From Centroscyllium fabricii (taxonomy: Eukaryota): 64,000 nt of DNA. The notes below the pieces were generated by a model. It ran no database searches. It saw nothing but the letters and a program-made list of their open reading frames with translations, and had not been told where the DNA came from. Position 1 is the stretch's first letter; each line of letters begins with the position of its first letter. Location of the stretch: positions 78,058,001-78,122,000 of the forward strand of contig JBNRSN020000006.1 of the NCBI GenBank assembly GCA_051313645.2, read 5' to 3'. A program made the translations under genes and the position numbers. Shown here piece by piece: positions 1 to 64,000 of this stretch.

Positions 1-350
1 TGAATGCTTGGGTCAGTTACAGATCAGAATGCTGGCTTTCATTGTGGAAAGGTCAATTCTGAAGTTGCAAACATTATGGGTCAGTAATAAGTGTAGAACA
101 GATGTTTTCATTAGAACAAAAGCAAAATACTGCGGATGCTGGATCTTAGTGTTGATTTTACTGTTGGATAGATAAGTAAGTGAGTGACCAATGAGGCTCC
201 CTTCTTTAAGGGATTTGTAGTTTTCTGTTGTTCTCCCCCACTCAAACTATCTACAGCTGAGAGAGTGCCAACCTGCTGGCTGTCCTCCATCCTCCAGATA
301 CTGTCCATCAGGATATGTGCAAGAAGTCTCTGGATGACTCTGGAAATATT

Positions 351-1097
351 AGGCCAGAAATCCCGATGCGCGCGGGAGGTTTTTGAGTCGGGCGCTCACG
401 CACCTGAGCTCCGAATTGCAGGGAGCAGCCGTTTCCCGGTGCTACCTGTAATTCCGATGGCATCCAGCGGGGAATCGCGAGCTGCAGCCGGCTGGATCGC
501 GTTCGCCTGGACCTCCGATTTTTTTCCGAGTTTTTTATCGGGGTAAGTATGGAACATTTTACACTTAAAAATATCAGCTGTAAACACCCATTTTTAGCAG
601 GTAAGTCTTTATTTTATAGAATTTAAATATTGTTTTAACAGGTTTTTAATTTTTTTAAACTTTAAAGACAGTTAAGTATTGTTTTAGGTCAATTAAAAAC
701 TTAAAAAAAAAAAAAAATCTAAATTTTTATTTTTTCTTTAAAATAGGTCATTTATGTTAGTTAGAGTATTGTGAAAAAATGTGGTGTTTTTTAAATTTTA
801 TTTTTGTGTTTAGATGTGTTTTTGAAGCTCTTCCTTTTCATAACTTACTCAGATTTCTCCGTGTAAGTTATGAATGGAGGATTGCTTCCATTGATTGGCT
901 CCCTGCAGATCACGTGGTCCCGTGCGATATCTCCCACTAATTACGCCGTTCAGTTGCACCAGCAGGTCGCTTGGAGCTTACAGCAGCTGTACAACTCGGG
1001 ATTTCACATCCCATAATTGCAAAACGGCGGAAGTGCAGGGTAAGTGTACCTTGGAGCCTTGCACTCGCAGGAAGGCTCCAAGGCTAATTTTTGGGCC
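351..1097. mobile_element. Non-autonomous PIF/Harbinger-type DNA element (MITE-like)
   Basis: Imperfect termini aggccagaaat / atttttgggcc, flanked by 3-bp ATT on both sides (348-350, 1098-1100). CpG-rich ends and an AT-rich centre, with no coding capacity. Confidence 0.6.
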
Positions 1098-2626
1098 ATT
1101 CTTTCCTCCTCTGTTGGAAAGCACTTGTGCTTCATTTAGTGACTTAATTATGGAAGCACGCTGAGATAATAAACTCGGCGTGCCAGGGCATCGCGGACAC
1201 AAACCATTGTCTTGACCCTGTATAGTAACTGTATAACCACACTGGGAAGGCCATCTAAATATTTAATTTTGGATCCTTCAGCCTTTCATTTGTGTGAAAT
1301 TTAGATACAGCATTTAAAACATCTTCACTTGAAATGAATTGTGGAGGTGCCTCATGTTAACTCTCCTCAATTCTGATTCATCTGTTTTCAAGTCACCTCA
1401 TTCTGTTAGGAATATTAAAATAGACTTTACGTAATCCCCATGGATGGTGTGAAACCATGTATCAGCTGTGCTAAACTTGAGCAAGTTAGCTGCGTGGGAA
1501 GGATGAAGTGAGACGAGAATGCAAAATTGCCTATTCATGAGCACTTGCATTTTAATTTTGTCATTTATCAAAACATTGCCAAGCGTGACTTTTAAGATTA
1601 TGGTGACACTTCTTGGATAATGTGTTAAAAATTTATTCATATTCTTATGCTGTTTACCACGAAGGAAAAAGAATTACAATGAATCTAAGGATTTATTAAA
1701 GCTCTTGTGAAAATGTTATGATGTTTTCGCTATTGCTTTTTTAAAAAATTAACAAATTGAAGAGTGTCAAATTGAAGAGTGTTTCTCACTGTTAATTTTG
1801 CACTCCTGCAGGTCGTAGCATACTTTTTGCAATTGAGCAAAGTTGTGTATTTTGGTTGAAGTGCCTATTTCTCCATAGTAAGGATGACCGTCCCCTTTGA
1901 GCAAATGAATAAACCATTGAGCAACATCACCGTGTGCTCTGATGCACCGCAACGCATCCTGCTTGTAATCACATGCCCTTGAGAAACTTTAGGGATTGCC
2001 AACTCTCCCTCGGAATTAGTGGAGGGAGACTGTTAACTTATCTTTAAGAACATAAGAAATAGGAGCAGGAGTAGGGCATTTGGCACCTCGAGCCTGCTCC
2101 GCCATCCAATAAGATAATGGCTGATCGTCTACCTCATCGCCACTTTCCTGCACTATTCCCACATCTCTCGAGTCCCTTAATATCCAAAAATCTATCGATC
2201 TCTGTCTTGAAATGACTGAACCTCCACAGCCCTCTTGGGTAGAGAATTCAAAAGATTCACCACCATTTGAGTGAAGAAAAGTCTGCTTATCTCAGTCCTA
2301 AATGACCGACCCCTTATTCTGAGCCTGTGACCCCCTGGTTCTAGACTCTCTTGCCAGGGGAAACATCCTCCCTGCATCTACCCTGTCAAGCCCTGTAAGA
2401 TATTTGTATGTTTCAATGAGATCACCTCTCATTCTTCTAAACTCCAGAGAACATAGGCCTAGTCTACTCAATCTGTCCTCAAAGGACAATCGCCCCATCC
2501 CAGGAACCAATCTGGTGAACCTTCTTTCCACTCCCTCTATGGCAAGTATATCCTTCCTTCGGTAAGGAGACCAGAACTGTACCCAATACTCCAGGTGCAG
2601 TCTCACCAGGGCCCTATATAATTCCA

Positions 2627-2927
2627 AGAAGTCACACAACACCAGGTTATAGTCCAACAGTTTTATTTGAAATCACAAGCTTTCCGAGCGCAGCTCCTTC
2701 ATCAGGTGCATGTAAAGAGATTGATTTAAACACAGCATATATATAGAGGGAGAGAACAATGTAGTCTCTCCAACTGTTCAACATCACAACTCTTTACATG
2801 CACCTGATGAAGGAGCTGCGCTCCGAAAGCTTGTGATTTCAAATAAAACTGTTGGACTATAACCTGGTGTTGTGTGACTTCTTACAATTGTTCACCCCAG
2901 TCCAACACCGGCACCTCCACATCATGG
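2627..2927. mobile_element. Short Penelope-like (PLE) insertion with 93-bp inverted arms
   Basis: 2627-2719 is the reverse complement of 2790-2882 with one mismatch. The insert is flanked by the 13-bp direct repeat ctatataattcca (2614-2626, 2928-2940) and interrupts the CR1 RT frame. Confidence 0.85.
2801..2835 (+). ncRNA. Minimal type-I hammerhead ribozyme motif (PLE pLTR type)
   Basis: cac-CTGATGA-a-ggag(ctgcg)ctcc-GAAA-gctt-gtg: conserved core, stem II, palindromic AGCT stem III and cac/gtg stem I. A mirror copy lies on the - strand at about 2674-2708 with one stem-II mismatch. Confidence 0.8.
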
Positions 2928-4634
2928 CTATATAATTCCAGTAAGATGTCTTTATACTTGTACTCAAATCCTCTTGTAATAAAGGCCAACATACCATTTG
3001 CTTTCCTAATTGCTTGCTGTACCCACATGTTAACTTTCAGTGATTCATATACAAGGACACCCAGGTCCCTCTGTACACCAACATTTCCCAATCTCTCACC
3101 ATTTAAAAAGTACTCTGCTTTTCTATTTTTCCTACCAAAGTGGATAACTTCACATTTCTCCACATTATATTTCATTTGCCATGTTCTTGCCCATTCAATT
3201 AGCTTGTCTATATCCCCTTGAAGCTTCATTGCATCCTCCTCACAACTTGCATTCCCACCCAGCTTTGTATCATCAGCAAACTTGGATATGTTACATTTGG
3301 TCCCCTCACCCAAATCATTGATATAGATTGTGAATAGCTGAGGCCCAAGCACTGATCCTTGTGCTACCCCGCTAGTTACAGCCTGCCAATCTGAAAATGG
3401 CCCGTTTATTCCTATTCTCTGTTTTCTGTCCGTTAACTGATCCTCAATCCATGCTAGTATATTACCCCCATCCCATGAGTCCTAATTTTGTTTAATAACC
3501 TCTTGTGTGGCACCTTATCGAATGCCTTCTGAAAATTTAAATACACCACATCCACTGGTTCTCCCTTATCTATTCTGCTAGTTACAACCTCAAAAAACTC
3601 TTAACAGATTCAGCAAACGCGACTTCCCTTTCATAAATCCGTATTGACTCTGCCCAAGCCTATTATTATTTTCTAAGTGCCCTGTTACCACGTCCTTAAT
3701 AATAGATTCTCGCATTTTCCCTGCTACTGATGGCAGGCTACCTGGTCTGTAGTTCCCCATTTTCTCGCTCCCTCCTTTCTTAAATAGTGGGGTTACATTT
3801 GCTACCTTCCAATCTGCAGGAACAGTTCTAGAATCTATGGAATTTTGGAGAATGACAAACAATGCATCCAATGTCTCTATAGCCCCCTCTTTCAAAACCC
3901 TAGGATGTAGGCCATCAGATCCAGGAGACTTATTGGCTTTCAGTCCCATTAATTTCTCCAGTACTATTTTTTTTTTTACTAATACTAATTTCTTTCAGTT
4001 CCTCATTCTGGTTCTCCACTATTCCTGGGAAGTTTTTTGCGTCTGCTTCTGTGAACATTGACACAAAGGCTGCGAATTTAATGGAGGAGACGGAATTGTG
4101 TGGGAGAGCTGGATTGCTGGTTACGGTCCTGCTCCCAGCTGCATACGCTCTGTAGAGGTCATTTTACCTTGATTGGCCTTGTTAAGCCTGCCCTGCGGGC
4201 TTCCTGGCCAATTAACAGGAAGCGGGTCTGATGACGTGTCATTTGATGACGTCATCAGCTGGTTTCCTTAAAGGGACCACGTCCACATGGAGTTTGATAG
4301 TTCTGTCAGTTTTTGACAGCATTGAGATGCTGCAGACACTGACAACCACTGCACAAAGGTGAACGCTTGCATCCAGGCTCTCCAATGACTCCCTCCATAT
4401 GCTTATGGATGGAGTCGCTGCACGCAGGGAAGTTCTCTTCTCTTCCAAGGGCAGAAGAGATCTTCGCCAGGACACCAACTTAACTTGCGCCTCCACCCAA
4501 CTCTCTCTATCTACTCTATCACTTCCCGTCTCACTAGCCACACCTCACACTCGCCCTCATCCTACTGCAAGCACACCAACTAACACACAAGGGTATGCAC
4601 TTTAGAGGCTTAGCCAATGTCCATGTGAAATTTC

Positions 4635-5041
4635 TCCTTAGGCAGTCCCTCAGAATGGAGGATGATTTGCTTCCACGTTAAAAATTAGTTCTCAGGTGAC
4701 TGATAGTCCAATGCGGGACCTACAGTCTCTGTCACAGGTGGGGCAGACGGTGGGTGAAGGGGTGGGTGGGTGGGATGCTTGGGTTGACATGCGCACCCTA
4801 CACTGTTTGCGCTTGGCTTCCGCTTGCTCCCAGCGAAGAGACTTGAGGTGTTCGGCGCCTTCCCGAATGCTTCTCTTCCACTTTGTGCAGTCTTGGGTCA
4901 GGGATTCCCAGGTGTCGGTGGGGATGTTGCACTTTTTCAAGGAGGCTTTGAGGGTGTCATTGAAGCGTTCCCTCTGCCCACCTGGGGCTCTCTTGCCTCC
5001 GAGTAGAGCGCTTGTTTTGGGAGTCTCATATCGGGCATGCC
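4635..5041 (-). mobile_element. RTE-clade LINE 3' fragment
   Basis: C-terminal peptide KKCNIPTDTWESL...CPTCDRDCRSRIGL, near-identical to 25488-26010. Confidence 0.85.
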
Positions 5042-5850
5042 GTAATGGTTAATGGTAATGTGTTGTCATACAGTGAAATCTATTTTTCCAAAACTGCCAC
5101 CTTATTGGACAGATCTGAGCACGCCTTGAGAATGTCTCAGTGAGTTCCAGTGATTGTTCAGTCATCATTTTTCCAGCCTCCCCCTCCCACCCCCGCTATA
5201 GTATGTGTGCATGAACTGGCTTGGACATTAAAGGGATGCTTCACGCTGCTGGTGTGGAAAGGTGTCAACCTGGCTCATGTGGCAGCCAGGGTTTAAAGTG
5301 TTAAGTGAAGGAAATCTGGCCATGGTGATGCCATCGCTGGCCTCCCAGCCAGCAATGTTGTCTGGGGCTGATGTCCTGTGTCAAGTACAGCATCAGGTGA
5401 TGGCAGAGAAGGTTGGTAATATTGTCGGTGTGCCTGGTGTTGGGGCTGATCGTGGAAGGATTCGGAGGACCACGGTCTGATTGTTTCAATGGCTCCAGTG
5501 TTGCTGCAATAGATGGCAGCTGCAGGTGAGATGACAGAAGCGATCTGTCAATAGTGAGAGAGGTTCTCCCAATGAGGTGGCACTGGACATACAGTTGGAT
5601 CTAAAAATTTGTAAACTAAAGAAATCTCTATGTATAAAAAATACAGTAATCAACAGTTTCTGTGCTCTGAAACTCACCATCTGCAACATGGCATCCTTTA
5701 CACCACTTCTGCAGCTGTCAGCTTTTCACAGACATCAGATTAGACTCAAATCACACCAGGTTGAGCTGGCATGTTCCCCGAACAGCGGGTAATCCGTGGG
5801 GGAGAATGTAAAATTAGAAGTAAGCCTCAAAATAGTCTTAAATTGGCTCT

Positions 5851-6102
5851 TGTAGTGCATGCAGGCCTGAAGAACCACGCTAGAGACAGTGAGATCGGAT
5901 AACACTCATTTAATAGTTTACTCTGCAGGGGCCAGGTAGCGAAGAGACTGAGCCACCTGGAACGGGCATATTTAAAGGGCCCGCGGTTGGTGACGTCACC
6001 ACCGGAAGTCCCGGTGATGTCATCACGTCACCCGATGGGCGGGGCCATGCCCCGCAGTACTCCCGAGGCGGATTCGTTGGTCTTGGTGGGCGTGTCGCCA
6101 CA
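5851..6102 (-). repeat. 3' LTR of the Gypsy element (252 bp)
   Basis: tgtagtgcat...gtcgccaca; matches 10091-10368 except for 4 substitutions and one 26-bp indel. Confidence 0.95.
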
Positions 6103-6171
6103 CAGCTCCCCCCCAGAATCTGTGAGGGAGAATAAAGTAAAAATAAAAAAGGGGAGCATAAAAGATGAGTC

Positions 6172-8382
6172 TCAGGCGAGGCGTTGCGGTGGCCGGATGA
6201 TGCGGCCGGCACGTGTCGTGCGCTGCTCCTTGTTCTGCGTGGGAGTGTGGCCGGGTTTTGGTGCGGTAGGGCGTCCGCGTTTTGGTGGTTGCGCGGGGAC
6301 TGTTGTCTCACCCGCCATTACATGTGCCGGTTTGAGCCGGTCAATCGAGACAGTCTCAGTTCTGTTGCCCATTTTGATTTGAAATGTCTTGGGTCCCGCC
6401 CGAAGCACTCTGTACGGTCCGTCGTACGGTGGCTGTAGTGGTGTTCGATGTGCGTCGTGGCGGACAAACACATATTCGGCGTTCTTGATGCCGTCTGGAA
6501 CACGTGCTGCTGGCTCTCCGTGCCGGGCCACCGGGAGTAGTTTGAACGCCCCTGCCTGATTGTTGAATTCCTTGAGGCACCGGTCGGCTGACCAGGGAGC
6601 ATTGGGTTCTGCGAGGAACTCGCCTGGTACGGTTAGGGGTTGGCCGTAGACGAGTTCCGCCGCTGAGGCGTGCAGGTCTTCCTTGGCCGCTGAGCGTAGG
6701 CCGAGCATTACCCAGGGCAGGCGGTCGGTCCAGGTTGCGTCCTTAAGACTGGCCCGCAGGGAAGCTTTGATGGAGCGGTGGAACCGTTCGCAGAGGCCAT
6801 TGGCCTGTGGGTGGTAGGCGGTGGTTCGGTGCAGGGTTGCCCCGAGGTCGTGGGCGATGGTCGCCCATAGGTTTGAGGTAAATTGGGGGCCCCTGTCCGA
6901 CGTGATGTCGGTGGGTACGCCAAAACGTGCGACCCAGGTGGCGATGAAGGCCCTGGCCAGGTCTGCGGTGGTGGTAGCGGTGAGTGGGACCGCTTCTGGC
7001 CAGCGGGTGCTGCGGTCGACCATTGTCATGACGTGTGTATGTCCCCGTGATGGCGGTAGTGGTCCGACCAGGTCGATGTGGACGTGGCTGAAGCGTCTAG
7101 CTGGGATGGTGAACATTTCTAGTGGTGCCTTGATGTGCTTGTGCACCTTGGCGCGCTGGCAGGCAGTGCAGGCGTTTGTCCAGGCGCGGACATCCTTGCG
7201 CAGGCCGCACCAAACGAAACGTGCCGAAATCAGCTTAGTGGACGCGCGGGCGCCGGGGTGGGACAGGTCATGGAGGGTCTGGAAGATGTGTCGCCTCCAT
7301 GCGTGGGGGACGACGGGTCTGGGCTGCGGGAGGGAGACATCGCAGCGGACCGCTGCGGCTGTGGGCCCGTGTGCTACGGTGGCCAAGTGCAGGCCGGGGA
7401 GGTTGGTAGCTGGGTCGAGCAGATCAGGGTCGGTGAGTTGGTCGGCCGCCAGTTTGGCGTAGTCGACCGCCGTTTGTACCGAGTTGATGGTGGAACGTGA
7501 CAGGCAGTCAGCGACCACGTTGTCGCGGCCGGCGATGTGCTGTATGTCAGTGGTAAACTCCGACACGGCCACGAGCTGGCGCTGCTGCCTGGCCGACCAG
7601 GGTTCGGCGATCTTAGCCATTGCAGACACAAGTGGCTTGTGATCCACGAAGGCTGTAAAGTGGCGGCCCTCTAAGAGGAAGCGGAAGTGGCGCACTGCGA
7701 GGTAGAGAGCGAGTAGCTCCCTATCGAAGGCGCTGTACTTGACCTCCGGGGGCCGGAGTTGCCGGCTGAAAAAGGCCAGGGGTTGCCAGGAGTTGCCTGT
7801 CCACTGCTCGTAGACCGCTCCGACAGCGTGGTCGGAGGCGTCGGTGGTGAGGGGCACTCTGGCGTTGGGCCTAGGGTGGGTTAGGAGCATGGCGTTGGCC
7901 AGGGCGGTTTTGGTTGCGGTGAAGGCGGTGGTGGCTTCGGCCGTCCACTCGACCGCAGCCTTGTTGGACTGCCCGCGGGTGGCTTGATAGAGGGGTGCCA
8001 TGAGAGCGGCTGCTCCTGGGATGAAGCGGTTATAGAAATTAACCATCCCGAGGAATTCCTGCAGCCCCTTGATGGAGTGCGGGCGGGGTAATTCCTGGAC
8101 CGCCTGCACCTTGGAGGGCAGGGGTATGGCCCCGGTCTGGGAAATGCGGTGGCCTAGGAAGTCGATCGTCTCGAGGCCGAACCGACATTTGGAGGGGCTT
8201 AATATAAGGCCGTGTTCGACCAGGCGTTTGAACAGGGTCCTGAGATGGAGGAGGTGTTCCTGGGGGGAGGTGCTGGCCACGAGGATGTCGTTCAGGTAGA
8301 CGAACGTGAACTGCAAGTCCCGTAGGACTGAGTCCATGAGGCGTTGGAATGCCTGGGCCGCGTTTTTAAGTCCGAAGGGCAT
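6172..8382 (-). pseudogene. pol: Gypsy pol C-terminal part: RT (YLND), RNase H, integrase
   Basis: MPFGLKNA, YLND (YxDD mutated), TTDASDHAVG, HDLSH..CTAC zinc finger, HIDLVGP/SDRGPQF/ANGLCER integrase DDE, PYDGPY. Confidence 0.92.
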
Positions 8383-10074
8383 TCGGAGAAACTCGAAACG
8401 GCCGAAAGGGTAATGACGGCTGTCTTAGGGACGTCCGCCGGGTGCACTGGTACCTGGTGGTAGCCCCGTACCAGGTCAATCTTTGAAAAAATCGTGCAGC
8501 CGGCTAGCCTTGCTGAGAAATCTTGGATGTGGGGTACGGGGTACCTGTCTGGGGTGGTGGTGTTGTTGAGGCGGCGGTAGTCTCCGCAGGGGCGCCAGCC
8601 ACCGCCAGGCTTGGGGGCGATGTGGAGGGGGGAGGCCCAGGGGCTGCTGGAGCGGCGGATTATGCCGAGTTGTTCCATGATGTGGAACTCGGTACGCGCG
8701 ATCTCCAGCTTGGCCGGGTCCAGCCTGCGTGCGTGGGCATGGACTGGAGTGCCTGTGGTGGTGATGTGATGCTCCACCCCATGCTTGGCCATCCGGGCTG
8801 TGAAGTTGGGGTTGGTGAGGGCTGGGAACTCCGCGAGGAGCGTGCCGTACGTGTCGAAGTTCCGGGCTCGGCAGTGGGATGCTGCGTGGGCCTGGTGTGC
8901 CGGCCCTGTGGAGCATGGGATGGTCGACATGTAGTGGATGTCGACCAGGCGGCGCCGGGTCACGTCGACCAGTAGGCCGTGGGCGCAGAGAAAATCAGCC
9001 CCGAGGAGGGGTAGTTTGACTTGGGCTGTGATGAAGTCCCCCTGGTACGTGTGGCCTGCTAGCTTGATGGTGAGCTTGCGGGTGCCGTACGTAACTATCT
9101 CGGAGCCATTTGCGGCTTCGAGTGGTGGGCCTTGGGTGCCTTGCTTGGTTTCTGCGGGGGAGGCTGGCACAATGCTGTGCTGCGCGCCTGTGTCGCAGAG
9201 GAAGCGGAGGCCTGAGCCGCTGTCCGTGACGAAGAGCAGTGCTCCAGAGCGGCCTACGGACATGGTGGGGCTTGAGCTGGGTTGGGGTTTGAAGGTGCAG
9301 GGCTGGACGCAGCGCTGCGCTTTAGCTTCAAACCTGGTGTAGTAACACCAGCCGGGGCCTGTTGTGCACGGCTTTTTGCGGGTGCGCACTGGCCTGGGTT
9401 CAGACTTGGGACCGGACCTGGGGTGCGCGTAGTGGTGCTCCGGTGCCGTGGCAGCGGGCTCGCACGTGGCGGCTCGGGAGCGTTCGGCCCTCATAAGCTT
9501 GTCGGCCTCCTCAGCCAGTTGCCCTCCACTGTAGTGGTAGAGGATCGTCAGAGCCGGTCTGATGGAGGGAGGCAGTTTGAGGAGGAACAAAGTGCGCTTA
9601 ATGGTGGCCGGGTCGCAATTGAGCGCTTCCATTTGGGCCCAGAGGTCCGATGGGTCTGCGTCCCCGAGTTCGGGGAGGTTAATGAGCTGGCAGTCGCGCT
9701 CAAACTGGGAGGGGGTGAATTTCTTTAGCAGCGCGGCCTTAAGGAATTCGTACCTGCCAGCGGTTGGTTCGTGCTGTATCGTTGGCCACATTCGGTCGAC
9801 CGTGGTCTGTGATAGGGCCGCGAAGAGCAGGTTGTATCGATCGTCCCCCTGTACGCCATGGATGCGGTAGATGTTCTCCGTGCAGAGGAACCAGGCCGCT
9901 GGTCATAGTTCCCAGAACTCTGGCAGGGTTGGTATTTGGCCGGAGCTCTGGCCCAATCTCTGAAGTCGCGCTGTTTGGCTCCCTGATGGCATGTTGGTTG
10001 GGAGTGTACTGAGGCAGCTTGGCCCTCAGTCCTGCAGCAACTGCTTCATTATGTTCCCTTGGAAGTCGTTCCAA
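8292..10074 (-). pseudogene. gag-pol: Gypsy gag, aspartic protease and RT N-terminus (frameshifted)
   Basis: CYY-TRF..C...C knuckle, FLCDTGA protease, LLGADFL, SSPWASP, WRPCGDYRRLN, KIDLVRGYHQ. A 1-bp loss near 8408 breaks TAVITPFG. Confidence 0.9.
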
Positions 10075-10090
10075 GTATCGAGGTCACCAC

Positions 10091-10368
10091 TGTAGTGCAT
10101 GCAGGCCTGAAGAACCACGCTAGAGACAGTGAGATCGGATAACACTCATTTAATAGTTTATTCTGCAGGGGCCAGGTAGCGAAGAGACTGAGCCACCTGG
10201 AACGGGCATATTTAAAGGGCCCGCGGTTGGTGACGTCACCACCGGAAGTCCCGGTGACGTCATCACGCCGGAAGTCGTGGTGACGTCATCACGTCACCCG
10301 ATGGGCGGGGCCGTGCCCTGCAGTACTCCCGAGGCGGATTCGTTGGTCTTGGTGGGCGTGTCGCCACA
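10091..10368 (-). repeat. 5' LTR of the Gypsy element (278 bp) with CRE (TGACGTCA) and ETS (CCGGAAGT) motifs
   Basis: Direct repeat of 5851-6102 plus an extra ccggaagtcgtggtgacgtcatcacg unit. PBS is adjacent at about 10078-10089. Confidence 0.95.
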
Positions 10369-10624
10369 CTCTTAATAAGCCATTTAAGTAGCTGAATTGT
10401 ATCCCCCGTCGCTTGGTGTTGGTTCAGTTCTCTGCTGACTGACCCAACACCTGGGAGACTCGCATGGAGGCAGGTTGACGGCGGGTTTCCTACCCACTGT
10501 CAATCTTTGCTATTTTGACAGCGAACCCACCCCCTGAGCGCTATTAAATTCGTGGCCAAAGTATTTGTTTAATTTCAATGCCATTTCCTTATTCCCCATA
10601 ATAACTTCTGCTGTCTCAGCCTGT

Positions 10625-11005
10625 AACATAGAGACTAGGAGCAGGAGTAGGCCATTCGAGCCTGCTCCGCCATTCAATGAGATCATGGCTGATCATCCAA
10701 ACCCAGTACCCCGCCCCTACCCTCTCCCCATATCCCTCGATCCCTATTGAGCCTGCATCAACACATATCCCACCCTATCCCCGCAACCCAACATATTTAA
10801 TCCCCCGAACACTAAGGGTCAATTTATCCTGGCCAATCAACCTAACCCGCACATCTTTGGACTGTGGAAGGAAACCGGAGCACCCGGAGGAAACCCACGC
10901 AGACACGGGGAGAATGTGCAAACTCCACACAGATAGTACCCGAGGCTGGATTTGAACCCGGTGCTGTGAGGCAACAATGCTAACCACTGTGCCACCGTGC
11001 CGCCC
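10625..11005 (-). mobile_element. HE1-like tRNA/V-domain SINE, subfamily A
   Basis: Head ggcggcacggtggcacagtggttagc with B box ggttcaaatcc, V-domain gtggagtttgcacattctccccgtgtctgcgtgggtttcctccggg, and a CR1-derived tail. Confidence 0.9.
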
Positions 11006-11115
11006 ACATTTACTTTCGCTAATCTTTTCCTTTTTCCATGCCTATAGAAGCTTTTACAGTCCGTTTTTAGGTTTCTAGCCAGTTTTCTCATTCTATTTTC
11101 ACTTTCTTTATCAAT

Positions 11116-11408
11116 AATAATAATAATTCAACTTTATTGTCATTATACAATGTACAAGTACATGAACAACGAAATGTGATCTTTCAAGCTCCCAAGAGTC
11201 CAGCAAAGCCGCTGCGTCTGTGCGCGCCGCCATTCCATCTTCCCATCATTCCGACAATCTTCAGCCAACCGCCCCTCCCCGGGGCTCCTTTCGTGACCTT
11301 CGGCACCTGGTATTCTCTAGTGGTTACCCATCCAAGTACTAACCAGGCCTGACTCTGCTTAGCTTCCAAGCCTTGCCAGTGGCCCTGTCCCTAGTCCCAG
11401 GAACAGGG
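11116..11408 (-). mobile_element. 5S rRNA-derived composite SINE (SINE3-like) with Rex1/Babar-like 5' motif and 3' tail
   Basis: 7-bp TSD tatcaat (11109-11115, 11409-11415). 5S-like segment at about 11297-11370. Tail aatgacaataaagttgaa(tta)n. Confidence 0.85.
11297..11370 (-). pseudogene. Partial 5S rRNA-derived sequence (internal control region boxes A, IE, C), not a functional rRNA gene
   Basis: - strand GGAAGCTAAGCAGAGTCAGGCCTGGTTAGTACTTGGATGGGTAACCACTAGAGAATACCAGGTGC aligns to the 3' two-thirds of vertebrate 5S rRNA. The 5' third is absent. Confidence 0.85.
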
Positions 11409-12249
11409 TATCAATTTCTTGGTCCTTTGCTGAATTCTAAAAGCTTCCCAATTCTCAGGCTTACTACGCTTTTTGGCAACATTATAAGCCTCTTCTTTGG
11501 ATCCAATACTATCTTTAACTTCTCTTGTTAGCCACGGTTGGACCACTTTTCCTGTGGGGTTTTTGTGCCTTAAAGGAATGTATATTTGTTGTAAATTATG
11601 TATTCATTCTTTAATTTGCTTTCTCCAGATATGAAGGGCAGTGTTGTCTGGTCTCTAATATCACTAACTGTACACAACATTTTACAGTTGTATATACTAA
11701 ACTCAATTTCCTGATGATTTACCAGTGGTCATTTTGATAATATGACCATTGTTAATCTTACAGCGAATTGTGGTAGCTGGAAATAAACACTGACCAAAAT
11801 TTAAAGAAGCCTGTGGAACTGAGGCTCAATTGAAGCAAGAAGGTGTCTGAGCACAGAGACTTCATTCTTCCTTTGCCTTCATGAGTTGCCTTTTGCACTT
11901 GCACAAGGGAAATGACTTGTCAGCAGATTGCTCCCAGACGCTTCGCATAATCCAAGTCCTTCCAAACTCTGGGACCTGCTCCCACCTCCACATCAGCGAT
12001 CTAGAGTCAGCAATTTCCCTTGTTTCTTGCCATTCCAAGTACTCTCAGCATTCCTGGCCTCAGCGCCCGCTCTCCCTATTATCTCTCTCGCTGCCTTTTG
12101 CTCCACTTTCTTGCGATACCTCTGTCCTGTTCCCTGCAGTGTGGACCTTGCTTTGGATGCGAGCCTGCACCTGACCCCATTGCTTCATTCTGCCCCCAAT
12201 GGTGTGCATTTATTAGAACTGTTCATCGCGTAACATTTATCTGCTACTC

Positions 12250-12600
12250 GTGCCGCAGTGGTTAGCACTGATGCCTCGCAATAAGGAGCTCCTGGGTTCG
12301 AATCCTGCTTGGCCCGGGACCTCTCTGCGTGGAGTTTGCATGTTCTACCTGTGTTCGTGTGGGTTTCCTCCGGGTACTCCGGTTTCCTCCCACCACCCAA
12401 AGACATGCAGGTTAGGTGAATTGGAGATACCAAAAATTGCCCATGAGTATGTGTGTGAGATAGAGTTCTCCGAGTTGGGGGTGTCAGGGTATATGGGTAG
12501 GAGGGGGGTGCTGGGTTTGGATGATCAGCCATGATCTCATCAAAATGGTGGAGCAGGCTCGAAGGGCCGAATGGCCTACTCCTCCTTTCTTCTGTTTCTG
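12250..12600 (+). mobile_element. tRNA/V-domain SINE, subfamily B
   Basis: cagtggttagcact...gggttcgaatcctgcttggcccggg, V-domain and CR1 tail; matches the copies at 28211 and 31438. Confidence 0.88.
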
Positions 12601-12959
12601 TGTGCCAAGTGTATGTCATACCTTTGAGCAATGGGAGGCCTTCAAAGAGGAGATAGTTTGGGTACAGACTAGACACATTTGCATGAGGGGGAATGGAAGG
12701 GCATCCAAAGCTAGAACTCCTTAGATGACTAAAGATATAAAGGTTAAAATGAAAAAGGAGGTTTATGATCAATGTCAGGCTTCCAATATAGTAGAGAACC
12801 AAGCTGAATACAGAAGCTCCAGCGGAACACTGAAACAGGGAATAAGATGGGCAAAGCAAGTATGAGAATAGATTAGCAGGGAACCCAAATGTCTTTTATA
12901 AACACACGAATAGTAAAAGGGTAGTCAAAGGAAAGGTAGTGGCAAATGAAATTCAACAC

Positions 12960-13293
12960 GGCAGCACGGTGGCATAGTGGTTAGCACTGTTGCCTTACAG
13001 CACGAGAGACTCGGGTTCAAATCCAGCCTCGGGTACTATCTGTGGAGTTTGCACAGTCCAAAGATGTGCGGGTTAGGTTGATTGGCCATGATAAATTGAC
13101 CCTTAGTGTTAGGGGGTTTGAATATGTGGGGTTACGGGGATAGGGTGGGATATGTGTCGGTGCAGGCTCGATGGGGAGAAGGCAGGGGCGGGGTACTGGG
13201 TTTGGATGATCAGCCATGATCTCATTGAATGGCGGAACAGGCTCGAAGGGCCGAATGGCCTACTCCTGCTCCTATCTTCTATGTTTCTATGTT
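12960..13293 (+). mobile_element. HE1-like SINE subfamily A with internal deletion, amid old CR1 fragments (about 12600-13610)
   Basis: Same head and tail as other A copies. Joins gagtttgca directly to cagtccaaag. Confidence 0.88.
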
Positions 13294-13607
13294 TTAGCAC
13301 ACACAAATGTGAGGTATTCTATTTTGGTAGGAAGAATAGGGAGGTCAATTATCACTTACAGGGTGCGAGTCTAGGTGGGGTAGAGGAACAAAAGGATCTC
13401 GGAGTACAAATACACAAATCACTAAAAGTTGCAACACAAATTAGCAAGGCCATAAAAAAGGATTTGTTACTGGTTGCAGTAATGGAAATGAACCAGAGCA
13501 GATAAGAGAAGTAAAAGTAGGGGAACATATAGGCAATAGTGACCATAATGTAATACGCTTTAAGATGATAATTGAGAAGGACATAAGTATGACAAAAACA
13601 AGGTTAA

Positions 13608-15667
13608 TAAGAACATAAGAAATAGGAGCAGGAGTAGGCCAATCGGCCCCTCGAGCCTGCTCCGCCACCCAACAAGATCATGGCCGATCTGATCCCAACC
13701 TCAATTTTATTTTTACTCTCCATCCCGCCCAAACCCATGTGATCATCCGGGGGAGGCGAAAAACCAGATTAAAAAACCCAGTGGCCAATTTGGGAGAAAA
13801 AATCTGGGAAATTCCTCGCCGACCCATCTAGGCGATCGAAAACTGGTCCAGGAGATCACATGGCCGATCTGAACCTAGCCTCAGGTCCACTTACCTGCCC
13901 GCTCACCATAACCCCCTAATTCCCTTTACTTTCAGGAAACTGTCTATCTCTGTTTTAAATTTATTCAATGTAGTAGCTTCCACAGCTCTCTGGGGCAGCA
14001 AATTCCACAGCCCCACCACCCTCAGTGAAGAAGTTTCTCCTCATCTCAGTTTTGAAATGGCAGCCCCTTATTTTAAGATTATGCCCCCTAGTCCTAGTTT
14101 CACCCACCATTGGGAACATCCTCACCGCATCCACCCGATCAAGCCCTCTCACAATCTTGTATGTTTCAATAAGATCGCCTCTCATTCTTCTGAACTCCAA
14201 TGAGTAGAGGCCCAATCTACTCAGCCTCTCATCATATGTTAGCCCCCTCATCGCCGGAATTAACCTAGTGAGCCTTCTTTGCACTGCCTCGAGAGTAAGT
14301 ATGTCCTTTCTTAAATATGGATACCAGAACTGCACGCAATATTCCAGGTGTGGTCTCACCAATACCCTGTACAACTGCAGCAAGACCTCCCTGCTTTTAT
14401 ACTCAATCCCCTTAGCAATAAAAGCCAACATTCCGTTGGCCTTCCTGACCACCTGCTGCACCTGCATATTAACTTTTTGTGTTTCCTGCACCAGGACCCC
14501 CAGATCCCTTTGCACTGAAGTACTTTCCAGTTTCTTTCCATTTGGATAATAACTCGCTCTTATTTTTCCTGCCAAAGTGCATAACTTCACACTTTCCAGT
14601 ATTATACTCCATCTGCCAAATCTCTGCCCACTCACTTAGCCTATCTATGTCCTTTTGCAGGTTTTTAATGTCCTCCTCACTCATCACCCTCCCTCCCATC
14701 TTTGTGTCATCCGCAAACTTTGATATGTTGCACTTGGTCCCTTCTTCCAAATCATTAATATAGATTGTAAAGAGTTGGGGTCCCAGCACCGACCCTTGCA
14801 GAACACCACTAGTGACTGACTGCCAGTCTGCGAACGAACCATTTATCCCAACTCTCTGTTTTCTGCTAGAAAGCCAATCCTCCACCCATGCCAGAATATT
14901 ACCCCCAACCCTGTGATTTTTTATCTTGAGTAATAATCTTCTGTGGGGCACCTTGTCAAATGCCTTTTGGAAATCCAAATACACCACATCCACTGGTTCC
15001 CCTTTATCCACCCTATATGTTATGTCCTCAAAGAACTCTAGCAAATTTGTCAAACATGACTTCCCCTTTGTAAAACCATGCTGACTTTGTCCTATTAAAT
15101 TATGTTTATACAAATGCCCTGTTACTGTTTCCTTAATAATGGATTCTAACATTTTGCCAACCACAGATGTTAGGCTAACTGGTCTATAATTTCCAGCCTT
15201 CTGTCTATTACCCTTTTTAAATAAAGGCGTTACGTTAGCAGTTTTCCAATCTGCCGGGACCTTTGCCGAGTCCAGAGAGTTTTGAAAAATTATTACCAAC
15301 GCATCCACAATCCCTACCGCCACTTCCCTCAAGACCCTAGGATGTAAGCCATCAGGTCCAGGGGAGTTATCCTCCTTAAGTCCCATAATTTTCCCGAGTA
15401 CCACCTCCTTAGTGACTTTAATCGTAATTAGCTCCTCCCTCCCCCCCCCCCCCCCCCCCCCCCCTCGCTAGAGCCACCTGTTTATCCAATGTTTGGATAT
15501 TTTGAGTGTCCTCTACTGTAAAGACTGATACAAAATATTTGTTCAGTGCTTTTGCCATCTCCATGTCCCCTACCATTAATTTCCCAGTCTCATCCTCTAA
15601 AGGACCAACATTTACTTTAGCCATCCTTTTTCTTTTTATGTGACTATAGAAACTCTTGCTATCTGTT
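13608..15667 (-). mobile_element. CR1 LINE 3' half (RT and composite 3' UTR), frameshifted
   Basis: ORFs 14469-15404 and 13961-14635: PGPDGLHPRVL, YLDFQKAFDKVPH, QGSVLGP, FADD, RPHLEYCVQFW. Confidence 0.93.
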
Positions 15668-16413
15668 TTAGATTGGAGAAAAGCTGATTTTGAGGGGCTG
15701 AGAATAGAACTTGGGGGTGGGGGGTGCGGTGTGGGCGGAAACCAGCAACAACATTGGCAAACAATGATGTAGAACAGCAATGGAAACATTTAAAACTGTG
15801 CTCAACAGAGTGCAGGAAAAATATATTCTGCTAAAAGTAAAGAACAAACTAAATAATAATGAGACTCCATGGATGAATAAAGCCATAAGGGAACAATTGA
15901 GGGTAAAGAAAGAGGCATACATTAAGTACATGGACAGCAGGGGAGTGCATGATGAGGGAGAATACGAAAAGAAGTCAAAAAAACAATTCGGAAGGCAAAG
16001 AGGAACTATGAAATTAAATTATCAAGGAACATAAAATAGTAAAGTATTTTATAGGCATATCAATAAAAAAGGAAGATTGGGATGGGAATAAGGCCTTGAG
16101 ATAGATAGGATAATAGCACAGGTAACGATAGAGAGATGGCAGAAATATTAAATAATTATTTTGCTTCAGTATTTACCAGGGAGAGAACACAGCTGGACAT
16201 GACATTGGATGCTGAGATTAGTAATGAGATAAGCGCATTTAAAATAAAAAGAGGGGATATATTAAATAAACTAATCAAACTCCAAGAGGATAAAACCCCT
16301 GGTCCGGATGGATTGCAGCCACGCATTTTAAAATAATCTAGGGAAGAGATAGCAGAGGCATTACTATACATATTTAATAATTCGTTATAAAAAGGTGTAG
16401 TGCTAATGTAATA

Positions 16414-16769
16414 CAGGTTGCGCACCGTTAATCCGGACACCGGCAATCTGCTAACTTCAGTCATTCGGAACGAATCCGGCCGACTGTTCTGCGCATGCGC
16501 GAAATGGCTGCTGCGCTTGCGAGCCTCTCCCCGACTGCCAGACTGGCCTGTGCATGCGCGAAATGGCCACCGCGCTTGGCTGCACATGCCTGGGCCTCCC
16601 CGAACGATTGATGCTTCGGCAAGCGCATGCGCAGACCTTTCAAAATGCTTTGCGGCGGCTATTTTGAATGGTCTGTGTATGCGCTCGCCGAAGCTTCAAT
16701 CATTCGGAGTTTTCACTTGTCCGGCACCGGCCTGGTCCCGCCTGTGCCGGATTAACAATGTCGGACCTG
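16414..16769. mobile_element. Tigger/pogo-type (Tc1-mariner) MITE
   Basis: TIRs caggttgcgcaccgttaatccgg / ccggattaacaatgtcggacctg. TA on the left; CR1 resumes after it. Confidence 0.8.
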
Positions 16770-17417
16770 GACCGATATTTAAGAAGGGGGATAGAACATG
16801 TCCAGGGAATTATAGACCAGTCAGCTTAATATCAGTGGTAGGAAAAATAATGGAATCCCTACTAAAGGAGAAAATAGAAGAACATCTAGAAACCAAAAAT
16901 AATATAATGAGTAGTTAGCATGGATTTCAAAAGGGAAAATCCTGCTTGACCAACCTTACTGAATTTTGTGAAGATGTAACAGAGAGAGTAGACAATGGTA
17001 ATGCAGTAGATGTAATTTATCTGGATTTTTCAAAAGGCCTTTGATGAGGTACCCCATAATAGACTGATGAACAAGGTCAGAGAATGCGGAGTCAGGGGAC
17101 AAGTAGCAGAATGGATTGCTGGCTGGCTTCAGCACAGAAACTAGAGAGTAGGAGTAAATGGTATCTATTCACAGTGGCAGAAGGTGGGTGGTGGTGTTCC
17201 ACAAGGATCAGTGCTGGGACCACTGCTGTTCACAATTTACATTAACGATTTAGACTTTGGAATCAAAAACACAATTTCTAAATTTGCGGATGACATCAAA
17301 TTGGGGGGTATAGTCAATCTTGAGGAGGACGGCAACAAATTACAGGAGAACATTAATAAACTTGCAGAATGGGCATATAATTGGCAAATGAGGTTCAACA
17401 CCGATAAATGTGAGGTA

Positions 17418-17887
17418 TAGGTTGTGCACCGAAAATCCGTGTCCCGAATAGCCGGCAGCTTCAGTCTGCTGGCACAAATTGCCCCAACTGCACTGCGCAT
17501 GCGCAAGATGGCCGCCGCCATCGTGGCTTCAGCGAATGATCTGCGCATGCGTCGCCGGACGGTTAGCGCATGCGCAGATAATTCAATAGGCCGCCGGTTA
17601 TTTTCTCGACAGCTGAGCCCCGTGACTGAGGCGGACAGTCACTAGGCAACAGCTGTCAGCCTGAGTCCGGCTCGGCGGCAGCAGCAACCTGAAAGGCGAT
17701 GGAGAGGGAAGGCGGCTCCCGGGCCCGGATTGCGCATGCGCGCGCCAGCCAATCCCAATGTTGTGCGCATGCGCGCGGCCATTTTGAATGGTGCGCATGC
17801 GCAGTGTCCAACCTCGTTCTCCCGGTTTTTTCTGTTTCCCGGCACGGGCCTGGTCCCGCCCGTGGCGGATTAATGGTGCACAACCTG
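17418..17887. mobile_element. Tigger/pogo-type MITE
   Basis: TIRs taggttgtgcaccgaaaatccg / cggattaatggtgcacaacctg with TA on both sides. Splits the CR1 motif KCEV|LHFG. Confidence 0.85.
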
Positions 17888-18681
17888 TATTACATTTTGG
17901 TAGGAAGAATAGGGAGGGCACTTATCACTTGGATGGTGCGAATCCAGGGATAGAGGAACCAAGGCATTTCGGAGTACAAATATACAAATCACTAAAATTT
18001 ACGACGCAGGTTAGCAAGGCTATAAAAAAGCAAACCAAGCACTAGGGTTTATTTCTAGAGGTATAGAATTGAAAAGTAGGGAAGCTATGCTAAACCTGTA
18101 ACGAACCTTGGTTAGACCACACTTCCAGTACTGCGTACAGTTCTGGTCACCACATAAAAAGGATATAGAGGCACTGGAGAGGGTGCAGAGAAAATTTACA
18201 CGGATGATACCGGAAATGCGAGGGTATACCCATCAGGAAATGATGAACAGGCTGGGTCTCTTTTTTTTCTCTTGGAAAAAAGAAGGCTGGGGGGTGATCT
18301 AATAGAAGTCTTAAGTTGTGGAGACAGAGAATGTTTCCACTTGTGGGGAAGAGCATAACTAGAGGCCATCAATATAAGATAGTTACCAAGAAATCCAATA
18401 GGGAATTCAGAAGAAACTTCTTTACCCAGAGAGTGATGAGAATGTGGAACTTGCTACCACAGCGAGTGGTTAAAGCAGATTGCGTAGATGCATTTAAGGG
18501 GAGGCTGGACAAGCATCTGAGGGACAAGGGAATAGAGGGTTATGCTGATAGATTTAGATGAGGAAAGACTGGAGGCGACTCGAGTGGAGCATTAACGCCA
18601 GCATGGACTGGTTGGGCCGAATGGCCTGTTTCTGTGCTGTATATTCTATGTAAAAGCTGATCAGTCACCCAGTCCGATGGG

Positions 18682-21600
18682 ATAGAAACAAAGAATGATA
18701 GGAGCAGGAGGAGGCCATTCGGCCCCTCGAGCCTGCTCCGTCATTCAATGCGATCATGGCTGATCATTCAATTTCAGTACCCTGTCCCTGCTTTCTCCCC
18801 ATATCTCTTGATCCCTTTAGCCTTAAGAAATATATCCAACTCTTTCTTTAATATATTTAATGAATTAGCCTATGCTGCCTTCTGTGGTAAGAATTCCACA
18901 GGTTCACGACTCTGGATGAAGAAATTCCTCCTCATCCCTGTCCTAAATGGCTTACCCCTTATCCTTAGACTGTGACCCATGGTTCTTGACTCCCCCACCA
19001 TCGGGAACATTCTTCCTGCATCTAGTCTGTCCAGTCCTGTTAAAATTTTATAAGTTTCATCCCCTCTCATTCTTCTAAACTCCAGCGAGTACAAGCCCAA
19101 TCGACCCAATCTCTCCTCATACGTCATTCCTGCCATCCCAGGTATCAGCCTGGTGAATCTTCACTGCACTCCCTCCATGGCAAGAACATCCTTCCTCAGA
19201 TAAGGTGACCAAAACTGTACGCATTACGCAAGATGTGGTCTCACCAAGGCCCTGTACAACTGCAGCAAGATATCCTTGTTCTTGTACTCAAACCCTCTCG
19301 CTACGAAGGCCAACATAACATTTACCTTCTTAACGACCTTCTGCACCTGCATGCTTAAATTCAGTGACTGGTGCACAAGGATGCCCAGGTCTCGTTGCAC
19401 TTCCCCTTCTCCCAATCTATTACCATTCAGATAATAATCTGCCACCTTGGTTTTGACACCAAAGTGGATAACTTCTTATTTATCCACGTTATATTGCATC
19501 TGCCATGCTTCTGCCCAATCATCCAACCTGTCCAAATCACACTGGAGTTTCTCGGCATCCTCCTCACAGCACACATGCCCACCCAGCTTTGTGTCATCTG
19601 CAAACTTGGCGATATTACATCTAGTTCCCTCGTCCAGATCATTAATATATATTGTGAACAGCTGGGGTCCAAGGCCCGATCCCTACGGTACCCCACTAGT
19701 CACTGCCTGCCACTTGGAAAAAGAGCCGTTTATTCCAACTCTTTGCTTTCTGTCTGCCAACCAGTTCTCTATCCCAGTCAATATCTTGCCCCCAATCCCA
19801 TGTATCTTAATTTTATATGCTAATCTCTTATGCGGGAACTTATCAAAAGCCTTTTGAAAGTCCAAGTACACCACATCCACTGGTTCTCCCTTATCTATTT
19901 TACCAGTTATATCCTCAAAAAATTTCAGTAGATTAGTCGAGCACGATTTACCTTTTGTAAGTACATGTTGACTTTATCCGATCCGGTCACTGTTTTCCAA
20001 GTACCCTGCTATTACATCTTCTTTAATGGACTCTAGCATTTTTCCCCACTACCGATGTCAGGCTTACCGGTCTGTAATTCCCCGTTTTCTCTGTACCACC
20101 TTTTTTGAACAGTGGGGTAACATTAGCTACCCTCCAATCCATGGGTACTGTTTCAGAGTCTATCGAATTTTGGAAGTTGGCCAGCAATGCATCCACTATT
20201 TCTAGGGCCACTTCCTTAAGTACCCTAGGATGTAGTTTATCAGGCCCTGAGGGTTTATCGGTCTTCAATCCCATCAATTTCTCTAACACCATTTCCCTAC
20301 AAATACTGATTTCTATCAGTTCCTCCCTTTCATTAGACCCCATGTTCCTCATCATCTCCAGGAGGTTGTTTGTGTCCTCCTTTGTGAAGATAGAATCAAA
20401 GTATGTATTTAATTGGTCTGCCATTTCTTTGTTCCCCATTATAAATTGCCCTGATTCTGACTGCAAGGGACCTATGCTTGACTTCACCAATCTTTTTCTC
20501 TTCACATATCTATAAAAGCTTTTACAGTCAGTTTTTATGTACCCTGCAAGCTTACTCTCATATTCTATTTCCCCCCCCTCTTAATTAATCCCTTTGTCCT
20601 CCTTTGTTGAATCCTAAACTGCTCCCAATCTTCAGGTTTACTGCTTTTTCTGGCCAATTTATATGACCTCTCCTTGGATCTTATGCTATCTCTAATTTCA
20701 CTTGATAACCACGGTTGAGTCACCTTTTTCATTTTGTTTTTATGCCAAACTGGGATGAACAAATTCTGTAGTTCATCCATGCGATCTTTGACTGTTTGCC
20801 ATTGCCTATCCACCGTCAACCCTTTGAGTAACATTCCTATCAATCCTACCCAACTCGCGCCTCATACCATCGTAGTTTCCTTTATTTAAATTCAGGGCCC
20901 TAGTCTCTGAGTCAACTCCTTCACTCTCCATCCCTATCATATTATGATTGCTCCGACCCAAGGGGCCTTGCACAACAAGATTGCTAATTAATCCTTTCTC
21001 ATTACATAACACCCAGTCTCAGATGGCCTGATCCCTAGTTGGTTCCTCGACATATTGTTCCAGAAAACCATCCCACATACACTCCAGGAATGCCTCCTCC
21101 ACAGCATTGTTACTAATTTGGTTAGCCCAATTTATATGTAGATTAAAGTCTCCCATGATAACTGCTGTGCCCTTATTGCACGCTTCTCTAATTTCCCTTT
21201 TTAATGCCATCCCCGACATCCGTATTACTGTTTGGAGGCCTATATACCACTCCCACTAACATTTTCTGCCCCTTCGTATTTCTCAGTGCCACCCATACAG
21301 ATTCCAGATCATCAGAGCTAATATCCTTCCTTACAATTGTGTTAATCACCTCTTTAACCAGCAATGCTACCCCACCTCCTTTACCTGTTTGCCTGTCTTT
21401 CCTGAATATTGAATACCCCTGGATGGTGAGTTCCCAGCCTTGGCCATCCTTGAGCCATGTCTCCGTAATCCCAATCATATCATATTCGTTTACCTCTATT
21501 TGCACAGCCAATTCATCCACTTTATTACGAATGCTCCTCGCATTAAGACACAAAGCCTTCAGGCTTGGTTTTTTAATGCTCTTAAATCTTTTAGAATTAT

Positions 21601-21865
21601 TATTTGCTGTGACCATGTTTGATTTAAACCCTTGGTTTCTCAGTCTACCACTTTTGTTTTTCTCCTTCCTGTCTTTTGCTTTTATCCTTGTTTCCCTTTC
21701 CTCTGTCTCCCCACTCAGGTTCCCAACCTCCTGCCATTTTAGTTTAAACCCTCCCTCAGAGCACTAGCAAACACTCCCCCCCCCCCCCCCCCCCCCCCAG
21801 GACATCGGTCCGCCCTGCCCAGGTGCAGACCGTTCTTTTTGTACTGGTCCCACCTCCCCCAGAAT
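18682..21865 (-). mobile_element. CR1 LINE: ORF1 end, whole decayed ORF2 (APE+RT), 3' tail
   Basis: LNARSIRNK, GITETWL, VYRPPNS, MGDFN, PSGPDKLHPRVL, YLDFQKAFDK; multiple stops and frameshifts. Confidence 0.92.
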
Positions 21866-22776
21866 GCATCCTAGGTTGCTGAGGGAAGTAAGGCGATACT
21901 GGAGGCTTTGGCCACTATCCTCCAATGCTCCTTAAATAGGGGAACAGTACCAAAGGACTGGAGGTTTGCAAATGTTACATCTCTGTTCAAAAAAAATGGA
22001 AAGGAATAAATCTGACAATTATCGACTAATCAGCCGAGGATCAGTGGTTGGGAAACTTTTAGAGACCATAGTCCTGGACAAAATTAATTATCATTTGGAT
22101 GTGTAAATGGACTTTCAAAAGGCGTTTGATAAAGTACCATATAATGGACTTGTTAGCAAATTGAAGCCCATGGGGCAGTATGGATACGAAATTGGCTAAG
22201 AGACAAAAAGCAGCGAATCGTAGTGAACAGTTTTTTCAGACTGGAGTGAAGTATACAGTGGTGTTCACCAGGGGTCGGTATTTGGACCACTGCTCTTTTT
22301 GATATATATTAATGACCTAGACTTGGGTACACAGGACATAGTCAAACTGGTGAAATGGACAGAAACATGGCAGATAGAATTCAATGCAGAGATGCATTTT
22401 GGCCGGGAGAATGAGGGGAGGCAATATAAACTAAATGATCCAATTTTAAATGGGGTGCAGGAACAGCGAGGCCTGGGAGAGCGCATGCTCCAGTCTTTTG
22501 AAGGTAGCAGGACAAGTTGAAAAGGCTGTTGAAAAGGCATACAGGAGCTTTATTAATAGGGGCATAAAGTACAAAAGTAAGAAAGTTATGCTAAACCTTT
22601 ATAAATCACTGGTTTGGTCCCAGCTAAGGTATTGCCCCATTTCTGTGCACCACACTTTTTAGGAAGGATGTCAAGGACATGGAGAGGGTGCAGAGGAGAC
22701 TTACTCGAATAGTACCAGGGATGCAGGACTTCAGTTACGTGGAGGAGCTGGAGTTCTCCTTGGAGCAGAGAAATTT
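21866..22776 (+). mobile_element. Old, heavily deleted CR1 RT fragment
   Basis: DFQKAFDKVP, GSVFGPLLFLIYINDLD, LNLYKSLV remnants. Confidence 0.75.
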
Positions 22777-22777
22777 A

Positions 22778-23988
22778 AACAACAACAACTTGTATTTATA
22801 TAGCACCTTTAATGTAGTAAAACGTTCCAAGGCGCTGCACAAGTATTTAAAGACATAAGGATAAATTAGGGCAGGTGACCAAAAGCTTGGTCAAAGAGAG
22901 AGGTTTTAAGGAGCGTCTTAAAGGAGGAAAGAGAGGTCGCGAGGCGGGCAGGTGAGGCAGGGAATTCAGAGCTGAGGGCCTTGGCAACAGAAGACACGGC
23001 CACCAAAGGTTGACCGATTATGATCAGGGATCCTCAAGAGGGCAGAATTAGAGGAGCGCAAATACCTGGGGCGGGGGGTTGGTAGGGGGGGGGGGGGTGA
23101 TTGTGGAGCTGAATGAAATTACAGCGATGGGAAGGGGCAAGGCCATGGAGGGATTTGAAAACAAGGATGAGAATTTTGAAATCGAGGCGCTGCTTAACCG
23201 GGAGCCAAAGTAGGTCAGCGAGCACAGGGTGATGGGTGAACGGGGTTTGGTGCAGGTTAGGACACAGGCAGCCGAGTTTTGGATGACCTCAAGTTTACAT
23301 AGGGTGTAATGTGGGAGGCCAGCCAGGAGTGCGTTGGAATAGTCAAGTCTAGAGGGAACAAAGGCACGGATGAGCTGAGGCAAGGGCAGAAACAGGCAAT
23401 GTTACAGAGGTGGAAGTAGGCGGTCTTTGTTAAGCTGTGGATATGTGGTCGGAAGCTCATTTCAGGGTCAAATATGACACCAAGGTTGCGAACAGTGTGG
23501 TTCATCCTCAGACAGATGTCAGGGAGAGGGATGGAGTCAGTGGCTAGGGAACGGTGTTTGTGGCGGGGACAGAAAACAGTGGCTTCGGTTTTCCCAATAT
23601 TTAATTGGAGAACATTTTTGCTCATCCAGAACTGTATGTCGGACAAGCATTCTGACAATTTAGACACCGTGGAGGGGTCGAGAGAAGGTATTGAGGTAGC
23701 GTTGGGTGACGTCAGTGTTCATGTGGAAACTGACACTGACACTGTGTTTTCGGATGATGTCACCAAGGGGCAACATGTAGATGAGAAATAGAAGGGTGTT
23801 AAGGATAGATCCTTCGGGGACACCAGAGGTAACAATGCGGGGGCGGGAAGAGAAGCCGTTGCAGGTGATTCTCTGGTTACGATTAGATAGATAAGAATGG
23901 AGCCACACGAGTTCAGTCCCAGCCAGCTAAACGACGATGGAGAGGCGTTGGAGAAGGATGGAGTGGTTAACCGTGTCAAAGGCTGCAG
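22778..23988 (-). mobile_element. L2 LINE 3' fragment
   Basis: GVPEGSIL, LQLNIGKTE, SRLDYSNALL, WLPVKQRLDFKIL and a (ttg)n tail. Confidence 0.88.
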
Positions 23989-25215
23989 ACATAGGAACAT
24001 AGAAGATAGGAGCAGGAGTAGGTCTTTCGGCCCCTCGAGCCTGCCCTGCCATTCAATGAGATCATGGCTGATCATCCAAATTCAGGACCCTGTCCCTTCC
24101 TTCTCCCCATATCCCTTGATCCCTTTAGCCTTAAGAAATATATCTAACTCCTTCTTGAATATATTTACTGAATTGGCCTCAACTGCCTTCTGCGGTAGAG
24201 AATTCCACAGGTTCACCACTCTCTGGGTGAAGAAATTCCTCTTCATTTCTATCCTAAATGGCTTACCCCTTATCTTTAGACTGTGACTGCTGGTTCTGGA
24301 CTCCCCTGCCATCAGGACCATCCTTCCTGCATGTAATCTGTCTAGTCCTGTTAGAATTTTATAAGTTTCAGTGAGCGGCATGGTGGCATAGTGGTTAGCA
24401 CTGTTGTTTACAGCACTAGAGACCCGGGTTCAAATCCAACCTCGGATACTATCTGTGTGGAGTTTGCACATTCTCCCCGTGTCTGCGTGGGTTTCCTCCG
24501 GGTGCTCCGGTTTCCTCCCACAGTCCAAAGATGTGCGGGTTAGGTTGATTGGCCATGATAAATTGACCCTTAATGTTAGGGGGATTGAATATGTGGGGTT
24601 ACAGGGATAGGGTGGGATATGTGTCGGTGCAGGCTCGATAGGGATCGAGGGATATGGGGACAAGGCAGGGACAGGGTACTGGGTTTGGATGATCAGCCAT
24701 GATCTCATTGAATGGTGGAGCAGGCTCGAAGGGCCGAATGGCCTACTCCTGCTCCTATCTTCTATGTTTCTAGATCCCCTCTCATTCTTCTAAACTCCAG
24801 TGAGTATAAGCCCAATCTCTCCTCCTCATACATTATTCCTGCCATCCCAGGTATCAGTCTGGTGAATCTTCGCTGCACTCCTTCCATGGCAAGAACATCC
24901 TTCCTCGGATAAGGCGACCAAAATTGCACACAATACGGAAGGTGTGGTCTCACCAAGGCCCTGTACAACTGCAGCAAAACATCCTTGCTCCTGTATTCTA
25001 ATCCTTTCGCTATGAAGGCCAACATACCATTTGCCTTCTTAATGGCCTTCTGCACCTGCATGCTTACCTTCAGCGACTGGTTCACAGGGACCCCCAGGTC
25101 TTGTTGCACTCCCCCTTCTCCCAATCTATTGCCATTCAGATAATCTGCCTTCCTGTTTTTGCCACCAAAGTGGCTAACCTCACATCAATCCACATTATAC
25201 TGTATCTGCCATGCA
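23989..25215 (-). mobile_element. CR1 3' fragment interrupted by an HE1-like SINE A (24375-24770, +)
   Basis: RPHLPYCVQFWSP, VVNLWNSLP, CR1 tail; the SINE head and V-domain lie inside. Confidence 0.88.
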
Positions 25216-25344
25216 CACACAGTTGCATTCTAGAATATGTTCTCCTGCAGTCTGTCCATACATATCCAGCTCTCACTGTGCCTTAAAATACAGTAATGTA
25301 TTTCTCATTAACTGCTTGTTGAAGTAAACCGTTTTACTGTATGC

Positions 25345-26045
25345 AGAAAGAATTTGCATTGAAGTGCAGTCACTGTTGTACTTTAGGGAAATGCGGCAGC
25401 CAATTTGCATACAGCAAGGTCCCACAAACCACAACCAGGTAATCCATTTTAGTGATATTGGTTGAGGGATTCATTGGCAGGATAGGCACACCAACGTCAA
25501 TGTTCTTGCTCAGGCCAACATCCCCAGCATCGAAGCTTTGACCACGCGCAGTCAGCTCCGATGGACAGGTCACATTGTCCGCATACCCGATATGAGACTC
25601 CCAAAACAAGCGCTCTACTTGGAGCTCCGGCACGGCAAGAGAGCCCCAGGTGAAAGAGGAAACGCTTCAAGGACACCCTCAAAGCCTCCTTGAAAAAGTG
25701 TAACATCCCCATCGACACCTGGGAATCTGTGGCCCAAGAGCGAACAAAGTGGAGGAGAAGCATCCGGGAATGCGCCGAACACCTCGAGTCTCTTCGCTGG
25801 GAGCAAGCAGAAGCCAAGCGCAGGCAGCACAAGGAGCGCACATCAACCTAAGCACCCCACCCACCCGACCCTTCAACCACCGTCTGCCCCACCTGTGACA
25901 GAGACTGTAGGTCTCTCATTGGACTCCTCAGTCACCTGCGAACTCATTTTTAATGTGGAAGCAAGTCATCCTCGGTTCTGAGGGACTGCCTAAGAAAAAG
26001 GCGAAGAAGAATGTTCGCCAGGACACTGGGGAGAACTCCCCTTCG
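25345..26045 (-). mobile_element. Deu-domain (SacSINE1/AmnSINE-like) SINE remnant split by an RTE insertion
   Basis: gaagtgcagtcactgttgta...gcagccaatttgcatacagcaag and caggacactggggagaactccc resemble the recalled DeuSINE core. Confidence 0.55.
25488..26010 (+). mobile_element. RTE-clade LINE 3' fragment
   Basis: QLRWTGHIVRIPDMRLPKQ, KRFKDTLKASLKKC, CPTCDRDC and an aag-rich tail. Confidence 0.87.
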
Positions 26046-26224
26046 GATTGTGCATAAGATCTGATATTGTACAGGAAACTCTCTCTTTTAACCAGCACCT
26101 AAATATCCGGAAATCTCTCCTAACCAGCAAAATTCAGGAGTGGGTTCAGGCAAGTTTTACTTTCTATTAGTGGCCATGTAACCGGGGTTCCTGGATCTGT
26201 GGCCGTGTAACCAGGGCTCCTGCA

Positions 26225-28900
26225 TAGAGTCATAGATTTATACAGCACAGAAAGAGGCCATTCGGCGCATCGCGTCCGCACTGGCCATCAAGCCCTGTCT
26301 ATTCTAATCCCATTTTCTTGCATTTGGTCCGTAGCCTTGTCTGCGATGGCATTTCAGGTGCTCATCTAAATGCTTCTTGAATGTTGTGAGGGTTCCTGCC
26401 TCCACCACCCTTTCAGGCAGTGAATTTCAGATTTCAACCACCCTCTGGGTGAAAAAGTTCTTCCTCAAATCCCCTCTAAACCTCCTGCCCCTTACCTTGA
26501 CACTATGCCCCCTCGTTATTGACCCCTCTACTAAGGGAAAAAGTTCCTTTCTATCTCCCCTATCTATGCACCTCATAATTTTGTGCACCTCAATCAGGTC
26601 CCCCCTCTGCCTTCTCTGTTCCAAGGAAAACAACCCTAGCTTATTCAGTCTTTCTTCATAGCTGAAGTGCTCCATCCCAGGTAACATACTGGTGAATCTC
26701 CTCTGCACCCTCTCCCTCTCCAAAGCAATCGCATCCTTCCTATAGTGTGGCAACCAGAAATGCACACAGTACTCCAGCTGTGACCTTACCAGCATTTTGT
26801 ACAGCTCCATCATGACCTCCCTGCTCTTGCCTTCATTAGCCGAGGCAGAGAATATAAGTATCCCATATGCCTTTTTGAACTACCTTATTCACCTGTCCTG
26901 CTGCCTTCAGGTACATGCACACCAAGGTCCCTCTGATCCTCTGTCTTTCCTAGGGTCTTACCATTCATTGTGCATTCCCTTGCCTTGTTAGTCACCTCAC
27001 ACATTTCAGGATTAAATTCCATTTGCCACTGTTACGCCCATCTGACCAACCCATCTATATCGTCCTGCAGACTGAGGCTTCCCTCCTTGCTATTTATCAC
27101 CCCACCAATTTTATGTCATCTGCAAACTTACTGATCATACCTTTTTACATTCATATCCAAATCATTAATGTAGACTACAAGCAGCAAGGGACCCAGCACC
27201 AATCCCTGCGGTACCCCACTGGACACCGGCTTCCAGTCACAAAAACAACCTTCGACCATCACCCTCTGCCTTCTGCCACTAAACCAGTTTTGGATCCAAT
27301 GTGCCAAGGTGCCCTGGATCCCATAGGCTCTTACCTTCTTGACCAGTCTCCTATGCGGGACTTTATCAAAAGCCTTACTGAAATCCATGTATACCACATC
27401 CACTGCACTACCCTCATCCACACACTTAGTCACCCCCTTGAAAAATTCAATCAAGTTGGTCAGACATGATCGTCCCTTGACAAAGCCATGCTGACTATCC
27501 TTGATTAATCCTTGTATCTCCAAGTGGAGATTAATTCTGTCCCTTAGAATTTTTCCAGTAATTTCCCTACCACTGATGTTAGGCTCACTGGCCTGTAATT
27601 TCCTGGTTTATCCCTGCTACCCTTCTGGAATAATGGTACAACGTTAGACTGTTCTCTAGTCCTCTGGCACATCCCCTGTGGCCAGAGAGGGTCTGAAAAT
27701 TTGTAGCAGAGCCCCTGCAATCTCTTCCTTTGCCTCACAGCAGCCTGGGATACATCTTTTCCGGGCCTGGGGATTTATCCACTTTTAAGCCTGCTAAAAC
27801 CGCTAGTACCTCCTCCCTCTAAATGCTAATATGTTCAAATATTTCACAGTCCCCCTGCCTGATTTCTATGTCTACATCATCCTTCTCCATAGTGAACACC
27901 GATGCAAAAAATTCATTTAAAACCCCACCTACATTTTCTGGCTCTGCACACAGATTGCCACTTTGGTCCCGAATGGACCCTACTCTTTCCCTAGTTATCC
28001 TCTTGCCCTTAATATTCTTAGAAAACACCTTAGGATTTTCCTTTATTTTGCTCACCAGTGTTATTTCATGGTCCCTCCTCGCTCTCCTAATTTCCTTTTT
28101 AAGTACCACCCTGCACTTTTTATACTCCTCTTGGGCTTCCTCTGTCTTTAGTCCATTGTATCTGCCAAAAGCCCCCCTTTTTTTCCTAATCCATTCTCGT
28201 ATATCGCTTGACGACACGGTGGCGCAGTGGTTAGCACTGCTGCCTCGCATTAAGGAGCTCCTGGGTTCGAATCCTGCTTGGCCCGGAACCTCTCTGTGTG
28301 GAATTTGCATGTTCTCCCCGTGTTCGTGTGGGTTTCCTCCGGGTACTCCGGTTTCCTCCCACCACCCAAAGACATGCAGGTTAGGTGAATTGGAGATCGT
28401 AAAAATTGCCCATGAGTATGTGTGTGAGATAAAGTTCTTAGAGTTGGAGGGGATATGGGTAGGAGGGGGGTGCTGGGTTTGGATGATCAGCCATGATCTC
28501 CTCAAAATGGCGGAGCAGGCTCAAAGGGCCAAATGGCCTACTCCTGCTCCTATCTCCTGTGTTTCTGACATCCAAGGTTCCCTGGGCTTGTTGGTCCCAC
28601 CCTTGACCTTTTTGTGCGGGTTAGGTTGATTGGCCAGGATAAATTGACCCTTAGTGTTAGTGTTAGGGGGGATTGAATATGTGGGGTTAAGGGGATCGGG
28701 TGGGATATGTGTCAGTGCAGGCTCGATAGGTATATGGGGATATAGGGACAGGGTATGGGTTTGGATGATCAGCCATGATCTCGTTGAATGGCGGAGCAGG
28801 CTCGAAGGGCCGAATGGCCTACTCCTGCTCCTAGTTTCTATGTTTCTATGTTGCAATTGTACTCGCTCAATTTCCTTTCTGAAAGACTCTATTGTGGATT
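26225..28900 (-). mobile_element. Decayed CR1 with SINE B (28211-28567, +) and a 5'-truncated SINE A (28613-28851, +)
   Basis: QHGFVKGRSCLTNL, YMDFSKAFDKVPH, QLEYCVHFW, IKENPKVF; SINE motifs as in other copies. Confidence 0.87.
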
Positions 28901-28902
28901 TT

Positions 28903-30880
28903 ATGCCTTTGAGAGCCGTTTCAGTACTGTGGCAAGAGCGGAAACCTGATTGGAGGGATTCAAACATGGAATTGCGGGAAAGATGGGCATGGATTTGGGA
29001 GGCAGCAACATGTTCAAGTTCTTTGGAGAGGAAAGGGAGGTTGGAGATGAGGCGGTTCTTTGCAAGGACGGAGGGATCAAGGTTTTTTACTTTTTTAGGA
29101 GGGGGTGATGACAGCAGATTTGATGGAGAGGGGGACAGTACCTGAGGAGAGAGAACAGTTAACAATATCGGCTAACATGGGAGCCAGAAAAGGAAGTTGG
29201 GTGGTCAGCAGTTTGGTGGCAATAGGATTGAGGGAGCAGGAGATGGGTCTCATGGACAAGATGAGTGCAGAGAGGTCATGAGGGGAGATTAGAAGAGAAA
29301 CTGGAGAAAGATGTGAGTTCAGGGCTAGGGCAGGTGGGAACTGTAGAGGAAATTTCGCCTGGTGGGCTAGGGGAAGGAAGGGAAGTGGCAGAGGCAGCTG
29401 AACCGATGGTCTCAATCTCGGAGACAAAGAAGTCCATGAGCTCCTCACATTTATTATCGGAGGTGAGGGTGGAGGAGAGGGGTTTAAGAAGATGGTTAGC
29501 AGTAGAGAATAGGAGTTGGGATTTATCTTTGCATTCCAGAATGATTCTGGGATAGTGAGCAATTTTGGCAGATGAGAGCAGGGCCCGATAGTGCTTTATG
29601 TGATCCAGCCAGATCTGGTGGTGAAAGGCTAAAACAGTTGTCCACCATATCCGTTCGAGTCTGCGTTCCTTGGACCTAAGGGAGCGAAGATGAGGGTCAT
29701 GCCAGGGCGAACGGCCAGGGTGAGAGAGGGTAATTGTTTTAATGGGGACTAGGGCATCAAAGATAGTGGTGAGGGTGTGGTTGAGCAGATTGGTAGCTGC
29801 AGAAATATCATGGTGAATGGAGGGCCAAAGGCTGGACAGTTGGGATTTCATAAGTGCAGTTGCAAGAGAGTTGGGAGAGAGTTTTTCTAGTGGCGGACAC
29901 ATGAGGAATTAGGATTGGGAGCAGTGGGTGGGAGGGGGATGTGGGTGGAGAGCGATATGAGGAAATGGTCAGAGATGGCCTTACCTGCAATTGACATGAT
30001 GGGAGTAGCGAGGCCTCAAGAGATGTCAAGGTTGAGGATTGGCCGTGAATATGGGTTGGGGAGTTTACATGGAGGGAGAGATTAAGGGAGGATAGGAGGG
30101 CAGTGAACTCGGAGGAGAGAGAGCATGATGAATTGAGATGGAAGTTGAAATCACTGAAGATGAGACGTCGTTCGGTGCAGAGGCTGAGGGAGGAGAACAA
30201 TGAAGATATCTCGGTAATAACATTTATATGGTATTTGGGTGGGCAGTACAGAACAAGAATTTTAAGTGAATGGCGGAATAAGGTGAGATGCTGAAAGGAG
30301 GAGAAAGTGCCAGAGGAGTAGGGGGACAGACCAAGGTGTGATTTGATGTTGAGAGCCACACCGCCACCACGGCGGTCTGAGCGAGGCAAGTGGTGGAAGG
30401 TATAGCCAGGCGGGGACGCTTCATTTAAGGGTAAGGTGTCATCACCCCTCAACCAAGTTTCTGTCCGGGCCATGATGTCGATGCAGTCATCCACAATAAG
30501 GTCATGGATGGCAAGAGCCTTGTTCGCAAGTGAACGGACATTCTGGAGAGAGATGCGGAGAGGGTCGGTGATGGCTGCCCTACTGCCAGCATCCACAGGG
30601 TCAGGGATGGGGAGGAGATTGACAAGATTTGCCCCCAGTGGGCACCCTGGGCAGGAATATCAGTGAGAGTAGGATGGGAGAGTTGGGGTTGCTGCTCGTA
30701 AGGTGGCAGCGATGAGTGCCTCAATGGGCCCATTCATAGGATGCCAAGAGAGGCACAGAGAGAAGATGTGGGCTTATCTAAGGGGGCGTGTAGCCTGGGA
30801 CGATGGCAGGAGTGTAGGAAGGTCGAAGAGTAATGAAGGATTGGGGTAGGGATTTGGGAGGGCAGTGTATCCAAGAGAGG
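28903..30880 (-). mobile_element. L2 LINE ORF2 N-terminal half (APE and linker), decayed
   Basis: LQNVRSL, TETWL, GGGVAL, SDFNFH, ISNLPFLSKELE, QSGFRSCHSTETAL. Confidence 0.85.
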
Positions 30881-30896
30881 AGAGATTAAAGGAGGC

Positions 30897-32388
30897 ATGA
30901 TGACTTATCCAAGTTTGCCGACGATACTAAGATGGGAGGGAAAGCAGTGAGTGAGGAGGACAGAAAAAACCTGCAAAGGGACATAGACAGGCTAGGTGAG
31001 TGGGCAAAGATTTGGCAGATGGAATATAATGTTGGAAAGTGTGAGGCTATGCACTTTGGCAAAAAAAATTAAAGAGCAAATTATTATCTGAATGGAGAGA
31101 AACTTCAAAGTGCTGCAGTACAAAGGAAACTGGGGGTCATGGTGCATGAAACACAGAAGGTTAGTATACAGGTACAGCAGGTGATCTGGAAGGCCAATAG
31201 AATCTTGGCCTTTATTGCAAGGGGGGTGGAGTATAAAAACAGGGAAGTCCTGCTGCAGTTATACAGGGTATTGGTGAGACCACATCTGGAATACTGTGTA
31301 CAGTTTTGATTTCCAGATTTGAGGAAGGATATAATTGCTCTCGAGGCAGTTCAGAGAAGATTCACTCGGTTGATTCCGGAGATGAGGGGGTTGACTTATG
31401 AGGAAAGGTTGAGTAGGTTGGGCCTCTACTCATTGGATGACACGGTGGTGCAGTGGTTAGCACTGTTGCCTCGCAATAAGGAGCTCCTGGGTTCGAATCC
31501 TGCTTGGCCCGGGACACCTCTGCGTGGAGTTTGCATGTTCTCCCCGTGTTCCTGTGGGTTTCCTCCGGGTACTCCGGTTTCCTCCCACCACCCAAAGACG
31601 TGCAGGTTAGGTGAATTGGAGATACTAAAAATTGCTCATGAGTATGTGTGTGAGATATAATTCTTAGAGTTGGGGGTGTCAGGGGATATGGGGAGAGGGT
31701 AGGAGGCGGGTGCTGGGTTTGGATGATCAGCCATGATCTCATCAAAAATGGCAGAGCAGGCTCTAATGGCCTACTCCTACTCCTATCTTCTGTGTTTCTG
31801 TGGAGTTCAGAAGAATGAGAGGCGATCTTATCGAAACATATAAGATTGTGAAGGGGCTTGATTGGGTGGATGTGGAGATGATGTTTCCACTGATGGGTGA
31901 GACTAGAACTAGGGGGCATAATCTGAGAATAAGGGGCTGCCCTTTCAAAACTGAGATGAGAAGAAACTTCTTCACTCAGAGGGTGGTAGATCTGTGGAAT
32001 TTGCTGCCCCAGAGAGCTGTGGAAGCTGGGACATTAAATACATTTAAAACAGAGATAGACAGTTTCTTGGAAGTAAAGGGAATTAGGGGCTATGGTGAGC
32101 GGGCAGGTAAGTGGACGTGAGGCTAGGTTCAGATCGGCAATGTAATCTCCTGGACAAGTTTTGATCGCCCAGATGGGTTAGAGAGGAATTTCCCAGATTT
32201 TTTCTCCCAAATTGGCCACTGGGATTTTATTTGGTTTTTCGCCTCTCCCGGGTGATCATGGGCTTGGGCGGGATGGAGAGTAAAAGTAGATTTGAGGTTA
32301 GGATCAGATCAGCCATGATCTTGTTGAATGGCGGAGCAGGCTCGAGGGGCCGATTGGCCTACTCCTGCTCCTATTTCTTGTTATTATG
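30897..32388 (+). mobile_element. CR1 3' fragment with composite 3' UTR, interrupted by SINE B (31438-31800)
   Basis: [21 protein letters not shown] flanked by TGGA repeats. UTR matches 13610-13900. Confidence 0.9.
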
Positions 32389-32883
32389 ACGGGAGAGTGC
32401 TTTCAGGGAGGGATAGAGAGAAAAAGAAAATAGGGGGGGAAAGTGGAATGGCTCAGGTCCGGAGCAGCAGCCAAAGTGCGCACGCGAATGGACACGGGAA
32501 AAGCTCAGGTTACATAGGCCTGTTTAAATGTAATAATTAATGGAATACATATTTCCTGGTAGTGGGGAATAGGTTGGGGACAACAGTAGGAAGACCAGGG
32601 TCAAAGTCATGGGTCCCATGCAAGTACAAGCCGACATGCGCAGGATGGGGCCGGTACAAACCGCTGTCCAAAGCAGGTGAGTGAAGTTCAAAGGTTTAAT
32701 AGAGGTGCTCAACATCAAGAAGTGTTTTGATGGAGTAAATGAGAAGAAACTGTTTCCAGTGACAGAAGGGTCGGTAACGAGGTGCACAGTTTGAAGGTAA
32801 TTGGTAAAAGAACCAGAGGGGAGATGAGAATTTTTTTTACGCAGCGAGTTTATGATCTGCAAATGCACTGCCTGAAAGGGTGG

Positions 32884-33149
32884 TGATGTAATAAAGACTT
32901 ACAAAGCTTTTAGTGAACATAAAGCAAGGCTTTATTCAACTTATAACATAACATAAAGACAGAGAGCTAGCTCACAGTCACTAGCCTCCTGGTTCTAGAG
33001 TGTCTCTGTTTAAACTGGTGCTTAGGCCCCAGTATTTATACTCCCTGGTCAGGTGCCCTCAGCTGGCCGACCAGTAACTGTTCCGAGGTTATTTGGAAGT
33101 CCAACCAGTAACTCTTCCTAGGTTATTTAGGCAGTCGTGTTTTGCGACA
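32884..33149 (-). mobile_element. Solo LTR (266 bp) inside an old CR1 tail (about 32680-33325)
   Basis: TG...CA ends and 5-bp TSD GGTGG (32879-32883, 33150-33154). TATAAATA and AATAAA on the - strand. Internal direct repeat accagtaact..ggttattt. Confidence 0.8.
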
Positions 33150-34837
33150 GGTGGCACAAGCAGATTCAGTAAAATAGTTTAAAAGGGACTTGTATAAATA
33201 CTTGAAAGGAAGAAATTTGTCGGGCTGTGGGGAAAGAGCAGGGGAATGGGACTAATTGGACAGCTCTTTCAAAGAGCCAGCACAGGCACGATGGGCAGAA
33301 TGGCCTCCTTTTGTGTTCTATGATACCTGCCCTTGATTGGGGCTCGGATATATCAAGAAAACAAATGATAGTTGAGCATGTAAGGAACCTGCGAACAAAC
33401 AAACAAGGCAGTATGAAAACTATCAAATCAGGGAGGAGAAAGGGAACCAATAAATTCACTCCCAAGTATTTTTGAAAAAGCTTTTGGTTGCCATCTACTT
33501 TTGTCAGTATTAAAAATATAGTTTGTAACATAAACCCAAAAAAGCTTAAACAATTCATAAAATGATCTGCACCCTTTTGAAAATCCAGTTAACCAGTTTT
33601 GGGCCTCCGGGGACTACTCTCTCGGGAGCCTGGGACTTGAGTTCTGTTCCTTTCTGGAGTTTCCTTTGTTCAGCTTTCCTTCCTGCCGGTATTTTTTTGT
33701 GTTTCAATGCATGTTGTGACAAGTGAAATTTTGCTATTTTTAATGTTTGCCAATTCTGTAATCTATTATAAATGGTTAGAGCAGCTGTATTCTTTTCGTA
33801 TTTGATAGTGAAGTCAAAGACAATAGAAAACAAAGATTAATAGAAGTGGAAAATTCTGGAAGGACTGTACCATTATTCAGGTTTGAATAAAAATCCTAAT
33901 TTTAAATCTTTATTTAAGCAGAACATTTTAGTAAGTCTGTCTTGCTGCCGAGATATTTGTTGAAGAGCTATGCAAATTTATTTAATATTTTCTTCGATTT
34001 TATAATTGTTGGTCCATCCAATTTTAAAAACCCACTCGCTAAAAAGATAGGACAGTCTGCCTGTTTAATATTCTAGGTAAGGAGCAGCTAAGATTAGTCT
34101 CCCTTAGAAAAATCATTCGTAATATTTCTGTTAACCAATTATTTTATACACTAACCATGAAAATGTTCAAAAGAAGGACTTGTCAAGCTGACTGGCTTGC
34201 CTTGGTGAGACACCATTGTATGCATAAACCAAACTCAATGCAGCTCGCTCGCCGAAGGCGGAGCTTTGGTTGTAGGAAATCTGAAGTGCCCTTTCTCTCC
34301 CCTGTGGCAAATAAACTTTATTTCAAGTCTTTGCACATGTGTGACCTCGGTGAGCAGCAAGTGTCAGACCTCCAGCTGGCTGTTTCAGCCGTGGTTATTG
34401 AAAACGCTCCGTTTGTTTCCTGGAGCTGGGCCCCAAATCATCCGACTCTGGTCTTGGCATCCACCCGCGAGTAACAGGATGGAGGATTTCTTTGCGTGCC
34501 TATATTAAAAAGCAGTCACCTGAGGATTGTAGTGGTTTGTTGACTGCTCTATTACACTCGGTAGCACAGAGTTACAGGTGTCTGTGCCATACACCCGCAC
34601 AGGCACAATCTGGAATGAGCCAAACTCCATTGGGCAGAACAGACTCTTCTCATGGCTTCCTCTCCCAGTGTTGAATAAGAAGTGAACAAAACGTGTTGAA
34701 ACAAATAGGACTAGGACTGTTTTCAAAATTCATCGCAACCCTTTCATTTGTATCCAGCTTGTCAAATTGCACAAAATTGAATTTGTGATTCCCCATTTAA
34801 TGAATAGAAAACTGGTTTGTGAAAATGAAGTGCAAGC

Positions 34838-34855
34838 ATTGCCATAGCAACCAAT
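34838..34855. promoter_or_regulatory. RFX X-box-like palindrome with overlapping CCAAT
   Basis: ATTGCCATAGCAAC versus consensus GTTGCCATGGCAAC, in a repeat-free island. Motif match only. Confidence 0.3.
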
Positions 34856-35521
34856 GTAGGCCTGCCAAAATACTGCCTGCTGTGACAGATTTCGGTTCAA
34901 TTGTTGAGTTGAGCCTGTATAATGTTGTCGGCTGTTGCACACACTTGCAGTGATTGTTAATATGGAGGAGGGGCACGCAACTGTATAAAGTAAGAGAATA
35001 TTATAACTGCAGTCACGAGCTGGCTGGTCACCACAATTTCCCCTCGGGTGAGTACTTTGCTGCTGCTAAAATCAGACGTGTTGCGCAACCCTTTGGTTAT
35101 TACAGCACAGGAACTATTGTGTTCGCGTAGAATACTTGATCATTTATTTCTTGCATATGTGCTGAAATTGCTTTCCAGATAGTTATTGGGCATCCTTTAA
35201 TCTCATTTCTATTAGATAGATATCTGGTGTCCCTAATCCTTTAATGCCATCTCTTAGATAGTTATCCAGCATCAGCTGCTGCTTCCAGGAGCCTGCTCCC
35301 ACACCCACCACTCTGGGTGGATGGGAAAATCTTTTTCATGTCGTGTACATAGAATCATCATGTCTGTGCTGGCCGAAAAAGAGCTATCCAGCGTAATCGC
35401 ACTTTCCAGCTATTGGTCTTTAGCCCTGTAGGTTACAGCACTTATGTACTTAAGCCGTTTAGTTCTGTATTCATTATCCAGATTAAATAATTTACCTATA
35501 TTTATAATGTTGTCCTATCAT

Positions 35522-36560
35522 TACAACAACAACTTGTATTTATATAGTGCCTTTAACGTAGTAAAACATCTCCAGGCGCTTCACAGGAGTGTTATAAGAC
35601 TAAAAATTTGACACCGAGCCATATATAGGTTGAGCACCGTTAATCCGGTACCCGAAAAACCGGCAGCTTCAGTCGTCCACCAATTTTTTTTCCCAACTGC
35701 CCGGCGCGTGCGCAGACAATTCAAAATGGCCGCCGTCGGGGCTGGGCTTCCCTTTCACCTAATAGATACTCACTGTATCCCGGCTTAGTGACCGCCCCGA
35801 TGCCGATGGTGAATCCCAGGCCCAAAAGATGAGCTGTTGTGCCAGCCGCCGTTCACAGGCCGTGGTACAGCCAAAACTCGACGCCCGGCTCCCCATCGCT
35901 GCCGGAGGCTGCTGCGTGCTGACGTCACTGCGTTCCGAAGCTGGCGTGCGGTGGCGTCACGTGAGCCGGGCTTGAGCCGCGCATTGGGCGTCCGGCCCGC
36001 TGGAACCGTGCAGCCCGCTCGCTGATCCGCCATGGGCCGCAGAATCGAGTGCGTCTTGTGAGTTCCACCCGAACCGTGGGCCGAAAATCACCTTCCTGGT
36101 ACCAGCGGCACATGCGCAGCACATTCAAAATTTTGCGGTGGCTATTTTGAATGCTCTGCGCATGCGCCGCCGAAGCTTCAGTCATTCGACGTTTTCACAA
36201 ATTCGGCAGGGTGCTGGTCCCAACCCTGCCGGATTAACTGTGCTCAACCTGTAAGGAGAAATTAGGGCAGATGACCAAAAGCTTGGTCAAAGGGGTAGGT
36301 TTTAAGGAGCATCTTAAAGGAGGAGAGAGAGGCGGAGAGGTTTAGGGAGGGAATTCCAGAGCTTTGAGCCGAGCCAACAGAAGGCATGACCACCAGTAGT
36401 TGAGCAATTTATAATTAGTGATGCTCAAGAGGGTAGAATATGAGGAGCACAGATATCTCTGGGTGCGGTGGCGGGGGAGGTTGTGGTGCTGGAGGAGATT
36501 ACAGAGATAGCGAGGTCCTGGAGAGGTTTGAAAACAAGGATGAAAATTTTGAAATCGAGA
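35522..36560 (-). mobile_element. L2 3' end interrupted by a MITE
   Basis: acaacaacaacttgtatttatatag tail and DFKIFILVFK, matching 22778-23190. Confidence 0.82.
35626..36251. mobile_element. Tigger/pogo-type MITE
   Basis: TIRs taggttgagcaccgttaatccgg / ccggattaactgtgctcaacctg with TA TSD. Subterminal sequence shared with 16414-16769. Confidence 0.87.
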
Positions 36561-39500
36561 AAAGCATGGATCATGCGAATAAACGCGTGGCTACAGGATT
36601 GGTGCAGAAGGGAGGGCATGAGTTTCGTGGACAATTGAGAATCGTTCTGGGGAAGGTGGGATCTGTATGACCGGGACGGCTTGCACCTGAACCGAAGGGG
36701 CATCAACATTCTGGGTGGGAAACTCGCTTCGGCCATAAAGGGGGATTTAAACTAATTGGCCAGGGGGATGGGGAAATGGGCAGGGAAACAGGCAGGGAAA
36801 CAGAGGGGAGACCAGGGAACAACGAGGAAAAGGGGGGCGAACCAAGGACACAGGGAAGTGACAGGGGACTGAAATGCGCCTACTTCAATGCAAGAAGTAT
36901 AAGGAACAAGGCAGGAGAGCTAGGGGCATGGATGGCGACATGGGACTTCGATGTGGTGGCCATTACAGAGACATGGCTGGAGCAGGGACAGGACTGGATG
37001 CTTGGGGTTCAGGGATACAGAAGCTTCTGGAGGAGCAGGGAGGGAGGAAAGCGCCAGGGGGGAGTAGCACTGCTGGTCAAGGACAGCGTGACAGCTACAG
37101 AAAAACACTTTGAGGGGGACACACGAACGGAGGTAGTATGGGCGGAGCTTAGAAATAGGAAAGGGGCGGTAACGTTAGTGGGAGTCTTTTATAGACCACC
37201 AAATAGTAACAGGGAGGTGGAGGAGGAAATTGCGCGACAAATAAAGGAAAGATGTGGGGGACATAGGGTAGTTATCATGGGAGATTTCAATTTCCCTAAT
37301 ATAGACTGGAATCTAGGAAGGTCAAAGAGTGCAGATGGAGAGATTTTCTTACAATGCGTGCAGGAAGGTTTCCTGACACAATACGTGGAGGAACCAACAA
37401 GGTGGGGGGCAACGTTGGACCTGGTTCTGGGAAATGAACCAGGCCAAGTGGTAGAACTGGGGGTAAGGGAGCACTTTGGGGACAGTGACCACAACTCGGT
37501 GACGTTCACAATAGTAATGGAGAAGGATAGGAGCATGAGGCAGGGTAAGGTATACAGCTGGGGGAGGGGAAATTACGACAGGGTTAGGCACGATTTAGCT
37601 AACACCAATTGGGAACGGGAACTTGCTGGGAGAGGAACGGAAGAAAAATGGAGAGTGTTCAGGGAGCAAATTATGAAAGCCGTGGATAAGCATGTCCCGA
37701 GTAGGATGGGAAACAAGGGAAAGAGGAGAGAACTGTGGATCACGAAAGAGGTAGAACAATTAGTAAAGAAGAAGAAGGAGGCATATGATAGAATGAGAAA
37801 GCAGTGTACAGCAGGGGCGGGAAAGGAGTACAAAGAAGCAAGGAAAAAACTGAAGAATGGGCTAAGGAAGGCAAAGGGAGGGCATGAGAAGGCATTAGCG
37901 GGAAGGATAAAGGAGAACCCTAAGGCTTTCTATGCTTACGTAAGAAATAAAAGGATGACTAGGATAAGAGTAGGGCCGATCAAAGACGGCAAGGGAGAAA
38001 TGTGCACGGAGTCAGAGGAAATTGGGGAAGCACTAAATGAATATTTTGCGTCCGTGTTCACAAGGGAGAGGGAACTAAAAGTAGAGGAGGAGTTCAAGAT
38101 ACAAGGGGAAAGGATGGGGGAAGTAAATATTCAGAGGGGGGAGGTATTAGATATTTTGGAGAAACTGAAGGTAGACAAATCTCCTGGGCCGGACGGGATA
38201 TATCCAAGGATTCTCTGGGAAGCGAGGAACAAAATCGCAGAGCCACTGACCTCTATCTTTAGTTCCTCGCTATCCTCGGGGATAGTCCCTGAGGACTGGA
38301 GAGAGGCGAATGTGGTTCCCATATTTAAAAAGGGGAGCAGGGACGTGCCAGGGAACTACAGACCAGTCAGCCTTACCTCGGTGGTCGGAAAGGTGATGGA
38401 AAGGGTCCTGAGGGACAGGATCTACGACCATCTAGAAAGGGGCAAATTAATCAGGAGCAGTCAGCACGGATTCGTTAAGGGCAAATCGTGCCTGACCAAC
38501 CTGATAGACTTCTTTGAAGAGGTGACCAAGTGTGTGGATGAGGGAAAGGCGGTTGATGTCATATATATGGACTTCAGCAAGGCGTTCGACAAGGTCCCGC
38601 ACGGTCGACTCATGAAGAAAGTAAGGAGTTGCGGGGTAAACAACGAAGTGGTGGGATGGATTGAGAACTGGCTGGCTCAGAGGAAGCAGAGGGTAGGGGT
38701 AGAGGGCCAATACTCGGGTTGGAGACCGGTCACCAGTGGGGTACCACAGGGGTCGGTGTTGGGGCCACTACTGTTTGTAATCTTTATCAATGACTTGGAG
38801 GAGGGGACTGAGGGGTGGGTCAGCAAATTTGCGGATGACACAAAGATTGGGGGAGTAGTGGATGAGGAGGAAGGAAGTAGAAAGATTCAGAGGGATATAG
38901 ATAGGATGCAGAGCTGGGCTGAAGAATGGCAAATGGAGTTCAACACGGGGAAATGCGAGGTGATGCACTTCGGTAGGGCAAATAGGAAGAGGGAATATAG
39001 GGTCAACGGCAGGGTCCTGAGTGAAGCAGAGGAGCAAAGGGATCTGGGAGTATATGTACACAGATCATTGAAGGCTGCCACCCAGGTGGACAAGGCAGTA
39101 AAAAAGGCCTATGGTGTATTGGCCTTCATCAACAGGGGAATAGAGTTTAAGAACCGGGAGGTCATGCTACAGCTGTACAGGTCACTGGTGAGACCACACT
39201 TGGAGTACTGTGTGCAGTTCTGGGCACCGTACTACAGGAGAGATGTGGAGGCGCTGGAGAGGGTGCAGAGGAGATTCACCAGGATGCTGCCGGGAATGGG
39301 GGGAAAGTCGTACGAGGAGAGGTTGAGGGAGCTGGGACTCTTCTCCCTGGAACGGAGAAGGAAGAGGGGGGACTTAATAGAGATGTTTAAAATGATGAAG
39401 GGGATCGATAGAGTAAACGTGCAGAGACTGTTTCCCCGGGTGGGAAGAACGACAACAAGAGGGCACGAGCACAAGATTCAAGGAGGAAGATTCAGAAGGG

Positions 39501-39717
39501 ATGGCAGAGGCAAGTTCTTTACGCAGAGAGTGGTCGGGGAATGGAATAGGCTACCATCTGAAATAGTGGATGTGGACAGTCTGGGGGCTTTTAAAAGGAT
39601 GATAGATAGGTACATGGAGGGGAAGGAAGAGTAGGGGGGACAGGAAAAATCAGAGACGGACTAAGCGCGGCACTACATTGAGGGCCCAAGGGCCTGTACA
39701 GTGCTCTATGTTCTATG
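36561..39717 (+). mobile_element. Young 5'-truncated CR1 LINE: ORF1 (SGNH esterase) C-terminus, intact ORF2, short tail
   Basis: ORF1 remnant INAWLQDWCRREG..N*ESFWGRWDLYDRDGLHLN (about 36567-36755) followed by the 952-aa ORF and a ctatgttctatg tail. Confidence 0.95.
36776..39634 (+). CDS. CR1 ORF2 protein: AP endonuclease and reverse transcriptase, uninterrupted (952 aa)
   Basis: FNARSIRNK, ITETWL, YRPP, GDFN, LDLVL, SDHN; KSPGPDG, YRPVSLTS, QHGF, DFSKAFDKV, PQGSVLGP, FADD, DLGV, LEYCVQFW, WNRLP. Confidence 0.95.
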   Translation: MGRETGRETEGRPGNNEEKGGEPRTQGSDRGLKCAYFNARSIRNKAGELGAWMATWDFDVVAITETWLEQGQDWMLGVQGYRSFWRSREGGKRQGGVALLVKDSVTATEKHFEGDTRTEVVWAELRNRKGAVTLVGVFYRPPNSNREVEEEIARQIKERCGGHRVVIMGDFNFPNIDWNLGRSKSADGEIFLQCVQEGFLTQYVEEPTRWGATLDLVLGNEPGQVVELGVREHFGDSDHNSVTFTIVMEKDRSMRQGKVYSWGRGNYDRVRHDLANTNWERELAGRGTEEKWRVFREQIMKAVDKHVPSRMGNKGKRRELWITKEVEQLVKKKKEAYDRMRKQCTAGAGKEYKEARKKLKNGLRKAKGGHEKALAGRIKENPKAFYAYVRNKRMTRIRVGPIKDGKGEMCTESEEIGEALNEYFASVFTRERELKVEEEFKIQGERMGEVNIQRGEVLDILEKLKVDKSPGPDGIYPRILWEARNKIAEPLTSIFSSSLSSGIVPEDWREANVVPIFKKGSRDVPGNYRPVSLTSVVGKVMERVLRDRIYDHLERGKLIRSSQHGFVKGKSCLTNLIDFFEEVTKCVDEGKAVDVIYMDFSKAFDKVPHGRLMKKVRSCGVNNEVVGWIENWLAQRKQRVGVEGQYSGWRPVTSGVPQGSVLGPLLFVIFINDLEEGTEGWVSKFADDTKIGGVVDEEEGSRKIQRDIDRMQSWAEEWQMEFNTGKCEVMHFGRANRKREYRVNGRVLSEAEEQRDLGVYVHRSLKAATQVDKAVKKAYGVLAFINRGIEFKNREVMLQLYRSLVRPHLEYCVQFWAPYYRRDVEALERVQRRFTRMLPGMGGKSYEERLRELGLFSLERRRKRGDLIEMFKMMKGIDRVNVQRLFPRVGRTTTRGHEHKIQGGRFRRDGRGKFFTQRVVGEWNRLPSEIVDVDSLGAFKRMIDRYMEGKEE

Positions 39718-41256
39718 ACCCCTCAAGTTTTCTCCTGATTTTAAAAATAAGTTAAGCATTGCCGAGCATCCCACATGGTGATGCAGCTTGCAACTAAATA
39801 TTGTATTCTATGTTTGATTAGCTCACAGTATAGAATGAGTGCCTTTTGTTACATCCTTTTAAATGGAGATCTATTCACCAATGGCACTAGATGGAAGAGG
39901 AGGTAAAACAAAGAAGGCTGACAATACTGCATTATGGGCTGTTGGAGTCAGAAGATGGCTGTTCTTGTGGTTTCAGCACCCTCGGTGTGTGACATGGTTA
40001 AGATCCAGGTGACTGCGGGGCACCAAGGTTGTTTGGAATTATTATTTAATGCATTCTTTATTTTGTCCCCTCTTTGCATCCACTGATAACTGGTTTAGCC
40101 CTGTGGCAAAGGCCGTCTGTTTGCTTGGTTTTGGGAAGTGGAATTTCTTTTCTCGTTTTCAGTTTATGAACAGCTGTGTTTATAGATCTGGTCTATTTAG
40201 TATGCAAATGAACACTTTACTGATGGTTGTGCCTTTGGGGCAGATTCTAAGTGGGATCCTTTGTTAACTCAATATATGAACTTTCATGTACTCTGTACTT
40301 CTTTCAATATAAAGATGCCAAAAATTCAAGAAGTAACTTTATTTTCTTAAGTTGCTCTGTTGTCAGAGCCTCATCTAATTTGAATTAGTGCCAAACTTCA
40401 TTTTACTCAAGTCAATCGGCCCGGGGGTGGGGGGGGCGGGGGGGAGGTTTGCAAAGTATGGTGCATGTTTTTCACACTGTCCAATGTCATAGAGGTTCAT
40501 GTGTGAAATGGATCTTCATTTTGGCTTTTTGGAACTTCTACACAGGAATCATAATGAATAAAAGTATTCCAATGTGCAGAAAGGTGTAAATCATCAGCTG
40601 TGCAACAAGATCAGATGCGTCTTTTTCTCCGAGGCATGGGTAAGGCACTTCGTGGGTAGGACACGTTGATCAGGCTTCCTGCATACATTTTGCAGCATGA
40701 TCTCTCACTATTAGACAGGCAACCAGTATCTTTTAGGTATTGAGGTTTAATCTGACAAATCTATTGAGCATAGGAGAAATCTTTACCGTTCAAGTGACAA
40801 CTTTTTTACCCACTTTTGAATGTCTACCCACTCCCCACAACCATCAGCTGTCTGTGAATTTGTGCTTTGAAATCATTAGTGGAACAACTCTGGGGTGGGG
40901 GCATACATGAAGGATAACAAGGAAGTGTGCGATACGAAGATTAACTCAAGTTTGGAAGGTCACAAAACCCCTAAGTAATAAAGGTATGAATGGACTGCAG
41001 GTCTTGGTGTTGAAAGATAGTTTCCATTGGAAGATTCTGTTTACACAGTGAAAACACTGCCTGAATTGTAGACTCGTTTTAATTATATTGGCAGAGATAT
41101 GTTTGGGAAGGTAGTGAAAGGTGATGTTTTTCCATAAACTGACCCAATAACGCAAATGCCTCTTAATTTGTATGCTGGCTGATGGAACCTTCAAAATTGC
41201 AAAATAGAATGAGGAAGTAGCTATGATCGATCCAATGTAGAGCAATCAATCCGATA

Positions 41257-41530
41257 CAGGTTGAGCACTGGTAATCTGGCACCCGATGGCCGAAGGCGTC
41301 AGGCGTTTGGGCTTCTGTTTTTTTTAGGTTTTGTAAGTGTTCTTTCCCCAGGCTCCCTCCCGGGGAGTGTTCTGCAGCGCGCTCCGGGCCCAGGGGAGTG
41401 TTCTGCCGCGCGCTCCGGGCCCCGGGGAGTGTTCTACCGTGCGCTCCAGGCCCCGAGGATTGTTCTACCGCGTGCTCCGGGCCCCGAGGAGTGTTCTGCC
41501 GCGCGCTCCGGGCCCCGGGGAGTGTTTGAA
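41257..41530 (+). mobile_element. One-ended Tigger-type MITE containing a 31-bp minisatellite
   Basis: TA + caggttgagcactggtaatctgg; right TIR not found. Confidence 0.6.
41362..41527. repeat. Minisatellite, about 5.3 copies of 31 bp (ggggagtgttctgccgcgcgctccgggcccc)
   Basis: Directly visible tandem units with no spacers. Confidence 0.92.
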
Positions 41531-41724
41531 ATATTTGCACTTCATTAATTTCCCTTGAACTGTTATTTGAAAACTGCAAAAACTGAGATCATTTGGATCT
41601 AAATAAACTTGTTTAACTTTTGTTCCCAACTTGAATCAAGATTAACTTGCACTACCTTTTTGATGGACATAATCAGTATTTCCAATGAGGTTACATCGTG
41701 CTGATCACAATCATTGGATCACAA

Positions 41725-41862
41725 GGGGAGCTTGCAACTTTTAATTCTCCATCCTACTCCCACTCTGACCTCTCAGTCCTCGGCCTCCTACACTGGTCCA
41801 ATGAAGCTCCTCTTTCGATTAGGCACTTGACAGCCTTTCAGCCTCAACATTGAGTTAAACAA
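41725..41862 (+). mobile_element. Penelope-like GIY-YIG C-terminal remnant
   Basis: gtcctcggcctcctacac...tctttcgattaggcac...ttgagtt aligns with 43705-43820. Confidence 0.6.
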
Positions 41863-41865
41863 TGT

Positions 41866-42534
41866 TGAAGGAAGAATGAGGAGGGGCAATATAAACTAAA
41901 TTATACAATTTTAATGGGGGTACACAAACAGTGAGACCTGTACACAAATCTTTGAAGGTGGCCGGACAAGTTGAACAGGCTGTCAAAAAAGTATCGGGAG
42001 CTTTGGCTTTATAAACAGAAGCATAGCGTACAAAAGCAAGGAAGTTATGCTAAACCTTTACAAAACACTGGTTAGGCCTCAGCTGGAGTATTGTTCAATT
42101 CTGGGCACCACACTTCGGATGGGTGTCAAGGCCTTGGAGAGGGTGCAGAAAAGATTGACCAGAAATTATGTGGTAAGACTGGAGAAGCTGGAATTGTTCT
42201 CCTTTGAGCTGAGAAGGTTAAGGGGAGATTTAATAGAGGCATTCAAAATCATGAGGGGTTTTGATAGAGTAACAAGTGTTTCCAGTGGCAAGAGAATCAG
42301 TAACCAGAGGACACAGATTTAAGGTGATTGGCAAAAGAACCAGAGGTGAGGTGATGAGAAATTTATGATCTGGAAAGCACTCCCTGAAAGGGCGGTGGAA
42401 ACAGATTCAATAGTAACTTTCAAAAGGGAATTGGATCAATACCTGAGAGAAAAGTTTGCAGGGCTATGGGGAAAAGAGCAGGGAATTGGGACTAATTGGA
42501 TAGATCTTTCAAAGAGCCGGAACAGGAGATGATG
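41866..42534 (+). mobile_element. Old CR1 3' fragment
   Basis: LNLYKTLVRPQLEYC, RRLRGDLIEAFKIM. Confidence 0.82.
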
Positions 42535-42589
42535 CAACACCTGCTCTTTCATTTCTCTTTCTACCATCCAGGGCCCCAAACACTCCTAA

Positions 42590-43461
42590 CAAACAAGATG
42601 GCGGCGCGCATAGACGCAGCGGCTTTGCATCTCCCGATTTTTTTAGTGTCCCTGGTTCCCGCACTGTTCCTGGAGAGGACGGCGGGGTCGGTGGAGTAGA
42701 GCACCGGTGCTCCTCAATCGGGGCACCGGTGCTGAACACGCCGTCGTGGTTGTCGGAGCGCCGGGGTGCTGAGAGCGGGCTCGTGGGGCCTTCGGGCTCG
42801 GAGAGCCGTGGGGCCGTCGGGCTCGGGGGGCCGTGGGGCCGTCGGGCTCGGGGGGCCGTGGGGCCGTCGGGCTCGGGGGGCCGTGGGGCCGTCGGGCTCG
42901 GGGGGCCGTCGGGCTCGGGGGGCCGTCGGGCTCGGGGGGCCGTCGGGCTCGGGGGGCCGTCGGGCTCGGGGGGCCGTGGGGCCGTCGGGCTCGGGGGGCC
43001 GTGGGGCCGTCGGGCTCGTGGGGCCGTCGGGCTCGGGGGGCCGTGGGGCCGTCGGGCTCGGGGGGCCGGGGGGCCGTCGGGGTCGGGGGGCCGTGGGGCC
43101 GTCGGGCTCGGGGGGCCGTGGGGCTCGGGGGGCCGTGGGGCTCGGGGGGCCGTCGGGCTCGTGGGGCCGTCGGGCTCGGGGGGCCGTCGGGCTCGGGGGG
43201 GGGGGGGGCCGTCGGGCTCGGGGGGCCGTGGGACTCGGGGGCCGTGGGGCTCGGAGAGCCGCGGGGCCGTCGGGAGCCGCGAGGCCGTCGTGGCCGGCAC
43301 CGGGCGCATCGTGGCTGTAGCGCCGGGTGGTCCTGGTGGGATGGAATGGATCACACTGGGACTAAAGGACATTTAATAATTTGGGAGATTGCATGTTTGC
43401 ATTTCGTTGTTTTGTGTATGTTCACTTTACAATGACAATAAATTGAATCTTATCTTATCTT
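42590..43461 (+). mobile_element. Non-coding retroposon with central G-rich VNTR, Rex1/Babar-like 5' motif and tail
   Basis: caagatggcggcgcgcatagacgcagcggctttgc at the 5' end and catttcgttgtt...aatgacaataaattgaa(tctta)n at the 3' end. Both are shared with 11116-11408. The 5' boundary is uncertain and could be about 42535. Confidence 0.75.
42777..43285 (+). repeat. G/C-rich compound VNTR (gggctcgggg / gggccgtc / gggccgtg units)
   Basis: About 500 bp of permuted 8-10-bp units, essentially lacking A on the + strand. Confidence 0.95.
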
Positions 43462-43624
43462 AGGTGAAATGGTTATTTACTTCTACTTCCAACTTAGCAT
43501 ATTGTATTCACTGCTCACTACGCGTTCCTCTATGTCAGGGGAACCAAACGCAGATTTGTTTGCTTCGCTGATGACAGTGGCGTATTTATATAGCGCCTTT
43601 AACATAGTAAAACGTCCCAAGGCG

Positions 43625-44130
43625 CAACACCTTTGTTCAGTCTGCAAACGTGACCCTGAGCAGCTTCTCGCCTGCCACTTGAAACCGACATCCCATGCCC
43701 ACCCTGTCCTTGGCCTCCTGCACTGTTGCAATGAAGTAAAACACAAGCTCGAGGAACAGGACCTCATCTTTCGATTAGGCATTTCACAGCCTTCCAGACT
43801 CTGCGTTGAGTTCAACAACTTTAGGTCATAACCACTGCTCCAATTTTCTCGGACAGCAGGTGTTGGCAATGGTTCTGCTGTAACCATTTATACCTCCTCT
43901 GGATCTATCTTTTGTATCCCCCCTCCCGCCCTGCCAACCTTTTCCTCTGCCTCTGCACTCGGTTAAATGCTGTTGCATCTCTAACTTCTTCCAGTTCTGG
44001 CGAAGGGTCATCGACCTGAAACGTTAACTCTTGTTTCTCTCTCCACGGCTGCTGCCTGAACCGCTGAGTATTTCCAGCATTTTCTGTTTTTATTTCCGGT
44101 TTCCAGCATCTGCTGTACTTTGCTTTTATA
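43625..44130 (+). mobile_element. Penelope-like element 3' end (GIY-YIG C-terminus and pLTR)
   Basis: KHKLEEQDLIFRLGISQPSRLCVEFNNFRS* followed by a pLTR with a hammerhead-like motif and a ccagcatc...tttgctttt tail. Confidence 0.8.
43993..44029 (+). ncRNA. Degenerate minimal hammerhead ribozyme motif
   Basis: agtt-CTGGCGA-a-gggtc(atc)gacct-GAAA-cgtt-aact. The core CTGANGA has an A>G change. Confidence 0.6.
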
Positions 44131-44924
44131 AAGTGTGTGTGCTTTCTTTCTATGGCATTTCACATGACACAAGTCTAATGCAAATTTCTGAGCTGCACTT
44201 TTTATGAAAGTGTGCAGAAAAGCTCTCCTGGTACAGAAAACTCGGGAGAGCAACATTGTTTGCGACCTTCCCACAAACCAAGTTAGGGCTCTGACCTCCA
44301 GACATAATAGCGCTAAATCTGAATAAACTCACCCAATATTTGCTTAACATCAGCTAGACTTTCGTCTGTATCGGAGATGTCCACTCTCTTTGAGCTGGGG
44401 TTGGGGCGGTCAAAGACATGTATGAAAACCAGCGCATGGTCAAACATGATTATGCAATGATGCTGGTGCCCGTGCATACAAAAAGTGAGGCACTCCCCTT
44501 CCCCTAAAGTCTGAAAACTTGGACGTTTCAGCCCTTTCAAAGTTGGTGTAGAGGACAAGAAACGGCTGTCCCTGATTGGTGGATTCAACTCCTCAGGAGC
44601 AGCTTGTTCCAATCGTCCAGGCCCAGGAATTTCAAAGTGACTGAAGTCTTGTTCATGAACATCGAGGACAGGAGTGCCACATGTTGTAACAAAGAAGCTT
44701 GTGGGCTGCCTTTTAGACATTTCCGACCTAGTTAATGTGCCCAAACAATGGATTGAAGTTCAACTCCCACCCTTCTGACTCAGTTCAGTTAGCAGAGCAT
44801 TATGAAGTAGAACATTATATTGGGAAAGTAAGTAGTGTAATTCTCCCCATATAACATATTTGGGTCAAAGTTTTTTTTAACCCCCACCGGCTCCCACCAG
44901 GTGGGAATGGTGCATGGGAGGGGT

Positions 44925-45420
44925 TCTGGTCTCCATATTACAAAAAGGACATAGAGGTACTGGAGAAGGTGCAAAAAATATTTAGAAGGATGATCGAGAG
45001 GTTATAACTATCAGATTGAACAGGCTGGAGCTCTTTTCTCCAGAAAAGAGAAGACTGAGGTGTGACCTGATGGAGGTCTTAAAATTATGAAGGGGTTTGA
45101 TAGGATAGATGTAGAGATGTTTGCACTTGTGGGAGAGTCCTAAACCAGGGGCCATAAATAAGGTAGTCACTAATAAATCCAATAAAGAATTCTGGAGAAA
45201 CTTCTTTACCAAGAGAGTGGTTAGAATGTGGCTAACACTGAGTAGTTGAGGCGACTAGCATAGATACCTTTAATGAAAAAAGATAAGTACACGATGGGGA
45301 AAGGAAGGATATGCAGATAGGGTTGGGTGAAGAAGGATGAGAGGAGGTGTGTGTGGAGCATAAACACTGGTATAGACCAATTGGGCCGACTGGCCTATTT
45401 CTCTGCAGTATATTCTATAT
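44925..45420 (+). mobile_element. Old CR1 3' fragment
   Basis: ttctggtctccata...gagaaacttctttaccaagagagtggttagaatgtgg and a tail like 18080-18650. Confidence 0.78.
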
Positions 45421-46453
45421 CATTGGGCTGTCAGCTTACCAATCTGAGATGGCTTCTTCCTCACCCAGCACCATATTATCTTTGCTGACTCCGTGTCAGC
45501 CGTGGCTCCCGCTACACGCAGGCGGGAGCCTCGTGAATGATATGTTAATCAGGTTCCTAGGATGTAATTAAGACCCCTACGGTATTTTGAATGGGAAAAA
45601 AACAAGTCTGGCCCATCGCCAGTTGGGCGAAACCTGGCTGAAAACTGAATAGGCTGCAGGCACTTGCATCGGTTGCATCTGAGTGCAACTTGGCGAATTT
45701 GATTTTGAGTGATCTTGCATTTTACGAATTGCTGATTTCTGATACTTGGACTGTCATTTTATCTGGCTTCGGGTTACTCATCTTCAAGAGGCAGTAAAAT
45801 CTTAGGACGGGTGGTGCTCCAGCTGCACTCTTGGATGGCGAAGGAGGAAGGGCAGCAACAGCACAGTCCTCAACATGCAGGAGGAGCTGCAGGTGAGGGG
45901 CTTGTTCGCAGAAGGTCTTGCCCCACCCATCAGGGTCTGCATGCCAAGATACACCTTTCTCGATGCTGTCTGAGGAGCAGTGCCAGAGGCGGGTGCACTT
46001 GTCCCAGGCAGGTGGTTGCTGACCTCTGCAGCCTCCTGCTGGACCAAGGGCCTATGACATGACAGTAACTGTGAATGATACCACCACCATGAACTAATAT
46101 GCCTCAGGAGCCTTCTAGACTGCAATGGGGGACATCTCAGATTTTGTAGTCATCTGCCCACTAATTGCCAGGGCGAGCCAATGGATATCCTTCCTCGCAG
46201 ATGACAATGGTCAAAATGAGAGAGCCTTTGGGGTTCGCAACAATGGCTTGCATCTCCTGAGTGCAGGGTGTGATTGACTGCACTCGTGCTGCCATCAGAT
46301 CACCTCCGGACCAGCCAGGAGCTTTCTTCAGCTGCCATGGGTTTCACTCCCATCAACGTGCAATTTGTATGCAACCACAGCATGCAAGTCTGTGCCCAAT
46401 GCCTTGGCTTCTGCCATTATTTATTAAACTTGCGGCAATCAAATATTCCACCC

Positions 46454-48079
46454 TATAGGATTCTCAAAATTCCCACGCCCCTCGTAGCTATTAATAATAA
46501 AACCTCACAGAGAAAAGGACTTCCAGCAAAAGGCCATGGTCTAAGGGGTATGGAATGTGCCATACCTGAAACTAGGAAGCCAGTCTTGCATCCCAGACAG
46601 ACAGCAAGGAGTTCAATACACTCCAAGGCCAACAGGCGCCGGAGATGGTTTGATCTCGCAAAGTTGAAAATGATTAAAACTGGTGTATAAATAAGCACCT
46701 ATGACTAAATTGGCCATGAAGGCAGAAACCAGTAACTCGTACTTTTGCATAACTAAACACTCAAAACCTCAGAACAATTCAAACCCCGATACTGGACAGT
46801 TAACGGCTCCCAGAACAAAGCAGCCAAAAACAGCATGGCCATTAAGGAAGGAGACCACCACCCTGAAACTCAATAAGGTGGATGGCCATAATCGATTTTA
46901 CGGGCCCGCCAAAATGTTGACAAAAGCCTGGCTTTGATTTGGTGTGAGATAAGAGACACAGATTTTGTATAACTGTAAGGCCCCAAAAGCAAGCAGGCAG
47001 GCAGATACTTGACAGGAGATTCAGAACACGAGAAGACAACGCAATAAGGAAGCAGCGAAGCATCTGGGCAGGAGGACAAGCAGTACCAACAACCAACAAG
47101 ACCAGAAAACAAAACCCGAAGTCCCTGTACGTAATTTAAAGGGCTGGGTAAAAGCTACTCTCTCTGAACAAAGCAAGAAAGAGTAATCAATCAGAAACAG
47201 GTATCACGCAGTTCCTGAGGGAGAGAGACCACATGACAGCGGCAGACCCTTCGGGACAAGAAGAAGCAAACTCCAAACTCTCAACTGCAGTGGCAGAACT
47301 TGGCTTGGTGAGCAGGAATCCCTGGGCTTCTCATAGCCAAATCTAGTTAGGTAGTAGGGGTGGGACCAGGTAAAAGGGGAGTAAATTTAACTGATTTTTC
47401 CCTCGTGTTGTATGTTTCCTATTCCCAGTTATTAGAAACATAGAATTATAGAAGATAGGAGCAGGAGTAGGCCATTTGGCCCTTCGAGCCTGCTCCGCCA
47501 TTCAATGAGATCATGGCTGATCATCCAAACCCAGCACCCCCCTCCTACCCTCTCCCCATATCCCCCCAATTCTAAGAGCTATCACATATCCCACCCTATC
47601 CCCGTAACCCCCACATATTTAATCCCCCTAACACTAAGGGTCAATTTATCATGGCCAATCAACCTAACCCGCACATCTTTGGACTGTGGGAGGAAACCGG
47701 AGCACCCGGAGGAAACCCACGCAGACACCGGGAGAATGTGCAAACTCCATACAGATAGGACCAGAGGCCGGATTTGAACCCGGGTCTCTAGCGCTGTGAG
47801 GCAACAGTGCTAACCACTATGCCACCGTGCCGCCCTATTGGATCTTGTTTATAAGTTTAGCCCTGTAAGTTAACTTGACATGATTTTCTCTCTCTTATAA
47901 AGTTTGATTGTGATGATTTTTAATAAAAAGCCGTTTTCTTGCACCAAACCCGTTGTCTACTCCAATTTTGTATCACAAACCTGCATCTAAGTCCAGTGTC
48001 TAGAACCTCGGGCGTGGGAGTGATTCGAACCGCTCCGGTAGTCAGTGGCAAAGCTGACCCAAAGAGGCCACCCACTACA
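46454..48079 (+). mobile_element. Long solo LTR (about 1.2 kb without the SINE), probably ERV- or Gypsy-derived
   Basis: 4-bp TSD ACCC (46450-46453, 48080-48083). Ends tatag...ctaca (TG decayed to TA). AATAAA near 47922. The Harbinger frame rejoins across it. Confidence 0.72.
47434..47835 (-). mobile_element. HE1-like SINE with subfamily A body and subfamily B tail
   Basis: A-type head and V-domain, but tail cttagaattgggggatatggggagagggtaggagggggg-tgctggg is as in B copies. Confidence 0.85.
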
Positions 48080-48429
48080 ACCCCTTTTTCCAACCTGGCA
48101 GGGATAGTTGAGCATGGTTGCTCAGGATCAAGAGCGACCCCCTTCAACCATGACTCATGCACCCTCTACACCACACCACCATGCCTGAGCAAATCGGGTA
48201 TAACGACAGCCATGCCAGCAAACGGAGGGTCCTTCAGCTCTGTATCTGGCTCCTGAAACAATGCTTCAAGTGCCTTGATAGATCCAGGGGCTCCCTTCCA
48301 TATATGCTCTGGCCAGAGTCTCTTGTAAATGGTTTGCCGCGTCCTGCACAACATCGCCATTCAAGAGTGGATTGGAGTTGCAGGAGGCAGACAAACAAAA
48401 AAGATTCCTTCTCTGATGAGCAGGTGTTT

Positions 48430-51400
48430 GTTTTTATGGGATGTGGGCAAGACCAGCATTTATTGTCCGTCCCTAATTGCCCTTGAGACGGTGGTGGTGA
48501 GCCGCCGCCTTGAACCGCTGCAGTCCGTGTGGTGAAGGTACTCCCACAGTGCTGTTAGGTAGGGAGTTCTGGGATTTTGACCCAGTGACGATGAAGGATC
48601 AGTGGTATACTTCTAAGTCAGGATGGTGTATAACTTGGAGGGAACTTGGAGGTGGTGGTGTTCCCATGCGCCTGCTGTCCTTGTCCTTCTAGCTGGAAGA
48701 GATCGCGAGTTTGGGAGGTGCTGCCGAAGAAGCCTTGGCGAGTTGCTGCAGTACATCTTGTAGATGGTACACACTGCAGTCGTGGTACGCTGGTGGTGGA
48801 GGAAGCGGATGTTTAAGGTGGTAGAGGGGGTGCCAAAGAGGGGGTGCCAATCAAGCAGGCTGCTTTGTCCTGGATGGTCTTGAGCTTCTTGAGTGTTATT
48901 GGAGCTGTACTCATCCAGGCAAGTGGAAAATATTCCATCACACTCCTTACTTGTGCCTTGTAGATGGTAGAAAGGCTTTGTGTGGCAGGAGGTGAGACAC
49001 TCGCAGCAGAATACCCAGCCTCTGACCTGCTCTTGTTGCCACAGTATTTATGTGGCTGGCCCAGTTAAGTTTCTGGTCAATAGTGACCCCCCAGGATGTT
49101 GATGGTGGAGGATTCGGTGATGGCAATGCCATTGAGCGGTGTTTAGACTCTTGCTTATTGGAGATTGTCATTGCCTGGCATCTCTGTGGCACAAATGTTA
49201 CCTGCCACTTACCAGCCCAAGCCTTTTTTTAAAATTCATTGATGGGATGTGGGTGTCGCTGGCTGGCGAGGCCTGCATTTAGTGCCCATCCCTAATTGCC
49301 CCTGAGAAGATGGTGGTGAGCCACCTTGAACCGCTGCAGTCCATATGGTGTAGGTACACCCACAATGTTGTTAGGAAGGGAGTTCCAGGATTTTGGCCCA
49401 GCGACAGTGAAGGAGCGGCGATACAGGTCCAAGTCAGGATGGTGTGTGGCTTGGAGGGGAACTTGTAGGTGGTGCTGTTCCCATGCGTCTGCTGCCCTTG
49501 TCCTTCTAAGTGGTAGAGGTCGCGGGTTTGGAAGGTGCTGTTGAAGGAGCTTTGGCGAGTTGCTGCAGTGCATCTTGTAGATGGTACACACTGCAGCCAC
49601 AGTGCACCGGTGGTGGAGGGAGTGAATGTTGAAGGTGGTGGATGGAGTGCCAATCAAGCGGTGTCGAGCTTCTTGAGTGTTGTTGGAGCTGCACTCATCC
49701 AGGCAAGTGGAGAGTATTCCATCACACTCCTGACTTAGTGTGGTTTTGATGAAATGAGAATGGAGATAAAGGGATAAAAAGCAGTGGAAAAAGTATCTTT
49801 GGAGGAGTAAAACCCTTCTTTTGGAGTTGAAGTGAATTGGGCAGAGTTCATGATAGCACTAATTCTGTTTGGCAGTGAGAGGTATGAGCTCGATGGGTTG
49901 GATAGATGCCCTGTATTCAGTCAATTCTTCCTTATTTTCTTACACATTGAGGAAAAAGAAATAAAATTAACCCAAATTTAGCACATTGCAGAGTACAAGA
50001 GCAAGGAAGTTATGCTACACATAGAAACATAGAAGATAGGAGCAGGAGTAGGCCATTCGGCCCTTTGAGCCTGTTCAATCAGAAGATGGTTGATCATCCA
50101 AACCCAGTACCCCACCCCTGCCCCCTCCCCATATCCCTCGATCCCTATCGAGCCTGCACCGACATATATCCCACCCTATCCCCATAACCCCACATATTTA
50201 ATCCCCCTAACACTAAGGGTCAATTTATCATGGCCAATCAACCTAACCCACACATCTTTGGACTGTGGGATGAAACCGGAGCACCCGGAGGAAACCCACA
50301 CAGACACGGGGAGAATGTGCAAACTCCACATAGATAGTACCCAAGGCTGGATTTGGACCCGGGTCTCCAGAGCTGTGAGGCAACAGTGCTTTCTTTTAAT
50401 TCATTGATGGGATGTGGGTGTCGCTGGCTGGCTAGGCCTGCATTTAGTGCCCATCACTAATTGCCCTTGAGAAGATGGTGGTGAGCCACCTTCTTGAACC
50501 GCTGCAGTCCATATGGTGTAGGTACACCCACAATGTTGTTAGGAAGGGAGTTCCAGGAATTTGGCCCAGCGACAGTGAAGGAGCGGCGATACAGGTCCAA
50601 GTCAGGATGGTGTGTGGCTTGGAGGGGAACTTGTAGGTGGTGCTGTTCCCATGCGTCTGCTGCCCTTGTCCTTCTAAGTGGTGGAGGTCGCGGGTTTGGA
50701 AGGTGCTGTTGAAGGAGCTTTGGCGAGTTGCTGCAGTGCATCTTGTAGATGGTACACACTGCAGCCACAGTGCGCCGGTGGTGGAGGGAGTTAATGTTGA
50801 AGGTGGTGGTTGGAGTGCCAATCAAGCGGCCTGCTTTATCCTGAATGGTGTCGAGCTTCTTAAATGTTGTTGGAGCTGCACTCATCCAGGCAAGTGGAGA
50901 GTATTCCATCACACTCCTGACTTGTGCCTTGCAGATGGTGGAAAGGCTTTCGGGAGTCAGGAGGTGAGACACTCACCACAGAATTCCCAGCCTCTGGCCT
51001 GCTCTTGTAGCCACAGTATTTATATGGCTGGTCCAGTTCAGTTTCCGATCAATGGTAACCCCCAGGATGTTGATAGTGGGGGATTCAGCGATGATAATGC
51101 CATTGAATGTCAAGGGGAGATGGTTAGAGTCTCGCTTGTTGGAGATGGTCATTGCCTGGCACTTGTGTGGTGCGAATGTTACTTGCCACTTGTCAGCCCA
51201 AGTCTGAATGTTGTCCAGGTCTTGCTACATATGGACACGAACTGCGTCAGTATCTGCCGAGTCTCAAATGGTGCTGAACAGTGTGCAATCATCAGCGAAC
51301 ATCCCCACTTCTGACCTTATGATGGAGGGAATGTCATTGATGAAACAGCTGAAGATGGTTGGGCCTAGGACACTGCCCTGAGGAACTCCTGCAGTGATGT

Positions 51401-51720
51401 CCTGTGGTTGAGATGAATGACCTCCAACAACCACAGCCAACTTCCTTTGTGCTAGGTATGATTCCAACCAATGGAGAGTTTTTCCCTTGATTCCCATTGA
51501 CTTCAGCTTTGCCAGGGCTCCTTGATGCCACACTCGATCAAATGCTGCCTTGATGTCAAGGGCAGTCACTCTTGCCTGCACGTCATCCAAGGTTGCATAC
51601 AGGCATGGACTGCTTCATTATCTGAGGAGTTGTGAATGGCGCTGAACACTGTGCAGTCATCAGCGAGCATTCCCATTTCTGACCTTATGTTGGACAGTAA
51701 TTTCCTCTGCCACTGCCAAC
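48430..51720 (-). mobile_element. Three same-orientation 3' fragments of a CR1/L2-group LINE family (about 48430-49222, 49223-49736, 50390-51590), plus SINE A at 50020-50390
   Basis: ALDIKAAFDRVWH, GVPQGSVLGP, MFADD, VMEYSPLAW, RRSFTVAGPNSWNSLP. Confidence 0.85.
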
Positions 51721-51849
51721 CAGGCTTTCCTTGTTATCTTGCCACTTTGTAGGAACACCACTTCCCTTCTGGTCCAGACTGTTGCCAGCAACAGCTCCAG
51801 GGAGGCATCTGAAAACCTGGGGGCAACCTTGCCCCTCTTTCATCCATCT

Positions 51850-53030
51850 AACTGGTAAAATAGATAAGGGAGAACCAGTGGATGTGCTGTATTTGGATTT
51901 TCAGAATGCCTTTGATAAAGTCCCACATAAGAGGTTAGTGTGCAAAATTAAAGCACATGGAATTGGGGGTAATATACTGGCATGGATTGAAAATTTGTTA
52001 ACAGACAGGAAACAGAGAGTAGGGATAAATGGGTCTTTTTCGGGGTGGCCGGCAGTGACTAGTGGGGTATTGCAGGGTCAGTGCTTGGGCCCCAGCTATT
52101 CACAATATACATCAATGGATGAGGGAACCAAATGCAATATTTCCACGTTTGCTGACAATTCAAAACTAGGTGTGATTGTGAAGAGGATGCAAAGAGGCTT
52201 CAAGGCGATTTAGACAATTTGAGTGAGTGGGCAAATACATGGCAGATGCAGTATAACGTGGATAAATGTGAAGTTCCCCACTTCGGAACAGAAAGGTAGA
52301 GTATTATTTAAATCGTGGTAGATTGGGAAATGCTGATGTACAAAGGAGCCTGGGTGTCCTTGTACACCAGTCACTGAAAGCAAGTATGCAGGTGCAGTAA
52401 GCAGTTAGGAAGGCAAATGGTATGTTGGCCTTCATTGCAAGAGGATATGAGTACAGGAGCAAGGATTTCTTACTACAGTTATATAGGGCCTTGGCGAGAC
52501 CACACCTGAAGTATTGTGTGCAGTTTTGGTCTCCTTACCTCAAACAATATACTTGCCATTGAGGGAGTGCGACTGATTGTTGGGATGGCAGGACTGTCGT
52601 ATGAGGAAAGATTGGGTCGACTAGGCCTGTATTCACTAGAGTTTAGAAGAATGAGAGGGGATCTCATTGAAACGTATAACATTTTGACAGGGTTACACAG
52701 ACTGGATGCAGGGAGGATGTTTCCCCTGGCTGGGGTGGTCTAGAACGAGGGTCTCCAGTCTCCGGATACGGGGTAGGACATTTAGGACTGAGATGTGGTG
52801 AAATTTCTTCACTCAAAGGGTAGTGAACCTGTGGAATTCTCTATCGCAGAAGGCTGTGGAGGCCAAGTCACTGAATATATTTAAGAAGGAGATCGATAGA
52901 TTTCTAGACACAAATGGTATCGAAGGGTATGGGGAGAGAGTGGGAATATGGTATTGATAGAGGATCAGCCATGATCATAGTGCAGGCTCGAAGGGCCAAA
53001 TGGCCTACTCCTGCTCTGAGGTTTCTATCT
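51850..53030 (+). mobile_element. Decayed CR1 RT and tail
   Basis: [32 protein letters not shown]. Confidence 0.88.
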
Positions 53031-53451
53031 CCTAACCTCTGCACAGTAATAAAGCAAGCTGAAAGCAGTCTTAATATTGAATGAATACGACCTCTTAAGA
53101 GATGCATTCACCCTTTAAATAGTGGCCCAAGATTCCTGCTGGAAATTGCACATTCTATGTAGGTGGGCGGGGAGTCCGCTACCAATGCGATCGGCTAGCC
53201 TGCCCATCAAACTTACTAAAATGAAGCCTGGCAGTTTAAAATTGTCCGGGCCTTGCTTTGTTTCTGACTGTTCAGTAAAGGCATTTTCTTGGTAATTTTA
53301 AAAATGAGAGATTAGCCGGACTGAACTTTGTTTGGAAACCATGTTGGACTGAAAGGAGTCCAGTTGCCTCCCCACTAGGAGGGAATGGAAATCATGGGCT
53401 AAGTCACCCAGGGCCGTTTCTTCATCCTTCCGATATGCACACAAGTTAATA

Positions 53452-53719
53452 CAGGTACACAATCCTTTATCCGCAACTCCAAAAACCGAAGTTTTTCTTC
53501 AATTTATTTAAGAAAAAATTTATTTAAGCTTCAGCAGAAAAAACATGTTCCTACCCCATGCTGTTGATGCCGTGCTGAGGAAAAAAAGGGCCGATCTCCC
53601 CCTGCAAAGGGCCAATCTCCCCCTGCAAAGGGCCGATATGCCGTTCCCCGACTGCGAGCTGGGCCGCAAACACTCTAAAAACCGGTCCCGAGGTTTTCGG
53701 ATAAAGGGCTGTGTACCTG
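53452..53719. mobile_element. Tigger/pogo-type MITE of a second family with an internal 21-bp tandem
   Basis: TIRs caggtacacaatcctttatccg / cggataaagggctgtgtacctg (20/22) with TA on both sides. gggccgatctccccctgcaaa repeated about 2.4 times. Confidence 0.85.
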
Positions 53720-54227
53720 TAGAGCAATTAGCAGGAGCAGGTTACTCCACACCCTCATGGTTGAGGAATAACACGTGAGCTGGGGGAGAGAGACTGGAAA
53801 TTATACAAGATGCTGGTTGAACTCCCTGCTCTCCTTTTGAGTATCAACGATGGCAGCGATGAGGCTATTCCACTCTTTCTGATGAGTCATACAGACAATT
53901 GTATTTAATGTTTAAAGAAGCAAGACCCTTTTAAAAAGTGGCAAACCTGATCAATGCAGTGATCCATTTCATATTGAAATGTGTCATTCTGTCACAAAAG
54001 TCATTGCAGTGAGAATGATGCGTGGGCGTTCAAATTCTTTCCCCTCCCAGGTGATGACTGCAGAACTAAAGAATACTAATAACTGCACTCTTTTTGAAAA
54101 GGAAATTGGCACGAAGAATTACAATCAACTCCAGCACCTTTTTGGATGTTTCTATTAAGTTGACGGAGTATTTTTGCTTTGAAGGGAATATGCTACAATA
54201 ATGCTTTTGAATAGCCTTATTAAACAG

Positions 54228-54600
54228 GTACGGTAGCATAGTGGGAATGTCACTGAGAGAGTAATCCAGAGACATGAGTGCAAATCCCACCACACCAGGT
54301 GGAGAATTTAAATTCAGTTTTATTAAATAAATCTCGAATAAAAAGCTAGTATCAGTAATGGTGATAATGAAACTACCAGATTGTTGTAAAAACCCATCTG
54401 GTTCACTAGTGTCCTTTAGAGAAGGAAATCTGCTGTTCTTACCCGGTCTGGCCGATATGTGACTCCAGATCCACAGCAATGTGGTTGACTCTTAACTGGC
54501 CTCTGAAATGGCCTAGCAAGCCACTCAGTTGTAATAAACTGCTACAGAAAACAATAATGAGAATAAAACTGGACAGATCATCCCGGCATCGACCTCTGCA
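54228..54600 (+). mobile_element. Degenerate tRNA-headed retroposon (SINE, or 5' end of a LINE) of a different family
   Basis: A-box-like ggtagcatagtgg and B-box-like gagtgcaaatccc, followed by aaaaacccatctggttcactagtgtcctttagagaaggaaatctg. Confidence 0.5.
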
Positions 54601-55611
54601 CCACCCCATCTCCAACTTCCCTTTCCTCTCAAGTCCTTGAATGTGTTGTCGCCTCCCGAATCCATGCCCATCTTTCTCTCAATTCCATGTTTGAATCCCT
54701 CCAATCAGGTTTCCACCCTTGCCACAGTACCGAAACGGCTCTCCTCAAAGTCACAACTTACATCCTTTGTGACTGTGTCAAAGGTAAGCTATCCTTCCTC
54801 GTCCTACTTGACTTGTCTGCAGCCTTTGACACGGTTGACCACTCCATCCTTCTCTAGTGCCTCTCCACAGCCATCCAGCTGGGTGGGTCTGCACTCGCCT
54901 GGCTCCATTCTTATCTCTCTAATCCTAGCCAGAGAATCATCTGCAACGGTTTCTCTTCCCGCTCCCGCATCGTTACCTCTGGTGTCCCCCAAGGATCTAT
55001 CCTTGGCCCCCCTCTTATTTCTCATCTACATGTTGCCCCTCAGCGACATCATCCGAAAACACAGCGTCATAGAAACATAGATAGGAGCAGGAGTAGGCCA
55101 TTCGGCCCCTCCAGCCTGTTCCGCCATTTAATGAGATCATGGCTGATCATCCAAATTCAGTACCCTGTCCCTGCTTTCTCTCCATATCCCTTGATCCCTT
55201 TAGCCTTAAGAAATATATCTAACTCCTTCTTGAATATATTTAATGAATTGGCCTCCACTGCCTTCTGTGGCAGAGAATTCCACAGGTTCACCACTCTCTG
55301 GGTGAAGAAATTTCTCCATCATCTCAGTCCTTAAAGGTTACCCCTTATCCTTAGGCTGTGACCCCTGGTTCTGGACTCCCCTGCCATCGGGAACATCCTT
55401 CCTGCATCTAGTCTGCCTAGTCTTGTTAGAATTTTATAAGTTTCAATGAGATCCCCTCTCCTCTAAACTCTAGCGAATATAAGCCAAATCGACCCAATCT
55501 CTCCTCCCACGTCATTTCTGCCATCCCAGGTATCAGTCTGGTGAATCTTCGCTGCACTCTCTCCATGGCAAGAACATCCTTCCTCAGATAAGGCGACCAA
55601 AACTGCACACA

Positions 55612-58600
55612 TCGAAACATAGAAAATCGGTGCAGGAATAGACCATTCGGTCCTTCGAGCCTGCGTTCATGGCTGAACATGCTATCTCAGTACCCCATTC
55701 CTGCGGCAGAGAATTCCACAGATTCACCACTCTCTGGGTGAAGAAGTTCCTCCTCATCTCAGTCTTAAATGGCCTCCCCTTTATCCTTAGACTGTGACCC
55801 CTGGTTCGAGTCTTCCCTAACATTGGAAACATTCTGCCTGCATCTAACTTGTCTAAACCAGTCAGGATTTTAAACGTCTCTATAAGATCCCCCCTCATTC
55901 TTCTGAACTCCAGAGGATACAAGTTCAGTTGATCCAGTCTTTCTTGATATGTCAGTCCAGCCATCCCAGGAATCAATCTAGTGAACCTTCGCTGCACTCC
56001 CTCAATAGCAAGAATGTCCTTCCTCAAGTTAGGAGACCAAAACTGCACACAATACTCCAGGTGTGGCCTCACCAAGGCCCTGTACAACTATAGCATCACC
56101 TCCCTACTCCTGTACTCAAATCCCCTTGCTATGAAGGCCATCATGCCATTTGCTTTCTTGACCGCCTGCTGCACTTGCATTCCCACCTTCAGTGACTGAT
56201 GTACAATGACGCCCAGGTCTTGTTGCACCTCCCCTTTCCCTAACTGCCACCATTCAGATAATAGTCTGCCTCTCTATTTTTACCACTAAAGTGGATAACC
56301 TCACATTTATCTCCATTGTACTTCATCTGCCATACATTTGCCCATTCACCCAACCTGTCCAAGTCACTCTGTAGCCTCCTAGCATCCTCCTCATTGTTCA
56401 CACTGCCTCCCAATTTAGTGTCATCCGCAAATTTGGAGACACTACAATTAATCGCTTCGTCCAAATCATTAATATATAATGTAAACAGCTGGGGCCCCAG
56501 CACCGAACCCTGCGGTACCCCGCTAGTCACTGCCTGCCATTCTGAAAAGTACCCATTTACTCCTACTCTTTGTTTCCTGTGTGCCAACCAGTTCTCCATC
56601 CACTTCAACACATTACCCCCAATCCCATGTGCTTTAACTTTGCACACCAATCTCTTGTGTGGGACCTTGTCGAAAGCTTTCTGAAAGTCCAAATACACCA
56701 CATCTACTGGTTCCCCCCCGTCCACCCTATTGCAAACATCCTCAAAAAATTCCAGAAGATTTGTCAAGCATGATTTCCCTTTCACAAATCCATGCTGACT
56801 TGGACCTATCGGGGCGGCACAGTGGTTAGCACTGTTGCCTTACAGCACTGGAGACCCGGGTTCAAATCCAGCCTCAGGTACTATCTGTGTGGAGTTTGCA
56901 CATTCTCCCCGTGTCTGCGTGGGTTTCCTCCGGGTGCTCCGGTTTCCTCCCACAGTCCAAAGATGTGCGGGTTAGGTTGATTGGCCATGATAAATTGACC
57001 CTTAGTGTTAGGGGGTTTGAATATGTAGGGTTACGGGGATAGGGTGTGATATGTGTCGATGGAGGCTCGATAGGGATCGAGGGATATGGGGAGAGGGCAG
57101 GGGCGGGGTACTGGGTTTGGATGATCAGCCATGATCTCATTGAATGGCGGAGCAGGCTCGAAGGGCCGAATGGCCTACTCCTGCTCCTAGTTTCTATGTT
57201 TCTATCATGTCGCCACTTTCCAAATGGTCTGCTATGACATCCTTAATAATTGATTCCATCATTTTACCCACCACCGATGTCTAGCCTGTTTTCTCCCTCC
57301 CTCCTTTTTTAAAAAGTGGGGTTACGTTAGCCACCCTCCACTCCATCAGAACTGATCCAGAGTCTAAGGAATGTTGGAAAATGATCGTCAATGCATCCAC
57401 TATTTCCAAGGTCACCTCCTTAAGTACTCTGGGATGCAGACCATCAGGCCCTGGGGATTTATCAGCCTTCAGTCCCATCAATCTCCCCAACACCTTTTCC
57501 CGACTGATAAGGATTTCCCTCAGCTCTTCCCTCTTACCAGATCCTCTGACCCCTTTTATTTCCGGAAGGTTGTTTGTGTCCTCCTCAGTAAACACCGAAC
57601 CAAAGTACTTATTCAATTGATCTGCCATTTCTTTGTTCCCCATTATGACTTCCCCTGTTTCTGACTGCAGGGGACCTACGTTTGTTTTTACTAACCTCTT
57701 TTTACATATTTATGGAAGCTTTTGCAGTCCGTTTTAATGTTCTCTGCAAGCTTCTTTTCATATTTTATTTTCCCTGCCCTAATCAAACCCTTTGTCCTCC
57801 TCTGCTGAGTTTTAAAGTTCTCCCAGTCCCCGGGTTTGCTGCTACTTCTGGCCAATTTGTATGCCACTTCCTTGGTTTTAATACTATCCCTGATTTCCCT
57901 TGTTAGCCATGGTTGAGCCACCTTCCCTTTTTTATTTTTACACCAGACAGGGATGTACAATTGTTGTAGTTCATCCATGCGATCTCTAAATGTCTGCCAT
58001 TGCCCTTCCACTGATAACCCCTTAAATATCGCTTGCCAATCTAACCTCGCCAATTCACGCCTCATACCCTCAAAGTTGCCCTTATTTAAGTTTTGGACCA
58101 TGGTCTCTGAATTAACGGTTTCCTTCTCCATCCTAATGTAGAACTCCACCATACTATGGTCACTCTTCCCCAAGGGCCCTCGCACCACAAGATTGCTGAT
58201 TAGTCCTTCCTCATTACATAACACCCAGTCCAGGATGGCCTCCCCTCTAGTTGGTTCCTCAACATATTGGTTTAGGAAACCATCCCTTAAACACTCCAGG
58301 AAATCCTCCTCCACCGTATTGCTTCCAGTTTGAGTAGCCCAATCTATATGCATATTAAAGTCACCCATGATAACTGCTGTGCCTTTTTTGCACGCATCTC
58401 TGATTTCCTGTTTCATACCCTCCCCCACCTCACTACTACTGTTTGGAGGTCTGTACACAACATGCACTAACGTTTTCTGCCCTTTGGTGTTCTGCAGCTC
58501 CACCCATATTGATTCCACATCCTCCAAGCTAATGTCCTTCCTAGCTATTGCATTAATCTCCTCTTTAACCAGCAATGCTACCCTACCCCCTTTTCCTTTT

Positions 58601-59585
58601 ATTCTATCCTTCCTGAATGTTGAATACCCCTGGATGTTCAGTTCCCAGCCTTGATTGTTCTGGAGCCACGTCTCTGTAATCCCAATCACATCATATCCGT
58701 TAACATCTATTTGCACAGTCAATTAATCCACCTTATTACGGATACTCTTTGCATTAAGACACAGAGCATTTAGGCTTGTTTTATTAACACCCTTTGCCCT
58801 TTTAGACTTATGATTTAGTATGGCCCTTTGTGTTTCTTGCCTTTGTTTACTCGGCCTTCCCCTATTGTTTCTCACCATTCTAACATTTGTTTCTGACTGC
58901 ATATTACTTCCCCCTGTTTCGCTACATAGGTTCCCATACCCCTGCCATATTAGTTTAAATCCTCCCGAACTGCCTTAGCAAATATTACCCTAAGGACATC
59001 GGTTCCAGTCCTGCCCAAGTGCAGACCGTCCCTTTTGTACAGGTCCCACTTCCCCCCAGAACTGGTTCCAATGCCTCAGGAATTTGAATCCCTCCCTCTT
59101 GCACCACTGCTCAAGCCACGTATTTAATCTCGCTATCCTGTTCTCTCTACTCTGATTAGCACGTGGCACTGGTAGCAATCCAGAGATTACTACCTTTTGA
59201 GGTCCTACTTTTCAATTTAGCTCCTAGCTCCCTAAATTCTGCTTGTAGGACCTCTTCCTGCTTTTTACCTATATCGTTGGTACCTACATACACCACGACA
59301 GCTGGCTGTTCACCCTCCCTCTCCAGAATGTTCTGCAGCCGCTCCGAGATATCCTTGACCCTTGCACCAGGGAGGCAACATACCATCCTGGAATCTCGGT
59401 TGCGGCCACAGAAACTCCTGTCTATTCCCCTTACAATTGAGTCCCCTATCACTATAGCTCTACCACTCTTTTTCCCGCCCTGCTGTGCAGCAGAGCCAGC
59501 CATGGTGCCATGAACCGGGCTGCTGGTGCCTTCCCCTGGTAGGTCATCTCCCCCAACAGTATCCAAAACGGTATATCTGTTTTGG
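55612..59585 (-). mobile_element. Inner CR1 with SGNH-esterase ORF1 part and largely preserved ORF2; contains SINE A (56811-57203, +)
   Basis: VIGDSIVRG, VGTNDIG; 343-aa APE ORF; FADD. ACACA duplicated at the junctions; SINE flanked by CTATC. Confidence 0.9.
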
Positions 59586-60784
59586 ACACAATACTCAAGG
59601 TGTGGTCTCACCAAGGCCCTGTACAACTGCAGCAAGACATCCTTGCTCCTGTACTTGAATCCTCTCGCTATGAAAGCCAACCTACCACTTGCCTTCTTAA
59701 CCGCCTGCTGCACCTGCATGCTTACCTTCAGAGACTGGTGCACAAGGACGCCCAGATCTCATTGCACTTTCTCTCAATCTGTTGCCATTCAGATAATAAT
59801 CTGTCTTCGGTGTGGATAACCTCGCATTTATCCACATTGTACTGCATCTGCCAACCTGTCCAAATCATACTGGAGTTTCTCGGCATCCCCCCTCACAGCA
59901 CACTCACCCACCCAGCTTTGTGTCATCTGCAAACTTGGAGATAGTACATCTAGTTCCATCGTCTAGATCATTAATATATATTGTGACTAGCTGGGGTCCT
60001 CGCCACCGATCCTTGCAGTACCCCGCTAGTCACTGCCTGCCACTCGGAAAAAGACCCGTTTATTCCAACTCTTTGCTTCCTGTCTGCCAGCCAGTTCTCT
60101 ATCCAAGTCAGTACCTTACCCCCAATCCCAAGTGCTTTAACTTTGCATGCTAATCTCTGATATGGGACCTTATCGAAAGCTTTCTGAAAGTCCAAATACA
60201 CCACTTCCACTGGTTCTCCCTTATCTACTCTACCAGTTACATCCTCTCAAAATTACAGTAGATTAGTCAAGCATGATTTACCTTTTGTAAATTCATGTTG
60301 ACTTTGTCCGATCCTGTCACTGTTTTCCAAGTGCTCTGCTATTACATCTTTTATAATGGACTCTAGCATTTTCCCCACTACAGATGTCAGGCTTAACGGT
60401 CTATAATTCCCCATTTTCTCTCTACCACCTTCTTTAAATAGTGGGGTTACATTAGCTATCCACCAATCTATGAGAACTGTTCCAGAGTCTATAGAATTTT
60501 GGAAGATGACCAGCAATGCATCTACTATTTCTAGGGCCAGTTCCTTAAGTACCCTAGATGTAGATTATCAGGCCCTGGGGATTTATCGGCCTTAAATTCC
60601 ATCAATTTCCCCAAAACCTCCACATCATGACCATTTCCCTACAAATACTGATTCCATTCAATTCCTCCCTCTCGTTAGACCCTGTGTTCCTCGACATCTC
60701 TGGGAGGTTATTTGTGTCTTCCTTTTGTGAAGACAGAACCAAAGTATGAATTTGATTGATTTGCCATTTCTTTGTTCCCCATTA

Positions 60785-61246
60785 CAGTGGGTGGTTCATT
60801 CATTAAAATAAAATGTGTGGGGAAATGCCACAGAGGGAGTGAGAGACAGAAAGTCGTTCTGATGAGCAGGTAGTAAAAAAAATTTAAAAACTGGAAATGT
60901 AACAGAATTATCCACAGAGGAAACCCGGTTATTAAAAAGGGCGGCACGGTGGCATAGTGGTTAACACTGTTGCCTTACAGCACTAGAGACCCGGGTTCAA
61001 ATCCAGCCTCGGGTACTATCTGTGTGGAGTTTGCACATTCTCCCCGTGTCTGCGTGGGTTTCCTCCGGGTGCTCCGGTTTCCTCCCACAGTCCAAAGATG
61101 TGCGGGTTAGGTTGATTGGCCAGGATAAATTGACCCTTAGTGTTAGGGGGATTAAATATGTGGGGTTACGGTGATAGGGTGGGATATGTGTCGGTGCAGG
61201 CTCGATGGGCCGAAATGGCCTCTATCTGCAATGTAGGGATTCTATG
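60785..61246 (+). mobile_element. HE1-like SINE A (60939-61246) with a different short tail and about 154 bp of extra 5' sequence
   Basis: ATTA duplicated at 60781-60784 and 61247-61250; CR1 rejoins as gttccccattataaatt. Confidence 0.82.
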
Positions 61247-64000
61247 ATTATAAATTCCCCTGATTCTGACTGCAAGGGACCTACAATTGACTTCACCAAT
61301 CGTTTTCCCTTCACATATCTATAGAAGCTTTTACAGTCAATTTTTATGTTCCTTGCATGCTTGCTCTCATAATCTATTTCCCCCCCTCTTAATTAATCCC
61401 TTTGTCCACCTTTGCTGAATCCTAAACTGCTCCCAATCCTCAGGTTTGCTGCTTTTTCTAGCCAAATTATATGTCCTCTCCTTGGATCTTATGCTATCCC
61501 TAATTTCCCTTGTTAGCCACGGTTGAGTCACCTTTTTTGATTTATTTTCATGCCAAACTGGGATGAACAAATTCTGTAGTTCATCCATGCGATCTTTAAA
61601 TGTTTCCCATTGCCTATCCACTGTCAACCCTTTAAGTAATGTTCCCCAATCCATTCCATCAACTCGCGCCTCATATCATCGTAGTTTCATTTATTTAAAT
61701 TCAGGACCCTAGTCTCTGTCAACTTCTTGACTCTCCATCTTAATGAAGAATTCGATCATATTATGATCGCTCCTCCCCAAGGGGCCTCGCACTACAAAAT
61801 TGCTAATTAATCCTTTCTCATTACATAATACCTAGTCTAAGATGGCCTGATCTCTAGTTGGTTCCTCAACATGTTGGTCCAGGAAACCATCCCGTATACA
61901 CTCTAGGAATTCCTCCTCCACAGTATTGTTACTAATTTGGTTAGCCCAATCTATATGTAGATTAAAGTCACCCATGATAACTGCTGTGCCCTTATTGCAC
62001 GATTCTCTAATTTCCCGTTTAATGCCATCCCCAACTTCTACATTACTGTTTGGGGATCTGTATACAACTCCCACTAACGTTTTCTGCCCCTTGGTATTTC
62101 TCAGCTCTGCCCATACAGATTCCACATCATCAGAGCTAATATCCTTCCTTACAATTATGTTAATCTCTTTAACCAGCAATGCTACCCCACCTCCTTTTCC
62201 TTTTTGCCTGTCCTTCCTGAATATTGAATACCCCTGGATGTTGAATTTCCAGCCTTGGTCACCCTGGAGCCATGTCTCCGTAATCCGAATTATATCATAT
62301 CCGTTTACATCTGTGCGCAGCTAATTCATCCACCTCCACCTTATTACGAATGCTCCTCGTATTAAGACACAAGGCCTTCAAGCTTGATTTTTTAACATTC
62401 TTATTCCTTTTAGAATTATTATTTACTGTGGCCATGTTTGATTTAAACCCTTGATTTCTCTGACTGCCACTTTTGCTTTTCTCCTTCCTATATCGTTGGT
62501 ACCTATATGCACCACGACAACTGGCTGTTCACCCTCTCCCTCCAGAATGCCCTGCAGCCACCCTGAGACATCCTTGACCCTTGCACCAGGGAGGCAACAT
62601 ACCATCCTGGAGTCAGTTTCCACATGTACACTGATGACACCCAGCTCTACCTCACTATCCCTTCTCCCGACCCCTCCACTCTCTGAATTGTCAGACTGCT
62701 TTTCTGACATCCAGTTCTGGATGAGCAGAAATTTTCTCCAATTAAATATTGGGAAGCCCGAAGCCATTGTTTTTGGTCCCTGCCACAAACTCCATTCCCT
62801 AGCTATTGACTCCATCCCTCTCCCTAACATCTGTCTGAGGCTGAACTACACTGTTCGCAACCTTGGTATCATATTTGACCCTGAATTGAGCTTCCGACCA
62901 CATATCCGCAATATAACTAAGACCACCTCCGTAACATCGCCCGTCTCCGCCCTTGCTTCAGCTCATCCCCTGCTGAAACCCTCATCCATACCTTTGTTAC
63001 CTCTAAACTTGACTATTCTAATGCACACCCGGCTGGCCTCCCACATTCTGCCCTACATAAACTTGAGGTGATCCAAAACTCTGCTGCCCGTATCCTAACT
63101 TGCACCAAGACCTGTTCACCCATCACCCCTGTGCTCGCTGGCCTACATTGGCTCCCGGTTAAGCAATGTCGCAATTTCAAAATTCTCGTCCTTGTTTTCA
63201 GATCCCTCCATGGCCTCGCTCCTCCCTATCTCTCTGATCTCCTTCAGCCCCACAACCCCCCTTCCCACCTCCTCCTCACGAGATATCTGCATTCCTCTAA
63301 TTCTGCCCTCTTGAGCATCCCTGATTATAATCGCTCAACCTTTGATGGCTGTGCCTTCTGTTGCTTAGGCCCTAAGCTCTGGAATTCTCTGCCTAAACCT
63401 CTCCACCTCTCTACCTCTCTTTCCTCCATTAAGACGCTCCTTAAAACCTACCTCTTTGACCAAGCTTTTGGTCACCTGCCCTAATTTCTCCTTATGTGGT
63501 TTGGTGTCAAATTTTTTGTCTTATAATACTCCTGTGAAGCACCGTGGGACGTTTTACTACATTAAAGACGCTATATAAATACAAGGTGTTTTTGTTGTTA
63601 CCATCAAGCCAGGGGACCAACCCCAGTTCAATGAGGAGTGCAGCAGACCATGCCAGGAGCAGCACCAGGTGTACCTAAAAATGAGATGCCAACCTGGGGA
63701 AGCTGCAACACAGGACTACATGCATGCTAAACAGCGGAAGCAGCATGCTATAGGCAGAGCTAAGCGATCCCACAATCAACGGCAGTCAAAGAACTGCATA
63801 CATTTTTAACATTAAAAAAGAGCTGATGGGGAAGGTCGAGCCTCTAACGTGGCCCTTGGCCATTGAGCAGCGTTCTGTATATGCATTTAAGAATGCATGT
63901 GTAGAGCTCTACTTTTCCCCATTTCTGAGAGTTGTCTGCTCATAGCATTCCACATTCTACCAGTATAGAATCACTAGATGTAGTGTAAGTGCGCCGTCTG

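Follow-up and report, generated by a model that had tools for sequence, protein, structure and literature searches.

A probable non-autonomous Rex1 derivative with a GC-rich minisatellite in a repeat-dense shark DNA window

Relation to described systems

Non-autonomous elements of LINE-end structure, known as SIDEs (short internally deleted elements) or bipartite non-autonomous LINEs, include RIME, RTESINE, the Vingi derivatives and the R2 SIDE (PMC5786205; for the bipartite architecture see also PMC7245038). Persaeus is a SIDE from CR1/Zenon with a central region unlike the LINE (PMC6740152). In the accessible part of the paper, Kojima 2018 gives RTE, Ingi, Vingi and R2 as the only sources of ORF-less bipartite LINEs and RTE and Vingi as the only donors of SINE middles, and leaves undecided whether sampling or transcription needs lie behind this short list of clades (PMC5786205). 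Rex1 occurs in sharks and rays, without ORF1 (PMC13343379), and its 3′ UTR is described as conserved, with a variable oligonucleotide repeat after it (PMC6274825); for some LINEs the recognition of a 3′ stem-loop is stringent (PMC5135761). The SINEs described from sharks are tRNA-headed with L2 tails (PMC5499810).

The 64-kb stretch of DNA analysed here (the window) holds one copy each of two elements, termed E1 and E2 (Table 1). E1 shows three of five SIDE features, namely a LINE 5′ end, the absence of RT, endonuclease and Pol III head, and insertion as one unit. It resembles the listed SIDEs in its LINE-end structure and its lack of an ORF and of a Pol III head, and Persaeus in its LINE-unlike centre, but differs from all of them in its apparent parent, Rex1 instead of RTE, Ingi, Vingi, R2 or CR1 (PMC5786205, PMC6740152), and in the 490-bp G4-prone minisatellite of its interior. 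With autonomous Rex1/Babar elements (SolSen_Rex1-1, LeuEri_Rex1-5/-12/-17 and HypSab_Rex1-5; PMC13343379) it has in common the 5′-terminal motif and a MAAR-type start followed by a T-rich stretch coding for hydrophobic residues, whereas it lacks APE/RT and measures 874 bp compared with about 3.1–3.5 kb. On these sequence comparisons E1 is probably a non-autonomous Rex1 derivative, either a SIDE or a bipartite non-autonomous LINE, which upholds the preliminary description of a retroposon that is non-autonomous and assembled from LINE ends.

That description had also drawn a parallel to SVA, which stands for the central GC-rich array and falls for the defining SVA modules. Like SVA, LAVA, PVA and FVA, E1 is a non-autonomous, non-LTR element whose central GC-rich array is bounded by distinct edge units and ordered inside (PMC4432496). 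In contrast to SVA, it contains no CT hexamer, Alu-like region, captured 3′ module, poly(A) or TSD, and the units of its array are 8–9 nt in 17/25-bp blocks compared with 30–50 bp in the SVA-type arrays (PMC4432496). Its ends apparently derive from its partner LINE, unlike those of SVA, and it is neither hominoid nor L1-linked. Membership of E1 in SVA was rejected on the hexamer/Alu-like region, the poly(A), in place of which there is a TCTTA tail, and the TSD. Tandem arrays inside retroelements are not rare, as some CR1-group elements carry repeated subunits near the 5′ UTR; a Daphne consensus in the PMC13343379 library contains a GC-rich array, and SINE-derived satellites are known (PMC10702118). 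With one copy seen, E1 gives the impression of a hitch-hiking element of an uncommon kind; it is not an SVA. A literature search covering mostly non-subscription papers found neither a Rex1-derived SIDE nor a SINE (5S-headed ones included) containing a 5′ fragment of Rex1, and no VNTR retroposon family outside primates; a Repbase or Dfam entry for E1 may exist.

Insertion into a Penelope-like frame

E1 entered a decayed Penelope-like frame as a single unit and without TSD. The host fragment beside it gave no match by word search, Pfam or Atlas and was recovered by phmmer, which yielded 12 relatives for the right flank and, in a second search, 29 proteins. Named relatives are two gene models, from Rhincodon and Stegostoma; in the domain check of four relatives GIY-YIG was found in three, with RT as well in one. 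The left flank had no match to P0004, P0009 and P0010, and matched only with closer proteins. As expected for an empty site, the peptides encoded by the two flanks lie exactly two codons apart in 15 of the 28 Penelope-like proteins, the remaining 13 lacking this spacing and mostly also a significant left-flank match. Since just three host bases are left for these two codons, E1 is one insertion with no TSD, and 0–3 target bases would have been lost when it inserted. The TSD scan found nothing adjoining either end, and the 6-bp candidate TTCTAC was dropped because it lies away from the element ends.

The clean insertion boundaries within a contiguous host frame, together with the ordered unit structure of the array, speak against an assembly artefact, that is, a collapsed or inflated GC repeat or a chance juxtaposition. 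A 13-G run near 43196–43208 could be a homopolymer error, yet an artefact is extremely improbable as an account of the element. The Penelope-like host also contains, at 43582–43625, a short end piece of another repeat with further occurrences at 22792, 35536 and 63539, which we take to be L2-like.

Table 1 Positions of E1, its flanking host sequence and E2 in the 64-kb window
Feature	Positions	Strand	Basis or detail
E1, whole 874-bp insertion, probable bipartite non-autonomous LINE derivative	42588–43461	+	flank-peptide spacing and TSD scan
Left flank of E1, host Penelope-like (RT + GIY-YIG) coding remnant	42533–42587	+	
Right flank of E1, host Penelope-like GIY-YIG remnant	43462–43831	+	interrupted near 43575–43625 by another repeat
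TISU/YY1-like element of E1, core AAGATGGC	42594–42605	+	exact match to the 12-nt TISU consensus
Rex1-like 5′-terminal motif of E1	42595–42628	+	30/31 shared with E2; library rows all Rex1
33-codon ORF of E1, probable remnant (MAARIDAAA + hydrophobic stretch)	42598–42699	+	translation; by-eye reading of three Rex1 consensus starts
5′ arm, imperfect long-range inverted repeat of E1	42626–42652	+	
Hairpin of E1, 14 bp, two copies of a palindromic word	42700–42733	+	
GC-rich minisatellite of E1	42776–43265	+	three 8–9-nt units in 17- and 25-bp higher-order blocks
3′ arm, imperfect long-range inverted repeat of E1	43367–43393	+	
LINE-type 3′ tail of E1	43381–43447	+	stem 43404–43410 / 43429–43435; AATAAA 43437–43442
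Terminal short repeat of E1, (TCTTA) × about 2.8	43448–43461	+	
E2, 293-bp 5S-headed element within a CR1 copy	11116–11408	-	7-bp TSD TATCAAT (11109–11115 / 11409–11415)
Partial 5S rRNA head of E2	11295–11383	-	37.1 bits vs gathering score 38, E 5.5e-6
Minimal bipartite unit of E2, putative	11126–11233	-	Rex1-like 5′ motif (11203–11233), tail almost directly after

Rex1-like ends and the 5S-headed element

The 31 bases at 42598–42628 agree at 30 positions with the reverse complement of 11203–11233 in E2, as noted preliminarily, and the runner-up 31-mer within the 64-kb window reaches only 20/31. For comparison we used the supplement of PMC13343379, a library of about 1000 CR1-group consensus sequences represented by the first 400 characters of each. 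All 16 rows matching two motif words belong to Rex1 and carry the motif at their 5′ end or close to it. For a shorter motif word, 19 of 22 rows are Rex1 among the matches listed, which cover 25 of its 29 places, and the other three rows are internal matches. Four further names tried gave no Rex1 row in this library. The sole element SolSen_Rex1-1 has 29 of the first 31 motif bases of E1 (counted by eye), two skate Rex1 rows share with E1 the TTGC after the motif, and the three catshark Rex1 rows start without this motif variant. Judged from these matches, the 31 bp common to E1 and E2 represent the 5′-terminal stretch of autonomous Rex1 LINEs, which gives a name at the 5′ end to the partner LINE through which E1 and E2 had been thought to be linked. 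The near-identity of the motif in E1 and E2 is attributable largely to its deep conservation across fish Rex1.

In three library rows read by eye, the Rex1 frame starts at the ATG of the motif, and in one of them it was followed through to the endonuclease region. The 33-codon ORF of E1, with no Pfam match and Atlas matches of 0.88 only, is probably the beginning of the Rex1 ORF in truncated form. As the motif folds more weakly than its shuffles in E1 and E2 (z +1.7 and +1.1), a conserved 5′ RNA structure is without support. Within the window, E1 holds the only exact match to the 12-nt TISU consensus, and the YY1-like start of the preliminary description is retained. TISU is an element for both YY1 transcription and short-leader translation, with the core in Table 1 located at +5 to +30, and the word in E1, a few bases from the 5′ end, fits this account in sequence and position (PMC2518114). 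By its sequence it is a candidate for an internal Pol II start combined with a short-leader start codon; it is intact in E1 and interrupted in E2. In the Rex1 rows of the PMC13343379 supplement, likewise, the frame seems by eye to begin a few bases from the 5′ end with a TISU-like ATG preceding a hydrophobic stretch, which the accessible part of that paper does not remark on. Elsewhere in the window, a small element with apparent terminal inverted repeats (17416–17890) contains many GCGCATGCGC words and two one-mismatch TISU/YY1-like words, and related pieces lie at 16623–16756, 35624–35714 and 36108–36238.

At their 3′ side both E1 and E2 end in CATTTCGTTGTT..AATGACAATAAA(G)TTGAA plus a short repeat, TCTTA in E1 and TTA in E2, so that the terminal words first reported stand, and the word CATTTCGTTG is confined to these two ends within the window. 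The tails are 77% identical over 70 columns (E 4e-8), and both are predicted to form the same outer stem, with z values of just −1.4 and −0.3. Besides E2, no repeat in the window matches the E1 tail, the weak matches at 17769–17840 (E 0.5) having been rejected. The tail word and the 5′ word were absent from the paper texts searched and a third word gave 12 unrelated matches; motif words yielded nothing usable for the Rex1 3′ end in paper supplements, and the accessible part of PMC3381678 holds nothing on Rex1 ends. Seven loci in bacterial and archaeal genomes, considered as contaminating copies of E1, carry neither the 5′ motif nor the tail repeat nor an RT and were dismissed as chance; a plasmid search gave no match.

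The tail of E1 is presumably a Rex1 tail, by parsimony and because Rex1 tails end in this way. E1 could also be a chimera, in which a Rex1 5′ end received the tail of another LINE clade by exchange and was mobilised by that LINE. This is quite unlikely: the tail matches no other repeat of the window, the motif and the tail occur together in two separate elements, and the form of Rex1 tails agrees with it. Tail exchange itself is documented for SINEs (PMC5786205). As a Rex1 derivative, E1 would be transcribed by Pol II from its inherited TISU/YY1-like element, and the one protein that Rex1 encodes, an APE-RT, would recognise the E1 tail in trans and copy it through target-primed reverse transcription. 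Peptide motifs detected no Rex1-type RT in the window.

E2 displays SINE3 features: a 5S head with internal control region, a LINE-type tail, the 7-bp TSD and an interrupted host. The 3′ part of 5S, including the internal control region, aligns well, and the 5′ part is mostly missing; about 45 non-5S bases with an 11-bp hairpin (11362–11408, minus strand) form the start of the element. E1, in line with the first account, has no such head, and no Rfam family matched it at E≤5. The two elements had been said to share both ends, which is wrong because in E2 the 5S head sits upstream of the motif, leaving the motif internal. From motif to tail the distance is 26 bp in E2 vs 771 bp in E1, and with the head lying upstream E2 is therefore read as a head joined to a minimal bipartite unit, an architecture that Kojima described for RTE (PMC5786205). 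By the same route, E2 would be a second derivative of related Rex1 ends that gained a 5S Pol III head on its upstream side while the Pol II start decayed.

In its order of 5S head, LINE 5′ fragment and LINE tail, E2 is like CoeSINE5, SINE-1_Pmo, HaSE3 and Ped-1, in which the LINE 5′ fragment is RTE whereas that of E2 matches Rex1. RSg-1, the source of the OS-SINE1 tail, is presumably of the Rex1 clade. OS-SINE1 is a Deu-SINE with a 5S head and an RSg-1 tail (PMC3747384); the 5S head is found in E2 as well, where it is partial and present in one copy.

The preliminary description had further proposed one chassis with swapped cargo. LINE ends are indeed found in both elements, but 5S lies upstream of the motif and not between the ends. 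A single modular family, in which a common chassis exchanges 5S or VNTR cargo in convergence on SVA, would account for the same motif, the similar tail and their same order in E1 and E2. It would also suit the first 26 bases of E2, which resemble two interior words of E1 (jointly, 3 of 5000 shuffles scored as high in a post hoc comparison; about 1–3% of shuffles for each word alone) and are the only, weak hint of closer kinship. Such a family is nonetheless rather unlikely, given a 5S head outside the motif–tail unit, a motif conserved across fish Rex1, tails no more alike than stated above though E1 and E2 both look young, and SVA ends that are not derived from the partner LINE (PMC4432496). 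As SolSen_Rex1-1 reaches 29/31 and the tails are about 23% different, the 30/31 match does not prove one family, and a common modular family for E1 and E2 is unproven from their sequences.

The interior of E1 and the origin of its array

The hairpin already noticed in the interior consists of two 14-nt arms (42700–42713 / 42720–42733) that are 93% Watson–Crick complementary and, as RNA, fully paired; its fold has a z of −6.5 with 0 of 200 shuffles as good, for a segment picked after inspection. The CpG-rich G-tract array, previously put at about 500 bp, comprises 490 bp with 87% GC, 77 CpG and 13 non-overlapping G4 motifs on the plus (sense) strand, compared with none on the minus strand. CpG observed/expected ratios are 0.96 for the array and 1.03 for the whole of E1 vs 0.49 for the window, in agreement with the youth ascribed to the element. 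Tiling of 42776–43300 gave 47 of 62 units perfect, and a 42-bp period was detected beside the 8–9-nt units. The core (42810–43220) contains 66 CG, 11 TG and 0 CA, and the edges (42777–42821 and 43231–43274) mirror each other, matching in 40 of 45 columns. These values describe a single sequence, for which the label VNTR used at first is unproven.

The array lies between the arms of an imperfect long-range inverted repeat, which match each other's reverse complement in 21 of 27 columns (13 of 1000 shuffles as good), with most predicted pair probabilities at 0.5–1.0. With moderate support, this pairing would enclose the E1 interior in RNA. E1 codes for no RT or endonuclease, peptide motifs revealed no remnant of Rex1 coding sequence in its interior, and its minus-strand frame had no relative among the 8000 protein candidates scored.

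In the Rex1 derivative that we favour, a GC-rich seed of 25–45 bp in the interior would have been amplified by slippage into the minisatellite. The diverged edges (5 of 45 columns) around a near-perfect core, in an element with full CpG retention, suggest that the duplication of the seed predates the insertion, and we lean slightly towards an array that was already present in the source element as a family trait. The leaning is kept this slight because arrays are also rebuilt at their insertion sites: a minisatellite that has inserted can lengthen rapidly at the DNA level, the level at which the SVA and LAVA arrays remodel (PMC4432496). Such remodelling would equally serve a one-off origin, in which the middle of a single Rex1 copy, or of a Rex1 SIDE copy without the repeat, was lost and the minisatellite grew locally after insertion, with no family trait involved. 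The single array-bearing copy in 64 kb agrees with this, as do the absence of a protein relative of the minus-strand frame and the presence of another GC-rich minisatellite in an unrelated small repeat. Against it stand the diverged mirror edges around the near-perfect core of this CpG-retaining element, an interior free of recognisable Rex1 coding sequence and the long-range stem around that interior. We regard a one-off origin as a real possibility that nevertheless falls short of even chances. The other minisatellite (41359–41526; 31 bp × 5.4) is also CpG-rich, and the repeat that contains it resembles at its start elements near 17416 and 36250.

Beyond this locus, we tentatively suggest, at less than even chances, that elasmobranchs carry a recently active family that is mobilised by Rex1 and transcribed by Pol II, with a G4 minisatellite held in an RNA stem between Rex1 ends. 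If so, a VNTR-bearing retroposon would have originated independently outside primates. A 5S SINE would likewise have arisen from the same Rex1 ends, whereby Rex1 would join the clades yielding bipartite derivatives and SINE bodies, and the Rex1 5′ terminus would combine promoter and start codon in the manner of TISU. The Rex1 case, whose TISU/YY1-like 5′ end is preserved in the headless element and disrupted in its 5S-headed counterpart, is of direct relevance to the question left by Kojima. Were the array a family trait, it would provide a non-primate system for studying whether GC-rich arrays aid mobilisation, an effect shown for LAVA, and shark genomes would have in it a source of mobile CpG/G4 islands; were it a single local expansion, E1 would be an ordinary curiosity.

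The window is altogether repeat-dense. On the minus strand, a Gypsy-type LTR retrotransposon (5851–10369) has terminal direct repeats that are 89% identical and a CpG observed/expected ratio of 0.86, its gag, protease, RT, RNase H and integrase domains being spread across two overlapping frames. A near-intact CR1-type frame on the plus strand (36671–39634) runs stop-free for 987 codons with endonuclease and RT domains, and another CR1 copy is interrupted at 2620–2889 by a palindromic, MITE-like element of 270 bp that is 83% self-complementary. A high-copy SINE-like repeat of about 390 bp, with copies up to 94% identical (10625–11007, 24375–24772, 47440–47835, 50020–50390, 56813–57204 and others), is presumably the shark HE1 SINE.
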